Source of the DNA: Actinomycetes bacterium
GTDB lineage: Bacteria > Actinomycetota > Thermoleophilia > BMS3ABIN01
Direction of reading: 5' to 3'
Assembly (NCBI GenBank): GCA_021785935.1
Contig: JAJYOG010000008.1
Span: 999-64,998 of the forward strand
DNA: 64,000 bases
The notes below the pieces were generated by a model. It saw nothing but the letters and a program-made list of their open reading frames with translations. It ran no database searches and had not been told where the DNA came from. Position 1 is the stretch's first letter. Each line of letters opens with the position of its first letter. Position numbers and translations under genes: made by a program. This document shows positions 1 to 64,000 of the stretch, one piece after another.

Positions 1-413
1 TGGCCGGACTGGCTCATGAGAAGCACTGCGGCGACGACCGCGCCAGGCCCGGCCAGCAGCGGCGTCCCCAGGGGCACCAGCGCCACGTTGGCGCCGCCGC
101 GGGCCTGCTGATTGGCGTCCGGCATGCCTTTCATCATGTCGAGCGATACGATCCCCAGAAGGATTCCTCCGGCGATAGTCAGGCTCTCGATGGAGATGCC
201 AAGGTAGTCGAGGACATAATGGCCGAAAAAGGCAAACAGGAAGATGACGGCAGCAGCCGCCAGCACCGCCTGAAGGGCGAAACGCCGCTGGCGCGGCTGG
301 TCTTCACCAGCGGTAAGCACCAGAAAAACAGGCGTATTCCCGATAGGGTCGATGATCACCACCATGGTGATGAACGTGGTTACGAGCAGCTTCCAGTCCA
401 AGGCGGGCACCAT
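1..413 (-). CDS. MarC/UPF0056 family integral membrane protein (C-terminal part runs off the window)
   Basis: The reverse frame is open from the ATG (complement of 411-413) to the window edge. It reads MVPALDWKLLVTTFITMVVIIDPIGNTPVFLVLTAGE...LGISIESLTIAGGILLGIVSLDMM. DPIGN-P is the MarC-type signature. It is absent from the ORF track because there is no stop in the window. The listed + ORF 219-422 is its shadow. Confidence 0.7.
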   Translation of the reverse strand, partial: MVPALDWKLLVTTFITMVVIIDPIGNTPVFLVLTAGEDQPRQRRFALQAVLAAAAVIFLFAFFGHYVLDYLGISIESLTIAGGILLGIVSLDMMKGMPDANQQARGGANVALVPLGTPLLAGPGAVVAAVLLMSQSG

Positions 414-567
414 CCATTCTAATTACAATTCGATATTCTAATAAGAGGCTATGCCGATTTTCTCAATATGCCCCACTTGCTGATTTCTAGCGGCATGTCC
501 CTTCCCCTGCAATCCGAAACCGCACGATCGGCCAAAGAAATGATTGAGCCAATGATCACAAAGTAGC

Positions 568-596
568 TTGCATCGCCTTTTTGGGGATGCTATAGT
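568..596 (+). promoter_or_regulatory. sigma70-type promoter candidate (TTGCAT-17 nt-TATAGT)
   Basis: TTGCAT at 568-573, an exact 17-nt spacer, and TATAGT at 591-596. It lies in a 460-bp intergenic region upstream of the 3D-domain gene. Confidence 0.5.
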
Positions 597-876
597 CGCA
601 CTTCGGCCGGGGTCCAGGAACCCAGTGGTCAGTGAAAATGTGGGGAAAATAGTGGAATTTGCGACATTTTCTGGAAACCACGGCCCTTTTTTGCGGGCAT
701 TTTTAACTCTGTAGTGGGGATTTGGGCAAATCGGGGCGTACCGTCATCTATTATCGGAGGACGTTATTCAAGCGGGCTTTATAAGACAGACAGGCAAGAA
801 CAAATTATCCATTCTGCCAATACTTCTTTTTTTACTTCCCACTCTGTTAATTCCACTCCTTGCAATTCCTTCCGCA

Positions 877-1848
877 ATGGCAACCACATCTGATGAGCTG
901 GATTCTGCCAGCCAGCAGATAGGCAACCTCGAAGCGCGGTCGCAGGAGCTTGATACAGATTACAAACAAGCCCTCTCCGACCTGGTGGCGGTCGACAGCG
1001 AAGTAACGCGTTACAGCAATGAGATCGCCGACACCAACCAGCGGCGACTGGAGATCCAGGCATCGATTACTGCCGAGCAAACGCTGCTTGTTCAATACCA
1101 GGCGCAACTGGACGACCGCCAGGGAGCCCTGGAAAAGCGGCTCCGCGGTGCATACAAGAGCGAGGACGTCGGCTACCTTGAAGTGGTAATGGGAGCCGGC
1201 GACTTTTCTGATTTTCTCAACCGCGTCGACATGATCAATTACATCGCCGACGAAGATCGTCAGCTGATCACTTCCGTCGAAGAGGCCAAACAAAGCCTCG
1301 AAGCGCAGATCACCAGCCTGTCGGACAAGCAGAATGAGCTTGCGGCGACAGCGGATCAGCTAAGCGCAGCCCAGTCGAACCTCCTGGACGCCCAGAACAA
1401 ACAACAAAGCTTCGTGAGTTCTCTACAGAGCCAAAAGGTTGCCACCGACGGTCAGCTGTCTCAACTGCAGGCAGAGGCCGCAAGTATCGAGGCCCGCATG
1501 AACCAGATTCAACAGCAGGCCGCACAAGCTCCCGTTGATGATAGCTCCGGCGGCGGTTACAGCGAAGATAACTCACAGCCCAGAGGCGGCGGTTCGAGCT
1601 TCACGGTTACGGCGACTGCGTACTGTCTTGGCGGTTCCACTGCCACAGGCATGCCGGTCGGACGCGGTGTTATCGCGGTCGACCCGCGCGTCATACCGTT
1701 GGGTAGCCGGGTTCACGTTTCTGGCTACGGCGATGCGATTGCCGCCGATACGGGCGGAGCAATCCAGGGAAACATCATTGATGTCTGGCTGCCGTGCGGC
1801 GAAGCTTATGCCTGGGGCAGAAGGACCGTAACCGTCACCGTCTATTAG
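877..1848 (+). CDS. Secreted coiled-coil / 3D-domain (MltA/RlpA-like, YabE-type) cell-wall protein; true start probably upstream (715-781)
   Basis: The N-terminal ~200 aa is Q/L/E-rich coiled coil. The C-terminus (TVTATAYCLGG...GVIAVDPRVIPLGSRVHVSGYGDAIAADTGGAIQGNIIDVWL) is a 3D domain. The in-frame sequence upstream of ATG 877 encodes a signal peptide (see finding). Confidence 0.8.
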   Translation: MATTSDELDSASQQIGNLEARSQELDTDYKQALSDLVAVDSEVTRYSNEIADTNQRRLEIQASITAEQTLLVQYQAQLDDRQGALEKRLRGAYKSEDVGYLEVVMGAGDFSDFLNRVDMINYIADEDRQLITSVEEAKQSLEAQITSLSDKQNELAATADQLSAAQSNLLDAQNKQQSFVSSLQSQKVATDGQLSQLQAEAASIEARMNQIQQQAAQAPVDDSSGGGYSEDNSQPRGGGSSFTVTATAYCLGGSTATGMPVGRGVIAVDPRVIPLGSRVHVSGYGDAIAADTGGAIQGNIIDVWLPCGEAYAWGRRTVTVTVY

Positions 1849-1879
1849 GCAACGCGCGGCAACCCAACCTTAACCTCCA

Positions 1880-1907
1880 AGAGGCCGGTCCCCCGGCCTC
1901 TTTTTTA
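1880..1907 (+). terminator. Rho-independent terminator
   Basis: GAGGCCGG-tccc-CCGGCCTC stem-loop followed by TTTTTT, 30 nt after the stop of the 3D-domain gene. Confidence 0.75.
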
Positions 1908-1972
1908 TTGACCTATCTATGGCGCCATCCTGATTTAATTTTATTGACCTCTCTATCCCGCCGGTTTAATAT

Positions 1973-2380
1973 ATGAGTATGCGTTCATCCATTCATAAGA
2001 ATCGCGAGGAATACGTTTGCGATGTTCAATGCATTCACCCCGACCTGGTGGAGCAGCGGGGAGATAAAACCCTTGATTGGAGCAAGGCCTCGCGGCTTTC
2101 AAAGATCTTCCGGGTAATGTCAGACCCCAACCGCCTGCGGATCATCTCACTGGTGGCGCAGGGCGAGCTTTGTGTCTGCGATATCGCCGCGGCGCTCAAC
2201 ATGACCCAATCGGCGGTTTCCCATCAGCTGCGGGTCCTGCGCCTGTCCGAACTGGTCAAGGTCCGCAAGGAAGGGCGGGTGGCCTGGTACTCCCTGGATG
2301 ACGATCATGTCCTGAAGCTGTTTACCCAGGGCCTCGAACACATGGGGCACACCGATGGAGAAGACGGTGGCAAGCCATAG
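1973..2380 (+). CDS. ArsR/SmtB family metal-responsive transcriptional repressor
   Basis: Contains ELCVCDIAAALNMTQSAVSHQLRVLRLSELVKVRKEGRVAWYSL, a winged HTH with the CVC metal-site motif typical of ArsR/SmtB. Confidence 0.85.
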   Translation: MSMRSSIHKNREEYVCDVQCIHPDLVEQRGDKTLDWSKASRLSKIFRVMSDPNRLRIISLVAQGELCVCDIAAALNMTQSAVSHQLRVLRLSELVKVRKEGRVAWYSLDDDHVLKLFTQGLEHMGHTDGEDGGKP

Positions 2381-3284
2381 CCATAATTTGACCGGCATCA
2401 AACGCGGGCTTACCGCCGGCATTGCCCTCAATCTGTTGATCGTGATCGCCGAGGTGGTGGCGGGAACGATAGCCGGCAGCCTGGGCTTAATCAGCGACGC
2501 CGTTCATAACTTCACCGACATGGCGGCGCTCGGCATTGCCTGGTTCGCCCTCGAACAAGCGAAGAGGCCGCCTACGGCCACAAAGACCTTCGGCTTCCAC
2601 CGTACCGGCATACTGACGGCGCTGATCAACTCGCTGCTTCTGGCCGGAGTCACCATCTGGATTTTTTACGAAGCCTACCATCGTTTTCTTGATGCCCAAC
2701 CCGTCGGCGGAGCGCTGGTAATCATTACTGCCGCGCTGGCTCTTTGTGCTAATCTGGTAATTGTCGGCACGCTAAGGAATACGGCTCACGGCGATATCAA
2801 TATTCGCAGCGCCGTTTTGCATTTGTTGGGCGACGCCGCCGCTTCGGCGGCCGTACTGGTGGCAGGCATTATCATCCTGGCCACCGGCTGGTACGCGGTT
2901 GATCCGTTGGTAAGCGCACTCCTGGGAGTAGCTATTTTATGGGGCGCCTGGCAGATCATCCGCGAGGCGTTGGAGATCTTCCTCGAGAGTTCCCCGCGCG
3001 CGATCGATGTTGACCTTCTCGTGAACGAGATGAAGCAGGAGGATGGTGTCCTGGATATTCACGACATTCATGTCTGGACGCTGGGATCGGGAATTTATGC
3101 CATGAGTTGCCACGTCGTCGTCGACGATGTCAAAGTCAGCGAGGGCGGCCGGATTATTGCCGACCTCAGGGAGACGCTGGCCCACGAATTTGGGATAGTG
3201 CATTCGACGTTGGAACTGGAGTCGGAACCTTGTGACATGGCCGGGCCCTATTGCTACATCAACCACAAACCTTCAATGAAATAA
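2355..3284 (+). CDS. Cation diffusion facilitator (CzcD/ZitB-type) divalent metal efflux transporter
   Basis: Six TM segments with the CDF motifs ISDAVHNFTDM and HLLGDAAAS, plus a C-terminal cytoplasmic domain (IHDIHVWTLGSG). It overlaps the arsR end. Confidence 0.9.
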   Translation: MEKTVASHSHNLTGIKRGLTAGIALNLLIVIAEVVAGTIAGSLGLISDAVHNFTDMAALGIAWFALEQAKRPPTATKTFGFHRTGILTALINSLLLAGVTIWIFYEAYHRFLDAQPVGGALVIITAALALCANLVIVGTLRNTAHGDINIRSAVLHLLGDAAASAAVLVAGIIILATGWYAVDPLVSALLGVAILWGAWQIIREALEIFLESSPRAIDVDLLVNEMKQEDGVLDIHDIHVWTLGSGIYAMSCHVVVDDVKVSEGGRIIADLRETLAHEFGIVHSTLELESEPCDMAGPYCYINHKPSMK

Positions 3285-3296
3285 GAGGAGGTGAAA

Positions 3297-3809
3297 ATGG
3301 GCAGGAAGAGTAAACAGGCGGCGAAGAAGGCGGCCGCGAAGAGCGGCAAGTCGAATTCATCGTGGATTATCCTTTTCGCGGCAATGGTGTTCACCGTCGG
3401 CATCGCCGGCGGAGTGCTGGGCTGGGCGCTCACCCGGGGCGGCGATTCCGCTTCGGCTGCGCCAAAGCCGCCGAGCTTCGCCTCAGATCCAACGGCGCCG
3501 AAAGGCTCGGCCGAGGCGTATCAGTTTGCTATCGACAATCCGGACACTCTGTCGCAGATACCTTGTTATTGTGGCTGTGGACAGCTTGACGGGCACAAGA
3601 GCAATCTTGACTGCTTTATCAAGTCGCGTAACGGTAACGATATCACGTTCGACAAGCACGGCGCTGGCTGAGACATATGAGTGGATACCGCACTGGCCGT
3701 GAGCCAGTGGCAAAAAGAAGGCGTTCCTCTCAAAGAAATTCGCAGCAGGATTGACGCCAAATATACAGCGATGGGTTATACACCGACGCCGACACCGCCG
3801 ATTCAGTAA
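3297..3809 (+). CDS. PCYCGC-motif membrane-anchored protein read through two in-frame TGA codons (3669-3671, 3678-3680): candidate UxxU selenoprotein
   Basis: GAGGAGG RBS, N-terminal TM anchor, and IPCYCGCGQLDGHKSNLDCF. The frame continues ...FDKHGAG-TGA-D-I-TGA-VDTALAVSQWQKEGVPLKEIRSRIDAKY...-TAA. A 7-bp hairpin lies at 3691-3709. The same organism decodes UGA as Sec in fdhA. Confidence 0.55.
3691..3709 (+). promoter_or_regulatory. Candidate bacterial SECIS hairpin
   Basis: CACTGGC-cgtga-GCCAGTG, a perfect 7-bp stem with a GU-containing loop. It starts 10 nt after the second TGA and 19 nt after the first. Confidence 0.4.
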
Positions 3810-3874
3810 AACCAAGCGGTTTTTCTTGAGGATTGACGGTGCGGAGTCGCGGCTGCTAACGGCAGCCCGGCGAT

Positions 3875-6057
<2,183 letters not shown>

Positions 6058-6059
<2 letters not shown>

Positions 6060-6663
6060 ATCGCGAGAAGTAGCCGCCGCTGGCGCAAGAGCGGCAGAGG
6101 TTTGTGCCATTCACCTTAACTTCACGCATATCGACCACGGCTTCGCCGCACTTTCCGCAGACTACCCGCGAAATGGGGCTTCCCGGCATATCCTCGGCCG
6201 GAGTCACTACCTTCACATCCTCAAAGTTCAGAAGCTCTTCATCCGGCATGACCCGGTAGGCAAGCCGCTGCTGTTCATATTTGTTCCGCTCATCCGGCGC
6301 ATACACGGAAGCCAGGTGCCTGGCCTCTTCCCTGGCTAAAACCCGCACAGCCGTTCCTGTTTGTAGATTGATGAACGTAGCGGCCATGATACCGTAGTCC
6401 ATGATTTTGAGAGTGCGCTTGCCCACCCTGCAGCCAGTGACAACCATGATGGCGTCGGCCGCGCAGCGGTCGATCTCGACGTAGACCATCAGATTCTTGC
6501 GCCATTGATTTGAAAGCGGATCATCTACGCCCAGCCGTTCAAGGCCGGCGCGGGCCAGGCGCACACCCAGGGTCTGCCCGGGGCAATCGCCGCCATGGAA
6601 CGCGGCTGCCTCTTCAAGATGCTCTTCGAGTGATTTTTTCACGCAGATTTCCCGAACGGACAA
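6058..6663 (-). CDS. FmdE-family protein with C-terminal zinc ribbon
   Basis: Contains AAFHGGDCPGQTLGVRLA...VEIDRCAADAIMVVTGCRVGKRTL, and a C-terminal CGKCGE...CRSC motif. Confidence 0.8.
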
Positions 6664-7685
6664 ACAGGAAAATTACACTCCTCGCAATCCAGGCAAAGAC
6701 CGCCGTGACCGAGCCGCGCGATGTCATCACTCGTAATCTTTTCGCCAGCAAGCACCCTTGGCAGGATCAGGTCAAAAATGGTTCGTGGATGGTGAATGCC
6801 GCAGGCGGGAACGCCCAGAACCGGTGTGCCATCCTCAAAATAACCGGCCATGAACATGGCGCCTGGCAGCACCGCCGAGCCGTAGGCGGATATCTCGGCA
6901 CCGGCCTCGCGTGCCGCCAGCGGCGTTAAATCGTCGGGATCGACAGACATACCACCAGTCATTATCACCAGGTCCGCGTCCGCACGTGCCTCCAGCACCG
7001 CCTGCCTGATGGCCAACAGATTATCGGGGCACTTAGTGACGCTGGCAATCGACGAACCAAGAGCCTCGACCTTCCCCCTGATCACAGGCTCGAAGGCATC
7101 GTCGATCCTGCCCGTATAGACCTCATTTCCTGTAATAATAAGCGCGATTCGGGATGACTTGAGCGGCAGAACCGACACCAGGCCATCAGCCTGATTCGCC
7201 GCGGCCACCGCCCGTTCCACCTGTTTTTTTTCCACTACTAGCGGAATCGCCCGGGTACCGGCGATAATATCTCCCGCCTGGACCACGGTGTTGGTATGCC
7301 TGGTGGCGCACATAACCTCGTCGACCAGATTGAACCGCGTAAGCGCTTCCACATTCACCTTGAGCAGACCGGTAACGCCCGCAATAATATTGATGCGGCC
7401 CTCGCGCGGCTCCGGCATGAACTGGGCGTTGTTCCCGGAGATGGCCCCGGCCAGAAGCACGGCGGCATCGTCCTCGTGCATCTGATCCTCGTTCATCTCC
7501 AGGACATAAAGGTTCTCCTTGCCCAGGTCGAGCAGCTTGGGGATGTCATCCCCGGTGATCACATGCCCGCGGCGAAAGGCGCTGCCTTTATGATGGGTGC
7601 GGGCATTGATCTCGGTAATGTCATGGCTAAGGACAAGGCCGATGGCATCCTCAACGGCGACGGTTTTTTGATCGGGTTCACACAT
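6639..7685 (-). CDS. Molybdopterin-binding (MoeA/MoaB-fold) domain protein
   Basis: Central MoCF-biosynthesis fold (IALIITGNEV...DLVIMTGGMSVDPDD) and a C-terminal Cys cluster (CLDCEECNFPVCP). Confidence 0.7.
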   Translation of the reverse strand: MCEPDQKTVAVEDAIGLVLSHDITEINARTHHKGSAFRRGHVITGDDIPKLLDLGKENLYVLEMNEDQMHEDDAAVLLAGAISGNNAQFMPEPREGRINIIAGVTGLLKVNVEALTRFNLVDEVMCATRHTNTVVQAGDIIAGTRAIPLVVEKKQVERAVAAANQADGLVSVLPLKSSRIALIITGNEVYTGRIDDAFEPVIRGKVEALGSSIASVTKCPDNLLAIRQAVLEARADADLVIMTGGMSVDPDDLTPLAAREAGAEISAYGSAVLPGAMFMAGYFEDGTPVLGVPACGIHHPRTIFDLILPRVLAGEKITSDDIARLGHGGLCLDCEECNFPVCPFGKSA

Positions 7686-7719
7686 GGAGTTTTTGTCCTT
7701 CTTGTTGCGGGTTGAGGTT

Positions 7720-10700
7720 TTAGGCTTTTTCGATTTTCACGGCGCAGACCTTGTATTCCGCGGTCTTGGAGATGGGGTCATAGGCGGAATTGGTCAGTTC
7801 GTTAACAGCCGTCTCCCAGTAATGGAAGGTCATGAAGAGAATCCCCGGCGGCACCCTGTCGGTAACGGTTACCCGGCTGACGACTGAACCGCGGCGCGAG
7901 CTGACCCTGATCTCTTCGCCTTCGGACACGCCGATGGAGGCGGCATCCTCCGGGTTGATCTCCGCCAGTTCATGCGGCCGCATCGATTCGAGGATCCCGG
8001 ATTTCCTGGTGGACACATTGTAGTGGTAGAGCATGCGTCCCGTGGTCAGCAGGATGGGGTATTCATCATTTGTCAGCTCCGCCGGCGCTTCATATTTCAG
8101 CCCCTGCAGCAAGCCCTTTCCCCGGGGGAAACAGCTCTCATGAAGATACGGCGTGCCCGGATGTGAGATGTCAGGGCAAGGCCACTGCAGTCCGGCGATA
8201 TCCAGACGGCCATAGGTAATGCCGCCATATGCAGGAATCAGCGGACGCAACTCCTCGAATATCGCCTCAGGCGAGTCGTAACACATCTCGTGTCCCATTC
8301 GCGATGCCAGGTCGCAGATGATCTCCCAGTCGGCGCGGGCCTCCCCCGGCGGCTCGACCGCCTTGCGCACCCTCTGCACCCTGCGCTCGGTATTGGTAAA
8401 GGTTCCATCCTTTTCCGCGTAAAGGGCGGCGGGCAGGATGACGTCGGCGTATTTGGCTGTTTCCGTCATGAAAATGTCCTGGACTACCAGGAATTCGAGT
8501 CCGTCTATGGCCTTGCGGGAGTGGTTGGCGTCGGGATCGGTGAGCACGGGATCCTCACCCATAATGTACATCGCCTTGAGTTCCCCCGCGAGGATCGAGT
8601 CGAACATCTCCGGAATGCGCAATCCCGATTGATCGCTCAGCTCCACACCCCAGGCCTTTTCGAAGGGGACGACATTTTCCTGGGCGGTCACGTTCTTGTA
8701 TCCGGGCAGCAGGTTGGGCAGGGCGCCCATGTCACAGGCTCCCTGAACGTTGTTCTGACCACGCAGCGGATTAACTCCGGCGTGTTCGACCCCGACGTGC
8801 CCGGTCACCATCGCCAGATTGGCGAGGTTCATGACATTAGCGGTGCCGGTTGTATGCTCAGTGATGCCGAGAGTATAAAAGATGCCCGCCCGCGGCGTAT
8901 GCGCGTAGATGTCGGCGGCCGCATAGATCTCGACCTCTGGAATGCCCGTGATCTCGCTGACGATATCAGGCGTATATTCCTTGACGACCTCCCACATTGA
9001 GTCGAAGCCTTCGCAGCGCTCCTGGATAAAGTCCTCGTGCGCCCAACCCATCCTGATGATCACATTGATCATGCCGTTGATGAGAGCCATGTCCGTGCCC
9101 GGTTTCAGCCGCAGCCAGAGCTCGGCGTAATCGGTCAGCTCGATCTGCCTGGGGTCGGCCACAACGATCCTGGCGCCCCTGCGGGCGGCTCGTTTCATCT
9201 TGGCGCCAATGATCGGATGCGCTTCGGTGGCGTTGGAGCCGATGATGAACAGCGCGTCGTAGAATCCTACTTCGCTGATAGAATTTGTCATGGCGCCGCT
9301 TCCGAAGGAGATGGCCAGACCGGCCACCGTGGGAGCGTGTCAGGTGCGGGCACAATGATCAACGTTGTTGGTGCCCATCACCACCCTTGTGAACTTCTGC
9401 ATCAACCAGTTCTCCTCGTTGGTGCAGCGCGCCGAACTGAGAGTGGCCAGAGCGTCGGCCCCGTCCCGTTGTTTTATTTCCTTAAATTTTGATGCCACCA
9501 GATCGAGCGCATCATCCCAGGTCGCCGGCTCGAACTCACCATTCCGTTTGATGAGCGGCGTCGTCAGGCGGTCAGGGCTGTTGATGAGATCGGTGTGGTA
9601 GCGCCCCTTGACACACAGCTCCCGGCGATTCACCGGCGCTTCGGCGATGGTGGTAACGCCAACGACCTTCCCATCCTTGACGTTCAGATCGAAATTGCAG
9701 CCTGTGCCACAGAGCGGGCAAGTAGTCGTCACCCGGGTCAGCTCCCACTCGCGGGAATCCTTCAGTTGCGCGTTGACCAGGGCGCCAGTGGGACAAGCAT
9801 CGATGCACGAGCCGCAGGAGACGCAGCCGGCTTCCTTGTAGGTAGCGCCGCGCAAAGCCGGATAATCGTTTTCATCAACGGTGTAGACGTGGTTCATTTC
9901 ATATTCGTCGCAGACGCGGACACAGGTATGGCAGCGAATACAGCGTTTACGGTCCAGCTGCAAAATCGGAGAGCCGTCGAACAGCGGGAACTGCCCCTTA
10001 CCCTTGAACTGAGTTGTTCCAGCGCCGTAGCGGATCGACAGGCGCCTGAGTTCGCAGTCAGCGACCGCATGGCACGTGCACTGCATGCAGCGGGCGGCTT
10101 CGCTCCTGGCGTCCGCTTCCTTGTAGCCCAGCTCGATTTCGTAAAAATTTTTACGATCGGCTACGGCGAGCTCGGGCATATGGAAACGCTTGTCATCTGA
10201 AAGTGGCATGGCTCCGATCTCGAACATCCTGGGCTTGCGCCTTTTGAGGCCGGCGGCCGGTGAAGCGCAGACTTCACTGGGATCCTCGCCGGTCACAAAA
10301 GCGTCGATGGCGACGGCGGCTCTGCGGCCAGCGGCAATGGCCTCCACTACCGTAGCGGGGCCGGTCTCGCAGTCGCCTCCGGCAAAAATGCCATCACTGC
10401 TGGTTGCCAGGGTACGTTGATCGGCGTGGACGGTACCCCAGTCACTCAGTTTGACGATGTTTTCCAGCCCGCCGGGATCGACCTCCTGGCCGATGGCCAG
10501 GATGACCGTATCCGCCTCGATGGTAAAATCGGAGCCCTCGACTGCCTGGGGGCGGCGTCTGCCGCTCTCGTCAGGTTCTCCCAGCTTCATCTTCTGGCAG
10601 ACAACACCGGTGGCGCGGCCGCCGTTCCTGACGATCGATACAGGCGCGGTTAGCAGGGATAGATTGGCGCCTTCGCGTTCGGTCTCATTGACTTCTTCAG

Positions 10701-11835
10701 TAGTGGCTGGCATTTCACCACGCGATCGGCGATAGACCACGGTCACTTCATTGGCGCCGAGCCGGAGCGCCGAGCGAGCCGCGTCCATGGCGGTAAAGCC
10801 GCCGCCGATCACGAGCGTCCTGCCGAGAGGTATGTCCCAATCGCCGCTGTTGCTCTTGGACAGAAAATCTACAGCGGAGCAAACTCCCTCGCCGTCTGCA
10901 TTCTCAATCCGGCCCACGGAGCCCCGCTGGGCACCGATGGCCAGGTAGATGGCGCTGTAACCATCTGACTTCAGGCTCTCGATGGTGAAATCTTTGCCGA
11001 GGCGGCTGTTTAGCTTCATCTCGACACCAAGCCCGAGGATGGTGTCAACCTCTTCCTGGATGATCTCGCGCGGCAGGCGGAAGGGCGGAATGCCGGTCAG
11101 CATCATACCGCCAGCCTTGGAATTGGCTTCGAAAATAGTTACCTGGTGACCGCTCAGGGATAGATAGTAAGCCGCCGAGAGGCCAGAAGGCCCGGCGCCG
11201 ATGACCGCTACTTTCTTGCCACTGGGCGGCGCCATCTCTTCACTAACCAGGGAACCTTCGGCATAAGCTTTGTCGCCGGCAAAACGTTTCAACTGGCAGA
11301 TGGCCACCGGCTCGCCGTCGACCTGGGTGCGGCGGCAGGCGCTCTCGCAGGGGCGCGGGCAGATGCGGCCGATAATGCGCGGCAACGGCAGGCGGCGCTT
11401 GACGATCCTGATCGCTTCCGAGTCATCGCCACGGGCGATCGCCGCGACATAGGCCGGGATATCGATGCGCGCCGGGCAGACATTGTGGCAGGGCGGTTCG
11501 CAATAAGAGTTGTGGGCAGTCAGATACTGGTTCAGCTTCTGCCGGCGCGCTGCCGCGATCTCGGGCGTTTCGCTGATAACTTCCATGCCGTCGGCGACCG
11601 GTGTCTGGCAGGAGTTGACGATGCCGTCGCCGACCACCTCCACCAGGCAAAGGCCGCAGCGGCCTGAAGGCGCGATGCGGGAATCGCTGCAAAGCGTGGG
11701 AATCTCGATGCCATTCGCCTGTGCCGCTTCGAGAATGGTCATGTGTGGATTTACCTGAAGGTAGCGCCCATCGATGAAGAACCTGACCAACGGGCCGCTT
11801 TCGGCAATTATCTCGTGATGAGGAAGATCGGCCAT
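7720..11835 (-). CDS. fdhA: Selenocysteine formate dehydrogenase alpha subunit fused to an N-terminal 2Fe-2S / GltD-like NAD(P)H-FAD / 2x[4Fe-4S] module (1371 codons, UGA = complement of 9340-9342)
   Basis: Track ORFs 9340-11835 and 7720-9327 are in the same frame and are separated only by TGA. The join reads [30 protein letters not shown], the FDH-H active-site context. The downstream MopB and molybdopterin-binding domains are complete. Confidence 0.88.
9310..9339 (-). promoter_or_regulatory. fdhA SECIS element
   Basis: The RNA after the UGA is CACGCUCCCACGGUGGCCGGUCUGGCCAUC. The GGCC-GGUCU-GGCC apical hairpin mirrors, from memory, the E. coli fdhF SECIS GCAGGUCUGC. Confidence 0.7.
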
Positions 11836-12023
11836 TTTTCCCTTTCAGACGCTGCAAGAAGTCTGGTGGAAGGCTTTGGGGATAAAAAAACACCCAAGCC
11901 ATCCAAGTCCTTATTGGAGGGCCCAGGCGTCCGGCCTATTAGCTGGCTATTGCCAGCGAAGATGCTCCCGTGTGGTTATCCACTGAACGCCAGTCACATC
12001 TCTGCCGGCCATTCTATCAGGAC
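11836..12023 (-). ncRNA. Structured 5' leader of fdhA; possible second Moco/Wco-type riboswitch
   Basis: 188-nt leader with the hairpins GUGG-AUAA-CCAC, CUGGC-AAUA-GCCAG, GGCUUGGG...CCCCAAAGCC and CAGAC...GUCUG. AAUAGGCCGGACGCCUGGG and GCCUUCC...CUGAAAGGGAAAAAUG resemble the ends of the mobA riboswitch. Confidence 0.3.
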
Positions 12024-12107
12024 AGTTTCGGGGACACAATACTTAATTCCAGCAGTTTAGAACATCCGAACTCTGGATTACGAATTAAGTATTGTGTCCC
12101 CGAAACT
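12024..12107. repeat. Palindromic intergenic repeat, copy 2
   Basis: AGTTTCGGGGACACAATACTTAATT (12024-12048) pairs with AATTAAGTATTGTGTCCCCGAAACT (12083-12107). The loop is 34 nt. A degenerate extra half-arm, GTCTCCGAAATT, lies at 12109-12120. Confidence 0.9.
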
Positions 12108-12118
12108 CGTCTCCGAAA

Positions 12119-12622
12119 TTAGCGGGCGCATTCCCCGCAGTTGCCGCCCAGAAGGCCGAGAGCGTGGCCGATCACCGGCCTGATTATCTCAAAGGACTCG
12201 GCGCATGCCTTCGGGCTTCCCGGAAGGTTGATGATCAGGGAGCCGCCACAGATACCGCTCACCGCGCGCGAGAGCATCGCCCGTGGAGTGATTTTCATTG
12301 ACCCGGCGCGTATTGCCTCGGCGATGCCAGGCGCCTCACGATCGATGACATCCCTCGTCGCTTCGGGGGTAACATCACGGTCCATCAGTCCGGTGCCACC
12401 TGTGGTCAGCACCAAATCGACCTCCTTCATGCGGCAAAGATTTTTCAGATTAGAAGCGATCCGGTCGCGCTCATCCGGAATCAGAACGCGGGACACATTC
12501 CTGGCTCCGGCTTCCATCAACAATCGCTCCAGCAGATCACCGCTTTCATCTTTGCGTTCACCCCGGTACCCCTTATCGCTCACCGTAACCACGGCAGCGG
12601 TAAATTTAATGTCGCCAGTCAT
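12119..12622 (-). CDS. moaB: Molybdenum cofactor biosynthesis protein B (MoaB/Mog family)
   Basis: Contains AVVTVSDKG...DLVLTTGGTGL..RDVTPEAT...INLPGSP. Confidence 0.85.
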   Translation of the reverse strand: MTGDIKFTAAVVTVSDKGYRGERKDESGDLLERLLMEAGARNVSRVLIPDERDRIASNLKNLCRMKEVDLVLTTGGTGLMDRDVTPEATRDVIDREAPGIAEAIRAGSMKITPRAMLSRAVSGICGGSLIINLPGSPKACAESFEIIRPVIGHALGLLGGNCGECAR

Positions 12623-13125
12623 GAGCGCGTTGGTCCTTCCGTTGCTTCCGGGACTCCGGGCATGCTGCCCTCGACTGCCTCTCCGGTCAGCGGCAACTCG
12701 ACGATCTCAATTTTGTCGCCAACCTCAATCGTCCCGCCCTCAAGGACTCTGGCGAAGACACCCTCGCGAGGCATGACGCAGTCGCCGGCCTGCCGGAAAA
12801 TCTCGCAGCGGTCGTGGCACTTTTTGCCGATCTGGGTAACCTCGATCAACGCCAACCCCAGCCGCAGGATGGCGCCAACCGGCATCGATGGCAAATCGAT
12901 CCCCGAGGTGGTGATATTCTCGGCGAAATCACCCGGTTTCACATCCAGATCTTTCCCGCACATGCTCTCGATGCTGGCGGTGGCAAGCAGGCTGATCTGA
13001 CGGTGCCACTCTCCGGCATGGGCGTCCCCGACGATGCCGTGGCCCGCCCGCAGCTCAGCCGACCCAGACGGCGTTTTTTTCCGGCCTTTCGCGGAGGATA
13101 CGTTGATGGAAATTATCTCAGCCAC
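12619..13125 (-). CDS. MOSC domain-containing protein
   Basis: Contains GIVGDAHAG.WHRQISLL...GDFAENITT.GIDL...IEVTQIGKKCH, a MOSC beta-barrel. Confidence 0.8.
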   Translation of the reverse strand: MAEIISINVSSAKGRKKTPSGSAELRAGHGIVGDAHAGEWHRQISLLATASIESMCGKDLDVKPGDFAENITTSGIDLPSMPVGAILRLGLALIEVTQIGKKCHDRCEIFRQAGDCVMPREGVFARVLEGGTIEVGDKIEIVELPLTGEAVEGSMPGVPEATEGPTRS

Positions 13126-13598
13126 TAGCCCGACTTCCCTCCACGTTTTTCCAGCAGACGGATGTCACCGATCACCATCTCCTTGTCCACTGCCTTACAC
13201 ATGTCATATATAGTAAGCGCCGCCACCGATGCGGCCGTGAGCGCCTCCATCTCTACCCCGGTTTTGCCCCGCAAGCTGACAGTGGTCTCGACCAGGATGG
13301 ACGATCTCTCCCTGTCAACCGTGAAGTCAACAGCAATGCTCCCGGCATTTAGCGGATGGCATAATGGTATGAGCCTCGCTGTCTCCTTGGCGGCCATGAT
13401 GCCCGCCACACGCGCAACCGCCAGCACGTCCCCTTTGGGTAATGCTTTTTCCTCCAGAAGTTTGAGCGTGGCCGGAGCCACGGTCACGCGGGCGCTGGCG
13501 CGCGCCAGCCTGTCGCTGTCAGGTTTTCCGCCCACATCGACCATCCGCGCCCGCCCCTCCTCATCAATATGGGATAAATTTTTATCTTCCGCACTCAT
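13125..13598 (-). CDS. moaC: Cyclic pyranopterin monophosphate synthase accessory protein MoaC
   Basis: Contains MVDVGGK..T.R.A.A...[26 protein letters not shown]...GVEMEALTA. Confidence 0.92.
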
Positions 13599-13642
13599 CT
13601 CTTCCCCTGTCTCCAGTCTGTATATCCTTTATCCACGCTTCC

Positions 13643-14632
13643 TCATCCGCCGATCTGCGACATCGTACGTTCGCCGGGATTGACAATCCGCCGGTCAAAC
13701 TTCTTGCTGTTCATCGAGTCCAGAATCACCCGCGAAAGCGCACCCCTGCCGCCAGCAAAATAGGGTTTAACAAAGATCTCTTCTTCGGAAAAAAGGCAAT
13801 TGCGCAGATAGCCGTCGGCGGTCAGCCGCAAACGATTGCAGCCGGCGCAAAAATGGTCGCTCATCGAGCTGATAAAACCGATGGTGCCGCGCGCGCCGTC
13901 AAACTGAAAATAGCGGGCTGGGCCGGCGCCGCCCGGTGAGGCTACCGGCTTCAGCCTACCGTAGCCCTGCAGTTTTTGCAGCAAACGTTTGCGCGAAACG
14001 AACTTCCAGAGGCCACCCACCCTTTTGCCGATTGGCATGAACTCGATGAAGCGGACGTGCACCGGCAGCTCCCGCGCTAGTTTAACGAATTCATCGAGAT
14101 CGTCCTCGATCCCGGGAAGCGAAACCGCGTTGACCTTTACCGGCGCAAAACCAGCGGCCAGTACACTCTCCAGCCCATCCAGAACCGGTCCCAGGTTGGC
14201 GCCGCCCGTAAGCTGCGAAAACCGTTCCGGGCTCAGGCTGTCAATGCTGATATTAATGCGGGACAGCCCCGCCGCCTTCAACCCTGAAGCGTGCCTTGAA
14301 AGCAGCGAGCCGTTGGTGGTCAGTGAAAGGTCGCGGATGCCCTCGATCCCGGCCAGCCGCCCGATCAGCTCCGCGCTCCCGGGCCGCACCAGCGGTTCGC
14401 CGCCGGTAATGCGGACCCGCGACACTCCCGTGGCAACCGCCGCATTCGTGAACGAAACGATTTCTTCGAAGCTCAATAAATCACGCTCTTCCCTGCGCTG
14501 TACGCCGCCAGGCGGCAGGCAGTAAATGCAGCGGGAGTTGCAGCGGTCCGTGATCGAGATCCGCAGGTAATCGATGGTGCGGGATTTGTTACCTGCTATC
14601 GCATTGTTTTTCAAGATCGCACCCATCGTCAA
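13643..14632 (-). CDS. moaA: GTP 3',8-cyclase MoaA (radical SAM)
   Basis: YLRISITDRCNSRCIYCLP radical-SAM cluster, GGEPLVR, and a C-terminal CAGCNRLRLTADG second cluster. Confidence 0.92.
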   Translation of the reverse strand: MTMGAILKNNAIAGNKSRTIDYLRISITDRCNSRCIYCLPPGGVQRREERDLLSFEEIVSFTNAAVATGVSRVRITGGEPLVRPGSAELIGRLAGIEGIRDLSLTTNGSLLSRHASGLKAAGLSRINISIDSLSPERFSQLTGGANLGPVLDGLESVLAAGFAPVKVNAVSLPGIEDDLDEFVKLARELPVHVRFIEFMPIGKRVGGLWKFVSRKRLLQKLQGYGRLKPVASPGGAGPARYFQFDGARGTIGFISSMSDHFCAGCNRLRLTADGYLRNCLFSEEEIFVKPYFAGGRGALSRVILDSMNSKKFDRRIVNPGERTMSQIGG

Positions 14633-15891
14633 TCCCCAGCTCCCTCAGCTGCCCCAGCTGCCCCAGCTCCCTCAGCTGCCCCAGCTCCCTTAGCTCCCTT
14701 AGCTGCCGCAGCCTCGCCGAGCCCGTAACGGATCATAATCAGATTCGCGATCGCCGCCACATCATCCGGCTCGAAAACCGGAACCATCCCCGCCACGTCC
14801 GCCTGGTCCGAGACCACCGCCACCAGTTCCTCCTCGCGGCAGGCCAGACTTCCATCCCCGCTACTGCTAGCGCTGCCGCCTTCACGCCCACCGCGGCAGA
14901 CTTCGATTTTATCCGCCGCGGCTGTTTTGAATCCCTCTGCAATGACCAGATCGACATCGGTGCCAGCGGCGGCGTAGAGTTCGGCCAGACTCTTTTCAGC
15001 CGCGGGCGTTTCCAGCGCGGCCATGGCCCACGGCGATGAGATCATCACCCGCTTCGCCCCCGCCTGTGACAGGCGCCAGGTATCGGTGCCCTCACGGTCC
15101 ATGGTAAATCCGTGCAGATCGTGTTTAATGCACGCGACCTTAACTCCCCTACCGCCTAGCTCCGGGATCAATTTTTCCAGAAACGTAGTCTTGCCGGAAT
15201 CCTTCCGGCCAACGAAACAGATAAGCGGCGGCCCGTCCTGCAAGCTTGCCCCGGCATGTGCCGCTTCGCGTTTTTTTTGCAGATAGGGAACCAGTAGCGA
15301 CGCCTGGTCCAGATCGACCACGGTGTTGACGTTGATAAATACCATGTCCGGATCGCAGTAGGGGATCATCTCGGCCAGCTCGACGTACCGAACCCGAAGC
15401 CCGGCTAGCATTTCGCTCATGCTGAAAACGCCGTTTTCTATCTGATCGCGCATGTGCTCCAGGCAGTCACGCGAATAGATAGCATGCAGCGGTTCATTGC
15501 CGCGCTGGCTGACCGGAACCACGGCATCGTAACCGGGCACCAGGCTCGCCAGCCGGCCGACCAGCATCGGTTCCGTAAAGGGCATGTCGCAGGCCACGGC
15601 AAAACAGTACCGGTTTCGTGAGGCCGCCAGTGCCGAGTAGACTCCCACGAGTGATGCCCGTTGCGGATACTGATCGGCGCAGACGGGCAAGGTCAGGTTC
15701 TCGTACGCGGCAACGTCGCCAGAGACGATGAAGATGTCTGAAGTCATCGGGGCGAGAGAATCAATGACATGGGAGATTACCTGTTTCCCACCAAGCATTT
15801 TAAGCGCCTTGTTGCTGCCCATGCGGGTGCTCTCGCCGCCAGCAAGCACGGCAACAGAAATAGCGGACGGACGGGAGCCATCCCGGTTCAT
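14629..15891 (-). CDS. mobA: MobA (molybdenum cofactor guanylyltransferase) - MobB fusion with low-complexity Ala/Gly tail
   Basis: N-terminal AVLAGGESTRMGSNKAL (MobA), a central GRKDSGKTTFLEKL...ACIKH P-loop (MobB), and a C-terminal AAAKGAKGAGAAEGAGAAGAAEGAGD tail. Confidence 0.8.
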   Translation of the reverse strand: MNRDGSRPSAISVAVLAGGESTRMGSNKALKMLGGKQVISHVIDSLAPMTSDIFIVSGDVAAYENLTLPVCADQYPQRASLVGVYSALAASRNRYCFAVACDMPFTEPMLVGRLASLVPGYDAVVPVSQRGNEPLHAIYSRDCLEHMRDQIENGVFSMSEMLAGLRVRYVELAEMIPYCDPDMVFINVNTVVDLDQASLLVPYLQKKREAAHAGASLQDGPPLICFVGRKDSGKTTFLEKLIPELGGRGVKVACIKHDLHGFTMDREGTDTWRLSQAGAKRVMISSPWAMAALETPAAEKSLAELYAAAGTDVDLVIAEGFKTAAADKIEVCRGGREGGSASSSGDGSLACREEELVAVVSDQADVAGMVPVFEPDDVAAIANLIMIRYGLGEAAAAKGAKGAGAAEGAGAAGAAEGAGD

Positions 15892-16010
15892 GCATATCTC
15901 CTTTCCAAATACGGGAGGCCTGCCTGTTTCCGGACAGACCCTATCGGCTTCCCCTTCATAACCTGTGGCGATAAGCCGGCGGTCTTAGAAGCAGGCGCTC
16001 GGAGACTATT
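15892..16010 (-). ncRNA. Moco (molybdenum cofactor) riboswitch controlling mobA-moaA-moaC-MOSC-moaB
   Basis: The RNA is ...AGUCUCCGAGCGCCUGCUUCUAAGACCGCCGGCUUAUCG...CGAUAGGGUCUGUCCGGAAACAGGCAGGCCUCCCGUAUUUGGAAAGGAGAUAUGCAUG. The 3' block GCCUCCCGUAUUUGGAAAGG nearly equals my recollection of E. coli moaA (GCCUCCCGUAUCUGGAAAGG). Stems GCCUGC/GCAGGC, CUUAUCG/CGAUAGG and CUGU/ACAG are present, and P1 (GUCUCC/GGAGAU) sequesters the SD. Confidence 0.72.
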
Positions 16011-16218
16011 TTCCCCTTGATCAAACGGTTATTCATTATAACAAGCCGATGCTGTGTTATACTTTTTACAATCTTGATCCAGGGTGAGAAGCGGAATTCT
16101 ATCATAGCTCCCACACGAAAACCGCACCCTATGCCAACCCGCTTCGATAAAGGTTTTTACCTGCTTGATCCCATATTTGTAGATAATCGAAGTTGTTGAC
16201 AGCGACGATCAGCCGAGT

Positions 16219-17805
16219 ATGACAGATACCTCCGAAGAAACCGATCAAGCTTTTGTGCACAAGAGGTACGGCCTGCGGGCCAAGATCCTCCTGCTGCTGG
16301 CTGCGATGTGTTTCCCCATTATTGGCGGCCTGACCTATACCTCGATTTCCGCTCTTACGGACACCATTAACAGGGATTTCGAGCAGCGCGCGACCACGAT
16401 CGGCCAGTTTTTCTCCGCCGACGTCACCAACCTCCCGGAAAAAATCAGTTACGAGCACTTCCAGGGTGAGATCGTGAAGCTGCACGAGCTGAACTCAGAT
16501 ATCATGAAGATCTCCGTTTACGCTCCCCGCGGAGACCAGGTTTTCCGGATTGCCAGCACGGATACGAGCCAGATCAATGAAGTGGCCGATCCTGAGGATT
16601 ATGCCCCGCTCGAGACCAACCAGGCCACACACGCCGAGAGCGTGAAGAACGGCCGTAAAATTATCGAAGCCATTGCGCCCATCACCCTCACCGACGGCAA
16701 GCCGGCGGCCACTATCGGCATATATATGTACCTCGATGCCCGCGATGACCTGATCCGGTCCCAGCAGATCAAATTCCTGCTGATCGGCGGACTGGGCATC
16801 ATCGCGCTGCTGGTTCTGCTCTATCTCAGCCTCAATTATTACCTGGTCAAGCCTGTCGACAAGCTGGCCAGCGTTACCCAGAGCGTCGCCAAGGGCGACT
16901 TCACCAAGAAAGTCGAAATCCGGTCGAGAGACGAGTTGGGAGAGCTGGGACGCTCGATCAACCGCATGACCGAATCCCTCGAGGTGCAAAGCGAAGAGCT
17001 GCAGGGGAAGGTCGACGAACTGGAAAACGTCAACGAGAACCTGCAATCCCGTGAACATGAGTTGCAGATAACCAACCGCCAGCTGGAGACCGCAAACCGG
17101 CTCAAGTCCCAGTTCCTGGCAACAATGAGCCATGAGTTGCGGACGCCGCTGAATTCGATCATCGGTTTCTCGGAACTGCTGGAGGATGAAACCTACGGCA
17201 GCCTTAACGCCAAACAGATGAAGTACGTGGGCAATATTGTCGTTTCGAGCAAATACCTGCTGCAGCTGATCAACGACATTCTGGACCTGGCCAAGGTGGA
17301 GTCCGGCACGATTGAGATCCGGCCGGAACGTTTGTCGCTCTCGGAAGCGATGTCCGTGGTCAAAAGCGTAGTCGAGCCGCTAGCGACTAAAAAATCGATC
17401 AACTTGACAATCAAACTGGATAGCAAAGTCGAAGAAGTGGCCGCGGACCCGGCCCGCTTTAAGCAGATTCTTTACAACCTGCTAAGCAATGCCATCAAGT
17501 TCACGCCTTCCGGCGGCATCGTTTCCATCGAAGCCGTCCGTCACGACGGCGCCGTAGCGATATCGGTGGCGGATACCGGCATCGGCATCAGCGAAAAAGA
17601 CCAGCAACGCATCTTCTCTGAATTCCTGCAGGTTGACGGTTCGTATGCCCGCAAATATGAGGGTACCGGCCTGGGGCTGGCCCTGACCAGAAAGCTGGTC
17701 GAGCTTCACGGTGGCCGGATCTGGGTGGACAGCTCTCCAGGCAGGGGCAGCCGCTTCACCTTTACCATGCCGGACCTCCGGGCTTCGGACCAGGCCGAAG
17801 ACTGA
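16219..17805 (+). CDS. Sensor histidine kinase (2 TM periplasmic sensor, HAMP, coiled coil, HisKA, HATPase)
   Basis: H-box [17 protein letters not shown]-box LLSNAIKFT, and G-boxes DTGIGI and GTGLGLAL. Confidence 0.88.
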
Positions 17806-17813
17806 CTGACAAC

Positions 17814-19787
17814 ATGATTAATCCACTGCAAAAAAGCCTGGAGGCCAAGATCCTCGTTCTGGTGATGCTGGTTATCGCCGTCGGCTTTGGCATATTCTCC
17901 TGGTTCGATGTCGCCAGGGATTCCCGCGACCTCCATCACCAGAAGGAGCAGAGCACCGAGATGCTGAGTGCCAACGTGGTCAACAGCATCCAGAACACGA
18001 TGCTCGCGGGCAAGGGCGCCGTCGCTACCAGCGCCCTGGACAAGCTCAGAAGCTCTCCCGAAGTGGATCGGATTGAAGTTTTTTCCAACCAGGGTTTAGA
18101 GGTCTTCGGCGGCCTTGCTTCGGGCACCGAAGCCAACGCTTCGGTAAAAGATGTTCTCAAAACCGGTGAGCCGAGCCAATATTATGACGAGCGGACGGAC
18201 GGCCAGTTCCTGGTTCAGGTGCGGCCGTTGCCCAATGAGGCATCCTGTCAACAATGCCACAGCAGTAGCGATGCCTTGCGCGGCGCGGTTCTGGTTTCCA
18301 CATCCATGGCCAGCGTCCAGCAGGCTGTCCGCGACGACCAGATCCGCATAGCTTCGGTTTTCGTCTTCGGCGGCATCATCCTTATGATTGTCCTCTGGTT
18401 TGCGCTGCGCTCGACTATCCTCAAGCCGCTGAGGCAGGTTGTCGGAGTCATCCACAATATCGCCGAAGGTGAACTTGGCAAGCGCGTACATGTACAGTCA
18501 AAAGACGAAGTCGGTGACATGGCCGACAGCTTCAACAAGATGGCCGACTCTCTCGAAGAGTCCCGTAACAACCTGCGCCGGGTCAATGTTAACCTGCTGG
18601 AAGCCAACCGCCTGAAGTCTGAGTTTCTTTCCGTGATGAGCCATGAGCTGCGCACCCCCCTCAACGCCATTATTGGTTTCTCCGAGGTGCTGATGGACAT
18701 GGGCGACGGCAAGATCGATGACCGCGAGGAAAAATATCTCGTCAACATCGAAACCAGCGGTCGCCATCTGTTGCAACTGATCAACGATATCCTGGACCTG
18801 GCCAAAATCAGTTCCGAGGACGAAGAGCTTTCAACGGAGGATATCTCGATTCCGCAGGTGCTGGAGGACATCCGAAAACTGGGCCATCCCTTCGCTGCCC
18901 AGCGGCGAGTCTGGCTGGAGCTACTGCCTTCTGAGAACCTGCCGCTGATCATGGCGGATCAGGCCAAGGTCAAACGGATACTGTATAATCTCGTCAGCAA
19001 CGCCATCAAGTTCACCCCCGAGGGCGGGCGGGTCGTGATGGAGGCCAGAGCGATCGACAGCATGGTTGAAATCTCCGTGACCGACACCGGCATCGGCATC
19101 AGCCCCGAGGACCAGAAAAAGATTTTCGAGGAATTTAAGCAGCTCGAGAGCTCCCACACCCGCAGGTTTGAAGGCACCGGCGTCGGCCTGGCGTTATCGA
19201 AGAAACTTGTAGAGCTTCATGGGGGAAGGATCCGGGTAGAAAGCGAACTGGGGAAAGGCAGCCGCTTTACATTCTCGCTGCCGATGACACCGGGACGCAG
19301 ACGGGCGTCCGACTGGAAGCAGAGCGTTACGCCCGATCCGTTCATTGAACCCGAAAGCGTTGCCGGTCAGCCGCTGGTCCTGGTGGTAGAGGATGACCCG
19401 CAGACCAGCGAACTGCTGGGTCTCTGGCTGAACGAGGCCAGCTACCGCGTGGCCAGGGCTTTCGATGGCGTACAGGCGCTGCAACTGGCGCGCAAGTTAA
19501 AACCTTACGTCATCACTCTGGACATTTTGCTGCCAAAGAAAGATGGGTGGCAGGTGCTGCAGGAGCTGAAGGCCGATCCGGCGACGAAGGATATCCCGGT
19601 CATCATCATCTCAATCCTCGAGCGAAGCCGCCGGGGATTGGAACTAGGCGCTTTCGACTACTTTGTCAAGCCGATCGAGAAGAAGGAACTGCTCTGCCGC
19701 CTTGAAAGCCGTTCCTTGTATACTTCAAGTTTGAGGTCGCGATCTTTGCAAGATAAAAGCCAACAATCGCCATCGGGCGCCGAATAG
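17814..19787 (+). CDS. Hybrid sensor histidine kinase (periplasmic CxxCH sensor, HAMP, HisKA/HATPase, C-terminal receiver)
   Basis: [16 protein letters not shown] and GTGVGLAL, with a receiver domain (LVLVVEDDP...[13 protein letters not shown]). A CQQCH motif lies in the periplasmic loop (nt 18246-18260). Confidence 0.88.
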
Positions 19788-19799
19788 AATTTATCTGGC

Positions 19800-20192
19800 A
19801 TGAATGAGACGACAATTTTGGTTGTTGAAGATAATATTATGAACCTAGAGTTAGTGAGCGACATTCTCGAGGCTCATGGATACCACGTGCTGCAGACTAG
19901 CAGTGGACGCGAAGCCCTTTCGCTTTCACAAAAAGAGCAGCCAGACCTGGTCCTCATGGATCTGCAGCTCCCGGAGATGGATGGCCTGGAGGTCACCAGA
20001 ATGCTGAAGCAGAATCCCGAGACCGCGCACATCTGCGTCGTCGCCCTGACCGCTCACGCCATGCGGGGCGATGAGGATAAAGCCCGCGAGGCCGGCTGCA
20101 GCGGCTACATCGCCAAGCCCATCAATACCCGGGAATTCGCGGGAGTAATAGCCGCGTACCTGGGCAAGAGCCCGGACCAATCGGAGGCGTAG
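19800..20192 (+). CDS. Single-domain CheY-like response regulator
   Basis: Contains ILVVEDN...DLVLMDLQLPEMDG...VALTAHAM..D...GCSGYIAKP. Confidence 0.88.
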   Translation: MNETTILVVEDNIMNLELVSDILEAHGYHVLQTSSGREALSLSQKEQPDLVLMDLQLPEMDGLEVTRMLKQNPETAHICVVALTAHAMRGDEDKAREAGCSGYIAKPINTREFAGVIAAYLGKSPDQSEA

Positions 20193-21175
20193 TGACGATC
20201 GGCAATAATCAGAAAGACAGGATCCTGATCGTGGACGACAGCCCGCAGAACATCCAGCTGCTCGAGGCCTATCTTACCGCGGCGGGCTACGATGTTATAT
20301 CCGCGCAAAGCGGCGATGACGCGCTGCTGCAGCTGGATAGCGGCGACCATCCCGATCTGGTCATCCTTGATGTCATGATGCCGGGCCTCAACGGTTACCA
20401 GGTATGCGAAAAGATCAAGGAAAGCCATGATACGCAGAGGATTCCTGTCCTGATGCTGACGGCCCTGACAGAGATCGACGACAAGGTGAAAGGGTTCGAG
20501 GCGGGAGCCGACGAGTTCCTCTCTAAACCCGTGGACAAGCTGGAGTTGCTTCTGCGGGTGAAGTCTCTGCTTCGCACCAAACATTTAAATGAGGATCTGG
20601 AAAGCGCCAGGGATGTCATCTATACGCTGGCCCTGGCGATCGAGGCCAACGACCCCTATACGCGCGGCCATTCCGAGCGGGTGGCCCAATACGGCGCCCT
20701 AATCGCCGAGCACCTGGGTCTGAACGAAGAACAGATAGATGTAGTCCGTAATGCCGGCATCCTCCACGACATCGGCAAGATCGGCATCAGCGAAACAATT
20801 TTGCAAAAACCGGGTCCGCTCACCGACCAGGAGCTGATCGCCGTCCAGGACCATCCGGCTATCGGAGAAAAGATTTGCAAGCCGTTGCGTTCGGCCAACC
20901 TGCTCCTAACGGTGATCCGCCATCATCAGGAACGCTACGACGGTGACGGATACCCCGACCGGCTGGCCGGCGACGAGATTCCCATTGAAGCTCGAGTGAT
21001 TGCTGTTGCCGATGCCTACGACGCCATGACTTCACCACGCCCCTACCGCCCGCCTATGTCCCAGCGTCAGGTTTTGGGAACCATGCGGCGAGAAGCCGGA
21101 AGTCAGTGGGATCCCGAAGTAATCAGGGTGTTTCTCCAGTTGATCGAGGAAGAACGAGAAATGCCCCGGCGCTAG
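20192..21175 (+). CDS. Response regulator with HD-GYP domain (c-di-GMP phosphodiesterase, RpfG-like)
   Basis: Receiver domain (ILIVDDSP...LDVMMPGLNG) plus HSERV...LHDIGKIG...HHERYDGDGYP. Confidence 0.88.
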   Translation: MTIGNNQKDRILIVDDSPQNIQLLEAYLTAAGYDVISAQSGDDALLQLDSGDHPDLVILDVMMPGLNGYQVCEKIKESHDTQRIPVLMLTALTEIDDKVKGFEAGADEFLSKPVDKLELLLRVKSLLRTKHLNEDLESARDVIYTLALAIEANDPYTRGHSERVAQYGALIAEHLGLNEEQIDVVRNAGILHDIGKIGISETILQKPGPLTDQELIAVQDHPAIGEKICKPLRSANLLLTVIRHHQERYDGDGYPDRLAGDEIPIEARVIAVADAYDAMTSPRPYRPPMSQRQVLGTMRREAGSQWDPEVIRVFLQLIEEEREMPRR

Positions 21176-21181
21176 CAGCGA

Positions 21182-21622
21182 TCAGGCTGGGACGATCGTA
21201 ACCGGGCAAGGAACTTCGGCGCCTACCTGCCTGACCACTCTTGAAGCCGTACTTCCCACGAACGCCCGGGCGATGCCGCGACGGCCCGCGGAACCCATCA
21301 TGATCGCGCTGATGTCATCCTTGTTCTCTTTAACGTAAGCGATGATCTCAAAAGAGGCGTCGCCGTACCTGATAACTTTTTCTACCTTGATGCCCTTTTT
21401 CGCGGCGCGCTCCTCAACGTCGGCAAGAATCTCGGCGGCATCGCGATTAAGCTCCGATTCCACCTGATCGCGCATGAACTCCCACTGGCCGGTATAGTTT
21501 TCAACATCGATAACCCTGAGAGCCACGATCTCATCTCCCGTCATCGCCGCCATCACGACGGCGGCATTCGCAGCCTGCCTGGCAGAATCACTGCCATCCA
21601 CCGGTACCAGGATCTTGCTCAT
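21182..21622 (-). CDS. Universal stress protein (single UspA domain)
   Basis: Contains KILVPVDGSDSA...IMMGSAGRRGIARAFVGSTASRVVRQVGAEVPCPVTIV. Confidence 0.88.
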   Translation of the reverse strand: MSKILVPVDGSDSARQAANAAVVMAAMTGDEIVALRVIDVENYTGQWEFMRDQVESELNRDAAEILADVEERAAKKGIKVEKVIRYGDASFEIIAYVKENKDDISAIMMGSAGRRGIARAFVGSTASRVVRQVGAEVPCPVTIVPA

Positions 21623-21688
21623 TTTCGCTCCTTTATTAGCCCCGTCCTTTACAGTCCATGACCTAAGCTTTCCTCTTTTTCAGCAGGT

Positions 21689-23059
21689 TTAATCGTCATC
21701 GGATTCTTCCAGGCCGAACTTTTTCAGTTTGCGCCACAGCGAAACCCGGTCGATGCCGAGAATATTCGCGGCCAGGGTCTTGTTCCCCCCGGTCTCCTGC
21801 AGCACCCACTGAATATATGAAATCTCCTGTTCGCCCAATGTCGGATACCTGCCTTCCCTCCTGCGGAAGGTCTTGATATCGAGATCCTTGAGATCATCCG
21901 GCAGATGAGCCATTTCAACCGTATGGCCGTTTGCCAGGGCGACTCCCCGCTCGACGATATTCTCAAGCTCCCTGACGTTGCCGGGAAAATCGTAATTCAT
22001 CAACAAGCCGATCACGGATGGGGAGATCTCCCGCACCTCCTTCTTCATCAGCACGGAGTATTTATTGAGAAAATACTGGCATAGCAGCGGGATATCGTCA
22101 CGCCTTTCCGAAAGCGGCGGTATATGAATTGATACCACGTTTAGTCTATAGTACAGATCCTGGCGGAATCTTTTTTCCCGGGTGGCTTCGTGGATGTTGC
22201 GGTTGGACGCCGCCAGAATCCTGACGTCGACCTCAACAGGTTCGGTGCCGCCGACCCTCATCAGTTCCTTTTCCTGGAGCACCCTCAGCAGCTTGACCTG
22301 CATGGCAGGTGGCATCTCCGTGATCTCATCCAGAAACAGGGTCCCGCCCGCGGCCGCCTCGATCATCCCTTTTTTCTGGGAAATGGCACCGGTAAAGGCT
22401 CCCTTTTCATGACCGAACAGTTCGTTGGTCAGAAGCTCTTCGGTCAGGGCGCCGCAGTTGATGGCAAAGAAGGGGCCCTTGCTTCTGCCGCTCATGAAAT
22501 GCAGGTAGCGGGCAAACAGCTCCTTGCCGGTGCCCGACTCTCCGGTAATCAAAACGTTGCAGTCGGTGGGAGCGATCTGGCGAGCGGTCTCCAGCAGCTT
22601 CTGCATCATCGAGTTCTGGGTGACGATCTTGACCTTGCCCTCGAACTGCTCCAGTTGCTCCCGCAGCTGCGTGTTCTCTTTCTTGAGCGCCACCTTCTCG
22701 AGCGCCGACTTGACCGCCTTCCTGACATCTTCGAGATTGAACGGCTTGGCGATGTAGTCATAAGCGCCCTTTTTCATGGTCTCCACGGCGGAGGGGATGG
22801 AAGCATAAGCAGTGATCATGATGACCTCGGAGTCAGGATAGAGCGTCCGGCTCTTTTCCAGCACCTCGACTCCGTCCACCTTTTCCATCTTTAAATCCGT
22901 GAGGACGATGTCGTACTCCTGCTTCTCCAGAAGCTGCAGGGCGTTCGGGCCGCTAAGCGTGCCCGTAACCTTGTATCCCTCTTTCTTCATGACGTGCTCG
23001 AGGTTCTTGAGCGCCGTTTTTTCATCCTCGACTATTAATAAACGTGCCGCGTTTTCCAT
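21689..23059 (-). CDS. Sigma54-dependent response regulator (NtrC/AtoC family), cassette 1
   Basis: Receiver domain, AAA+ domain (GESGTGKELFA, the GAFTGA motif, and ENIVERG in the AAA+ domain) and a C-terminal Fis-type HTH. Confidence 0.92.
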   Translation of the reverse strand: MENAARLLIVEDEKTALKNLEHVMKKEGYKVTGTLSGPNALQLLEKQEYDIVLTDLKMEKVDGVEVLEKSRTLYPDSEVIMITAYASIPSAVETMKKGAYDYIAKPFNLEDVRKAVKSALEKVALKKENTQLREQLEQFEGKVKIVTQNSMMQKLLETARQIAPTDCNVLITGESGTGKELFARYLHFMSGRSKGPFFAINCGALTEELLTNELFGHEKGAFTGAISQKKGMIEAAAGGTLFLDEITEMPPAMQVKLLRVLQEKELMRVGGTEPVEVDVRILAASNRNIHEATREKRFRQDLYYRLNVVSIHIPPLSERRDDIPLLCQYFLNKYSVLMKKEVREISPSVIGLLMNYDFPGNVRELENIVERGVALANGHTVEMAHLPDDLKDLDIKTFRRREGRYPTLGEQEISYIQWVLQETGGNKTLAANILGIDRVSLWRKLKKFGLEESDDD

Positions 23060-23084
23060 GCTGCGCTACTCCTTCTCGGAAATA

Positions 23085-24473
23085 TTACTCCCTGGTGGGG
23101 AGCACGATGTTAAAGGTTGTCCCTTTTCCCGGATAACTGTCGACGCTGATGGTGCCGCCGTAATCCGTAATGATGTTATGCACAATGAAAAGCCCCAGGC
23201 CGTAGCCTTCCTGCTTGCTGGTGTAGAAGGGATCGAAAATCTTCTCCAGCTTTTCCTGCTCCATGCCGGCGCCATTGTCGAGCACCACGATCTCCGCGTT
23301 CCGGTCATCAAGGTTGGCGGCAAACACCCGGATCTTGCCATCGCCCTCGATGGCGTCGATCGCGTTCTTGACCAGGTTAATCAGGACCTGCTGGATTTTC
23401 TGCCGGTCGGCGTAAACGGTAAGATCTTCGGGGACGTCGACCTGCAGCGTGATGTTCGCCGGCACCTCAGCCTTGATCAGGCGGACGGTTTCATCCACGG
23501 CGCTTTTGAGTCCAAAACTTTGTTTTTCCTTGGACCGGGAATAATTCAGCAGCGAGCCGACGACATCCCTGGCCCGGTTGGTCTCGGTCTCGATCTGGTC
23601 GAGCAGTTCCTTTTCGTACTCGAGGTCCCCGTCCTCGATCTCCTCCTTAAGGATCTGGCATGAGGTGGAGATGTTGGCGAGCGGATTGTTAAGCTCGTGA
23701 GCCACACCGAAGACAAGTGTGCCTAGCGCGGCGAACTTCTCCGATTGCACCAGGTAGTCCTGGCGTGCGCGCAGCTCCAGCAACATCTTGTTGAATGCCG
23801 CTTTGAGCGAGACGAACTCCCGGTCCCTGAACTTTACGGGAATCAGGGAGAACTCCCCGGCCGTAATCCTGATCATGTGCTTTTCGAGCACGGACAGTGG
23901 TCTGACCGCCTTGCGCGAAAAGATAAAACCACCGGCGGAAACCGCCACCAGCAAGAGTCCGATGCCGATTAGCAGGTTGCGCTTGGCCGACCGCAGCGAA
24001 TCAGCCATGATCTCATTCCTGCTGGTATTGATCTGCTCGCCGGTCGTGACAATTTGCTTGCCCTTGTCACGGATCATCGCCTCCAGGTTGGGATCGCCTG
24101 CCCGGTTGGGCGTAGCGATGTCCTGCTGGAGCAGATCGCCGTAGATCCTGAGATTGTCCTTGAGGCCGTTTATTAACTCGGGAGTAGTGAAAAGGTAAAG
24201 TTCCTGCCGGTCGAGCAGCTCGTCAGCCCGGTCAATGTATCCCTGCAACCCAGTGTAGTCCGCAGTGGTCCGGTAGAGAAAATAGTTCTTTTCAAAACGC
24301 CTGATCTCCAGCGTTGTGTCAAAGAGGCTCGATACCGTCTCGCCGGATGAGACTATTTCCTGCTGGGTATTGAGATTGCTCCAGCTCAAGAGGGCGAAAG
24401 CAAAGACCAGGGTCGCCCCCGCGATGTAACCGATCAGGATTTTTTGTTTGAGGCTGCTCGGATATAGCTTCAT
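23085..24473 (-). CDS. Sensor histidine kinase, cassette 1 (partner of the sigma54 regulator)
   Basis: Two TM segments flank a periplasmic helical sensor (LEIRRFEKNYFLY), then HAMP, the H-box GVAHELNNPL, and HATPase (GYGLGLFIV). Confidence 0.88.
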   Translation of the reverse strand: MKLYPSSLKQKILIGYIAGATLVFAFALLSWSNLNTQQEIVSSGETVSSLFDTTLEIRRFEKNYFLYRTTADYTGLQGYIDRADELLDRQELYLFTTPELINGLKDNLRIYGDLLQQDIATPNRAGDPNLEAMIRDKGKQIVTTGEQINTSRNEIMADSLRSAKRNLLIGIGLLLVAVSAGGFIFSRKAVRPLSVLEKHMIRITAGEFSLIPVKFRDREFVSLKAAFNKMLLELRARQDYLVQSEKFAALGTLVFGVAHELNNPLANISTSCQILKEEIEDGDLEYEKELLDQIETETNRARDVVGSLLNYSRSKEKQSFGLKSAVDETVRLIKAEVPANITLQVDVPEDLTVYADRQKIQQVLINLVKNAIDAIEGDGKIRVFAANLDDRNAEIVVLDNGAGMEQEKLEKIFDPFYTSKQEGYGLGLFIVHNIITDYGGTISVDSYPGKGTTFNIVLPTRE

Positions 24474-24520
24474 GGTATTAGATATAGCTTCATGGTATTA
24501 GATATAGCTTCATGGTATTA
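24461..24520. repeat. Exact 20-bp x3 tandem repeat spanning the kinase start codon
   Basis: GATATAGCTTCATGGTATTA appears three times with no mismatch. Each copy carries the ATG (minus strand). Confidence 0.95.
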
Positions 24521-24535
24521 ATATATATCCATGTA

Positions 24536-24632
24536 TTGCATTATGCATCTCTACCCATTTTATATGCAACATGATGAGATGGTCTATAGCCGGGCATTAG
24601 GGAAAATCGTTGCATGATGCAACGATTTTCCC
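24536..24632. promoter_or_regulatory. Candidate enhancer (UAS) for the sigma54 activator: two TTGCAT-N-ATGCA palindromes
   Basis: TTGCATTATGCAT at 24536-24548. A perfect 33-bp palindrome, GGGAAAATCGTTGCAT-G-ATGCAACGATTTTCCC, lies at 24600-24632. The centres are 74 bp apart, and the second is ~130 bp upstream of the -24 element. Confidence 0.5.
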
Positions 24633-24744
24633 AAATTTGTTTCTCCGAAAAATCCAGCGCATAATTTTACGGCCATTTAATTTATCCGTCTTAGCAGGCT
24701 TTTTATCTCTTTTATCCTTCATCCTTCACTGAGTCTTGCCACTT

Positions 24745-24760
24745 TGGCACGGTTATTGCT
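24745..24760 (+). promoter_or_regulatory. Sigma54 (-24/-12) promoter, cassette 1
   Basis: TGGCAC-GGTTA-TTGCT, an exact consensus with correct spacing. It lies 44 nt upstream of the ATG at 24804 and is divergent from the HK/RR operon. Confidence 0.85.
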
Positions 24761-24803
24761 TCTTTGTAATAGCAAAGAGACCACTCCAAGGAGGTTAGAA
24801 AAA

Positions 24804-24986
24804 ATGAAGTTATTTAAGAAACTCGACAATCTTTTCGCCGCTGCCGCGTTTGCGGAGGAGGGAGAGTTTGAGACCGCCAGGGAGATTGCGGCGGAGAAAA
24901 CCAGAACCGGTTCCGAGCAGGAAGTTGAGGATTCAAGGTGCACCGTCACGCCGATCGGCCAAAGCCAGCTCGTTCCGAAGGCCTGA
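24804..24986 (+). CDS. Small protein (60 aa) carrying the LFxAAxFAExGEFETARE motif
   Basis: AAGGAGG RBS 7 nt upstream. Reads MKLFKKLDNLFAAAAFAEEGEFETAREIAA... It is the first gene after the sigma54 promoter. Confidence 0.6.
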   Translation: MKLFKKLDNLFAAAAFAEEGEFETAREIAAEKTRTGSEQEVEDSRCTVTPIGQSQLVPKA

Positions 24987-24994
24987 TCCCGATC

Positions 24995-25468
24995 TTGGCC
25001 GACCTCGGTAAAAAGCTGGAGAAGCTGTTTTCAGCCGCCTCGTTCGCGGAGGCGGGTGAATTCGAAACCGCGCGGGAGCTCGCTGCCGGCGATCGCAAAG
25101 TACTGCTGGTTCTCTCGGGAAGAGAGACAGACGTCAAGGCGCTGAAGTATGCGCTTAGCATCTCCAAGCGAACCGACGCCGCACTGGAAGTACTGACTAC
25201 CGCCGACGGACCCGCCACCGAAAAGATGCTGAATCTGTGCAAGCAACAGGCCCGCGAGGATTCGGTGGCCTGCAGCCTGGTGAAGAAAAACGGCTGCATC
25301 AAGAAGGCGCTGGTAGCCCATACCAAGAACCGGCGCGACTTTCTCTGCGTTGTCATCGAGTCAACAGACGCGCTCGACATCGACTGCTCCCGCGAGGAAC
25401 GCAAACTTGCGGGCATATGGGACAGGCTCGGCTGCCCGCTGGCGCTTGTCTCGGAAAAAGCGGATTAA
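24995..25468 (+). CDS. USP-like alpha/beta protein with N-terminal LFxAAxFAEAGEFETARE motif (probable TTG start)
   Basis: From TTG 24995: MADLGKKLEKLFSAASFAEAGEFETARELAAGDRKVLLVLSGRETDVKALKYALSI...CVVIES. The track ATG at 24938 would overlap the preceding gene. Confidence 0.6.
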   Translation: MADLGKKLEKLFSAASFAEAGEFETARELAAGDRKVLLVLSGRETDVKALKYALSISKRTDAALEVLTTADGPATEKMLNLCKQQAREDSVACSLVKKNGCIKKALVAHTKNRRDFLCVVIESTDALDIDCSREERKLAGIWDRLGCPLALVSEKAD

Positions 25469-25489
25469 ACAATAAAGGAGGAGAACCCT

Positions 25490-25732
25490 TTGAGTGAAAG
25501 CCCGAAGAAAAAACCGTACTTCAAAGCGTTGCTGCTGGGCGCCTTATCGGCTGCATCGTATGCGCTTCTGTTCACACACGTCAATCAGGTCATGGAGTAT
25601 TTCGTCAAAGGCGGCTGGTACGCCGCCCTGCCGATCCTGACTGCGCTGTATTTCTCTTTCGTCCATGGTTCCTTTGCCAGCACCCTGTTATCGATCGCAG
25701 GATTGCAGGCGGCCAAAGGCTCAGGACACTGA
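25490..25732 (+). CDS. Small 2-TM membrane protein
   Basis: AAGGAGGAG RBS, TTG start, two hydrophobic helices. Confidence 0.55.
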   Translation: MSESPKKKPYFKALLLGALSAASYALLFTHVNQVMEYFVKGGWYAALPILTALYFSFVHGSFASTLLSIAGLQAAKGSGH

Positions 25733-25770
25733 CAAGCAATGCTGATCCCAATTCAACTCTAACAAAGGAG

Positions 25771-27111
25771 ATGGCATCACAGATGAAAAAATGGCTCGTG
25801 ATCCTACTGGCGGCGCTTTTTATATTAACGGTCTTTGCTCCAGCGGCCCTGGCCGAAAGTGCGCCGCCTGATAATTTCAAGATTGGTTCATTTACACAGG
25901 TTAACGCTCCCAGCCACACAGCAACCTTTGTTCCTTCAGATACTGGCGTGGCTACTGAAGTAACGCTCGACGAATCACTGAAGCCGGAAGATATCAAACT
26001 GGACGACAAGGTCATGGTTTCTTTCAGCAACAATAACGGTACCGAAGTTGTCTCGGAGATCACTGCCATGTTCCTTGGCCTTACCAGGGACAAGTTAATT
26101 GCCCTGCTCGTGGTCGGCCTCGTGGGTGGCTTGCTTAGCGGCTTCATCGGCTCGGGCGGCGCTTTCGTGCTCACCCCGGCAATGATGTCCCTGGGGGCTC
26201 CGGGAGCCGTGGCGGTAGCCAGCAATATGTGCCATAAATTCCCGAAGGCAATGGTCGGAGCCTATAAAAGGTTCCGTTACGGGCAGGTCGATATCAAGCT
26301 GGGCCTGGTCATCGCGGGCTCATCCATAGTCGGCGTCCAGGTCGGTTTTCAGATTCAGAAGTGGATCCTGGACACCTGGGGCAGTGCCGGTTCGGACCTC
26401 TACGTCAGCTTTGTCTTCGTGATCATCCTGGTAGTTGTCGGTGGCATCGTCTTCAAGGACGCCATGGGTTCGAAAGACGCCGCCGAAGCCAAGACGCCAA
26501 AACTGGCTCTGAGGCTGCAAAAGATCAAGCTTCCGCCCATGATTCACTTCAAGAAAGCCGACGTCGTCATCTCGGCCTGGGTTACTCTTCCGGTCGGCTT
26601 CGCCACCGGTCTGCTGGCGGCTACTATCGCGGTCGGCGGCTTCGTTGGCGTTCCCGGCATGGTCTACGTGGTAGGCGCCACCGCCATGGTTGCCAGCGCC
26701 ACTGAGCTTCTCGTTGCCTTTGTCATGGGCATGTGGGGCTCAGCTCAATGGGCTCTGGCGGGCCTGGTCGACATCAGGCTGGTCCTCATCATCCTGGCCG
26801 CCTCCCTGTTCGGCGTCCAGTTGGGCGCTTTGGGAACTACTTATGTCAAGGACCACACGATCAAACTGGTCATGGGAACCGTGATGTTAATCGTAGCTGT
26901 AAGCCGAGGCGTGAAAGTGCCCGTGTACATGGATCATCTGGGAATAATATCCATTGATAAGAGTCTCGCCGGCGTGCTTGACACCATCAGTTTCTGGGCG
27001 CTCATCGCGGCCCTGCTGGTCGCCGGTGGCATCATAACCGCGGCCATGATCAAGGGTATCGTCAGGGCGAGGGTCGATGAAAGAGAAGTTACCGCGGCCG
27101 GGAACGCGTAA
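25771..27111 (+). CDS. TauE/SafE (DUF81) family anion permease with N-terminal signal peptide and ~70-aa periplasmic domain
   Basis: Signal peptide KKWLVILLAALFILTVFAPAALA. Repeated G-rich TM motifs (GLLSGFIGSGGAFVLTP; GLLAATIAVGGFVGVP) are typical of DUF81. Confidence 0.8.
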   Translation: MASQMKKWLVILLAALFILTVFAPAALAESAPPDNFKIGSFTQVNAPSHTATFVPSDTGVATEVTLDESLKPEDIKLDDKVMVSFSNNNGTEVVSEITAMFLGLTRDKLIALLVVGLVGGLLSGFIGSGGAFVLTPAMMSLGAPGAVAVASNMCHKFPKAMVGAYKRFRYGQVDIKLGLVIAGSSIVGVQVGFQIQKWILDTWGSAGSDLYVSFVFVIILVVVGGIVFKDAMGSKDAAEAKTPKLALRLQKIKLPPMIHFKKADVVISAWVTLPVGFATGLLAATIAVGGFVGVPGMVYVVGATAMVASATELLVAFVMGMWGSAQWALAGLVDIRLVLIILAASLFGVQLGALGTTYVKDHTIKLVMGTVMLIVAVSRGVKVPVYMDHLGIISIDKSLAGVLDTISFWALIAALLVAGGIITAAMIKGIVRARVDEREVTAAGNA

Positions 27112-27113
27112 AT

Positions 27114-27962
27114 ATGGGTGGCTACAGCAAAATACTAGTGGCGTTTGACGGTTCTGACTCAGCAATAAATGCCCTGAAGCAGACTTTCAGCAAATTCGAG
27201 CAAAGCTGGATCAAAGTCCTAATAGCCGTCCCGGCTTATGAGGGCGACCTCGAGCTTGTCGGGGTGCACGATCTGGAGGCCTTGCTGCGCGGCCCTGTCG
27301 ACGATCTGACGAAAATGACCCAGGAAATCGTCGGTTCAGACTCCAGCCGTGTCAGCATTGAAGCCGTGCAAGGTGAAGCCTTTGAGCGGATCGTCGACAT
27401 GGCTGAAAAAGAGAGTTGCAATCTGATTGTCATGGGGCGCCGGGGACTGCACCGGGTAGAACGAATGCTCATGGGCAGCGTCACGGCCAAGGTAATCGTC
27501 CATACAACCAGGGACATCCTGGTCGTGCCCCGCAACGCCAATATCGACTGGGGTAATATCCTCCTGGCGATAGATGGATCTGAATTCAGCAATGCGGCGC
27601 TGGACAGGGCACTGGAATTTGCCGGCAAAGCAAGTGGCGGCCTCACCGCCATTTCCGTCGTCGACATGTATCCCGAGAACTACGCCGACGCCACCGAGGT
27701 CGTTGAAAAAATGGGTAAGAAAGCGCTGGCGGTTCTGGATGACAGCCGGGCAAAGGCTGAGGCCGCGGGCGTGGAGCTACAGACGCAGGTCCTGCACGGC
27801 GACCCGGCGGAAGAGATCACAGCCTATGCCAAGAAAAACGGCGCCGGGGTTGTCTTCCTGGGCAGCCGTGGTCTTTCCGGGCTGAAGAAGATATTCCTGG
27901 GAAGCGTTGCGGAGAAAGTTATCGGCCTTTCCGATTCACCCGTTTATGTAGTGAAACCATAG
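27114..27962 (+). CDS. Tandem-domain universal stress protein
   Basis: Two UspA domains: KILVAFDGSDSA...VMGRRGLHRVERMLMGSVTAKV, and ILLAIDGSEFS...LGSRGLSGLKKIFLGSVAEKV. Confidence 0.88.
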   Translation: MGGYSKILVAFDGSDSAINALKQTFSKFEQSWIKVLIAVPAYEGDLELVGVHDLEALLRGPVDDLTKMTQEIVGSDSSRVSIEAVQGEAFERIVDMAEKESCNLIVMGRRGLHRVERMLMGSVTAKVIVHTTRDILVVPRNANIDWGNILLAIDGSEFSNAALDRALEFAGKASGGLTAISVVDMYPENYADATEVVEKMGKKALAVLDDSRAKAEAAGVELQTQVLHGDPAEEITAYAKKNGAGVVFLGSRGLSGLKKIFLGSVAEKVIGLSDSPVYVVKP

Positions 27963-27976
27963 GCTGGTATTTTCCG

Positions 27977-28001
27977 GCAGGGGGCCTTTGCAAGGCCCCC
28001 T
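27977..28001 (+). terminator. Stem-loop terminator candidate (no strong T-tract)
   Basis: CAGGGGGCC-tttgcaa-GGCCCCCTG, 15 nt after the USP stop. Confidence 0.5.
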
Positions 28002-28067
28002 GCTTCCTCCGGCGGTTGATCGGCTAAAGAGCCCCGCGCCCTCCCCCGCCTGATATAATCGAAAAGT

Positions 28068-29642
28068 ATGTCGCTAAGAAAAAAGATAATCTTCGGCTTT
28101 TCCATCAGCGCCATCATTATCACCATCCTCGCCACCTACGAGTACGTCAACTTCATCCAGGTCAGAAACGAGATGAGGTTCCTGGAAGTGACGGACTCCA
28201 TCCGCAACACGTCCCTGGAGCTACGACGGCATGAGAAAAACTTCTTCCTCTTTCCTGAAAAATCCGCTGAGGAGTCCAAGGCAACACATGATTACCTTAA
28301 CCAGCTGGATGACATTACCGGCAGCATTCAGTCCGGCGATCCGGCGACAATCCAGAACCTGCGCAACCTCGTCACCGCCTACGGGACTCAGTTCGGAGAC
28401 ATCGAAAACCTGCTTAACGGCATCTTCGCTGATTTCGAGACCAGGAGAGCCCAATTCGGCACGGCGCAGAGCTTTGTGCCGCTGGCCGAAGCATATTCCC
28501 GCGACAAACCACTCTATGTCGCCGACTTTCTGAAGAGCACCGAGTCGTTGCCGGCGGATGATCCGTTGGTAACCAAACTGGCGCAACTCGACGCCAGTAT
28601 CAATTCCTTACGGCAGACAGGTGAAAATATCCTCACCGCCTCCGAGGGGCTGGACAAGAATGCCAGGGACGAAGCCGACAACGGCATCCTGCGCTCGCAG
28701 ACAGCGATCCTGATCTTCTTCCCTCTTTTCCTCCTGATTGGACTAGGCGCTTTGCTTTATATCAGCACCGGTGTGGTGCGCCGGCTGAAGACCCTGACCG
28801 TCGCCATCGACAGGATAGGTCAGCGTTATGCCCATGGCCATCCCGCGCCCAGGCTCAAGAGCGGCGGCAACATGGATGAGGTTGACATTTTGGTGGAAAA
28901 ATTCAACAACATGAACACGCAGCTGACCACCTGGGAAGAAGAGCTGAGCGAGAAGAACCGGGAGCTGTTGCAATCAAAGAAACTGGCCGCGATCGGCACC
29001 CTGGCGTCAGGCGTTGCCCACGAACTCAATAACCCGCTCAACAACATCAACCTTTCAGCACAGGTGCTGAAGAAGAATATTAAGAAGGACAACCCGGCCG
29101 CGACTCAGGAAATCATCGACGACATCGTTGGACAGACCGCCCGCGTCAAGGATATTGTGGGAAATCTGCTTGAATTCGCGCGGGAACGCGAACCCAGGCT
29201 GCAGGAGGTCGAACTAACCTCGCTGACGCGTAACGCCTACCGGCTCGTAAGCGGTACAATGGACGTCTCCGCGATCAGCTTCAACCTGGAGCCGGAAGCC
29301 GAAGCCGTCACCCTTTTTGCCGACCCGGCCCAGCTGGAGCGGGTATTCGTCAACCTGTTCGCCAACGCCGTTTCGGCGATGGATGAAGAGGGAAAACTTG
29401 GCGTGCGGATCGAGCCGGAGGCCGACGACGTGAGGATCTATGTTTCCGATACGGGCAAGGGAATATCCGAGGAAGACCGGGACAAGATTTTCGATCCCTT
29501 CTTCACCAAAAAGGAAAAAGGCACGGGGTTGGGCCTGGCGATCGTCATGAACGTGATCAGAAAGCATGGCGGCGATATCTCGGTGGTTAGCCAGGAAGGC
29601 ATGGGAACGGTCTTTGAAATCATTCTGCCCAGAGGAGCGTGA
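28068..29642 (+). CDS. Sensor histidine kinase, cassette 2 (paralog of 23085-24473)
   Basis: Same sensor signature (LELRRHEKNFFLF), HAMP, H-box GVAHELNNPLNNI, and HATPase GTGLGLAIV. Confidence 0.88.
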   Translation: MSLRKKIIFGFSISAIIITILATYEYVNFIQVRNEMRFLEVTDSIRNTSLELRRHEKNFFLFPEKSAEESKATHDYLNQLDDITGSIQSGDPATIQNLRNLVTAYGTQFGDIENLLNGIFADFETRRAQFGTAQSFVPLAEAYSRDKPLYVADFLKSTESLPADDPLVTKLAQLDASINSLRQTGENILTASEGLDKNARDEADNGILRSQTAILIFFPLFLLIGLGALLYISTGVVRRLKTLTVAIDRIGQRYAHGHPAPRLKSGGNMDEVDILVEKFNNMNTQLTTWEEELSEKNRELLQSKKLAAIGTLASGVAHELNNPLNNINLSAQVLKKNIKKDNPAATQEIIDDIVGQTARVKDIVGNLLEFAREREPRLQEVELTSLTRNAYRLVSGTMDVSAISFNLEPEAEAVTLFADPAQLERVFVNLFANAVSAMDEEGKLGVRIEPEADDVRIYVSDTGKGISEEDRDKIFDPFFTKKEKGTGLGLAIVMNVIRKHGGDISVVSQEGMGTVFEIILPRGA

Positions 29643-29646
29643 GACG

Positions 29647-30978
29647 ATGGCGTTCAGGGTACTCGTAGCTGAAGACGAGGATATCACAAGAAAGCATATT
29701 ATCAATGCTCTCCGGGACGACAAATACGAGACTGAGGGAGCGGCTAACGGCGCCGACGCCTTCGAGCGGATCGAAGCGGATGCGTTCGACCTGCTTATCG
29801 CCGACATCAAGATGCCCAAGATGAACGGCCTGGAGCTGCTCTCAAGGGTCAAGGCTACGTCGCCAGAGACAGAGGTCATCGTCATCACCGGCTTCGGCAG
29901 CATCAGCTCCGCCGTGGACGCGATCAAAAACGGCGCCGACGATTACCTGCCCAAACCCTTCGATCTGGACGAACTCATCCTCAAGGTCAACCGGCTGCGC
30001 GACCGCAAGGCGCTCAAAAAAGAGAACGTGGCGCTGAAGACTTACCTGGGCATGGAGGAGGACATCTCCGTGGTCGCCGTCAGCACCAGCATGAAAAAGG
30101 TGCTGGATATCATCCGCCGCATACAGGACTCGGACGCCACGATCCTTCTGACCGGCGAAAGCGGCGTCGGCAAGAATCTTCTGGCCAAGGTCATCCATTT
30201 TTCCAGCTCGCGCCGCGGGCAACCGTTTCTTTCCCTCAACTGCGCGACGTTCACCGAGGACCTGCTCGCTAGTGAACTCTTCGGTCACGAAAAGGGAGCT
30301 TTCACCAGCGCCGTCTCGCAAAAACAGGGGCTGATGCAGATAGCAGACGGCGGCACCCTCTATCTGGACGAGATCGCAGAGCTGTCGCCAAGCCTGCAGG
30401 CCAAGCTGCTCAAGGTCATCGAGGATCAGGAGTTCTACCGCGTCGGCGGCACCAAGCCCATCCGGGTGGATGTCAGGTTCCTGGCGGCGACAAATCAAAA
30501 TCTGGAAAAGGCGATCGCCGCGGGCAGCTTCCGCAAGGATCTCTACTACCGGCTTAACGTGATGGAGATAAACATACCGCCGCTGCGCGAACGCAAGAAA
30601 GACATCGAGCCTTTGGGCAGGTTCTTCCTGGCCAAGCACATGCCGGAGTACAGGAAGCGGATCCGGGGGTTCACCAATGAGTCGCTGCAAATCCTTCGAA
30701 ACTATAGCTACCCCGGCAACGTCCGCGAGCTGGAGAATATCATCGAACGCGCTGTCATCCTCGAAAAGAGCCCCTACATCACCCCCGAATCACTGCCTCA
30801 TTCCTTGAAACTGTTTCAAATCGAAACCATGGAACCGGACAAGATCAAACCACTGGATGAAATCGACCGCGACTACGCCAAATATGTGGTCGAAATGCTT
30901 GGCGGCAACAAGACGGAAGCCGCTCACCTCCTGGGTATCTCGCGCACCAGCCTCTGGCGGATGCTCAAAGAGGAGTAG
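29647..30978 (+). CDS. Sigma54-dependent response regulator, cassette 2
   Basis: The start is set at MAFRVLVAEDE (ATG 29647, just after the kinase stop). Contains GESGVGKNLLA, GAFTSA, ENIIERA and a C-terminal HTH. Confidence 0.92.
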   Translation: MAFRVLVAEDEDITRKHIINALRDDKYETEGAANGADAFERIEADAFDLLIADIKMPKMNGLELLSRVKATSPETEVIVITGFGSISSAVDAIKNGADDYLPKPFDLDELILKVNRLRDRKALKKENVALKTYLGMEEDISVVAVSTSMKKVLDIIRRIQDSDATILLTGESGVGKNLLAKVIHFSSSRRGQPFLSLNCATFTEDLLASELFGHEKGAFTSAVSQKQGLMQIADGGTLYLDEIAELSPSLQAKLLKVIEDQEFYRVGGTKPIRVDVRFLAATNQNLEKAIAAGSFRKDLYYRLNVMEINIPPLRERKKDIEPLGRFFLAKHMPEYRKRIRGFTNESLQILRNYSYPGNVRELENIIERAVILEKSPYITPESLPHSLKLFQIETMEPDKIKPLDEIDRDYAKYVVEMLGGNKTEAAHLLGISRTSLWRMLKEE

Positions 30979-31075
30979 TGTTCATCGTTCACTAGCGTTC
31001 AAATTTGAGACGCCTGATTTAGCTTCGTATTAAATTCAACCTCGTTTTACCACATTTTGCAGGTCATTTTCTAAT

Positions 31076-31091
31076 TGGCACACTTCTTGCT
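31076..31091 (+). promoter_or_regulatory. Sigma54 (-24/-12) promoter, cassette 2
   Basis: TGGCAC-ACTTC-TTGCT, 40 nt upstream of ATG 31131. The flanks resemble promoter 1 (TTGCTTCTT...AATAG). Confidence 0.85.
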
Positions 31092-31130
31092 TCTTATTCT
31101 ATGGCAATAGAAACAAGGAGGTGAAAGAAG

Positions 31131-31610
31131 ATGTCAAAGCAAGAAATCCTGTATGTCGCCTACCGTGATGAAGATCTCGAAGACGGCATTTCCTACGCCA
31201 TGTACCTTTCGAACCTGCTGGGAGAGAGGCTGAGGGTAATCCTCTTGAGCAGGAGCGGTTTCGGCAGAAAATTCAACGACCTGATGAGCGCCGTTACCTT
31301 CGCCGAGGCCAACGAGCACGATACGGCCCGCCGGATCCTTTCTCATGAAGGAGAGGAAAGTGAGGCGGCTTCCATCCAGACCCGCCTGATGGAAAAGTGC
31401 GAGAGCGAGGGAATCGAGGCAACGGTCCATATCGGCCTCGAGGCCACCGTCACCGTGATCATGAACTTCCTCAGGCAGAAGAAGGTCGATCTGGTGCTGC
31501 TCAGCCCCGAGGTGACTGAAAGCCGTTCCATACTCAAGAAGCTTGTGAAGACTTCGCCGCGGCCGGTTATCACCATGGCTCGCGGCGCCAGCAGCTTCAT
31601 CCCTTCCTGA
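31131..31610 (+). CDS. USP-like protein with internal FAEANEHDTARR motif
   Basis: AAGGAGG RBS. Reads ILYVAYRDEDL...RKFNDLMSAVTFAEANEHDTARRIL...VDLVLLSPE. Confidence 0.6.
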   Translation: MSKQEILYVAYRDEDLEDGISYAMYLSNLLGERLRVILLSRSGFGRKFNDLMSAVTFAEANEHDTARRILSHEGEESEAASIQTRLMEKCESEGIEATVHIGLEATVTVIMNFLRQKKVDLVLLSPEVTESRSILKKLVKTSPRPVITMARGASSFIPS

Positions 31611-31652
31611 TTAACCAATAACCAAGCCGAATAAAGGAGGAAATAACCCTTA

Positions 31653-32582
31653 ATGTATATATATCTGCCGGTTGCACATACAAGCGTCAATATCCTCATC
31701 CCGATTGCCCTGGGATTGTCGGTAGGGCTTCTGTCCGGGCTTTTCGGTGTCGGCGGAGGCTTCTTAATGACGCCGCTGCTGATCATGCTGGGCATCCCGC
31801 CAACGGTAGCCGCGGCCACCGATTCCAACCAGATTGTCGCCGCTTCCACCTCGGGCACGTTCGCCCACTGGAGGCTCGGCAACGTCGACTTCAAGATGGG
31901 CTCCGTCCTGCTGGTAGGTGGTTTTGGCGGCGGCCTTGCCGGGGTGCAGTTCATCAAGGTGCTGAAGGCGATGGGTAACGCCGACTTCGTCATCAAGCTC
32001 ACCTATGTGCTGATGCTCGGGATTGTCGGCAGCTACATGTTCGCCGAAAGCGTCGCCGCCATCAGAAGGCGGAAAAAGGAGCATGTTGAGGCAGCGCCAA
32101 AACCCGATTCAAGGTTCACGCGCTTCCTGAAATCGCTTCCTTTCCAGATGGAGTTCCAGAAATCGGGCGTCACCCATTCCGTTTTGCTGCCAGGTTTCTT
32201 TGGCGTTTTCGTCGGCCTGCTGGCCGCGGTCATGGGCGTGGGCGGTGGCTTTCTGCTGGTCCCGGTCATGGTTTACATGCTCCGGATGCCGATGCACGTC
32301 GTCGTTGGAACCAGCCTCTTCCAGATTCTGTTCAACTGCGTAGAAGTCACATTCCTGCAGGCTTATACGAACCACACGGTTGATTTCATGCTCGCCCTGC
32401 TGCTGCTGGTTGGCTCCACGCTGGGAGCCCAGGTCGGGACGATCTTCGGCCGCAAGCTCAAGGGTGAACAGCTCAAGATCCTGCTGGCGATTCTGGTGCT
32501 GGCGGTCACGGTGAAGATGATAACCGATCTCACTTTGACGCCGGATCTGCTGCTCGGCCCGGCCGGGGGGCATGGAGGATGA
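31653..32582 (+). CDS. TauE/SafE (DUF81) family anion permease
   Basis: Contains GLLSGLFGVGGGFLMTPLL and GLLAAVMGVGGGFLLVPVM, an internally duplicated 4+4 TM arrangement. Confidence 0.85.
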   Translation: MYIYLPVAHTSVNILIPIALGLSVGLLSGLFGVGGGFLMTPLLIMLGIPPTVAAATDSNQIVAASTSGTFAHWRLGNVDFKMGSVLLVGGFGGGLAGVQFIKVLKAMGNADFVIKLTYVLMLGIVGSYMFAESVAAIRRRKKEHVEAAPKPDSRFTRFLKSLPFQMEFQKSGVTHSVLLPGFFGVFVGLLAAVMGVGGGFLLVPVMVYMLRMPMHVVVGTSLFQILFNCVEVTFLQAYTNHTVDFMLALLLLVGSTLGAQVGTIFGRKLKGEQLKILLAILVLAVTVKMITDLTLTPDLLLGPAGGHGG

Positions 32583-33367
32583 GATATCTTTTGACTAAAA
32601 GCATAATTGTGTTGACTCTGACCGTGCTATTGCTGGTGTGCCTGACATCCGGCGCCTGGGCGGCGATGACAGCCAAAGCGAATCACGATGATATCCAGAT
32701 GAATCTGACCTATCACGGCAGCACCGTCAGCGTCAGTGGCGTTACCGACCCGGGCGTTGACCTGTTCGTAAAAGTAACCTCGACCGCCAAGGCGGAAGAA
32801 AAGATGATGAGAAAAGACAAGGAAGCCGGGTTCCTCTGGATGAATGTCGAGCAGATCGAACTGAACCCGGTGCCGGAAGTATACCTGATCCGGAGCACCA
32901 AACCGCCGGAAGAACTGCTCGACGCCTCGCAGCTGAAGGCCGAGAGCCTCGGCTACGCCGGGCTGGAAGAAAATATCGAAATCTCTCCCCAGCCCAGTCC
33001 CGAACAGAGAAAATCCCTGCTGGGCGACTTCATCAAATACAAGGAGTCGCTAGGCGTTTATTCACAATCGGTAGGCGGCATCGAGATCAACCCGGATCCT
33101 TCCGGACAGCAGACTTACCACACTATCTTTGACTGGCCTTACCAGGCGCCCCCGGGCGACTACGTGGCTACGGCATACGCCGTCAAGAATGGCAAGATCG
33201 TCGATAAGGCAGACTGTAAGATCACGGTCGAAGAGACCGGCGCCGTCAAGACGCTTGACGATATGGCGCAGAATAACGCTGCGCTTTACGGAACCCTGGC
33301 TATCGGCGTATCGCTGACGGCGGGCTTCGGCGTCGGCCTCGTCTTCAAGGGTGGTGGTTCACACTGA
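32579..33367 (+). CDS. Secreted/periplasmic protein with C-terminal TM anchor, translationally coupled to the TauE permease (TIGR02186-like topology)
   Basis: ATGA overlap with the permease stop. It has a signal peptide (LTVLLLVCLTSGAWA) and a C-terminal TM (LAIGVSLTAGFGVGLVF). Any family assignment rests on length and topology only. Confidence 0.55.
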   Translation: MRYLLTKSIIVLTLTVLLLVCLTSGAWAAMTAKANHDDIQMNLTYHGSTVSVSGVTDPGVDLFVKVTSTAKAEEKMMRKDKEAGFLWMNVEQIELNPVPEVYLIRSTKPPEELLDASQLKAESLGYAGLEENIEISPQPSPEQRKSLLGDFIKYKESLGVYSQSVGGIEINPDPSGQQTYHTIFDWPYQAPPGDYVATAYAVKNGKIVDKADCKITVEETGAVKTLDDMAQNNAALYGTLAIGVSLTAGFGVGLVFKGGGSH

Positions 33368-34233
33368 GCCTATACAAAAACATCATTCTGGCCTTCGACG
33401 ATTCGAAGTACAGCCGGGCGGCGCTGGTCGAAACCCTCTCGTGGGCAAAGGCCCATAGCAGCAAGGTAACGATCGTGCACGCCGTGTTCTTCGACTCGGA
33501 GGAGTTCAGCATCTCCCCCAGCCAGCTTGAGGAGCGGCTGTGTCATGGCAAGGAATCCTGTGAGCGGGCCGTAGAGGAATACTCTCCCGAGTTCGGCGTC
33601 GATATCGAATATCTCGTCATCCAGGGGGAGCCTCACGAAGTGATTCCGGCGGTGGCCAGAGAGAGGGGAGCGGATCTCATCGCCATGGGCACCTACGGCC
33701 GGCGGGGTATCCGCAGGATGATCATGGGGAGCGTCACTTCGGGCGTCATCCTCAACTCTCCCTGCGACGTCCTCGTGGTCAAGAAACCATGCGAGGATTG
33801 CACCGGCGACTACCGTCGCATCCTGGTGCCGTATGACGACTCGGAGCTAAGCCGCAAGGCAGTCAGCCGTATCGTCAACATCACCAACTCGCATACCGGC
33901 GAATCGTCGGCGACGATCCTCTATGTCATCCCGCGTTACGAAGAGATGGTTGGGTTCTTCCGCTCCAGCGCCATCGAGGGCAGGCTGCGCGAAGAGGCGA
34001 CCAAGATCGTCCTCGGCGGTGAGAAGATCGCCGCGGATGAGGGCCTCACCGCAAACACAGTTGTGGAGGAAGGCAACCCCGCTGACAAAATTGTCGAAAC
34101 CGCCAAGGGACTCGGCAGCGATCTGATCGTGCTTGGCAGCCACGGCTGGCGCGGTATCGACAAGTCGATACTGGGCAGCACGACAGAGCGCGTCATCGCC
34201 ACCGCGAGCGTGCCGGTGCTGGTGGTGCGTTAG
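33364..34233 (+). CDS. Tandem-domain universal stress protein; start must lie upstream of the first canonical start (probable CTG 33364)
   Basis: The frame upstream of GTG 33475 encodes LYKNIILAFDDSKYSRAALVETLSWAKAHSSKVTIVHAV, the conserved first beta-alpha-beta of a UspA domain. The second domain is ILVPYDDSELS...LGSHGWRGIDKSILGSTTERV. Confidence 0.75.
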   Translation: MSLYKNIILAFDDSKYSRAALVETLSWAKAHSSKVTIVHAVFFDSEEFSISPSQLEERLCHGKESCERAVEEYSPEFGVDIEYLVIQGEPHEVIPAVARERGADLIAMGTYGRRGIRRMIMGSVTSGVILNSPCDVLVVKKPCEDCTGDYRRILVPYDDSELSRKAVSRIVNITNSHTGESSATILYVIPRYEEMVGFFRSSAIEGRLREEATKIVLGGEKIAADEGLTANTVVEEGNPADKIVETAKGLGSDLIVLGSHGWRGIDKSILGSTTERVIATASVPVLVVR

Positions 34234-34235
34234 CG

Positions 34236-34655
34236 ATGATGGGCCACAGAAACCTGCTGGTCGCGGCAAATGGCTCGCCACAGGCGCTCGAGGAAGGTTT
34301 GCGTCTGGCCGCCAAGGAAAACTGCTGGGTCACGGTGCTCAAGGTCGTCGCTCCATACGAGGGTGACATCGACCTCACCGGGATCAAGGATATCCGGCAG
34401 GTGTTGACCTCGGACCGGCTCGGCGAAGCCCGGGCCTGGAACCGGGCGCTGCGCAATGAAGAAGCGGCGCGCTTGCGGGTCGAGCAGGGCGATCTCCCGG
34501 AAACGATAAACCGGGTCGCGGAAGAAGAGGGATGCGACCTGATTATCATGGGAGTTAAAAAAAGCGGTGGCTTTCTGCGCCGCCTTGCGGAGAGCAACGC
34601 GGTCCGGCGCGTGACCAGCAAGGCTCCCTGCTCGGTGATGGTGGTGGAGGCCTGA
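34236..34655 (+). CDS. Universal stress protein (single domain)
   Basis: Contains NLLVAANGSPQA...LIIMGVKKSGGFLRRLAESNAVRRVTSKAPCSVMVV. Confidence 0.8.
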   Translation: MMGHRNLLVAANGSPQALEEGLRLAAKENCWVTVLKVVAPYEGDIDLTGIKDIRQVLTSDRLGEARAWNRALRNEEAARLRVEQGDLPETINRVAEEEGCDLIIMGVKKSGGFLRRLAESNAVRRVTSKAPCSVMVVEA

Positions 34656-34660
34656 CGGTA

Positions 34661-34728
34661 AAACCGTTGGGGACACCGTACGAAACCGTTGGGGACACCG
34701 TACGGGGAAACTGGTGGGAATACCGTAC
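34661..34728. repeat. 22-bp tandem repeat x3 (third copy degenerate)
   Basis: AAACCGTTGGGGACACCGTACG at 34661-34682 and 34683-34704. AAACTGGTGGGAATACCGTACG at 34707-34728. Confidence 0.85.
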
Positions 34729-34805
34729 GGGTTTAGCCGGAAGTGTTGATAAAATAGACGTATTATGGGGATGGCGCCGGCGAGCCGCCGGCGCCATCCC
34801 CTTTG

Positions 34806-36077
34806 TTATTTCGACTCAGAGTGTTCCCTAGACTCAGATTGATCCCTAGACTCAGATTGATCCTTCGACTCAGATTGATCCTTGGATCCAGACTGTTCCC
34901 TCGATCCAAACCAGTTGGCCAGCGGCGTATCCGAAGCGCTATGAAAGATTATCGAGCCAACGACCACCAGCGCCGTCAGATTGTATATGTGTTCCCCTTC
35001 CGGCACTCCGAGGTTTAATACCAGCAGCGAGTAAGCTATGCAGGCAACGCCCTTGGGCCCGAACCAGGCCATGAACAGCCTCTGCGCCCGGTCTAGCCTG
35101 GTGCCGATAAGCGCCGGCAGCAGCGCCAGCGCCCGGGCGAGGAAGAGCACGAACGCCGCGAAAAGTAACCCCATGGCTCCATCCTCCAGCAAAATGCTAA
35201 AGGTAATCAGGCTGCCAAATATTACAAAGGTCCCGAGTTTAAGTATCTCACCCAGATCGCGGCTGAAGCGGGACATGACGGCAGCGTCGCTTTCCGCCAT
35301 CCCGGCCATGACAAGCCCTGCCACATACACCGTGATGAAACCATTGCCGCTTAAAAGTATTGAAATGCCGTAAAGGGATAGCGCCACCGCAAAGGCATAT
35401 AACGAACGATAATGAGGGACAAGAGCCAGCCGCCCCCGGAAGAGGCCGAGCACCTTGACCGCGAGGAAAGCGCCGGCGATGCCAACGGCGGCGCCGAAAG
35501 CCAGGTCATAAGTGAGAAAATGCCACCAGGGGCGTCCGCAGCAATTTGCCTGCAGGGCTAGCGCAAAAATCAAGACGGCTGGCAGTGCCAGACCATCGTT
35601 AAAGCCCGATTCCAGGTTGAGGCTGTTGCGGACCGCGGCCGGAATCTTGCGATTGGTGACCACCGATGAGGTAAGCACCGGGTCCGTCGGACTGAGCAGC
35701 GCTCCCAGCAGCAGCGATTGCGGCCAGGACAAACCGAGTAGATAACGGGCTGCTACCGCGGTCACGCCCGCGGTCAGAGGCATGGCGATCAGTAGTGAGC
35801 GCAGCGGCACGTGCCAGCCTCTCCTGACGACGCCCCTTTCAACCTCGAGCCCATCCACAAAAAGGATAACCAGCAGCGTCAGTTCGGTAACCCGCTGCAC
35901 GAATGCCGAGGTGGCGCTCTCATCAATGACGCCGAAGCCCTGGCGCCCCAGGATCATTCCCGCGGCCAGAAAGAAGATTGCCAGGGATAGAATGCTGCGA
36001 TGAACAAGACCGGAAAGCAGGGCTCCCGCCACCAGGAGCAGACCCAACAGCAGGAGATATATTTCGAAAGTTTCCAC
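34806..36077 (-). CDS. CPA1-family Na+(K+)/H+ antiporter (NhaP-like) with repetitive Ser/Glu/Lys/Asp C-terminal tail
   Basis: About 11 TM segments with SPTDPV and FNDG motifs. The C-terminus is SGSKDQSESKDQSESRDQSESREHSESK, encoded by 18-bp tandem repeats. Confidence 0.85.
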   Translation of the reverse strand: METFEIYLLLLGLLLVAGALLSGLVHRSILSLAIFFLAAGMILGRQGFGVIDESATSAFVQRVTELTLLVILFVDGLEVERGVVRRGWHVPLRSLLIAMPLTAGVTAVAARYLLGLSWPQSLLLGALLSPTDPVLTSSVVTNRKIPAAVRNSLNLESGFNDGLALPAVLIFALALQANCCGRPWWHFLTYDLAFGAAVGIAGAFLAVKVLGLFRGRLALVPHYRSLYAFAVALSLYGISILLSGNGFITVYVAGLVMAGMAESDAAVMSRFSRDLGEILKLGTFVIFGSLITFSILLEDGAMGLLFAAFVLFLARALALLPALIGTRLDRAQRLFMAWFGPKGVACIAYSLLVLNLGVPEGEHIYNLTALVVVGSIIFHSASDTPLANWFGSREQSGSKDQSESKDQSESRDQSESREHSESK

Positions 36078-36116
36078 GGGATTTACCGGGAGTGAAACCC
36101 AGTCTGAAACCGGGTT

Positions 36117-36593
36117 TTATCCCAGCGTCATCCTCGCACCGGGGGTTGCGTCCGCGCTCGGCGCCACGACCACCGGGCAGGGCAGATCCCTGCCTACCTG
36201 ACGGACAACACGCTCGGCGGTGCTGCCGATGAGCTGGCGCCCGAAGCGGCGGCGTCCGGTTGCGCCCAAAACGATCATGACAACGTCGTCGTTTTCCTGG
36301 GCGTAACGGATAATCTCGCGGGATGAGTCTCCATGGCGAATCTGCAGATCGATGGCAAGGCCGCTCCTGGCGGCCTCTTCCCCCAGATCGTTCAGGATCC
36401 GTTCGGCGTGTTCCTGCAGCTCCTGGGTAACGTTATCGCGGACGGCCTGCCATTCCGAAGCGTAGCGATCGACGTCGACAACTCGCAGGCCGATCAGTTC
36501 CAGGCCCATCTTCGCCGCTATCTGAAATGCGTAGCGGGCAGCGTCCATCGCCGGCTCAGAACCATCAGTCGCTATGAGTATCTTTTTTGCCAT
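36117..36593 (-). CDS. Universal stress protein (single domain)
   Basis: Contains KILIATDGSEPA...VLGATGRRRFGRQLIGSTAERVVRQVGRDLPCPVVVV. Confidence 0.88.
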   Translation of the reverse strand: MAKKILIATDGSEPAMDAARYAFQIAAKMGLELIGLRVVDVDRYASEWQAVRDNVTQELQEHAERILNDLGEEAARSGLAIDLQIRHGDSSREIIRYAQENDDVVMIVLGATGRRRFGRQLIGSTAERVVRQVGRDLPCPVVVAPSADATPGARMTLG

Positions 36594-36635
36594 TACACAC
36601 TCCCGGCGCCGGACGGTTCTGTTGTATAGCTCCGG

Positions 36636-37469
36636 TCAGCTACATGACACCAGAACCGCGCATTTGGAATGCCCGATTACCCGCTCGGTGGTACTTCCCA
36701 TGAGGAGCTTACCAAGCCCGCCCCCGCCGTGACAACCAATAACGATGAGGTCGGCGTTTTTGGCGATTGCGGCCTCGACTATCTGTACGTAGGCCTTGCC
36801 GGTCGCGGTTGCCGTCTCACAGGCAATACCCTTGGCATCGGCCGCTTCTTTGACTTTTTGCGCGTTCTCTGTCGCCTTCGCTGCCTTGTCCGCTGAAGAT
36901 GCACTCGAAAAAGCGATCAGCGTTCCGCCGACTTTCTTGGCAATCTTGACAGCCGAGGCCGCCGCTGACTCACCATTGGCCGAACCGTCCGTCGCGACCA
37001 AGATGGTTTTGAAATCCTGCGGGCAATCGCGGGGAACCACGAGCACATCGCAGGGAGCATGGCCGACGACCCTGGCGGTGACGCTGCCCATCGCGACCTT
37101 CTTGATGCCGGTCCGTCCGCGGCGGCCCATGATGATGAGTTCAGCGCCATTGCGCCTGGCTTCGTCAACGATAATCCTGTAGGGGCTGTCACCGGTGTGG
37201 ACCTCAGTTACACAGTCGACGCCGGCGGTGTCGGCCGCGGCCTTGACGGCTTTGAGGTTTTCGGAAGCCCGGGCCTCTTCTTTCTCCACCAGATGCGGCG
37301 CTTCGGAGGCATATTCCTCGTTAGCCTCAACAACCGCAATGGCGACGACATGGCTCGTGCATTTAGCCGCGATGTCGATCGCTTCCTTGACGGCGCCTTC
37401 ACTGTACTCGGAACCATCCGTTGCCAGAAGTACTTCCTCCAGGTTGTTAATCGGGCAGTGTCCACTCAT
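36636..37469 (-). CDS. Tandem-domain universal stress protein
   Basis: The start is set at MSGHCPINNLEEVLLATDGSEYS. Two domains are present: IMGRRGRTGIKKVAMGSVTARV and IGCHGGGGLGKLLMGSTTERV. Confidence 0.85.
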   Translation of the reverse strand: MSGHCPINNLEEVLLATDGSEYSEGAVKEAIDIAAKCTSHVVAIAVVEANEEYASEAPHLVEKEEARASENLKAVKAAADTAGVDCVTEVHTGDSPYRIIVDEARRNGAELIIMGRRGRTGIKKVAMGSVTARVVGHAPCDVLVVPRDCPQDFKTILVATDGSANGESAAASAVKIAKKVGGTLIAFSSASSADKAAKATENAQKVKEAADAKGIACETATATGKAYVQIVEAAIAKNADLIVIGCHGGGGLGKLLMGSTTERVIGHSKCAVLVSCS

Positions 37470-37470
37470 A

Positions 37471-37911
37471 TCAGTGACCTCCCGAAGGGAGCACACCGGA
37501 AGCGGCCAGCACGAGCACCAGCACTTCAGCGAGCACCAGCCCGGTATAGATAAAATCCTTCCGCTTGATAAAGATCGGCAGGATCGTCAGGTAACAGATC
37601 ACGGTGACGGATGCCAGAAAAGCGATCGGCGCAAAGGTGAGGAAGTCGCTCTTCCCCAAATTCTTCGCCCAGGACCAGCCTTTCTCAATCTGTGTCACTT
37701 CGAGATATTTATCAACTTTCAAACTCCAGTTGGCTGATACATCCCCAACGGGAACGTGTGGTTTTGGCGCCCCGATAAGATAGAGGACGAAAGTAATCAA
37801 AAGTACCAGCAGCCCTACTTTCATGGCTACATCCAGCACCGCTCCATATCGTTTCTGCTCCGGGCTTGCGCCGGGAGTCGCAGTTTGTGTCGCTTCAGCC
37901 TTGCCTTCCAA
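37471..37911 (-). CDS. Membrane protein accessory to the TauE permease (DUF1634-like by size and position)
   Basis: GGAGGA RBS, TTG start, three hydrophobic helices. It lies immediately downstream of the DUF81 permease. Confidence 0.55.
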   Translation of the reverse strand: MEGKAEATQTATPGASPEQKRYGAVLDVAMKVGLLVLLITFVLYLIGAPKPHVPVGDVSANWSLKVDKYLEVTQIEKGWSWAKNLGKSDFLTFAPIAFLASVTVICYLTILPIFIKRKDFIYTGLVLAEVLVLVLAASGVLPSGGH

Positions 37912-37937
37912 GATTCCTCCTTTGCGGATTACTTCCC

Positions 37938-38912
37938 TTATTTCCAGATTCCCGTACCCTTAAGCAGGGCACGCACACCGGCGAATACAAGCATGGTCAA
38001 TACCACGGCCCGTACGGCCGATGGTTTGGACTTTGCGAGGATCTTAACTCCTACCAGCGAACCCATCATGATACCGATAATTGAAGGCACCACGATCATG
38101 GGGATAACCGCGCCGGCGTTCAGATACATCCAGGCTGCCGAGGTATCTGTTGTGGCCAGCAGGAACTTGCTGGTGGCCACCGAGACCTTCAGCGGCGCGC
38201 CCATGACCAGATTCAGCACCGGAACGTTAGCCCAGCCGGCGCCGAGCCCGAACATGCCGGCCATGAAGCCGATGCCGACGAAAAGGATCAGGCCATGGAT
38301 GGTGCGGTGAATCTTCCAGTCGATGTCTTTACCGGATGAGGGCTCGTGATAAACGCCGTTGATCCTGAGCGCCGAGGACAGGGCGTCTGCCTTTCCGACC
38401 TCGGGGTATTCCGACTTCTTGGCCAGAAACATGATGACCACAATAGCGAGAATGGCTATGCCCATGGCCGTGTTGATAATGGCGTCCGATAAAGCGAGAC
38501 CCACCATGGCGCCCATTACAGCAGTGGTTGAGGCGATCAGGGCAACTGGCATCGCCAGACGTAAATCAGCAAGTCCCTTCTTAAGCAGGCCCGGACCGGC
38601 AGCCAGCGATCCCGCCAGGGCTACAAACAATCCGGCGCCCCTGACAAAGTCCATGCCGAAGGGGAAGAAACCGCCGATTATCGGCGTATACAGAACGGCG
38701 CCACCCACGCCTCCGAGGACCGCAAGAATTCCCATGAAAAAAGTGACGACCAGCAGAATCAGCGGCCAGCCCCACCAGGGTATGGCGGAGTCGGCGCCGC
38801 CTGGATTGGCCGGCGAGGCATCACCGGTCCATGCCTGGACCATTCCCGCCGCGAAAATCGCCATCAGAATAAACAGGGCGATAATAAAAAAAAGCGTACA
38901 TCTCTTGGACAT
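37938..38912 (-). CDS. TauE/SafE (DUF81) family anion permease, third copy
   Basis: Contains GILAVLGGVGGAVLYTPII and GMFGLGAGWANVPVLNLV. Confidence 0.8.
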   Translation of the reverse strand: MSKRCTLFFIIALFILMAIFAAGMVQAWTGDASPANPGGADSAIPWWGWPLILLVVTFFMGILAVLGGVGGAVLYTPIIGGFFPFGMDFVRGAGLFVALAGSLAAGPGLLKKGLADLRLAMPVALIASTTAVMGAMVGLALSDAIINTAMGIAILAIVVIMFLAKKSEYPEVGKADALSSALRINGVYHEPSSGKDIDWKIHRTIHGLILFVGIGFMAGMFGLGAGWANVPVLNLVMGAPLKVSVATSKFLLATTDTSAAWMYLNAGAVIPMIVVPSIIGIMMGSLVGVKILAKSKPSAVRAVVLTMLVFAGVRALLKGTGIWK

Positions 38913-39155
38913 GTCCCTCCTTTAACTCTGAAACGGAAGATATATGCGGGCGCCGAAATCCACGGCGCCGATCAATGGTTGGCGTGGCGCTTGCGGAGTA
39001 AAACGAGGACCTGCCGGCCATAAGGACCGGCATTCGGGGTAGTTTCCGCCCGCGTCAAACTCCCGGATGATAGCATAATTCTTGTGAATTTGTAGTTACA
39101 AAACGCAACATTATCAAACTAAATGCAACACTATTGTTGCTTTAGCCGCGGGCAA

Positions 39156-39341
39156 CTACCTTTCGCACCATTTTCCGCCAAAGCATTTCTCAGCTTTTTT
39201 GCGGGAAATCTCAGAAAAGCGGTCGTCCTTGGTGCAAATCCAGATATCGCGGGCGGTGCGATACTTGGCAGAGTCTTTATAGAGGTACTTGCAAGCCTTC
39301 TCGGGCTTGGCGGGGAGTTCGCGATCGATTCGGCTGGTCAC
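39156..39341 (-). CDS. Small Cys-containing hypothetical protein (61 aa)
   Basis: ATGA-coupled to the upstream DUF1844-like gene. It has four Cys residues (C17, C36, C53, C59). No family was recognised. Confidence 0.4.
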   Translation of the reverse strand: MTSRIDRELPAKPEKACKYLYKDSAKYRTARDIWICTKDDRFSEISRKKAEKCFGGKWCER

Positions 39342-39760
39342 TCCGAGCCTGCCTTGACGAAAGTCATCTGCATGCTCGAAAGGGCTCCGGCGAGCGCCTG
39401 GGCATCCTGCTCCGGCAGGTGCTTCTTGACAGTTTCCAGCAATGTTTTATAGGCATCGATAGCGAGGCTTGCCTGCGCGAGATCCTTGGCATCTTTCGTC
39501 TCGTCGGTCAATCCCATCTTGATGTAAGCCAGGTTGGTGAGCGTCAGCAGAAACTGGACCAGCATCTCGTCGACTTTCTGCTCACGAAAATGTTTCTCGA
39601 ACTCGGCGCGCAGATCTTCCTCGGTCATCTGGTCCGGGTTTACTTTTGCCTCCGGCGGCGCTTTTTCCTCACTGGTTTCGGCGGTTTCGATTTTCGCTTC
39701 GGCTGCCTCTTCGGCCGCCTCTTCGGCTGCGCCCCTATCCTTGGTGTCGTCAGCGCTCAT
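39338..39760 (-). CDS. DUF1844-like acidic protein
   Basis: Acidic N-terminus, then MLVQFLLTLTNLAYIKMGL...AKDLAQASLAIDAYKTLLE. Confidence 0.55.
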   Translation of the reverse strand: MSADDTKDRGAAEEAAEEAAEAKIETAETSEEKAPPEAKVNPDQMTEEDLRAEFEKHFREQKVDEMLVQFLLTLTNLAYIKMGLTDETKDAKDLAQASLAIDAYKTLLETVKKHLPEQDAQALAGALSSMQMTFVKAGSE

Positions 39761-39801
39761 GCTTCCTCCCGTTTAATCAACAAATTATCCGCGTGTATTA
39801 A

Positions 39802-41001
39802 TCACCCTTCATAGCAGACCTCATAGATAGACCCACTCGAATCATCCGTTATATACATTCTATTATTCGCGAACAGGATATCAACTCGGCGGCCCCAAAC
39901 TTCTCCGGTTTTTTCATCCAGCCAGCCGGTGATAAAATCGCTGACTTTGCCATTCGCGTCGACGCGAACTACTTTATAGCCGGTGGGAACCGTGCGATTC
40001 CAGGATCCGTGAAAGGCGATGAAGAGGTCGTTCTGGTAAGAAACCGGCCAGGAAGGATCGCTCAGGAATCGCAGGCCCAGCGCCGCTGAATGCGCCTGGA
40101 GCGCAACGGCCGGCGGCTCGGTGCCGGCACAGTACGCAGCCCGGGCGTTATCATCCTGGAACTCGGGATTGACCGCCCGGTCACCGTAACAGTACGGCCA
40201 GCCATAGTTCTTGCCTTCCTTGATGATGTCGACCTCGTCCGGCGGGATGTCATCGCCGATGTTGTCGCGGCCGTTATCCGTGGCCCAAATCTCTCCGGTC
40301 ACCGGATGCCAGGTGAAACCGACGGCATTGCGAAGGCCGGAAGCGATGACCTGGCCATCCGATCCGTCGCTGTTATAGCGCGACATCGCCGCACGGCGCG
40401 GGTCCGTTTCTTCGCAGACATTGCAGCTGCTGCCAACGGTCAGGTAGAGCCTGTTGCCGGGGCCGAAACCGATCGTGCGAGTGTCGTGCCCGCCGGCGGG
40501 AAGATTGGGGATGATCACCTGGCCGGGGCCGACGGCGCCGTTGCCCTGGTATTCGTAGCGCGTCACCCTGGTTGTTTCGGCAATAAAGAGATACTGGTCA
40601 TGCAGGGCGATCCCCGATGTAGACGACAGACCCTTGAGCACCGTAACCGGTTGCGGGTTGGCGTCGGCCAGACGATAGCCGAGGACGTCGCCCCGCCCCA
40701 TCTCGGTCACCAGGAGCAGGCCGTCATCGGTGAGCGCCATCATCCTGAGGCCGTCACGTCCCGAGGCCAGGCGGCTGATGGTAAAACCGTTGGGGAGCGT
40801 CAGGGAATGGCCGTCGATGGCGACGGTGTGTGTGCCAGCGGGCAGGGCTGTTGTGGGAACCGTTGTTGGCGTCAGTGGCGTCAGTGGCTGCTCCGTGATA
40901 GTAGCGGTGTCGGGGTTGCCGCAGGAAACTAATAAACTCAATAGCATCAAGGTAATAGATAGCCCTGCGATATTCACAAGCTTTGAATTCCCGTGATTCA
41001 T
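39802..41001 (-). CDS. PQQ-dependent (soluble) sugar/sorbosone dehydrogenase-type beta-propeller lipoprotein
   Basis: Lipobox LLVSCG. Contains NLPAGGHDTRTIGFGPG..LY, GLRN.VGF.WHP.TGE.W and GKNYGWPYCYG. Confidence 0.8.
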   Translation of the reverse strand: MNHGNSKLVNIAGLSITLMLLSLLVSCGNPDTATITEQPLTPLTPTTVPTTALPAGTHTVAIDGHSLTLPNGFTISRLASGRDGLRMMALTDDGLLLVTEMGRGDVLGYRLADANPQPVTVLKGLSSTSGIALHDQYLFIAETTRVTRYEYQGNGAVGPGQVIIPNLPAGGHDTRTIGFGPGNRLYLTVGSSCNVCEETDPRRAAMSRYNSDGSDGQVIASGLRNAVGFTWHPVTGEIWATDNGRDNIGDDIPPDEVDIIKEGKNYGWPYCYGDRAVNPEFQDDNARAAYCAGTEPPAVALQAHSAALGLRFLSDPSWPVSYQNDLFIAFHGSWNRTVPTGYKVVRVDANGKVSDFITGWLDEKTGEVWGRRVDILFANNRMYITDDSSGSIYEVCYEG

Positions 41002-41191
41002 GACGTTCCTTGAGTATTTATCGAATCCTGTTTAAGACTTGCCGGATTGCGGGTGAATTAAACGAGTGCAGGCTCCATTGACAAGTTATTATCAGCAATG
41101 GAGAATTTGCCCGACCGGTTTGAGTACTAACCGTTGCCAGCATTTAATGCAGCAAACATTATTACTGCCTAACATCATTCAGGAGGAAAAA

Positions 41192-41662
41192 GTGTCGAAA
41201 GGAACATCTTGGTTTTCAATGGTTGTTATTGCTTTGCTAGCCACAATCTCAATAGGGGGTTGCGGCGACAGCGCGGGAAGTCCCACCCAGAAACCAGTGA
41301 CTTCGGGAGCAAGCACCGCGAGCACCACGCCGGTGGCAACCAATTTGAAAATTGAAGACCTGGTCGTCGGCACAGGGCCCGCGGCCAAGAAGGGCGATCG
41401 CGTGACCGTCGACTACACCGGCTGGCTGACGGATGGCACAAAATTCGACTCATCCCTGGACAGGAACCAGCCGTTTACTTTCACGCTGGGTTCGGGACAG
41501 GTCATTGCCGGATGGGACCAGGGAGTTGCCGGGATGATGGCCGGCGGCAAGCGCAGGCTGACGATTCCGCCAGAGCTTGGGTACGGCGCCAAAGGCGCCG
41601 GCAAGACTATCCCGCCGAACGCCACACTCGTGTTTGAAGTGGAGATGAAGAAGATCAACTAG
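41192..41662 (+). CDS. FKBP-type peptidyl-prolyl cis-trans isomerase lipoprotein
   Basis: AGGAGG RBS, GTG start, lipobox ISIGGCG. Contains [16 protein letters not shown]...FTLG.GQVI.GWDQGV.GM..GG.R.L.IP..LGYG. Confidence 0.88.
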
Positions 41663-41774
41663 CGATTTGGGCCGCCCACTACCGCTGAGCTGGTGCTATA
41701 ATTTTCGTCATTCCCCGGGAGGCTTCCCGGCAAAAGTCATTTCCATACTAAATACATAGGTGCAGGAGGGTCTA

Positions 41775-42632
41775 ATGGCCTCAGGAAGAATTGGAGTCAT
41801 CGGCGGCTCTGGGTTTTACGAGCTGCTTGAAAATCCGAAGATCGAACGAGTGACTACTCCTTTTGGCGACCCCAGTGACGCCATCACCATCGGCGAGATC
41901 GCCGGCCGGGAGGTCTGCTTCCTGCCAAGGCACGGCAAGGGACATCGCATCATGCCCACCGATCTGCCCTTCCGCGCCAATATCATGGCCATGAAGCAGC
42001 TGGGAGTCGAGTGGATTATCTCGGCCAGCGCCGTGGGCAGCATGCAAAAACATATCGAGCCCGGCCATATCGTCATCCCGGACCAGTTCATCGACCGTAC
42101 CCGCCAGCGCCGCTCCACTTTCTTCGGCGACGGCTGCGTGGCGCATGTCTCCTTTGCCGACCCGGTCTGTCCGGATCTGTCGAAGCTGCTGGCCGAGGCC
42201 GGCCGTGATGTCGGCGCCAGCATCCACGAGGGTGGCACCTATCTGTGTATGGAAGGCCCGCAGTTCTCCACCCGGGCCGAATCGAACCTGTACCGCAGCT
42301 GGGGCGTCGAGGTGATCGGCATGACTAACCTGCAGGAGGCCAAACTGGCTCGTGAGGCTGAGATCTGTTACGCCACGATGGCGCTTTCCACCGACTATGA
42401 CTGCTGGTACGAGGGTGAGGAAGAGGTGACCATGATGATGGTGATCGAAACCATGGATAACAACGTGTCTACCGCTATCAAGATCGTGGAGGCGGCCGTG
42501 CCGCTCATTCCCGAGAAGCGTGAATGCATCTGCGCCAGCGCCATGGAGTACGGCATCGTCACCGCGCCAGAGGTTATTCCGCCGGAGACGAAAAAGAAGC
42601 TTAAGGACATCATCGGGAAATACGTCAAATAG
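41775..42632 (+). CDS. mtnP: S-methyl-5'-thioadenosine phosphorylase
   Basis: Contains IGVIGGSGFY...FLPRHG.GH...P....RANI.A.K.LGV....S.AVGS and MTN.QEAKLAREAEICYAT. Confidence 0.9.
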   Translation: MASGRIGVIGGSGFYELLENPKIERVTTPFGDPSDAITIGEIAGREVCFLPRHGKGHRIMPTDLPFRANIMAMKQLGVEWIISASAVGSMQKHIEPGHIVIPDQFIDRTRQRRSTFFGDGCVAHVSFADPVCPDLSKLLAEAGRDVGASIHEGGTYLCMEGPQFSTRAESNLYRSWGVEVIGMTNLQEAKLAREAEICYATMALSTDYDCWYEGEEEVTMMMVIETMDNNVSTAIKIVEAAVPLIPEKRECICASAMEYGIVTAPEVIPPETKKKLKDIIGKYVK

Positions 42633-42757
42633 CCTTTATTGGGTGTTCCTTATCGCCTCGTTAGGTTGCTCAAAGCGGGCACATCAATAAATTGTTTTAC
42701 CAATTGGATTTGGTTATACTGAATATGAAAAGTAAAACTTACTGACAGCTGGTAAAA

Positions 42758-43009
42758 ATGTATACGGCAAAAACATCCTCCAAAGGGCAGATCGTGATTC
42801 CCAAGGAATACCGCGACAAGCTGGGGATCAAGGCTGGTGACCGTGTGGGGATAAGTGTGATCGGCGAGCATGTGGAGATTTATTTGCTGCCGGAGAATCC
42901 TGTTGAGGCCTTGTGCGGTATCTTCTCTGAGGGATCGTCACTTGTGGATGCGCTGATGGAAGAACGACGGAAAGATAAAGAACATGAAGACCGCCTTCTG
43001 GGTTCTTGA
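42758..43009 (+). CDS. vapB: AbrB/SpoVT-fold antitoxin (VapB-type)
   Basis: Contains SSKGQIVIPKEYRDKLGIKAGDRV. It overlaps the PIN gene. Confidence 0.8.
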   Translation: MYTAKTSSKGQIVIPKEYRDKLGIKAGDRVGISVIGEHVEIYLLPENPVEALCGIFSEGSSLVDALMEERRKDKEHEDRLLGS

Positions 43010-43394
43010 CGCTTCGGCACTGCTGGCCTACCTGAAAAAGGAAGAAGGGTTCAGGAAAGTGATGGAAGTGCTGGCCGCAGCTGATGCGGGTAGTGCAGAG
43101 GTTTTTATTAATGAGATCAATCTTGGCGAAGTATATTCTGTTATCGCCAAACAGCGCTCACCTTCGGCGGCTGATTCCATCTTCAGCGACTGGCTTCCCT
43201 TGATACCATTAACACCAGTCTCCAACACCATGACTGATATCCTCACCGCAGCCGGGCTTACAGTGCGCCTGGACCTGCATTACGCCGATTCCTTTGCTGC
43301 AATTACAGCCAGGCAAAGAAATGGCGTCCTGCTTACGACTGACCGCGACTTTGAAAAAGCCACCGGTGAAATCAAGATCCACTGGCTACGATAG
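42984..43394 (+). CDS. vapC: PIN-domain toxin (VapC-type)
   Basis: Contains VLDASALLAYL near the N-terminus, then ...YADSFAAITA...LLTTDRDF. Confidence 0.8.
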   Translation: MKTAFWVLDASALLAYLKKEEGFRKVMEVLAAADAGSAEVFINEINLGEVYSVIAKQRSPSAADSIFSDWLPLIPLTPVSNTMTDILTAAGLTVRLDLHYADSFAAITARQRNGVLLTTDRDFEKATGEIKIHWLR

Positions 43395-43475
43395 CCTCTG
43401 CGGGTGACAAACCCTCCCCCGGTCTTTAGAATGTGGGGCGTTGATCTGGAAGCGTCCATTCCCTGAGGAGGCACA

Positions 43476-44396
43476 TTGTCAATTCTCGTAGTCGGCTCCA
43501 TCGCCCTCGACTCCGTCGAGACCCCGTTCGGCACGGCCGAGGAGGCGCTAGGTGGCGCCGCGGTCTATTTTTCCTACGCGGCCAGCTTCTTTAACCGGGT
43601 GCGCCTGGTGGGGGTCATCGGCAAGGATTTCCCCGAGGAACACCTGAAGCTGCTGGAGGGGCGCAATATTGACCTGGCGGGCCTGGAGCGGGCTGACGGC
43701 GCCACCTTCCGCTGGAAGGGCCGCTACGATTACGACCTCAACGAGGCGCACACGCTGGACACACAGCTTAATGTCTTTGAGACTTTCGCGCCCAAGATCC
43801 CTGATTCGTTTAAGGACAGCGATTTTGTCTTCCTTGCCAACATCCAGCCGGGGCTGCAGCTGCAGGTGGCCGAGCAGGCTTCCTCGCCGCGCGTGATCGC
43901 CTGCGACACCATGAACTTCTGGATCGAGGGCGCTTATGACCAGTTGCGGGAAACGCTGAAATCTGTTGATATCCTTATTATTAACGATGCCGAGACCCGC
44001 GAGCTGGCCCGCGAGCCCAGCCTGGTGAAAGCGGCGCGCAAGATCCTTGAATGGGGCCCGACCACCCTGGTGGTCAAGCGCGGTGAGTTCGGCGTGCTGA
44101 TGTTCCACGGCAGTTCGGTCTTTTCGGCGCCGGCTTATCCGCTGGAAGATGTCTTCGATCCCACCGGCGCCGGTGATACCTTTGCCGGCGGTTTCATGGG
44201 CTTTCTCTCCACCCAGGAGGAAATCACCGAGGCGGCCATCCGCCAGGCGATCATCTTCGGCTCGACGCTGGCCAGCTTCAACGTCGAAGACTTCAGCCTC
44301 AACCGGATGAAGACTCTGGAGATGCAGGAGATCCTCGACCGCTTCGCCGAGTTCAAACTGCTGTCACATTTCGAAGAGGTTGAAACGACGGGTTAA
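43476..44396 (+). CDS. PfkB-family (ribokinase-like) carbohydrate/nucleoside kinase
   Basis: Contains ILVVGSIALD, a C-terminal DPTGAGDTFAGGF motif, and VVKRGE.G. Confidence 0.85.
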   Translation: MSILVVGSIALDSVETPFGTAEEALGGAAVYFSYAASFFNRVRLVGVIGKDFPEEHLKLLEGRNIDLAGLERADGATFRWKGRYDYDLNEAHTLDTQLNVFETFAPKIPDSFKDSDFVFLANIQPGLQLQVAEQASSPRVIACDTMNFWIEGAYDQLRETLKSVDILIINDAETRELAREPSLVKAARKILEWGPTTLVVKRGEFGVLMFHGSSVFSAPAYPLEDVFDPTGAGDTFAGGFMGFLSTQEEITEAAIRQAIIFGSTLASFNVEDFSLNRMKTLEMQEILDRFAEFKLLSHFEEVETTG

Positions 44397-44755
44397 TGCT
44401 CTGGAGCAACCTTAAATTCTGGAGGATCGCCGCGATCGGCCTGTTCATTGCCGTGCTGGGGCTGGCCTACCCGCTGATCAAGACCGGCCCGCATTTCATG
44501 CTGGAAGACTCGAACATGCGGATCGTGGAGAAGCCCGGCCATGGGGCGCTGTTTACTTACACCATCACGAACGATGGCGATGCCGGCGGTGAGACCTTCG
44601 TCAATTTCCATGCCTATCTGTATGACCGCGGCGGCGATTCCGAGGACGACTACAAAACCGTGGGTATCAATGCCGGTGAGACCAAATCGGGTGAGTTCTT
44701 CATGGAGCTGCGTTCGGGACAGACGGTTCATGACTGGCGGATAGAACTGACCTAG
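44396..44755 (+). CDS. Membrane-anchored hypothetical protein (119 aa)
   Basis: TAATG coupling to the PfkB gene. N-terminal TM helix. No family was recognised. Confidence 0.5.
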   Translation: MLWSNLKFWRIAAIGLFIAVLGLAYPLIKTGPHFMLEDSNMRIVEKPGHGALFTYTITNDGDAGGETFVNFHAYLYDRGGDSEDDYKTVGINAGETKSGEFFMELRSGQTVHDWRIELT

Positions 44756-44830
44756 CCTGACCCATGACTGGCGGATAGAACTGACCTGGCCTGACCCATG
44801 ACTGGCGGATAGAACTGACCTGGCCTGACC
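44729..44830. repeat. 34-bp x3 tandem repeat containing the 3' end and stop of the preceding gene
   Basis: CATGACTGGCGGATAGAACTGACCT(A/G)GCCTGACC at 44729-44762, 44763-44796 and 44797-44830. Only copy 1 has TAG; copies 2 and 3 have TGG. Confidence 0.95.
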
Positions 44831-44855
44831 TAGCAAGGAGATGCTGAATCAGATA

Positions 44856-44879
44856 ATTTAGTATTGTGTCCCCGAAATT
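44856..44879. repeat. Solo arm of the palindromic repeat family
   Basis: AATTTAGTATTGTGTCCCCGAAAT differs by one mismatch from the right arm of copies 1 and 2. It ends about 20 nt upstream of the ABC ATPase TTG start. Confidence 0.8.
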
Positions 44880-44899
44880 GTTGAGGTTGGGAGAGTCGC

Positions 44900-45841
44900 T
44901 TGCCGCTGGTGAACGCCGAAAATCTGGTAAAGAAATATGACAAGCTCACGGCCGTCGACGGCGTCAGTTTTCATATCGATGAAGGTCAGATCTTCGGCTT
45001 CCTCGGACCCAACGGCGCCGGCAAATCCACGACCATCTCGATGCTCTCCACCTATCTTGAGCCCACGTCGGGCGACGCCGTTATCGATGGCTTCAGCATC
45101 ACGCGCCAGACCGCCAAGGTTAAAAGCATCATCGGGGTGGTGCCGCAGGAAATCGCCCTGTATCCAACGCTGACCGCCATCCAGAACCTAAAATTTTACG
45201 GCAAGATGTACGGCATGGGCGGCGAGGAGCTGGACCAGCGATGCCATGAACTATTGGACCTGGTCGAGCTTTGGGAGCGGCGCGACAGCCGTGTCGAAAA
45301 CTTCTCCGGCGGCATGAAGCGGCGCATCAACATGGCCGCGGGACTTTTGCACCAGCCGCGCTTTCTGCTGCTGGACGAACCCACCGTCGGCGTCGATCCG
45401 CAGTCGCGCGAACATATCTTCGATACCATCTTCAAAATCCGGGACGCGGGCACCACCATCCTCTACACCTCCCATTACATGGAGGAAGTTGAACTCCTGT
45501 GCGATTACATCGCGATCATGGACAAAGGCAAACTCGTCGCCGGCGGTACCCTCAAGCAGCTGTTGTCGATGCTCGGCGAAGGCGGAGTCATCGAGATTGA
45601 AGTAGTGCCGCCGGGATGTCCCGGCGGCCTGGTCGAGAATATGAAGATGCAAAATGGCGTCACGGCGGTCCGGCATGAAGACAGTCAGTTGACCATCTCC
45701 TCGAAAAACAGCGCCCACTCGCTTCCCCCGCTCCTTAAGGTCCTGGAGGACTCCGGCTGTGATATCGAACGGCTGGAGATTTATACGCCCAACCTGGAGA
45801 AACTCTTCATCCGCCTGACCGGTAAGGAGCTGAGGGAATGA
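44900..45841 (+). CDS. ABC transporter ATP-binding protein (ABC-2/DrrA type)
   Basis: Walker A GPNGAGKST, signature FSGGMKRR, Walker B LLLDEPT. Confidence 0.92.
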   Translation: MPLVNAENLVKKYDKLTAVDGVSFHIDEGQIFGFLGPNGAGKSTTISMLSTYLEPTSGDAVIDGFSITRQTAKVKSIIGVVPQEIALYPTLTAIQNLKFYGKMYGMGGEELDQRCHELLDLVELWERRDSRVENFSGGMKRRINMAAGLLHQPRFLLLDEPTVGVDPQSREHIFDTIFKIRDAGTTILYTSHYMEEVELLCDYIAIMDKGKLVAGGTLKQLLSMLGEGGVIEIEVVPPGCPGGLVENMKMQNGVTAVRHEDSQLTISSKNSAHSLPPLLKVLEDSGCDIERLEIYTPNLEKLFIRLTGKELRE

Positions 45842-45881
45842 TCATTCGAAGCCGGAACATCAGCGGTAAGGAGCTCAGGGA

Positions 45882-47090
45882 ATGAAGCAGATGAGAAAAC
45901 TGCGCGACATCGCCCTCAAGGACCTGCTGGTTGTGGGCAAAGACAGAGGCTCCTGGATCCTGTTGTTGATCACCCCGCTGGCGATCATCATGGTGGCCTC
46001 GTTTGCCCTGGGCCCGGCGTTTAAGGGAGAACTCAAGTCACAGCTTCTGGCCAGCAACCTCGACCAGGGGCAGATTGGCAGGCAGCTTACTGATGCCCTG
46101 GGCGGCAGAGAGGGCCTGCAGATAGTCGAGGCGACGCCGGAGGAGTGCCAGGCTCTCAGTGTCGGCGACAAGAAGTACAAAACCGCCCTGGTCATTCCCG
46201 AAGATTTTTCTTCACGGATTTTAACTGGCAGCGATACCTCCCTGCAGGTCTATGTAGATCCCACGGACAACGTCAACCGGCCCTTTATGGTGGGCATGAT
46301 CGACGGCGCCGCCAGCCGCCTGTCCGGCATGGTCAGCGCCGTGCGGGTCGCGGTCAGCGAAGTGGTCAAATTCGCCCCGGAAACAGAACCGGTTACCGTG
46401 GCCGCGGACGCGGCGCCGGCGGCGGTTCAGCAGATGAGCCAGGATCCGCCGGTGGCTCTGCGGATCGACAGCGCCAGCGGCATGCGGGAGGTCAACATGT
46501 TTGACACACAGGTGCCCGGTTACTCGGTGATGTTTCTGCTCTTCGGTGTAATGCTGGGGGCGGAAATGCTCCTGGGCGAGCGGGACGCGGGCACGCTGGG
46601 GCGGCTCCTGGTAGCGCCGGTTTCCAAATCCGCGATCATGGGCGGCAAGCTGGTAGCCCAGTTCTGCATCGCCATGGCGCAGATGGCGATCCTGTTCGGC
46701 GTCGGCCATTTCGTCTTCGGCATGCACCTGGGCAACTCGATCCCGGGCCTGATCCTGATGATAGCGGTTACAGCCTTCACGGCCACAGCTTTCGGACTGC
46801 TGCTGGCAAGCGTGGTCAAAACGCGGCGGCAGGCGACTTCGCTGGGCACCCTGATCGTCATCCTTATGTCGGCGCTCGGCGGCAGCTGGTGGCCGCTGGA
46901 TATCGTGCCCGGCTTCATGCAGGTCCTGGGGCACATAACCATTACCGCCTGGGCTCTTGATGGCATCAACGCGCTTATCATCAAGGGGAAAAACTTTACG
47001 GATATCCTGCCGGATATGGCGGTGCTGCTGGTTTACGGCTGCATCTGCTTTATCGCCGGGATCAAAATGTTCAAATTCAGGAATGCCTGA
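45882..47090 (+). CDS. ABC-2 type transporter permease
   Basis: N-terminal TM, a large extracytoplasmic loop, and five C-terminal TM segments (ABC2_membrane architecture). Confidence 0.85.
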   Translation: MKQMRKLRDIALKDLLVVGKDRGSWILLLITPLAIIMVASFALGPAFKGELKSQLLASNLDQGQIGRQLTDALGGREGLQIVEATPEECQALSVGDKKYKTALVIPEDFSSRILTGSDTSLQVYVDPTDNVNRPFMVGMIDGAASRLSGMVSAVRVAVSEVVKFAPETEPVTVAADAAPAAVQQMSQDPPVALRIDSASGMREVNMFDTQVPGYSVMFLLFGVMLGAEMLLGERDAGTLGRLLVAPVSKSAIMGGKLVAQFCIAMAQMAILFGVGHFVFGMHLGNSIPGLILMIAVTAFTATAFGLLLASVVKTRRQATSLGTLIVILMSALGGSWWPLDIVPGFMQVLGHITITAWALDGINALIIKGKNFTDILPDMAVLLVYGCICFIAGIKMFKFRNA

Positions 47091-48496
47091 TGAGTAGGCG
47101 GCAGGCAAACCGGGAAATAAAAAATGGCGCATCGCCGCGGCGCCGGGAGAGCCGGAAATATCAATTCGGAGGATCGCCGCGGCGCCAACTGATCGGCATT
47201 CTCACCGGCGTTGCCGCGATCCTGCTCGCGATTATTATCTTTGGCTCTTCCTCAGGGAAGTCCGGCATGGCCGCCGGCGGCGGTGGCGGCGTCCGCGTCA
47301 TACCGGTCGCGGGTGTCATCGACCCCCAGATGGCGGACTATGTGACCCGCGGCATTGACGAAGCCGAACATGACGGCACCGCGACCGTGGTCATCCGCCT
47401 CGACACCCCCGGCGGACTCGACCAGTCGATGCGTGACATCATCAAGAAGATGGCGGGAACGCCGCTGCCTGTGATTGTCTGGACGGCGCCCGCCGGCGCC
47501 AGGGCCGCATCCGCCGGTACCTTCATCACGATGGCGTCGGATGTAGCCGCCATGGCTTCCGGCACCAACCTGGGCGCGGCACACCCGGTGGCTATCGGCG
47601 CTGACCCCTCGACCGAGGAGGGCATCAAGGTCACCAACGATGCCGCGGCTTACATCCGCTCGCTCGCTGAAACCAACGGCCGCAATGCCAACTGGGCAGA
47701 GCTTGCCGTCCGCCAGTCGGTATCGCTCACGGCCGACGAGGCGCTCAGTAGCGAAGTGATTGAGTTCGAAGCCGATTCCCTTGATTCACTGCTCACCCGG
47801 ATAGACGGGTATACGACCAAGGCCAAGAACATCACTCTGAATACCAAAGGCGCGACGGTAAATGAAACCGGCATGAATCTCAAGGAGAGTTTCCTGCACC
47901 TGATCATGAATCCCAATGTCGCCTATCTGCTCTTTATCTACGGATTGATCGCGCTAATATACGAATTCGTCCATCCCGGCATCGGCCTCGGCGGCGTCAG
48001 CGGCACCATCTCCCTGGTGCTTTCCCTCTATGCCCTTTACATGCTGCCAATTAATTTCACCGGCATCGTCCTGATCATTGTTGGCATGGTCATGCTGGCA
48101 ATGGAGCTCTACCTGCCTAGTCATGGTGCGCTCAGCGTCGGCGGCGTCGGCAGCCTCATCCTGGGTTCATTTTTCCTTTTCGATTCATCAGCTCCGTTTT
48201 TGCGGGTATCGTGGCCGGTCAATGTCGCCCTGGCCCTTCTGGCTCTTGCCTTTTTTGTTCTGATTGCGGGGAAAATTATGAAAGCCCGGCGGTTGCCGGT
48301 CCGTTCAGGCCAGCAGGCGATGATCGGAGAGGTTGGCTACACCCGCAGCCAGCTTGATCCACTGGGGCAGATCTTCGTCCACGGTGAGATCTGGAGCGCC
48401 GAAGCCCCCGAGGGGGAAACTATTGAAAAAGGGGTAGAAGTAGAAGTAGTCGATGTACGGGGGCTCATGCTTAAAGTCAGGAAGGCTACCAACTAG
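47090..48496 (+). CDS. NfeD-family membrane-bound ClpP-class serine protease
   Basis: ClpP-like domain (TPGG...SAGTFI), central TM bundle, and C-terminal OB (NfeD) domain (GEIWSAE). Confidence 0.85.
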
Positions 48497-48510
48497 ATAC
48501 GGAGGTAACG

Positions 48511-49266
48511 ATGGCTGTCGCGTCGATCATTATTGCGATTGTGGCGTTTTTCATCATCCTGGTGCTGCTATCTTCAATCCGCATAGCCCGTGAATACGAA
48601 CGGGGTGTTATCTTCCGCCTGGGACGATTGATCGCCACCAAGGGCCCGGGGCTTTTCCTCTTGATACCATTTGCCGACCGGATGGTCAAAGTAGACCAGC
48701 GCATCGTCACCATGAGCGTGCCGCCACAGGAAGTCATCACCCGTGACAACGTGCCGGCCAAGGTTAACGCCGTCGTCTATTTTCGGGTGATGGAACCGCA
48801 GAAAGCCATCACCGCGGTGGAGGATTTCATCGTCGCCACTTCACAGATCGCGCAGACAACGCTACGAAGCACCCTCGGTCAGTCGGACCTCGACCATCTT
48901 CTGGCCGAGCGCGACAAAATCAACCAGCGGCTACAGCAGATCATCGACGAACAGACAGCCCCCTGGGGCATCAAGGTAGTCACCGTCGAGATCAAGGACG
49001 TGGAGATACCGCAGACGATGCAGCGGGCTATGGCCCGCCAGGCTGAGGCCGAGCGCGAACGGCGCGCCAAGATCATCGCCGCTGAAGGCGAGTTCCAGGC
49101 CTCGGAGAAGCTGGCGCAGGCCGCCGAAGTCATCGCCGCCGAACCGGTTACCCTTCAGTTGCGCTATCTGCAGACCCTTGTTGAAGTTGCCTCGGAGCAT
49201 AACTCGACCACGATCTTCCCGGTGCCGATCGACCTGATCAAGGCGTTCATGGGCAAGGCCGAGTAA
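48511..49266 (+). CDS. SPFH/Band-7 (stomatin/slipin-like) protein
   Basis: Contains [12 protein letters not shown]...ITRDNV....AVVYFRV and a coiled-coil tail [21 protein letters not shown]. Confidence 0.92.
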
Positions 49267-49269
49267 CCG

Positions 49270-50097
49270 TTGAATGGCACAGAAAATTCCGGCGGCGGCT
49301 CCTGGGACCTGCTGCAAGGAAAGCCGGAATTTAGGGCACCGGACGCCGACGCTTCGGACGAGGTGCCCTGGTCCGGCAAGGACGTGTTTGTGATTGTCGG
49401 CCTTGTCGCCCTGACCCTGCTGGCCTTCGCGCTCTTCTTCATCCCCGCCATAATCGCCCTGATTGTGGCTATCAACCCCGGCACAGACAGAACCACACTG
49501 GCCAATTCTGATGTGGTCGTGACCCTGCTGCTGCTTTTGCAGTGGGCGATAATGCTGGGCGTTGCTTTTACCTACCTTAAAAACAAGGGGTACCAAGTCA
49601 ACCCGAGGACTCTGGGTTTCAAGGGAACCAGGCTTTGGCGAGCCGCCGGACTTGTGTTACTTGTCCTGATTGGCAGCAACATCTTCGACATGGTTTACGG
49701 CGCCCTCATCGAAAATCTGTTCGGATCGGACAAACTCCCCTCGCAGGTGCCCACACAGAATGTCACCGACCTCTTCGGAACATCCATCTTCGCCATGATC
49801 CTTACTTTCATCGCCGTTGCCATTGTGACACCCATGGTTGAGGAGCTTTTCTTTCGCGGGATCGTCCATCGGGGGCTGGAGCACCGCTACGGTTTCATTC
49901 CGGGCGCGCTCATGTCATCTTTCATCTTTTCGCTGGCCCATGTCGACTACCGGCTCTTCATCCCCATTTTCGTGCTTGGTTTTGGGCTGGCCTTCCTCGT
50001 CCACAGGACCGGTACCATCTGGAGCTCGATCAGCGTCCACTTTCTGGTGAACAGCGTTGGTGTTATCGCTCAGTTCGTCAGTCCCGGAAACAGCTAG
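49270..50097 (+). CDS. CPBP-family (CAAX) intramembrane glutamic endopeptidase
   Basis: Contains EELFFRG....., FSLAHV and HFLVN motifs. Confidence 0.82.
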   Translation: MNGTENSGGGSWDLLQGKPEFRAPDADASDEVPWSGKDVFVIVGLVALTLLAFALFFIPAIIALIVAINPGTDRTTLANSDVVVTLLLLLQWAIMLGVAFTYLKNKGYQVNPRTLGFKGTRLWRAAGLVLLVLIGSNIFDMVYGALIENLFGSDKLPSQVPTQNVTDLFGTSIFAMILTFIAVAIVTPMVEELFFRGIVHRGLEHRYGFIPGALMSSFIFSLAHVDYRLFIPIFVLGFGLAFLVHRTGTIWSSISVHFLVNSVGVIAQFVSPGNS

Positions 50098-50404
50098 CGG
50101 CAGCTCCGGAGCGGCTGGCTTCGGGGCATTTTCCCGCCCTTGAACCGGGTACTCCCCCGGGTATACGTGAAACTGGACAAAAACCATTATCTACAAAGCC
50201 TTTTCCTCCCGAAAATCCAGTTTGTATTTCTGCCGCCGTTCCAATATAGTTAGCCGCGAAATTTAGAGGTTTTCAGCTTGTATCTTTGGAAGCCTATTCA
50301 CGCCAGCCGAATTGCGTGCGCCCGTAGCAGGAACGGGATATTCAAGGCTTCCTTCTTCGTGTCAAGGGAGCAATTAAGACCCGCGTACCAGACTGGAGCC
50401 TGGC

Positions 50405-50773
50405 TTGACACCTGATTATACATATGGCTACTTGTCTGTGGCTGTCATGAGCCTTCTGGACTTTGTCTTTGTCCTGGGGCTTCTTGGTGTTTCCCGCCTC
50501 CTGCAACGCCGTCACGTCTACCCGGAAAAATTGACCCCGTATGAGTGCGGCATTCCACCGGTCGGTGACAGCCGCACCCCCTTCGCCGTCAAGTACTATA
50601 TTTTTGCCCTCCTCTTCGTCGTCTTTGATATTGAGGCTGTTTTTCTGTATCCCTGGGCGATGGTCTTCCGGACTCTGGGTTCAACCGGTTTCGTGGAGAT
50701 GATGATCTTCTTCGCCGTCCTGCTTCTGGGGCTTGTCTATGCCTGGGGCAAGGGCGCCCTGGAGTGGGTCTGA
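50405..50773 (+). CDS. nuoA: NADH-quinone oxidoreductase subunit A
   Basis: Contains YECG....G......F...YY..A..F..FD.E..FL.PW. Confidence 0.9.
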
Positions 50774-50774
50774 C

Positions 50775-51326
50775 ATGTCCGTTCTGGAAAAATTCGAGCA
50801 TCCGAACATCCTCACCACGACCACGGACTGGCTTTTTAACTGGGCGCGGTCTAATTCGCTCTGGCCCTTCACCTACGGCCTGGCCTGTTGCGCCATCGAG
50901 ATGATGGCTTCTGGCATGCCCCGCCACGATATCGCCCGTTTCGGCATGGAGGTCTTCCGGGCCTCTCCCCGGCAGGCCGACGTCATGATAGTTTCCGGAA
51001 CCATCACCGACAAGATGGCGCCTATCATCAGGCATCTCTATCACCAGATGTCGGAACCCCGCTGGGTGGTGGCCATGGGAGCCTGCGCCTGCAGCGGCGG
51101 CATGTTCTGGGATTCCTACAATGTGGTCCAGGGGATCGACCTGCTGGTGCCGGCCGACGTCTACATCCCCGGTTGCCCGCCGCGGCCCGAAGCGCTGATA
51201 TATGGCATGCAGCAGCTTCAAAAGAAGGTCCGCCAGGACACGCAGGTCGGCAAAGCCAAACAGCTCGCCGGTGGTCCCTTAAGTGATTATTCCAGGATGA
51301 AACCGGAAAATGGCGGTAAGAGTTGA
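50775..51326 (+). CDS. nuoB: NADH-quinone oxidoreductase subunit B
   Basis: The start is set at MSVLEKFEH. Contains GLACCAIEM....D..RFG...R.SPRQAD...V.GT, CACSGG and GCPPRPE. Confidence 0.92.
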
Positions 51327-51867
51327 CCGCGGATATGGGGAAGCTTGATGCCACGGTCGCGCTTGCTCTTGCCGGGGAGCTTCTCGGCAAGCTCGCTCGC
51401 GACCTTTCCATTTCCGACTGGCACCTGGTAATCGAGGTCAGGCCTGACGACTTGCCGGAAGCCGCCCTGCGGTTGCGTGACGATGAAAAGCTGTCCTGCA
51501 AATATCTCAGCTGTATCATTGGGGTCGACTACGTCGACTGGATGGAAGCGCTCTACCTGTTGCGATCACAGGACCATTCGGTGCCGATCCGGCTGCGGGT
51601 GCGTCTCGACCGCGAAAAGCCCGAGGTGCCCTCGGTAACATATATATGGAGCGGCGCCAACTGGCATGAGCGCGAAGCGTACGACTTTTTCGGCATCAAG
51701 TTTTTGGGGCATCCCGACCTCAGGCGCATTCTCACGCGCGAGGATTATGACACCCACCCGCTAAAAAAAGACGCCTGGCCCCACCGCGTGCGCCGCACCG
51801 AGTGGGCCTGGGAAGGCGTGGGGAAAGCGCTTCGCCTCCCGGGTGAGCCGGACCGCCAGGAGAGATC

Positions 51868-51871
<4 letters not shown>
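51323..51871 (+). CDS. nuoC: NADH-quinone oxidoreductase subunit C
   Basis: Contains [31 protein letters not shown]. Confidence 0.88.
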
Positions 51872-53000
<1,129 letters not shown>

Positions 53001-53004
<4 letters not shown>

Positions 53005-54140
53005 GCAGCGTCACCGATTTTCTCGTCAACTTCCTGCCGGGCTTCGTCCTCGCCCTAATGGTGATCATCTTGAGCGCGGTTATCTTCCCCTTCGCCGCGA
53101 GGCGTATTCTGGGCTTTATGGGCGACAGGCTCGGCCCCAACCGCGTCGGGCCGCAGGGGCTCCTGCAACCATTCGCCGACTTTCTCAAACTTTTTATCAA
53201 GGAGGACGTCACCCCCTCCCAGGCCCACCGGATGCTGTTTCTGTTGGCTCCAGCCGTGGCGCTCGTAACCCCGATGCTGACACAGGTGGTCATCCCCTTT
53301 GGTGAAGATTACACTATCGCCGACCTGAACATCGGCCTTATATATATAGTGGCGGTCGGCGCCTTCAGTGTCCTGGGAATGCTGATCGCGGGCTGGGCCT
53401 CCAACAATAAATATTCGCTGGTCGGCGGTCTGAGGTCGGCGGCGCAGATGATCTCCTATGAGATACCGCTGATCCTGACAATCGTGCTGGTGGCGATACT
53501 GACCGGCTCCCTCAGCCTCAACAAGGTCGTAATCGCCCAGGATTCGGTGTGGTTCGCGGCCATACAGCCGCTGGCTTTTATCATTTATGTCATCGCCGGT
53601 GTGGCGGAACTCAACCGCACGCCTTTCGATCTGCCGGAAGCGGAATCGGAGCTGGTCAGCGGCTACATCACCGAGTACGGCGGCATGCGTTTTGCCTTCC
53701 TGTACGGCCTGGTTGAGTGGGGCAATGTGACCGTCTGGGCTATGGCCGGATCCACCCTGTTCCTCGGCGGCTGGCGCGGACCGTTTTTCAACAGCTCCAT
53801 CTGGCTGGCGGTCAAGGTCCTGGCTATGGTCCTGGTGATCATCTGGTTCTGGGCAACCTTCCCCCGCCTGCAGATCGACCAGCTGATGGCCTTTGCCTGG
53901 AAGGTGCTCATCCCCTTAAGCCTGCTGAACCTGGCGGCGACGAGCGCGTTTATTTTAATCTGGCCTGACAATTTCCTGCTGCCGACGGCTATCCTGAGCT
54001 GGGCTCTGATAGCCCTCTTTATCCTGTTCTTCCCGCGCATTGTCCGGAGGATCCTGCTTAATACCCGGCTGAAACTGCTGGCAACCAGGAGGATGACGAC
54101 GGTTATCTCCGGAACCGGTAAAGGCGGTATCCGCTCATGA
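53001..54140 (+). CDS. nuoH: NADH-quinone oxidoreductase subunit H
   Basis: Contains R.GPNRVGP.GLLQP.AD..KL..KE, and NR.PFDL.EAESELV.G...EY. Confidence 0.92.
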
Positions 54141-54181
54141 TGTGGCCGGCTGTAATTGCCAGAAGGAAGCAGGGCGCCTAG

Positions 54182-55996
54182 ATGCTGGGCCTCCTAAAAG
54201 GACTGCAGGCGACACTCGGCCACCTTCTCACCAAGAAGGTCACGGTCCAGTACCCGGAAGTCCGCCGTCAGTTGCCGGAACGCTCGCGTGGGCTGCTAAG
54301 GTTGCGCCTGAAAGAAGACGCTGTCGAACCGCGCTGCATCTCCTGTACCTTTTGCGAGCAGGTCTGCCCCTCGGTGGCAATTAAAGTCATCTATGGCAAC
54401 AAGCAGCCGGACAAGGTCTGGAGCCTCGACGCCGGCGCCGGACCCATGCTCTCGTATTTTAATCGCGGCGAAAAACCGCTTGGCCTCGAGCCATGGCCCG
54501 AGAAGGCCGACGCCTTGCCCGCTCCCGACCGCGACGGCTGCCTGGCCAGCTCGTTGCTGGATGCGCGTGGGCTGACACCTATGGTCCTGGCCAAGACAGC
54601 CAGCCGCAACGGAGTCTGGCTGTCGCAGGCATTTGGCGTGGCGACTTTCTATGACCAGCTGCGGCCTGGGGCGCCAGAGGCTCCTCCCGAAGCAGATCTG
54701 CCGGCTGCGTCAACTGTCGTCGGGAGCCCTGCAATTTTTCTGGCAAACCACGACGCCCTGGATCCGGAGGATATTGAAGCCTATGCGGCGGCCGGCGGTT
54801 ACACAGCCGCGACCCGCGCCCTTACTGAGATGAGCCCCACTGAGATTATTGATGAGATTGCCGCCAGCTCCCTGCGTGGACGCGGCGGCGGTGGTTACTC
54901 TACCGGCGATAAGTGGAAATTGGCCGGCGACACTGAAGCGCGGCAGAAATATGTAGTCTGCAACGCCGCCGAGTCTGACCCGGGATCAATCAAAGACCGC
55001 TCCCTGCTCGAAAACAATCCCCACGGTATTATTGAAGGCATGATTGTTGCCGGCTACGCCGTCGGCGCCACCAAAGGGATCATTTACGCAAGTATTCACA
55101 ACCGGCTTGCTCTGGAACGAATCCAGATCGCGGTGGATCAGGCCGCGGAGAAAGGATTTCTCAACGGCGAGATCCCCGGTACGAATTTTTCTTTTTCCAT
55201 CTCGGTGCTGGCCGTGCCGGAAGCATTCATAGGTGGCGAGGAAACGTCCGCCCTGAGCGCCCTTTCCGGCGGCAGGCCGATGCCCCGGGTGCGCCCGCCC
55301 TATCCGGCCGAAAAAGGGCTGCGTGGCATGCCTACCATCGTTGAGAATGTGGAAACGCTGGCGGCGGTTCCGTGGATCATCGCTAACGGCGCGGGCGCCT
55401 GGAATCAGATTGGAGCCCCACACGCTCCGGGCACCAGACTTTTTACATTGACCGGCGCCGTAGCCAATCCGGGCATTTACGAAGCCACCCTGGATATCAC
55501 CCTGAAGAAGCTGGTCGACGCGGCCGGCGGTTTCACGGGAGAAGCCAAGGCGGCGTTGGCGGGTTCAGCCGGAGGCGGCTTCCTCTCTCCCGGCCTCTTT
55601 GATATTCCGCTTGATTATGAATCCATCGCCGAAACCGGCGGTGACATCAGCTCCGGTGTCATCCACGTACTGGGCAGTGACGAGTGCGTCGTTAATGTCA
55701 TGCGCGAGCGCCTGCGTTTCTCCGCTTCCCAGTCCTGCGGCAAGTGCGTACCCTGCCGGCTCGGCACCTGGCGCCTGCTCGACATCGTCGACAGAATCTG
55801 CGCCGGCGAGGGATCCGAAGACGATCTGACGCTGGCGACTACCCTGGCTGAGGATATCGCCGACGGGGCTCTTTGCGGCCTGGGGCGCGGTTCGGTCAAG
55901 CCGTTTTTGACCGGTCTTAAATTTTTCAATCAGGAATTCCTGGACCATTTGAGCGGCGACAAGAGCTGCTCCGCGAATAAATGCGTGACCGGATGA
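54182..55996 (+). CDS. Fusion: NuoI N-terminal half (one 4Fe-4S motif) + Cys-less NuoE remnant + complete NuoF-like NADH/FMN/N3 module
   Basis: Residues 1-70 (LLKGLQATLGHLLTKKVTVQYPE...RCISCTFCEQVCPSVAI) match NuoI/Nqo9. VATFYDQL is a NuoE-like remnant. NuoF features are GRGGGGYSTGDKW, VVCNAAESDPGSIKDR, SCGKCVPCRLG and ALCGLG. Confidence 0.8.
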   Translation: MLGLLKGLQATLGHLLTKKVTVQYPEVRRQLPERSRGLLRLRLKEDAVEPRCISCTFCEQVCPSVAIKVIYGNKQPDKVWSLDAGAGPMLSYFNRGEKPLGLEPWPEKADALPAPDRDGCLASSLLDARGLTPMVLAKTASRNGVWLSQAFGVATFYDQLRPGAPEAPPEADLPAASTVVGSPAIFLANHDALDPEDIEAYAAAGGYTAATRALTEMSPTEIIDEIAASSLRGRGGGGYSTGDKWKLAGDTEARQKYVVCNAAESDPGSIKDRSLLENNPHGIIEGMIVAGYAVGATKGIIYASIHNRLALERIQIAVDQAAEKGFLNGEIPGTNFSFSISVLAVPEAFIGGEETSALSALSGGRPMPRVRPPYPAEKGLRGMPTIVENVETLAAVPWIIANGAGAWNQIGAPHAPGTRLFTLTGAVANPGIYEATLDITLKKLVDAAGGFTGEAKAALAGSAGGGFLSPGLFDIPLDYESIAETGGDISSGVIHVLGSDECVVNVMRERLRFSASQSCGKCVPCRLGTWRLLDIVDRICAGEGSEDDLTLATTLAEDIADGALCGLGRGSVKPFLTGLKFFNQEFLDHLSGDKSCSANKCVTG

Positions 55997-58350
55997 AAGA
56001 AAGAATGGATACATTACCGCCGCTTAGAGGCGCCAGGGGTTCCCTGGTCAATCTCACCATCAACGGCCAGCAGGTCCAGGCCCGTGAAGGTGACACCATC
56101 CTCGAAACAGCGAAATCGGTCAAGATCAAGATTCCGTACCTGTGCATAGTCAAGGGGCTTGAGCCCCACGGCGGCTGCCGGCTCTGCATCGTTGAGGTCG
56201 AAGGCGAGGACCGGCCGGTTCCTTCCTGCGCTACTTACGTCAAGGAAGGCATGAACGTCACAACCGAATCGGAGCAGCTGACCCGGCTGCGCAAGACCTA
56301 CCTCGAGCTGCTGCTTTCTGACCACAATGCCTATTGCCTGCCTCCCTGCAAGTATGGTTGCCCCACCCAGGTGGACGCGCCTGGCTTTCTCGGCCTGATT
56401 ACCGAGGGCGATTACGATGAGGCGCAACGGGTGCTGAAGCATAATCTGCCATTTCCCGCGGTTGTGGGGCGCATCTGCCCCCACCCCTGTGAATCACAAT
56501 GCCGGCGCAGTGAAGTTGAGGAGCCAATCTCCATTCGCGTTTCCCACCGTTTCGTGGGTGACATCGCCATTGAAAAAGGCTTCCGTCCCGAAGAACCGGA
56601 GCCGGCCAGCGGCAAGAAGGTGGCCGTCATCGGCGCCGGGCCGGCCGGCTTGGCCAACGCCTATTATCTGGCGCTCAAGGGGCACGCGGTCACCATATTT
56701 GAAGCGCTGCCGCATCCCGGCGGCATGTTGCGCTACGGCATACCTGAATACCGGCTGCCCAAGCGCGTGCTCGACGCCGAGCTGGAACCGCTCTGGGACA
56801 TGGGCGTAGAGCTGAAGACAAACCAGAAGCTCGGTCCTGATTTCAGCCTGAACAGCCTGCTTGATGAGCAGGGATTCGACGCCGTCTACCTGGGAATCGG
56901 CGCCCACCAGAGCATGGACATGCGGGTCGAGGGCGAGAATACCCCAGGAGTAATTACCGTCGTCGATTTCCTGCGCGAAGTGGCCCTGGGCAATCCTCCT
57001 GACATCCATGAGAAGGTCGCGGTCATCGGCGGCGGTTTCTCGGCCATGGACGCGGCCAGGGTGTCGGTGCGCCAGGGAGCCAAAGAGGTAACCGTTATCT
57101 ATCGCCGCACCGAGAAGGAGATGCCCGCCCACGAGATCGAGGTGCGCGACGCCCGCGAGGAGGGCGTGAACTTTGTCTTCCTGGCGGCTCCGGTGAAGGT
57201 CGAGGAGGAGAACGGCCGCGTCAAGGGCATCGTCCTGCAGAAGATGGAGCTGGGAGAGCCGGACGCCAGCGGGCGCCGTCGCCCGGAACCCGTGGCCGGG
57301 TCCGAATACCTGATGGAACTCGACACAATTATCCCCGCCATCGGTCAAAGGCCAAAGCTGACTTATACGGAAAGCGAGGGCGGCGAAGAATGCAACTTCG
57401 TGGAAGACGGCACCGGGGTCACCTGCAGCCGCTGGCAGACCGTTGAAGTAAATCCCAAGACTTTTCAGACCGGGAAGCCGGAAGTTTTCTCCGGTGGCGA
57501 TGCTGTTACCGGCGCCGCCACGGTGGTACAGGCCATCGGCGCCGGCAAGAAGGCTGCCTGGGCAATGGATGCCTTCCTGCGGGGAGAAGATCTGGCGGCA
57601 TATGAAGCCGGCCTTCCTGAAATGGAGAAACCGCCAATGATCGCCATCCCCGCATGGCGCCCTGAAAAACTTGAGCGCCAACAGACCGGAAACGTCGCCG
57701 CCGCCGAGCGCAAGGACAATTTCCGCGAGGTCGAGCAAGGCTTCCCGGAACAGGCGGCCAAAGCCGAGGCCAACCGATGCCTGCAATGCATCTGTGAAGG
57801 CGTCGAGAGTTGCAAACTCAGGCGCTACAGCATCAATCACGGGCTGATGAAAGAGGATGGCAACCGCTTCCAGGGCGAACAGCATATTTACGGGAGAGAC
57901 ACCACGCACCCCTTCGTGCAGAGGGATCCCAACCGCTGCATCGATTGCGCCCGCTGCGTGCGGGTCTGCAAATATATAACCGGCTCCGGCGTCTACGAGC
58001 TTGCCAACCGCGGCGCCGATACCATCGCCACGCCGGCGTTCGACCGCTCACTCAATGAAACTGACTGTGTTTCCTGCGGCCGCTGCGCCAACATCTGCCC
58101 CACGGGCGCTCTTTTCCTGCGCGAGCGGGAGCTGACCGACTGGCATCTGGACACCTCGCGCTGCATCTTTTGCGCCGATTGCGTCGAGGTCTGCCCGCAG
58201 GAAGCGCTGGCGACGACGCCGGCGTTCGAGCTGGCGTCCTTCGAGCACTCGGACCTGCGCTGCCACTTGCTGGAGCGCGCCAGGGGAGCCGACCTAAACC
58301 CGGGCGGCTGGGGCGAGAAAGACCGTCCCAAGAAGGGAGGCGACAGCTGA
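55993..58350 (+). CDS. Fusion: 2Fe-2S (NuoG N-term-like) + GltD-like NAD(P)H/FAD oxidoreductase + 8-Cys ferredoxin + NuoI C-terminal half
   Basis: ATGA coupling to the previous ORF. Contains CIVKG...GGCRLCIVEV...PSC, GKKVAVIGAGPAGL, RCIDCARCVRVC plus CVSCGRCANICPTGAL, then an orphan RCIFCADCVEVCPQEALATTPAFELASFEHSDL, which is the NuoI C-terminal signature. Confidence 0.8.
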   Translation: MKERMDTLPPLRGARGSLVNLTINGQQVQAREGDTILETAKSVKIKIPYLCIVKGLEPHGGCRLCIVEVEGEDRPVPSCATYVKEGMNVTTESEQLTRLRKTYLELLLSDHNAYCLPPCKYGCPTQVDAPGFLGLITEGDYDEAQRVLKHNLPFPAVVGRICPHPCESQCRRSEVEEPISIRVSHRFVGDIAIEKGFRPEEPEPASGKKVAVIGAGPAGLANAYYLALKGHAVTIFEALPHPGGMLRYGIPEYRLPKRVLDAELEPLWDMGVELKTNQKLGPDFSLNSLLDEQGFDAVYLGIGAHQSMDMRVEGENTPGVITVVDFLREVALGNPPDIHEKVAVIGGGFSAMDAARVSVRQGAKEVTVIYRRTEKEMPAHEIEVRDAREEGVNFVFLAAPVKVEEENGRVKGIVLQKMELGEPDASGRRRPEPVAGSEYLMELDTIIPAIGQRPKLTYTESEGGEECNFVEDGTGVTCSRWQTVEVNPKTFQTGKPEVFSGGDAVTGAATVVQAIGAGKKAAWAMDAFLRGEDLAAYEAGLPEMEKPPMIAIPAWRPEKLERQQTGNVAAAERKDNFREVEQGFPEQAAKAEANRCLQCICEGVESCKLRRYSINHGLMKEDGNRFQGEQHIYGRDTTHPFVQRDPNRCIDCARCVRVCKYITGSGVYELANRGADTIATPAFDRSLNETDCVSCGRCANICPTGALFLRERELTDWHLDTSRCIFCADCVEVCPQEALATTPAFELASFEHSDLRCHLLERARGADLNPGGWGEKDRPKKGGDS

Positions 58351-58847
58351 TGGGTGATTTCAACCAGTTCTTTTTCATCCTGCTATCCGTCGTCATCCTG
58401 GTTTCTGCCGCCTGCGTGGTCCTGTTCAAGAACCTGATCTACAGCGCCCTGTCGATGATCGGCAGTTTTCTCGGCGTGGCGGGCATCTATATCCTGCTGC
58501 ACGCCGAGCTGGTTGCCGCCGCACAGGTGCTCATCTATGTCGGCGCTATTTCAGTGCTGGTAATTTTCGCCATCATGCTCACTCATCACCGCACCGGCGA
58601 TCTGAGTCTTTACTTCCATAAACAGGCCTGGATCGCCCTGCCTGTATGTGCCGTAGCCGGAATTACCCTGATGGTCATCATGGGCTCCGCCGCCTACAAC
58701 GCCGTCGGCGAGGCCCAAAACCCGACCGACGAAAATATCGCTTCACTGCTGTTTAACGAATACGCTTTCCCCTTCGAGCTGGTATCGCTGGCTCTGCTGG
58801 TCGCCATGATCGGCGCTGTCATCCTCGCCAAGAAGGAGAAAAGCTGA
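58350..58847 (+). CDS. nuoJ: NADH-quinone oxidoreductase subunit J
   Basis: The start is set at MGDFNQFFF (ATG overlaps the upstream TGA). Contains [39 protein letters not shown]. Confidence 0.88.
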
Positions 58848-59155
58848 TGACGCCGCTGCAGGAATATCTGGCTCTTTCAATGGCGCTCTTTTTCATCGGC
58901 ACCTGGGGCGTGGTGGCGCGCCGCAATATTATTCTGGTGGTAATGTGCATCGAACTGATGCTCAACGCCATCAACATCGCTCTGGTGGCATTTTCAAATT
59001 ATTCCCCGATCGGCGGCGGCCGCGGCGAGGTCTTTGTTTTCTTCGTCTTTGCCCTGGCGGCGGCGGAAGCAGCCATCGGCCTGGCGATAGCGATTGCCAT
59101 GTACAGGCTCAAAGAGAAACTTTCGGTTGACGACCTTGACGAGATGAAGGGATAG
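58847..59155 (+). CDS. nuoK: NADH-quinone oxidoreductase subunit K
   Basis: Contains N.I..LM.IELMLNA.N...V.F, and [11 protein letters not shown]. Confidence 0.92.
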
Positions 59156-59167
59156 ATGGGTAGTTAA

Positions 59168-61054
59168 ATGATGAAGACTGCCGTCCTGCTCATACCACTG
59201 CTGCCGCTGGCCTCATTTATTATCACGGGGCTGTTCGGCAAACGGTATTTCAAAGAGAAGAGCCAATATCTTTCCGTGGCGGCGGTCGCGGTTTCCTGGC
59301 TGCTTTCCATCTATCTGATCATCCAGGTCGAGCGCGGCGAGGAGTTGAGCTGGCAGGTCTATTCCTGGATCGCGGCGGGCAAATTCAAAGTCGACATCGG
59401 CTTCCTGGTGGACCAGCTGACAGCGGTTATGCTGCTGGTGGTTTCCACCGTCGGTTTCATGGTGCATGTCTATTCGATCGGCTACATGAAGGGCGACGGC
59501 GGCTACTACCGCTTCTTCGCCTACCTCAACCTGTTCATGTTCTCGATGTTCATGCTCATCCTGGGCAATAACTTCCTCATGCTCTATGTCTTCTGGGAAG
59601 CTGTGGGACTTTGCTCCTATCTGCTCATATCATTCTGGTATACCAAACAAAGCGCCGCCAACGCCGGCACCAAGGCCTTCCTGGTCAACCGCGTCGGCGA
59701 CTTCGGTTTCGGCCTGGGGATCATGCTCATTTTCGTCACCCTGGGAACGCTGAGCTACAGCGGCGTTTTTGAAAACGCCGGACGCATCGGCTCCGGCACC
59801 ATCACCGCCATCTGTCTGCTGCTGTTCATGGGCGCCATGGGCAAGAGCGCCCAGTTCCCGCTGCATGTCTGGCTGCCGGACGCCATGGAGGGCCCGACAC
59901 CGGTCAGCTCGCTGATCCACGCCGCCACTATGGTCAATGCCGGTGTCTATATGGTGGCGCGCTCCAGCCCCCTGTTCCATCAGTCACATACCGCCATGTT
60001 CGTAGTAGCGTTGGTGGGAACCTTTACCGCGATCTTCGCCGCTTCGATCGGCCTGGTTCAGAACGACATCAAGAAGGTGCTGGCGTATTCCACTGTCAGC
60101 CAGCTGGGCTACATGTTTGCTGCTCTCGGCGTCGGCGCCTGGGCCGCGGGTATGTTCCACCTGGTCGCCCATGGTTTCTTCAAGGGGCTTTTATTCCTCT
60201 GTTCCGGCTCGGTAATTCACGCCGTTTCGGGAGAGCAGGACATGCGCAAGATGGGCGGGTTGAAGAACAAGATCAAGATTACCTACTGGACCTTTGTTAT
60301 CGGAGCGCTGGCGATCTCAGGCTTTCCGGGACTCGCCGGTTTCTGGAGCAAGGACAGCGTTCTCGCCGGAGCTTTTAACGGCGGTTACTGGTACTTCTGG
60401 CTGGTTGGCCTGATCGCGGCCTTCATGACCGCCTTTTACATGTTCAGGCTGATCTTCATGACCTTCCACGGCAAGCCCCGTGACGTAGAACTGTACTCAC
60501 ACGCGCATGAGTCGCCGCGGAGCATGACCATACCGCTGATCGTTCTGGCGATTCCATCGGTTTTGATCGGCCTGGTGCTGGGACTGCCGCCGGAGGACGG
60601 CCATATCGACCGTTTCCTGGAGCCGGTTTTTGAAGCCGTCAAGGGCGAGGCTCATCATTTCGGCGCTCTCGACGTGGGGCTGATGGCGCTGTCGGCGGGG
60701 ATCGGCCTGGCCGGCATCTTCCTGGCCTGGGTTTTCTATATCAAGCGTCCCGAACTTCCAGAGAAGGCCGGAGCCCATGTCGGTGTTCTCTATAAAGCAG
60801 CGCTCAACAAATACTGGATCGATGAGATTTACTTCGCACTCTTCATTAACCCGGTCCGCGCCTTGGGCCGCGGGCTCTGGCGGTGGGTGGACGTTGGTAT
60901 TATTGATGGCTTTGTCAACGGCTCCGCCAGGTTCTTCCGCGGCGTGGGCATGGTGCTGAGGCCGGCACAGTCGGGCAAGATCCAGGCTTATATGTTCAGT
61001 ATGCTGCTGGGCCTCCTGGCTCTCCTGCTCGTTTATCTGGCGTTAACGATCTGA
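59168..61054 (+). CDS. nuoL: NADH-quinone oxidoreductase subunit L
   Basis: Contains FWE.VGLCSYLLI.FW, KSAQFPLH.WLPDAMEGPTPVS.LIHAATMV.AGV, and a long C-terminal lateral helix region. Confidence 0.92.
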   Translation: MMKTAVLLIPLLPLASFIITGLFGKRYFKEKSQYLSVAAVAVSWLLSIYLIIQVERGEELSWQVYSWIAAGKFKVDIGFLVDQLTAVMLLVVSTVGFMVHVYSIGYMKGDGGYYRFFAYLNLFMFSMFMLILGNNFLMLYVFWEAVGLCSYLLISFWYTKQSAANAGTKAFLVNRVGDFGFGLGIMLIFVTLGTLSYSGVFENAGRIGSGTITAICLLLFMGAMGKSAQFPLHVWLPDAMEGPTPVSSLIHAATMVNAGVYMVARSSPLFHQSHTAMFVVALVGTFTAIFAASIGLVQNDIKKVLAYSTVSQLGYMFAALGVGAWAAGMFHLVAHGFFKGLLFLCSGSVIHAVSGEQDMRKMGGLKNKIKITYWTFVIGALAISGFPGLAGFWSKDSVLAGAFNGGYWYFWLVGLIAAFMTAFYMFRLIFMTFHGKPRDVELYSHAHESPRSMTIPLIVLAIPSVLIGLVLGLPPEDGHIDRFLEPVFEAVKGEAHHFGALDVGLMALSAGIGLAGIFLAWVFYIKRPELPEKAGAHVGVLYKAALNKYWIDEIYFALFINPVRALGRGLWRWVDVGIIDGFVNGSARFFRGVGMVLRPAQSGKIQAYMFSMLLGLLALLLVYLALTI

Positions 61055-61058
61055 GGCT

Positions 61059-62621
61059 ATGTACGAATTTCAGGAACAGATAGGATTTCCCATACTGACG
61101 GTGATTACTTTCCTGCCGGCGCTTGGCGGCCTGGCGGTTCTGTTTGCCCGTGGCAAACCCAATGTCTACAAGGGCATAACCCTGGCGGTTACGGGCGTGA
61201 ACTTCCTGCTCTCGCTCGTGTTGATTCAGTATTTCGACCGCTATACCGCGACCATGCAGTTCGTGGAAAAGGTGCCGTGGATCAGCAGCCTCGGCATCAG
61301 TTACCACATGGCGGTCGATGGCATCAGCGTGCTGCTGATCATGCTGACTACGCTCTTGTCGCTGATCATCGTTCCGGCATCCTGGAATTACATCAAGGAC
61401 CGCGAGCTGCAGTTCTTTGCCGCCTTCCTCTTCCTGGAAACGGGGCTCATCGGCGTCTTTTGCGCCCGCGACCTTTTCATGTTCTATGTCTTCTGGGAAG
61501 TCATGCTCATCCCCATGTATTTCATCATCGGAGTCTGGGGCGGGCCGCGCCGTATCTACGCCGCCATAAAATTCTTCCTGTTTACTTTTGCCGGCAGCCT
61601 GCTGATGCTGATCGCCATCGTCGCCATCGCCTATCTGGCGCGCTCCAATCCTTTCGCGACACCGGTATTCGACATGGACCTCCTCGAAAATGCCACCTTC
61701 TCCTACCAGGTGCAGGTGCTCGCCTTCCTGGCGTTCTTCATTGCCTTTGCGGTGAAGGTGCCGATGTGGCCGTTGCATACCTGGCTTCCGGATGCTCATG
61801 TCGAGGCGCCCACCGCCGGTAGCGTCATCCTGGCGGGCGTAATGCTGAAAGTCGGCGGTTACGGAATGCTGCGCCTCTGCATCCCGCTCTTCCCCGATGC
61901 CGTGGTCGCCATCGCCCCCTATATCCTGGTGCTGTCGATCATTGCCATCGTCTACGGCGCCCTGGTGTCGCTGGTACAAAAAGATTTGAAGAAGCTGGTT
62001 GCCTACTCCAGCGTCAGTCACATGGGTTTTGTCACGGCCGGTATTTTCGCTCTAAACATAGTGGGCATCGAGGGCGGGATCATGGTCATGTTCAGTCACG
62101 GCCTCCTGACGGGCGCCCTTTTCCTCATGGTGGGTTTCCTTTATGAGCGGCTGCATACCCGTGAGATCTCTGAAATGGGCGGGTTGGCCGGACCGTTCCC
62201 GGTGATGGCGGCATTCTTCTCGTTTTTCGCGCTGGCGTCGCTGGGACTGCCTGGACTCTCGGGATTTGTCGGGGAATTCCTCAGCCTGGTCGGGCTGTTC
62301 ACCTACAGCAAGCCGATGGCGGCTGTCGCATCGATCGGCATTATCCTGGCGGCTGCCTATCTCCTTTGGATGTACCAGCGGGTGATGTTCACCGGGCTCC
62401 GCGATCAAAAGTGGTACAAGGTTCCTGATTATTCATTGCGGGAGATCGTTTCGCTGGCGCCTCTGGGGATCCTGGCGGTTTGGGCCGGGGTCTATCCCAA
62501 TACATTCCTGCAGCTGATCCAGCCGCCGGCCGCCAGGCTGACGGAAAAGATGGCGCCTTACATGGCCGAGAGCGGCAGCGTCGTCGAACGCATATTCGCA
62601 TCGTTGGGAGGACTCTTCTAG
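61059..62621 (+). CDS. nuoM: NADH-quinone oxidoreductase subunit M
   Basis: Contains FWE.MLIPMYF.IG.WGG, K.PMWP.HTWLPDAH.EAPTAGSV.LAG..LK.GGYG. Confidence 0.92.
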   Translation: MYEFQEQIGFPILTVITFLPALGGLAVLFARGKPNVYKGITLAVTGVNFLLSLVLIQYFDRYTATMQFVEKVPWISSLGISYHMAVDGISVLLIMLTTLLSLIIVPASWNYIKDRELQFFAAFLFLETGLIGVFCARDLFMFYVFWEVMLIPMYFIIGVWGGPRRIYAAIKFFLFTFAGSLLMLIAIVAIAYLARSNPFATPVFDMDLLENATFSYQVQVLAFLAFFIAFAVKVPMWPLHTWLPDAHVEAPTAGSVILAGVMLKVGGYGMLRLCIPLFPDAVVAIAPYILVLSIIAIVYGALVSLVQKDLKKLVAYSSVSHMGFVTAGIFALNIVGIEGGIMVMFSHGLLTGALFLMVGFLYERLHTREISEMGGLAGPFPVMAAFFSFFALASLGLPGLSGFVGEFLSLVGLFTYSKPMAAVASIGIILAAAYLLWMYQRVMFTGLRDQKWYKVPDYSLREIVSLAPLGILAVWAGVYPNTFLQLIQPPAARLTEKMAPYMAESGSVVERIFASLGGLF

Positions 62622-64000
62622 ATGAAACAGGACCTTCTCGCCATCATGCCAGAAATAATGTTGATCGCAACCGCGGTCGTGATTCTGCTGGTCGACCCCT
62701 TGCTGCCAGTCGACGGCCGCCGTGGACTCAGCTGGCTGGGCATCGCCGCCAGCGTCACAGCCGCGATCGCCACCTGGCAACTTAGGGATGAGGAATATTC
62801 CGTCTTCAGCCACAGCATCGCCGTCGACAAGTATTCCATTTTCTTCAAAATACTGTTGCTGGTTGTGGCGGCGCTGGCGATGCTGCTCTCCGAGAAATAT
62901 CTCTTTCTGAAGAAGCGGCTCCTGGGCGACTATTACGCCCTGATTCTTTTCGCGACGATCGGGATGATGGTGATGGCCGAGGCTGTCGATCTGATCACGT
63001 TCTTCGTCGGGCTCGAGCTGATGGCGCTCTGCTCCTACCTGCTGGCTGGTTTCTTCCGTTATCAGGAAAGGTCGGTCGAGGCGGGCATGAAATATTTCCT
63101 TACCGGGGCGTTTGCTTCAAACTTCCTTCTGTTCGGCATGGCGATCCTTTACGGACTGGCCGGATCCACCAATTATCAGGAGATCGGCGATGCCATCCGG
63201 CTCGGCCCGGTGCCGTCCGGGCCGCTGGTCATCGCCATCGTGCTGGTGTTGGCAGGCTTTGCCTTCAAAGTCGGCGCGGCGCCGTTCCACAATTGGGCGC
63301 CGGATGTATATCAGGGCGCGCCGACGCCGGCGGCTGCGTTTCTTGCGGTCGGCCCCAAAATTGCTGCCTTCGCCGCCATTTTAAAGTTCTTTACGATCAT
63401 GCTGGGAAGCCAGGAATCGACGTGGGTTCCCTTGATGATCGCGGTTGCGATTTTGACCATGATCGTGGGCGCCACTATGGCGCTGCTGCAGAAAGACCTC
63501 AAGCGGATGCTGGCTTTCTCGAGTATCGGCCACGTTGGTTACCTGCTGCTGGCGGTCATCGCCACCGGCAGTAGCGGGCGCAGCATCGGCATGTCGTCAG
63601 TCCTTTTCTATCTGGCTGCATATACCTTTATGAACATGGGCGCCTTCGGCGTTCTCGTTCACATGACTAATCATTCGAGCTTTGGCGACACCCTGGATGA
63701 TATCGCCGGGGCCGGTAAAAGCTTCCCGTGGGCGGCGGGCATCATGTCCCTGTTCATGCTTTCGCTAACCGGCGTGCCGCCGACCGCAGGTTTCCTTGCC
63801 AAGTTTTATCTGTTCTCGGCGGTTGTGGATGCCGGTTATGCCTGGCTTGCCGTTGTCGGAGCCCTCTTTAGCCTTGTCTCCGCCTTCTTCTATCTGCGCG
63901 TGATTGTCTATATGTACATGCGTTCACCGGAGCAAGAGCTGGAAATGTCGGAGGATGGCAAATCTTGGGATCTCGGTCTGGGATTGGGAATAGCCGCAAC
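62622..64000 (+). CDS. nuoN: NADH-quinone oxidoreductase subunit N (3' end beyond window)
   Basis: The frame is open from ATG 62622 to the window edge. Reads MKQDLLAIMPEIMLIATAVVILLVD...GLELMALCSYLL...FKVGAAPFHNWAPDVYQGAPTP...SSIGHVGY. It is not in the ORF track because no stop lies in the window. Confidence 0.88.
   Translation, partial: MKQDLLAIMPEIMLIATAVVILLVDPLLPVDGRRGLSWLGIAASVTAAIATWQLRDEEYSVFSHSIAVDKYSIFFKILLLVVAALAMLLSEKYLFLKKRLLGDYYALILFATIGMMVMAEAVDLITFFVGLELMALCSYLLAGFFRYQERSVEAGMKYFLTGAFASNFLLFGMAILYGLAGSTNYQEIGDAIRLGPVPSGPLVIAIVLVLAGFAFKVGAAPFHNWAPDVYQGAPTPAAAFLAVGPKIAAFAAILKFFTIMLGSQESTWVPLMIAVAILTMIVGATMALLQKDLKRMLAFSSIGHVGYLLLAVIATGSSGRSIGMSSVLFYLAAYTFMNMGAFGVLVHMTNHSSFGDTLDDIAGAGKSFPWAAGIMSLFMLSLTGVPPTAGFLAKFYLFSAVVDAGYAWLAVVGALFSLVSAFFYLRVIVYMYMRSPEQELEMSEDGKSWDLGLGLGIAA

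Follow-up and report, generated by a model that had tools for sequence, protein, structure and literature searches.

The 64-kb stretch of DNA analysed here (the window) carries a tightly packed plus-strand operon of complex I genes, in which two large open reading frames, ORF1 (54182-55996, 604 aa) and ORF2 (55993-58350, 785 aa), lie between nuoH and nuoJ in the order nuoA-B-C-D-H-ORF1-ORF2-nuoJ-K-L-M-N (Table 1). The ten other nuo genes (A, B, C, D, H, J, K, L, M, N) were all identified by NCBIfam. The nuoB translation contains the N2 cluster motifs, GCPPRPE among them, and the nuoD translation contains the quinone-type motifs HPSTHG and RLDY and is devoid of the NiFe cysteine pairs. ORF1 and ORF2 share an ATGA overlap (55993-55996), the stop codon of ORF2 and the start codon of nuoJ overlap in TGATG (58348-58352), and the frames at these junctions are intact and translationally coupled. 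The start of ORF2 is slightly ambiguous, with candidate ATG codons at 55981, 55993 and 56005. The absence of free-standing nuoE, nuoF, nuoG and nuoI, claimed in an earlier reading of this DNA from its sequence only, holds within the 64-kb window.

Table 1. Positions of the complex I genes and of the domains of ORF1 and ORF2 in the window
Feature	Position	Strand	Evidence
nuoA	50405..50773	+	NF005839 NuoA, E 6e-35
nuoB	50733..51326 (start codon uncertain)	+	NF005012 NuoB, 251 bits, above cutoff
nuoC	51323..51871	+	TIGR01961 NuoC_fam, 114 bits
nuoD	51868..53004	+	TIGR01962, 461 bits, and NF004739, 455 bits; both above cutoff
nuoH	53001..54140	+	NF004741 NuoH, 332 bits, above cutoff
I_N, NuoI N-terminal half (ORF1 aa 1-75)	54182..54406	+	NuoI profiles, NDUFS8/Nqo9 alignment
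Linker and putative NuoE remnant (N-terminal helical domain, Cys-less), GVATFYDQ (ORF1 aa 76-190)	54407..54751	+	Family alignment, BLASTP, AF2
NuoF/NfnB-type flavoprotein (ORF1 aa 191-604)	54752..55996	+	Complex1_51K, SLBB, NADH_4Fe-4S
NuoG/HydA-type [2Fe-2S] domain, N1b/A1 equivalent (ORF2 aa 18-93)	56044..56271	+	Fer2_4, E 3e-19
GltD/NfnL-type domain (ORF2 aa 115-530)	56335..57582	+	Fer4_20 and Pyr_redox_2 (aa 115-518)
Four-Cys motif and HydA/NuoG/NfnA-type 2x[4Fe-4S] domain (ORF2 aa 596-707)	57778..58113	+	Fer4_Nqo3, aa 640-707
I_C, NuoI C-terminal half (ORF2 aa 715-760), DWHLDTSRCIFCADCVEVCPQEALATTPAFELASFEHSDL	58135..58272	+	Joint alignment with I_N
nuoJ	58350..58847	+	NF005168 NuoJ, E 4e-38
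nuoK	58847..59155	+	NF004320 NuoK, above cutoff
nuoL	59168..61054	+	NF005141 NuoL, 793 bits
nuoM	61059..62621	+	TIGR01972, 610 bits
nuoN	62622..64000, truncated by the window end	+	TIGR01770, 416 bits

Domain composition of ORF1 and ORF2

ORF1 starts with the N-terminal half of NuoI (I_N), in which the membrane-side N-terminus, the string LPERSRGL and, as first cluster motif, CISCTFCEQVCP are all present. Residues 3-74 correspond to positions 1-66 of 121 of the NuoI profiles (TIGR01971, NF004538; E 2e-15) and match the N-termini of solved NDUFS8/Nqo9 chains (E 1e-13). This agrees with the sequence-only reading, which had described a NuoI-like start with a single CxxCxxCxxxCP motif; ORF1 has one such motif only. 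The same reading had located a NuoE remnant exactly where the second NuoI motif is due. The remnant stands by position and family alignment, but about 45 linker residues lie between it and the first Cys motif. Taken on its own it is a weak match, with no hit in a Pfam search and a BLASTP alignment of 28 aa (E 1e-5) to the genuine NuoE domain of a relative. It aligns with relatives that retain a full NuoE (PF01257, 153 bits in the relative L001), and AF2 places helices at aa 121-156 (pLDDT 67-76). Aa 76-190 of ORF1 thus probably include what is left of a NuoE.

The remainder of ORF1 is the complete NuoF that had been claimed, with a profile match over aa 192-589 (372 bits) and the domains Complex1_51K, SLBB and NADH_4Fe-4S. 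It is predicted to carry the FMN/NADH site and the N3 (B1) [4Fe-4S] cluster. By sequence and by fold its nearest kin is NfnB/StnB: it scores 398 bits against aa 105-523 (of 584) of NfnB from Caldicellulosiruptor (Csac) versus 295 bits against M. smegmatis NuoF, and Foldseek gives a TM of 0.68 and an rmsd of 1.6 to NfnB/StnB. Compared with NfnB, ORF1 is missing the thioredoxin-like domain (B2) and the C-terminal ferredoxin domain (B3/B4; B2-B5 overall), and by family alignment it has no NuoE [2Fe-2S] cluster (C1).

NfnABC/StnABC is an electron-bifurcating transhydrogenase, of which NfnA/StnC is the GltD-containing subunit. ORF2 is collinear with this subunit, aa 18-718 with aa 3-682 of Csac NfnA (645 bits), and with Sporomusa StnC (609 bits). 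In the [2Fe-2S] domain C51, C62, C65 and C79 are invariant. The GltD-type domain scores 308 bits against the large subunit of P. furiosus NfnI, is modelled by AF2 with pLDDT above 90 and is predicted to bind FAD and two [4Fe-4S] clusters and to have a site of NADPH type (IYRRTEKEMPA). After the four-Cys motif (C596, C599, C601, C607), whose Cys are invariant, comes the 2x[4Fe-4S] domain, CIDCARCVRVC ... CVSCGRCANICP, all Cys of which are likewise invariant and which matches NfnA 602-682 (73 bits) and also StnC and HydA. The CxxCxxCxxxC motif occurs three times in ORF2, at aa 649, 692 and 724; the last copy, RCIFCADCVEVCP, is followed by TPAFELASFEHSDL and lies in the C-terminal half of NuoI (I_C), where C724, C727, C730 and C734 are invariant. 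Both the domain layout proposed beforehand ([2Fe-2S], GltD-type, ferredoxin, orphan motif) and the kinship to Stn/Nfn-type input modules are therefore upheld, the latter by ORF1 as well as ORF2. Homology to NfnA/StnC stops at aa 683, where StnC's FdhF-like domain begins, and ORF2 has the NuoI C-terminal half in place of the C-terminal Fdh-like domain of NfnA/StnC. Clusters C1 and C2 of the StnC FdhF-like domain reportedly play no part in electron transfer (PMC10482914).

Recurrence, conservation and origin

The architecture is not confined to the window. Both NuoI halves are present at 51 independent loci in two phyla, among them Thermoleophilia/Actinomycetota MAGs and Chloroflexota, which include cultured carriers (Ktedonobacter, Dictyobacter, Thermogemmatispora) and finished Ktedonobacteria genomes. 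The full operon, A-B-C-D-H-[I_N::E]-[F]-[A'::I_C]-J-K-L-M-N, was found at 11 Thermoleophilia/Actinomycetes loci. At the Chloroflexota loci the module adjoins nuoB or nuoB-nuoD, and at several of them membrane-arm genes are not near the module. In some Ktedonobacteria genomes a gene for I_N is missing from the neighbourhood of ORF2 paralogues that contain all three motifs, so that adjacency to I_N is not obligatory. No description of such a split-NuoI complex I was found in the searchable literature, and the design is apparently undescribed.

Not one of the 28 cluster cysteines of ORF2 varies across 38 sequences, and the four Cys of I_N and P.RSRG are likewise invariant across 18 diverse loci with paired I_N and I_C sequences. 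Both NuoI halves evolve under purifying selection, with dN/dS of 0.05-0.10 for I_N, the most constrained segment of ORF1, and 0.12-0.29 for I_C, values which are rough since dS is saturated. It is hardly conceivable, then, that a chimeric assembly or the destruction of nuoI by a separately working soluble Nfn-like operon accounts for the arrangement. The metagenome-type contig and the visibly degenerate NuoE part would suit such an account, but the same junctions recur in many samples and in finished genomes of cultured Ktedonobacteria, the frames are intact and coupled, and selection acts on both halves. Moreover, minus these halves the operon would have no N6a/N6b route to N2. An assembly artefact as such is effectively refuted by the number of independent loci.

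The ancestral form is probably the three-gene one, I_N::NuoE, NuoF and NfnA'::I_C. An operon of a NuoE-like, a NuoF-like and a GltD/NuoG-like gene (nfnC-B-A, equal to stnA-B-C) would have inserted between the two cluster motifs of nuoI, giving rise to the in-frame fusions I_N::NuoE and NfnA'::I_C. In the clade of the window, I_N::NuoE would subsequently have shed the [2Fe-2S] domain and become joined to NuoF, yielding ORF1. In three-gene relatives of the L001 type, NuoE still has its [2Fe-2S] cluster and NuoF a thioredoxin-like domain.

Proposed pairing of the NuoI halves and predicted electron flow

I_N alone scores about 50 bits against solved NuoI chains. Joined in silico, I_N and I_C align end to end with NDUFS8 as one nearly gapless domain (78.5 bits, E 3e-21), and likewise with Nqo9 6-129, with E. 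coli NuoI 23-130 and with M. smegmatis NuoI 5-130; the claim that the two ends tile a whole NuoI is thereby confirmed. Since the HydA/NfnA 2x[4Fe-4S] domain already accounts for motifs 1 and 2 of ORF2, motif 3 is left for the single motif of ORF1. These comparisons support a nuoI that is split around a putative Stn/Nfn-type NADH and NAD(P)H input module, and suggest that the N6a/N6b ferredoxin domain is rebuilt from halves contributed by two polypeptides. AF2 single-chain models of these regions are of low confidence (ORF1 aa 1-115, pLDDT about 30; ORF2 aa 617-785, below 50).

Alternatively, motifs 2 and 3 of ORF2 might constitute a self-contained NuoI-like two-cluster domain docking on NuoB/D, with the halves staying apart and the ORF1 N-terminus serving as a mere membrane or NuoH anchor with one cluster or none. 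The NuoI profile does fit motifs 2 and 3 as if they were a complete core (TIGR01971 positions 37-115, 63.8 bits), ORF2 aa 685-756 also align with E. coli NuoI over two motifs, the 19-residue spacing between motifs 2 and 3 is one that small ferredoxins commonly have, and the solitary ORF2 paralogues point the same way. However, in the solved structures of NfnA, StnC and HydA the 2x[4Fe-4S] domain is interleaved, and motifs 1 and 2 run collinear with it; pairing 2 with 3 would orphan motif 1 with its four invariant Cys. Neither the invariance of the I_N motif (four Cys and Pro) in two phyla, in a segment so constrained, nor the chimera, which restores NuoI-specific flanks, fits separate halves. 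We judge this alternative to be quite improbable.

The likely interpretation is a proton-pumping complex I with an NfnABC/StnABC-type input module instead of the ordinary NuoEFG, in which the NuoI halves re-pair and which is probably non-bifurcating. The re-formed 2x[4Fe-4S] domain would sit on NuoB/NuoD/NuoH, both anchoring the module and completing the electron wire. NADH would reduce the FMN of ORF1 and, through N3, the [2Fe-2S] and [4Fe-4S] clusters of ORF2, presuming occupancy of the predicted sites. NADPH would reduce the FAD of the GltD domain, whose two [4Fe-4S] clusters would feed the same chain; its use is suggested by similarity to NfnA, including the YRR motif. Electrons would then pass from N6a via N6b to N2 in NuoB and to quinone, driving the NuoL/M/N pumps. 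If so, the proton pump may accept NADPH as well as NADH, and the complex may equilibrate the two.

An electron-bifurcating or confurcating 'Nuo-Bfu'-like complex that couples NADPH, NADH and a low-potential partner or quinone is unlikely, including a version in which pmf-driven reverse flow from quinol replaces reduced ferredoxin and drives NADP+ reduction. The nearest kin of the module by sequence and fold, NfnABC, StnABC and HydABC, all bifurcate, and the L001-type relatives keep features of these enzymes. In favour of bifurcation, Bfu complexes bound to the membrane (Nuo-Bfu, Mbh-Bfu), with BfuABC genes mid-operon, were predicted by Schut et al. (PMC9304861). Against this, the window module is without the NuoE cluster, B2 and B3/B4, B3/B4 was found in none of the relatives examined, and removal of B3/B4 or of the StnA/HydC cluster reportedly abolishes bifurcation (PMC11829005, PMC10482914). 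C1, the thioredoxin-like and the C-terminal ferredoxin features are the very ones reported to set Bfu enzymes that bifurcate apart from homologues of the complex I type (PMC11829005). Since elements required for bifurcation are absent, the enzyme is most likely a plain NAD(P)H:quinone oxidoreductase. Of the sequence-only proposal that the complex uses both NADH and NADPH or links them, dual input is the better guess, and transhydrogenase-style bifurcation is improbable.

A complex I operon with two large proteins between nuoH and nuoJ

The complex I genes of the window form one tightly packed operon, in which two large open reading frames, ORF1 and ORF2, are placed between nuoH and nuoJ. All seven membrane-arm subunits (NuoA, H, J, K, L, M, N) are matched by NCBIfam profiles, nuoN being cut by the window end, and the Q-module is present with profile matches to NuoB, NuoC and NuoD. 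N2 cluster motifs are seen in the NuoB translation. The NuoD translation reveals the quinone-type motifs HPSTHG and RLDY and lacks the NiFe cysteine pairs, indicating that the complex reduces quinone and is not a membrane hydrogenase. A hydrogenase-type complex (Mbh/Ech) is excluded on these grounds. A GAAGGAAG box precedes the ATG of ORF1, ORF1 and ORF2 share ATGA, and the ORF2 stop and the nuoJ start share TGATG, which together indicate translational coupling. Scans for tRNAs and Rfam families in the window gave nothing bearing on the nuo operon.

Separate NuoI, NuoE, NuoF or NuoG proteins are found nowhere within the 64-kb window, and the CxxCxxCxxxCP motif occurs in only three of its ORFs. 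Both the operon order and the absence of free-standing nuoE, nuoF, nuoG and nuoI, as described by the sequence-only reading, are borne out within these limits; its observation was confirmed overall and its interpretation is supported with the refinements reported here.

Features of the nuo operon, of its two inserted proteins and of other genes in the window
Feature	Position	Strand	Basis or remark
Operon	50405-64000	+	
nuoA, B, C, D, H	upstream of ORF1/ORF2	+	NCBIfam profiles
ORF1	54182-55996	+	604 aa
NuoF in ORF1	aa 192-589		TIGR01959
ORF2	55993-58350	+	785 aa
NuoG/HydA-type [2Fe-2S] domain	ORF2 aa 18-93		domain search (Fer2_4)
GltD-type domain	ORF2 aa 115-530		Fer4_20 two-cluster element and FAD/NAD(P)H Rossmann folds
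Four-Cys motif	ORF2 aa 596-607		
Fer4_Nqo3 domain	ORF2 aa 640-707		
CxxCxxCxxxC motifs 1, 2, 3	ORF2 aa 649, 692, 724		
nuoJ, K, L, M, N	downstream of ORF1/ORF2	+	NCBIfam; nuoN truncated by window end
MoeA-like and FmdE-like genes	6058-7685		
Second NfnA-like gene	7720-11835	-	in-frame TGA at 9340-9342
ZMP/ZTP riboswitch	11914-12007	-	RF01750, 54.6 bits
Molybdenum-cofactor operon	12119-15891		mobA/B, moaA, moaC, MOSC, mog-like
Moco riboswitch	15882-16016	-	RF01055, 67.8 bits
Sensor kinases/sigma-54-dependent regulators	16219-17805, 17814-19787, 21689-23059, 23085-24473, 28068-29642, 29566-30978		
HD-domain response regulator	20192-21175		
TauE/SafE-type exporters (two)	25771-27111, 37938-38912		

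The divided NuoI and the Nfn/Stn-type module

In canonical complex I, NuoI is one protein of about 15-20 kDa with two CxxCxxCxxxCP motifs for the clusters N6a and N6b. The solved structures, to our knowledge without exception, have it as one small subunit. The 64 kb hold no such polypeptide; instead, two halves of it are found on ORF1 and ORF2. NuoI profiles match ORF1 residues 3-74 from profile position 1 to about position 66 of 121 and no further (NF004538, E 2e-15; TIGR01971, E 6e-14), in agreement with the N-terminal NuoI half read there before, and the single cluster motif of ORF1 is CISCTFCEQVCP. Taken alone, the first 78 residues of ORF1 align (about 50 bits) with NDUFS8, Nqo9 and NuoI from their N-terminal region as far as the first motif, while the end of ORF2 aligns with the C-terminal part of NuoI. 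An in silico chimera of ORF1 residues 1-78 and ORF2 residues 708-769 aligns with Arabidopsis NDUFS8 (residues 23-141) as one domain with three gap columns (78.5 bits, E 3e-21), and likewise with Thermus Nqo9 (6-129), E. coli NuoI (23-130) and M. smegmatis NuoI (5-130). Whether the two halves tile NuoI was a check proposed by the sequence-only reading, and jointly they do match whole NuoI chains.

The NuoI half of ORF1 is followed by a stretch (residues 76-190) which, searched alone against Pfam, gave no match, PF01257 included. The Cys-less NuoE remnant proposed for this region draws its support from a family alignment, where these residues correspond to the helical N-terminal portion of NuoE in relatives having a complete NuoE, and from a short BLASTP match of the stretch 'GVATFYDQ' (E 1e-5). 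AlphaFold places helices at residues 121-156 with moderate confidence, and the remnant contains zero cysteines. The NuoF part of ORF1 scores 398 bits with NfnB and 386 bits with StnB, as against 295 and 287 bits with NuoF of M. smegmatis and Thermus; NfnB of T. sibiricus also outscores complex I NuoF, and the ORF1 model superposes best on NfnB/StnB (TM 0.68, rmsd 1.5-1.7). The match covers only residues 105-523 of the 584 of NfnB. Missing from ORF1 are the thioredoxin-like N-domain (B2) and the C-terminal 2x[4Fe-4S] domain (B3/B4) of NfnB, and domain search detected no Fer4 domain after NADH_4Fe-4S.

ORF2 shows the same kinship, which specifies the Stn/Nfn likeness suggested earlier for the module. 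Its residues 18-718 are collinear with Caldicellulosiruptor NfnA residues 3-682 (9bov_A, 645 bits, E 1.6e-192), and it also aligns with Sporomusa StnC residues 3-675 (8oh5_C, 609 bits). Motifs 1 and 2 of ORF2 belong to a HydA/NfnA-type two-cluster domain (73 bits to NfnA 602-682). A conserved segment YRR(T/S)xxEMPA is common to ORF2 and NfnA, suggesting a putative NADPH site. Past the equivalent of NfnA residue 682, ORF2 continues by 67 NuoI-like residues. In the published description of StnC, the inactive FdhF-like domain begins at residue 683 (PMC10482914). Since the homology stops at this boundary, ORF2 corresponds to an NfnA/StnC protein with the Fdh-like domain swapped for other residues.

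In the 2x[4Fe-4S] ferredoxin fold, one motif gives three of the ligands of each cluster and the other motif the fourth. Given this sharing of ligands, the simplest arrangement would pair motif 1 with motif 2 of ORF2, and the ORF1 motif with motif 3 of ORF2 across two polypeptides. Alternatively, the halves might not reassemble and ORF2 motifs 2 and 3 might close into a NuoI-like core. The NuoI profile alignment indeed spans these two motifs, and solitary ORF2-family paralogues, among them those of some Ktedonobacteria (loci L066, K. racemifer; L041, K. robiniae; L050, K. rubrisoli) and L074, keep all three Cys motifs with no gene for the N-terminal NuoI half, NuoF or NuoB nearby. Such closure, however, would orphan the invariant motif 1 of ORF2 and leave the invariant ORF1 motif without explanation, and we consider it quite unlikely. 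From single chains, AlphaFold modelled the GltD and NuoF cores well; at ORF1 residues 1-115 and ORF2 residues 617-785 the models are unconfident and say nothing reliable on cluster pairing.

Conservation and gene context in two phyla

The full ORF1 architecture is present in about 53 database clusters with 57-78% identity, labelled as Thermoleophilia or Gaiellales MAGs, and some ORF1-type relatives sit on contigs of up to 514 kb. An exhaustive search with ORF1 residues 1-200 against 1.84 billion cluster representatives revealed a handful more clusters in which a one-motif N-terminal NuoI half (I_N) is fused to NuoE, among ordinary two-motif NuoI proteins. In the databases these proteins go by 'NuoF', 'SLBB domain protein', 'FAD-dependent oxidoreductase' and 'formate dehydrogenase major subunit', names that take no account of the NuoI halves. 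The three C-terminal motifs are conserved in every ORF2 relative sampled, even at 47% identity; the 28 cluster cysteines of ORF2 are without exception invariant in 38 sequences, as are the I_N cysteines and the P.RSRG box in 18 diverse loci. Comparison with four relatives gives dN/dS values of 0.05-0.10 in I_N and of 0.12-0.29 in the C-terminal half on ORF2 (I_C), which are rough in view of saturated synonymous sites. That the arrangement is an assembly artefact or a decayed gene is hardly conceivable: an assembly chimera or pseudogene is ruled out by the conservation across loci and by purifying selection.

For synteny, one genome per species was scanned and then mapped by tblastn. Both NuoI halves are present at 51 loci from two phyla. 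In Thermoleophilia/Actinomycetes MAGs the order is nuoA-B-C-D-H-[I_N::NuoE]-[NuoF]-[NfnA'::I_C]-J-K-L-M-N, NfnA' denoting a truncated NfnA. The commoner Thermoleophilia form (L001, L008-L011, L034, L052, L062) has a complete NuoE on the I_N protein, with its four cysteines (PF01257, 153 bits; L001 retains the C1 domain), and its NuoF has a thioredoxin-like N-domain. This version appears to stand between NfnABC and the fused form of the window, being less reduced than the latter. Fusion of I_N, truncated NuoE (E') and NuoF in one protein is confined to the close relatives of the window (L004, L005, L007, L060).

In Chloroflexota the module follows nuoB or nuoB-nuoD, and membrane-arm genes are not adjacent. 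Carriers include Limnocylindria MAGs (L012, L019, L035 and others) and Ktedonobacteria (L021, L032, L037, L049), including the cultured Ktedonobacter robiniae, Dictyobacter vulcani, D. aurantiacus and Thermogemmatispora aurantia. Their short clusters, nuoB-[I_N::E']-F-[NfnA'::I_C] or nuoB-nuoD-..., are flanked by unrelated genes, e.g. icd or a GH1 glycosidase, and no membrane-arm gene lies within 10 kb. NuoD at the Chloroflexota loci is of the quinone type. In these bacteria the module may join a membrane arm encoded elsewhere or may be a soluble enzyme. At loci L037 and L032 there are further ORF2-family paralogues, D. aurantiacus having three tandem copies and D. vulcani two.

Relation to known enzymes and proposed function

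The usual view of complex I is that of an entry point specific for NADH, whose core is highly conserved. With the canonical enzyme (Thermus thermophilus 4HEA, E. coli 7AWT, M. smegmatis 8E9G) the window shares the same seven membrane subunits, NuoB, C and D, a NuoF-type FMN/N3 site, a NuoG-type N-terminal Fe-S chain, NuoI elements for N6a/N6b and an unchanged gene order outside the insert. In contrast, NuoI is divided in halves over two large proteins, the N-module is encoded between nuoH and nuoJ and not between nuoD and nuoH, and a GltD-type FAD/NADPH domain with two extra [4Fe-4S] clusters is added. In the canonical N-module NuoE has the N1a cluster, NuoF has FMN and N3, and NuoG has N1b, N4 and N5 besides a molybdopterin-like domain. 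The N-module of the window retains the NuoF core (372 bits) and the N-terminal Fe-S parts of NuoG (Fer2_4, Fer4_Nqo3), whereas the NuoE [2Fe-2S] cluster (N1a) and the molybdopterin-like C-terminal domain of NuoG are missing. Judged by homology, the enzyme would work like complex I but strictly departs from it in lacking a single-polypeptide NuoI and these NuoE and NuoG features.

With NfnABC/StnABC (PDB 9BOV, 8OH5, 9N5U), ORF2 shares the [2Fe-2S], GltD and 2x[4Fe-4S] parts of NfnA/StnC in their order, and the insert has the same gene order (E-like, F-like, GltD/G-like). Unlike these enzymes, the window is without the BfuA C-terminal Fdh/NuoG-like domain, the thioredoxin-like and C-terminal ferredoxin domains of NfnB, and the NfnC [2Fe-2S] domain (C1), the last being retained by three-gene relatives such as L001; moreover, NfnABC is a soluble tetramer, whereas the module of the window lies inside a membrane-complex operon. 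The enzyme consists of Nfn/Stn parts but is without the defining bifurcation features of the Bfu family.

The nearest published ideas are of two kinds. Schut et al. (2022) predicted 'Nuo-Bfu' and 'Mbh-Bfu' membrane complexes, in which a Bfu-type ABC module replaces NuoEFG in the middle of a complex I- or Mbh-like operon (PMC9304861). These were chosen for a BfuB with ferredoxin domain, are proposed to bifurcate and come from other phyla (Nuo-Bfu from Deferribacteres, Proteobacteria, Planctomycetes and Nitrospirae, Mbh-Bfu from Dehalococcoides), and that paper describes neither a GltD/NADPH domain in Nuo-Bfu nor a split NuoI. Degli Esposti (2015) reported a GltD-related flavoprotein at the NuoI position in Mbx-like operons of Thermotoga and proteobacteria (PMC4758237; NCBIfam PRK13984). 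As in the window, NuoI-type Fe-S sequence is combined there with a GltD-type NAD(P)H flavoprotein, within a membrane complex related to complex I. Positions 20-71 of the PRK13984 profile match I_N of ORF1, and its positions 198-609 match the GltD domain of ORF2. By its published description, however, that subunit is one polypeptide of an Mrp/Mbx-type complex, without NuoF, without a NuoG-type chain and with NuoI not divided between two proteins. Full-text searches of the openly accessible literature turned up no account of a split NuoI or of a GltD/Nfn-type, NADPH-capable N-module in complex I; the sequence-only reading, too, knew of no such architecture.

The stnA-B-C order of the insert and its location exactly between the motif-coding parts of nuoI indicate that an operon was inserted into this gene. 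An nfn/stn-like operon would have entered with in-frame fusions at both ends. ORF2 would then supply NuoG's share, a [2Fe-2S] followed by [4Fe-4S] clusters, and add the GltD domain with FAD and two clusters. The Fdh-like domain lost from NfnA corresponds to the large NuoG domain, which in complex I structures contacts NuoI and the Q-module. Its docking role may have passed to the split ferredoxin domain, with one half on the NuoE-remnant/NuoF protein and the other on the NfnA-like protein. Once folded, the N6a/N6b domain would fasten the module to NuoB/D/H and finish the wire to N2.

Published structural accounts hold that bifurcation requires the B1-FMN-C1 flavobicluster and the B3/B4 ferredoxin domain, and that complex I-type homologues are without B2-B5 (PMC11829005, PMC10482914). 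As C1 and B2-B5 are absent from the proteins of the window, a non-bifurcating NAD(P)H:quinone oxidoreductase is favoured, and an electron-bifurcating enzyme appears unlikely. We tentatively propose, at slightly less than an even chance, that a proton-pumping complex I family of Thermoleophilia and Chloroflexota, including cultured Ktedonobacteria, captured a bifurcating-transhydrogenase operon via nuoI, holds this input module by a split ferredoxin domain and oxidises NADPH and NADH at two flavin sites. If so, NADPH would be a direct respiratory substrate; running backwards, the enzyme could use the proton-motive force to reduce NADP+ or to alter the balance of NADH and NADPH. A complex I with an additional flavin site of NADPH type could also give a membrane-coupled link between both nucleotide pools. 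It would also exemplify module swapping in respiratory complexes, where the whole operon of a soluble enzyme enters the gene of a subunit and docking is taken over by a split Fe-S domain. The relatives, in which the NuoE cluster and the thioredoxin-like domain are retained or lost step by step, offer a natural experiment on what Nfn/Bfu bifurcation needs. The proposal is of clear interest for bioenergetics and directly testable, since the presence of the module in cultured aerobic Ktedonobacteria makes biochemistry and cryo-EM feasible.

A second NfnA-like gene of the window combines [2Fe-2S], GltD and HydA-like 2x[4Fe-4S] parts with a genuine molybdopterin formate-dehydrogenase-type domain. 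It contains an in-frame TGA within 'NNVDHCART*HAPTVAGL', which corresponds to the position of selenocysteine in E. coli FdhF. The two ORFs listed for it, 9340-11835 and 7720-9327, thus probably encode a single selenoprotein of about 1370 aa, which is a candidate for an NADPH-linked formate dehydrogenase. The ZMP/ZTP riboswitch lies directly upstream of this GltD-fused gene and the Moco riboswitch upstream of the molybdenum-cofactor operon. Further along, two-component sensor kinases and sigma-54-dependent response regulators are densely clustered in 16219-31000.
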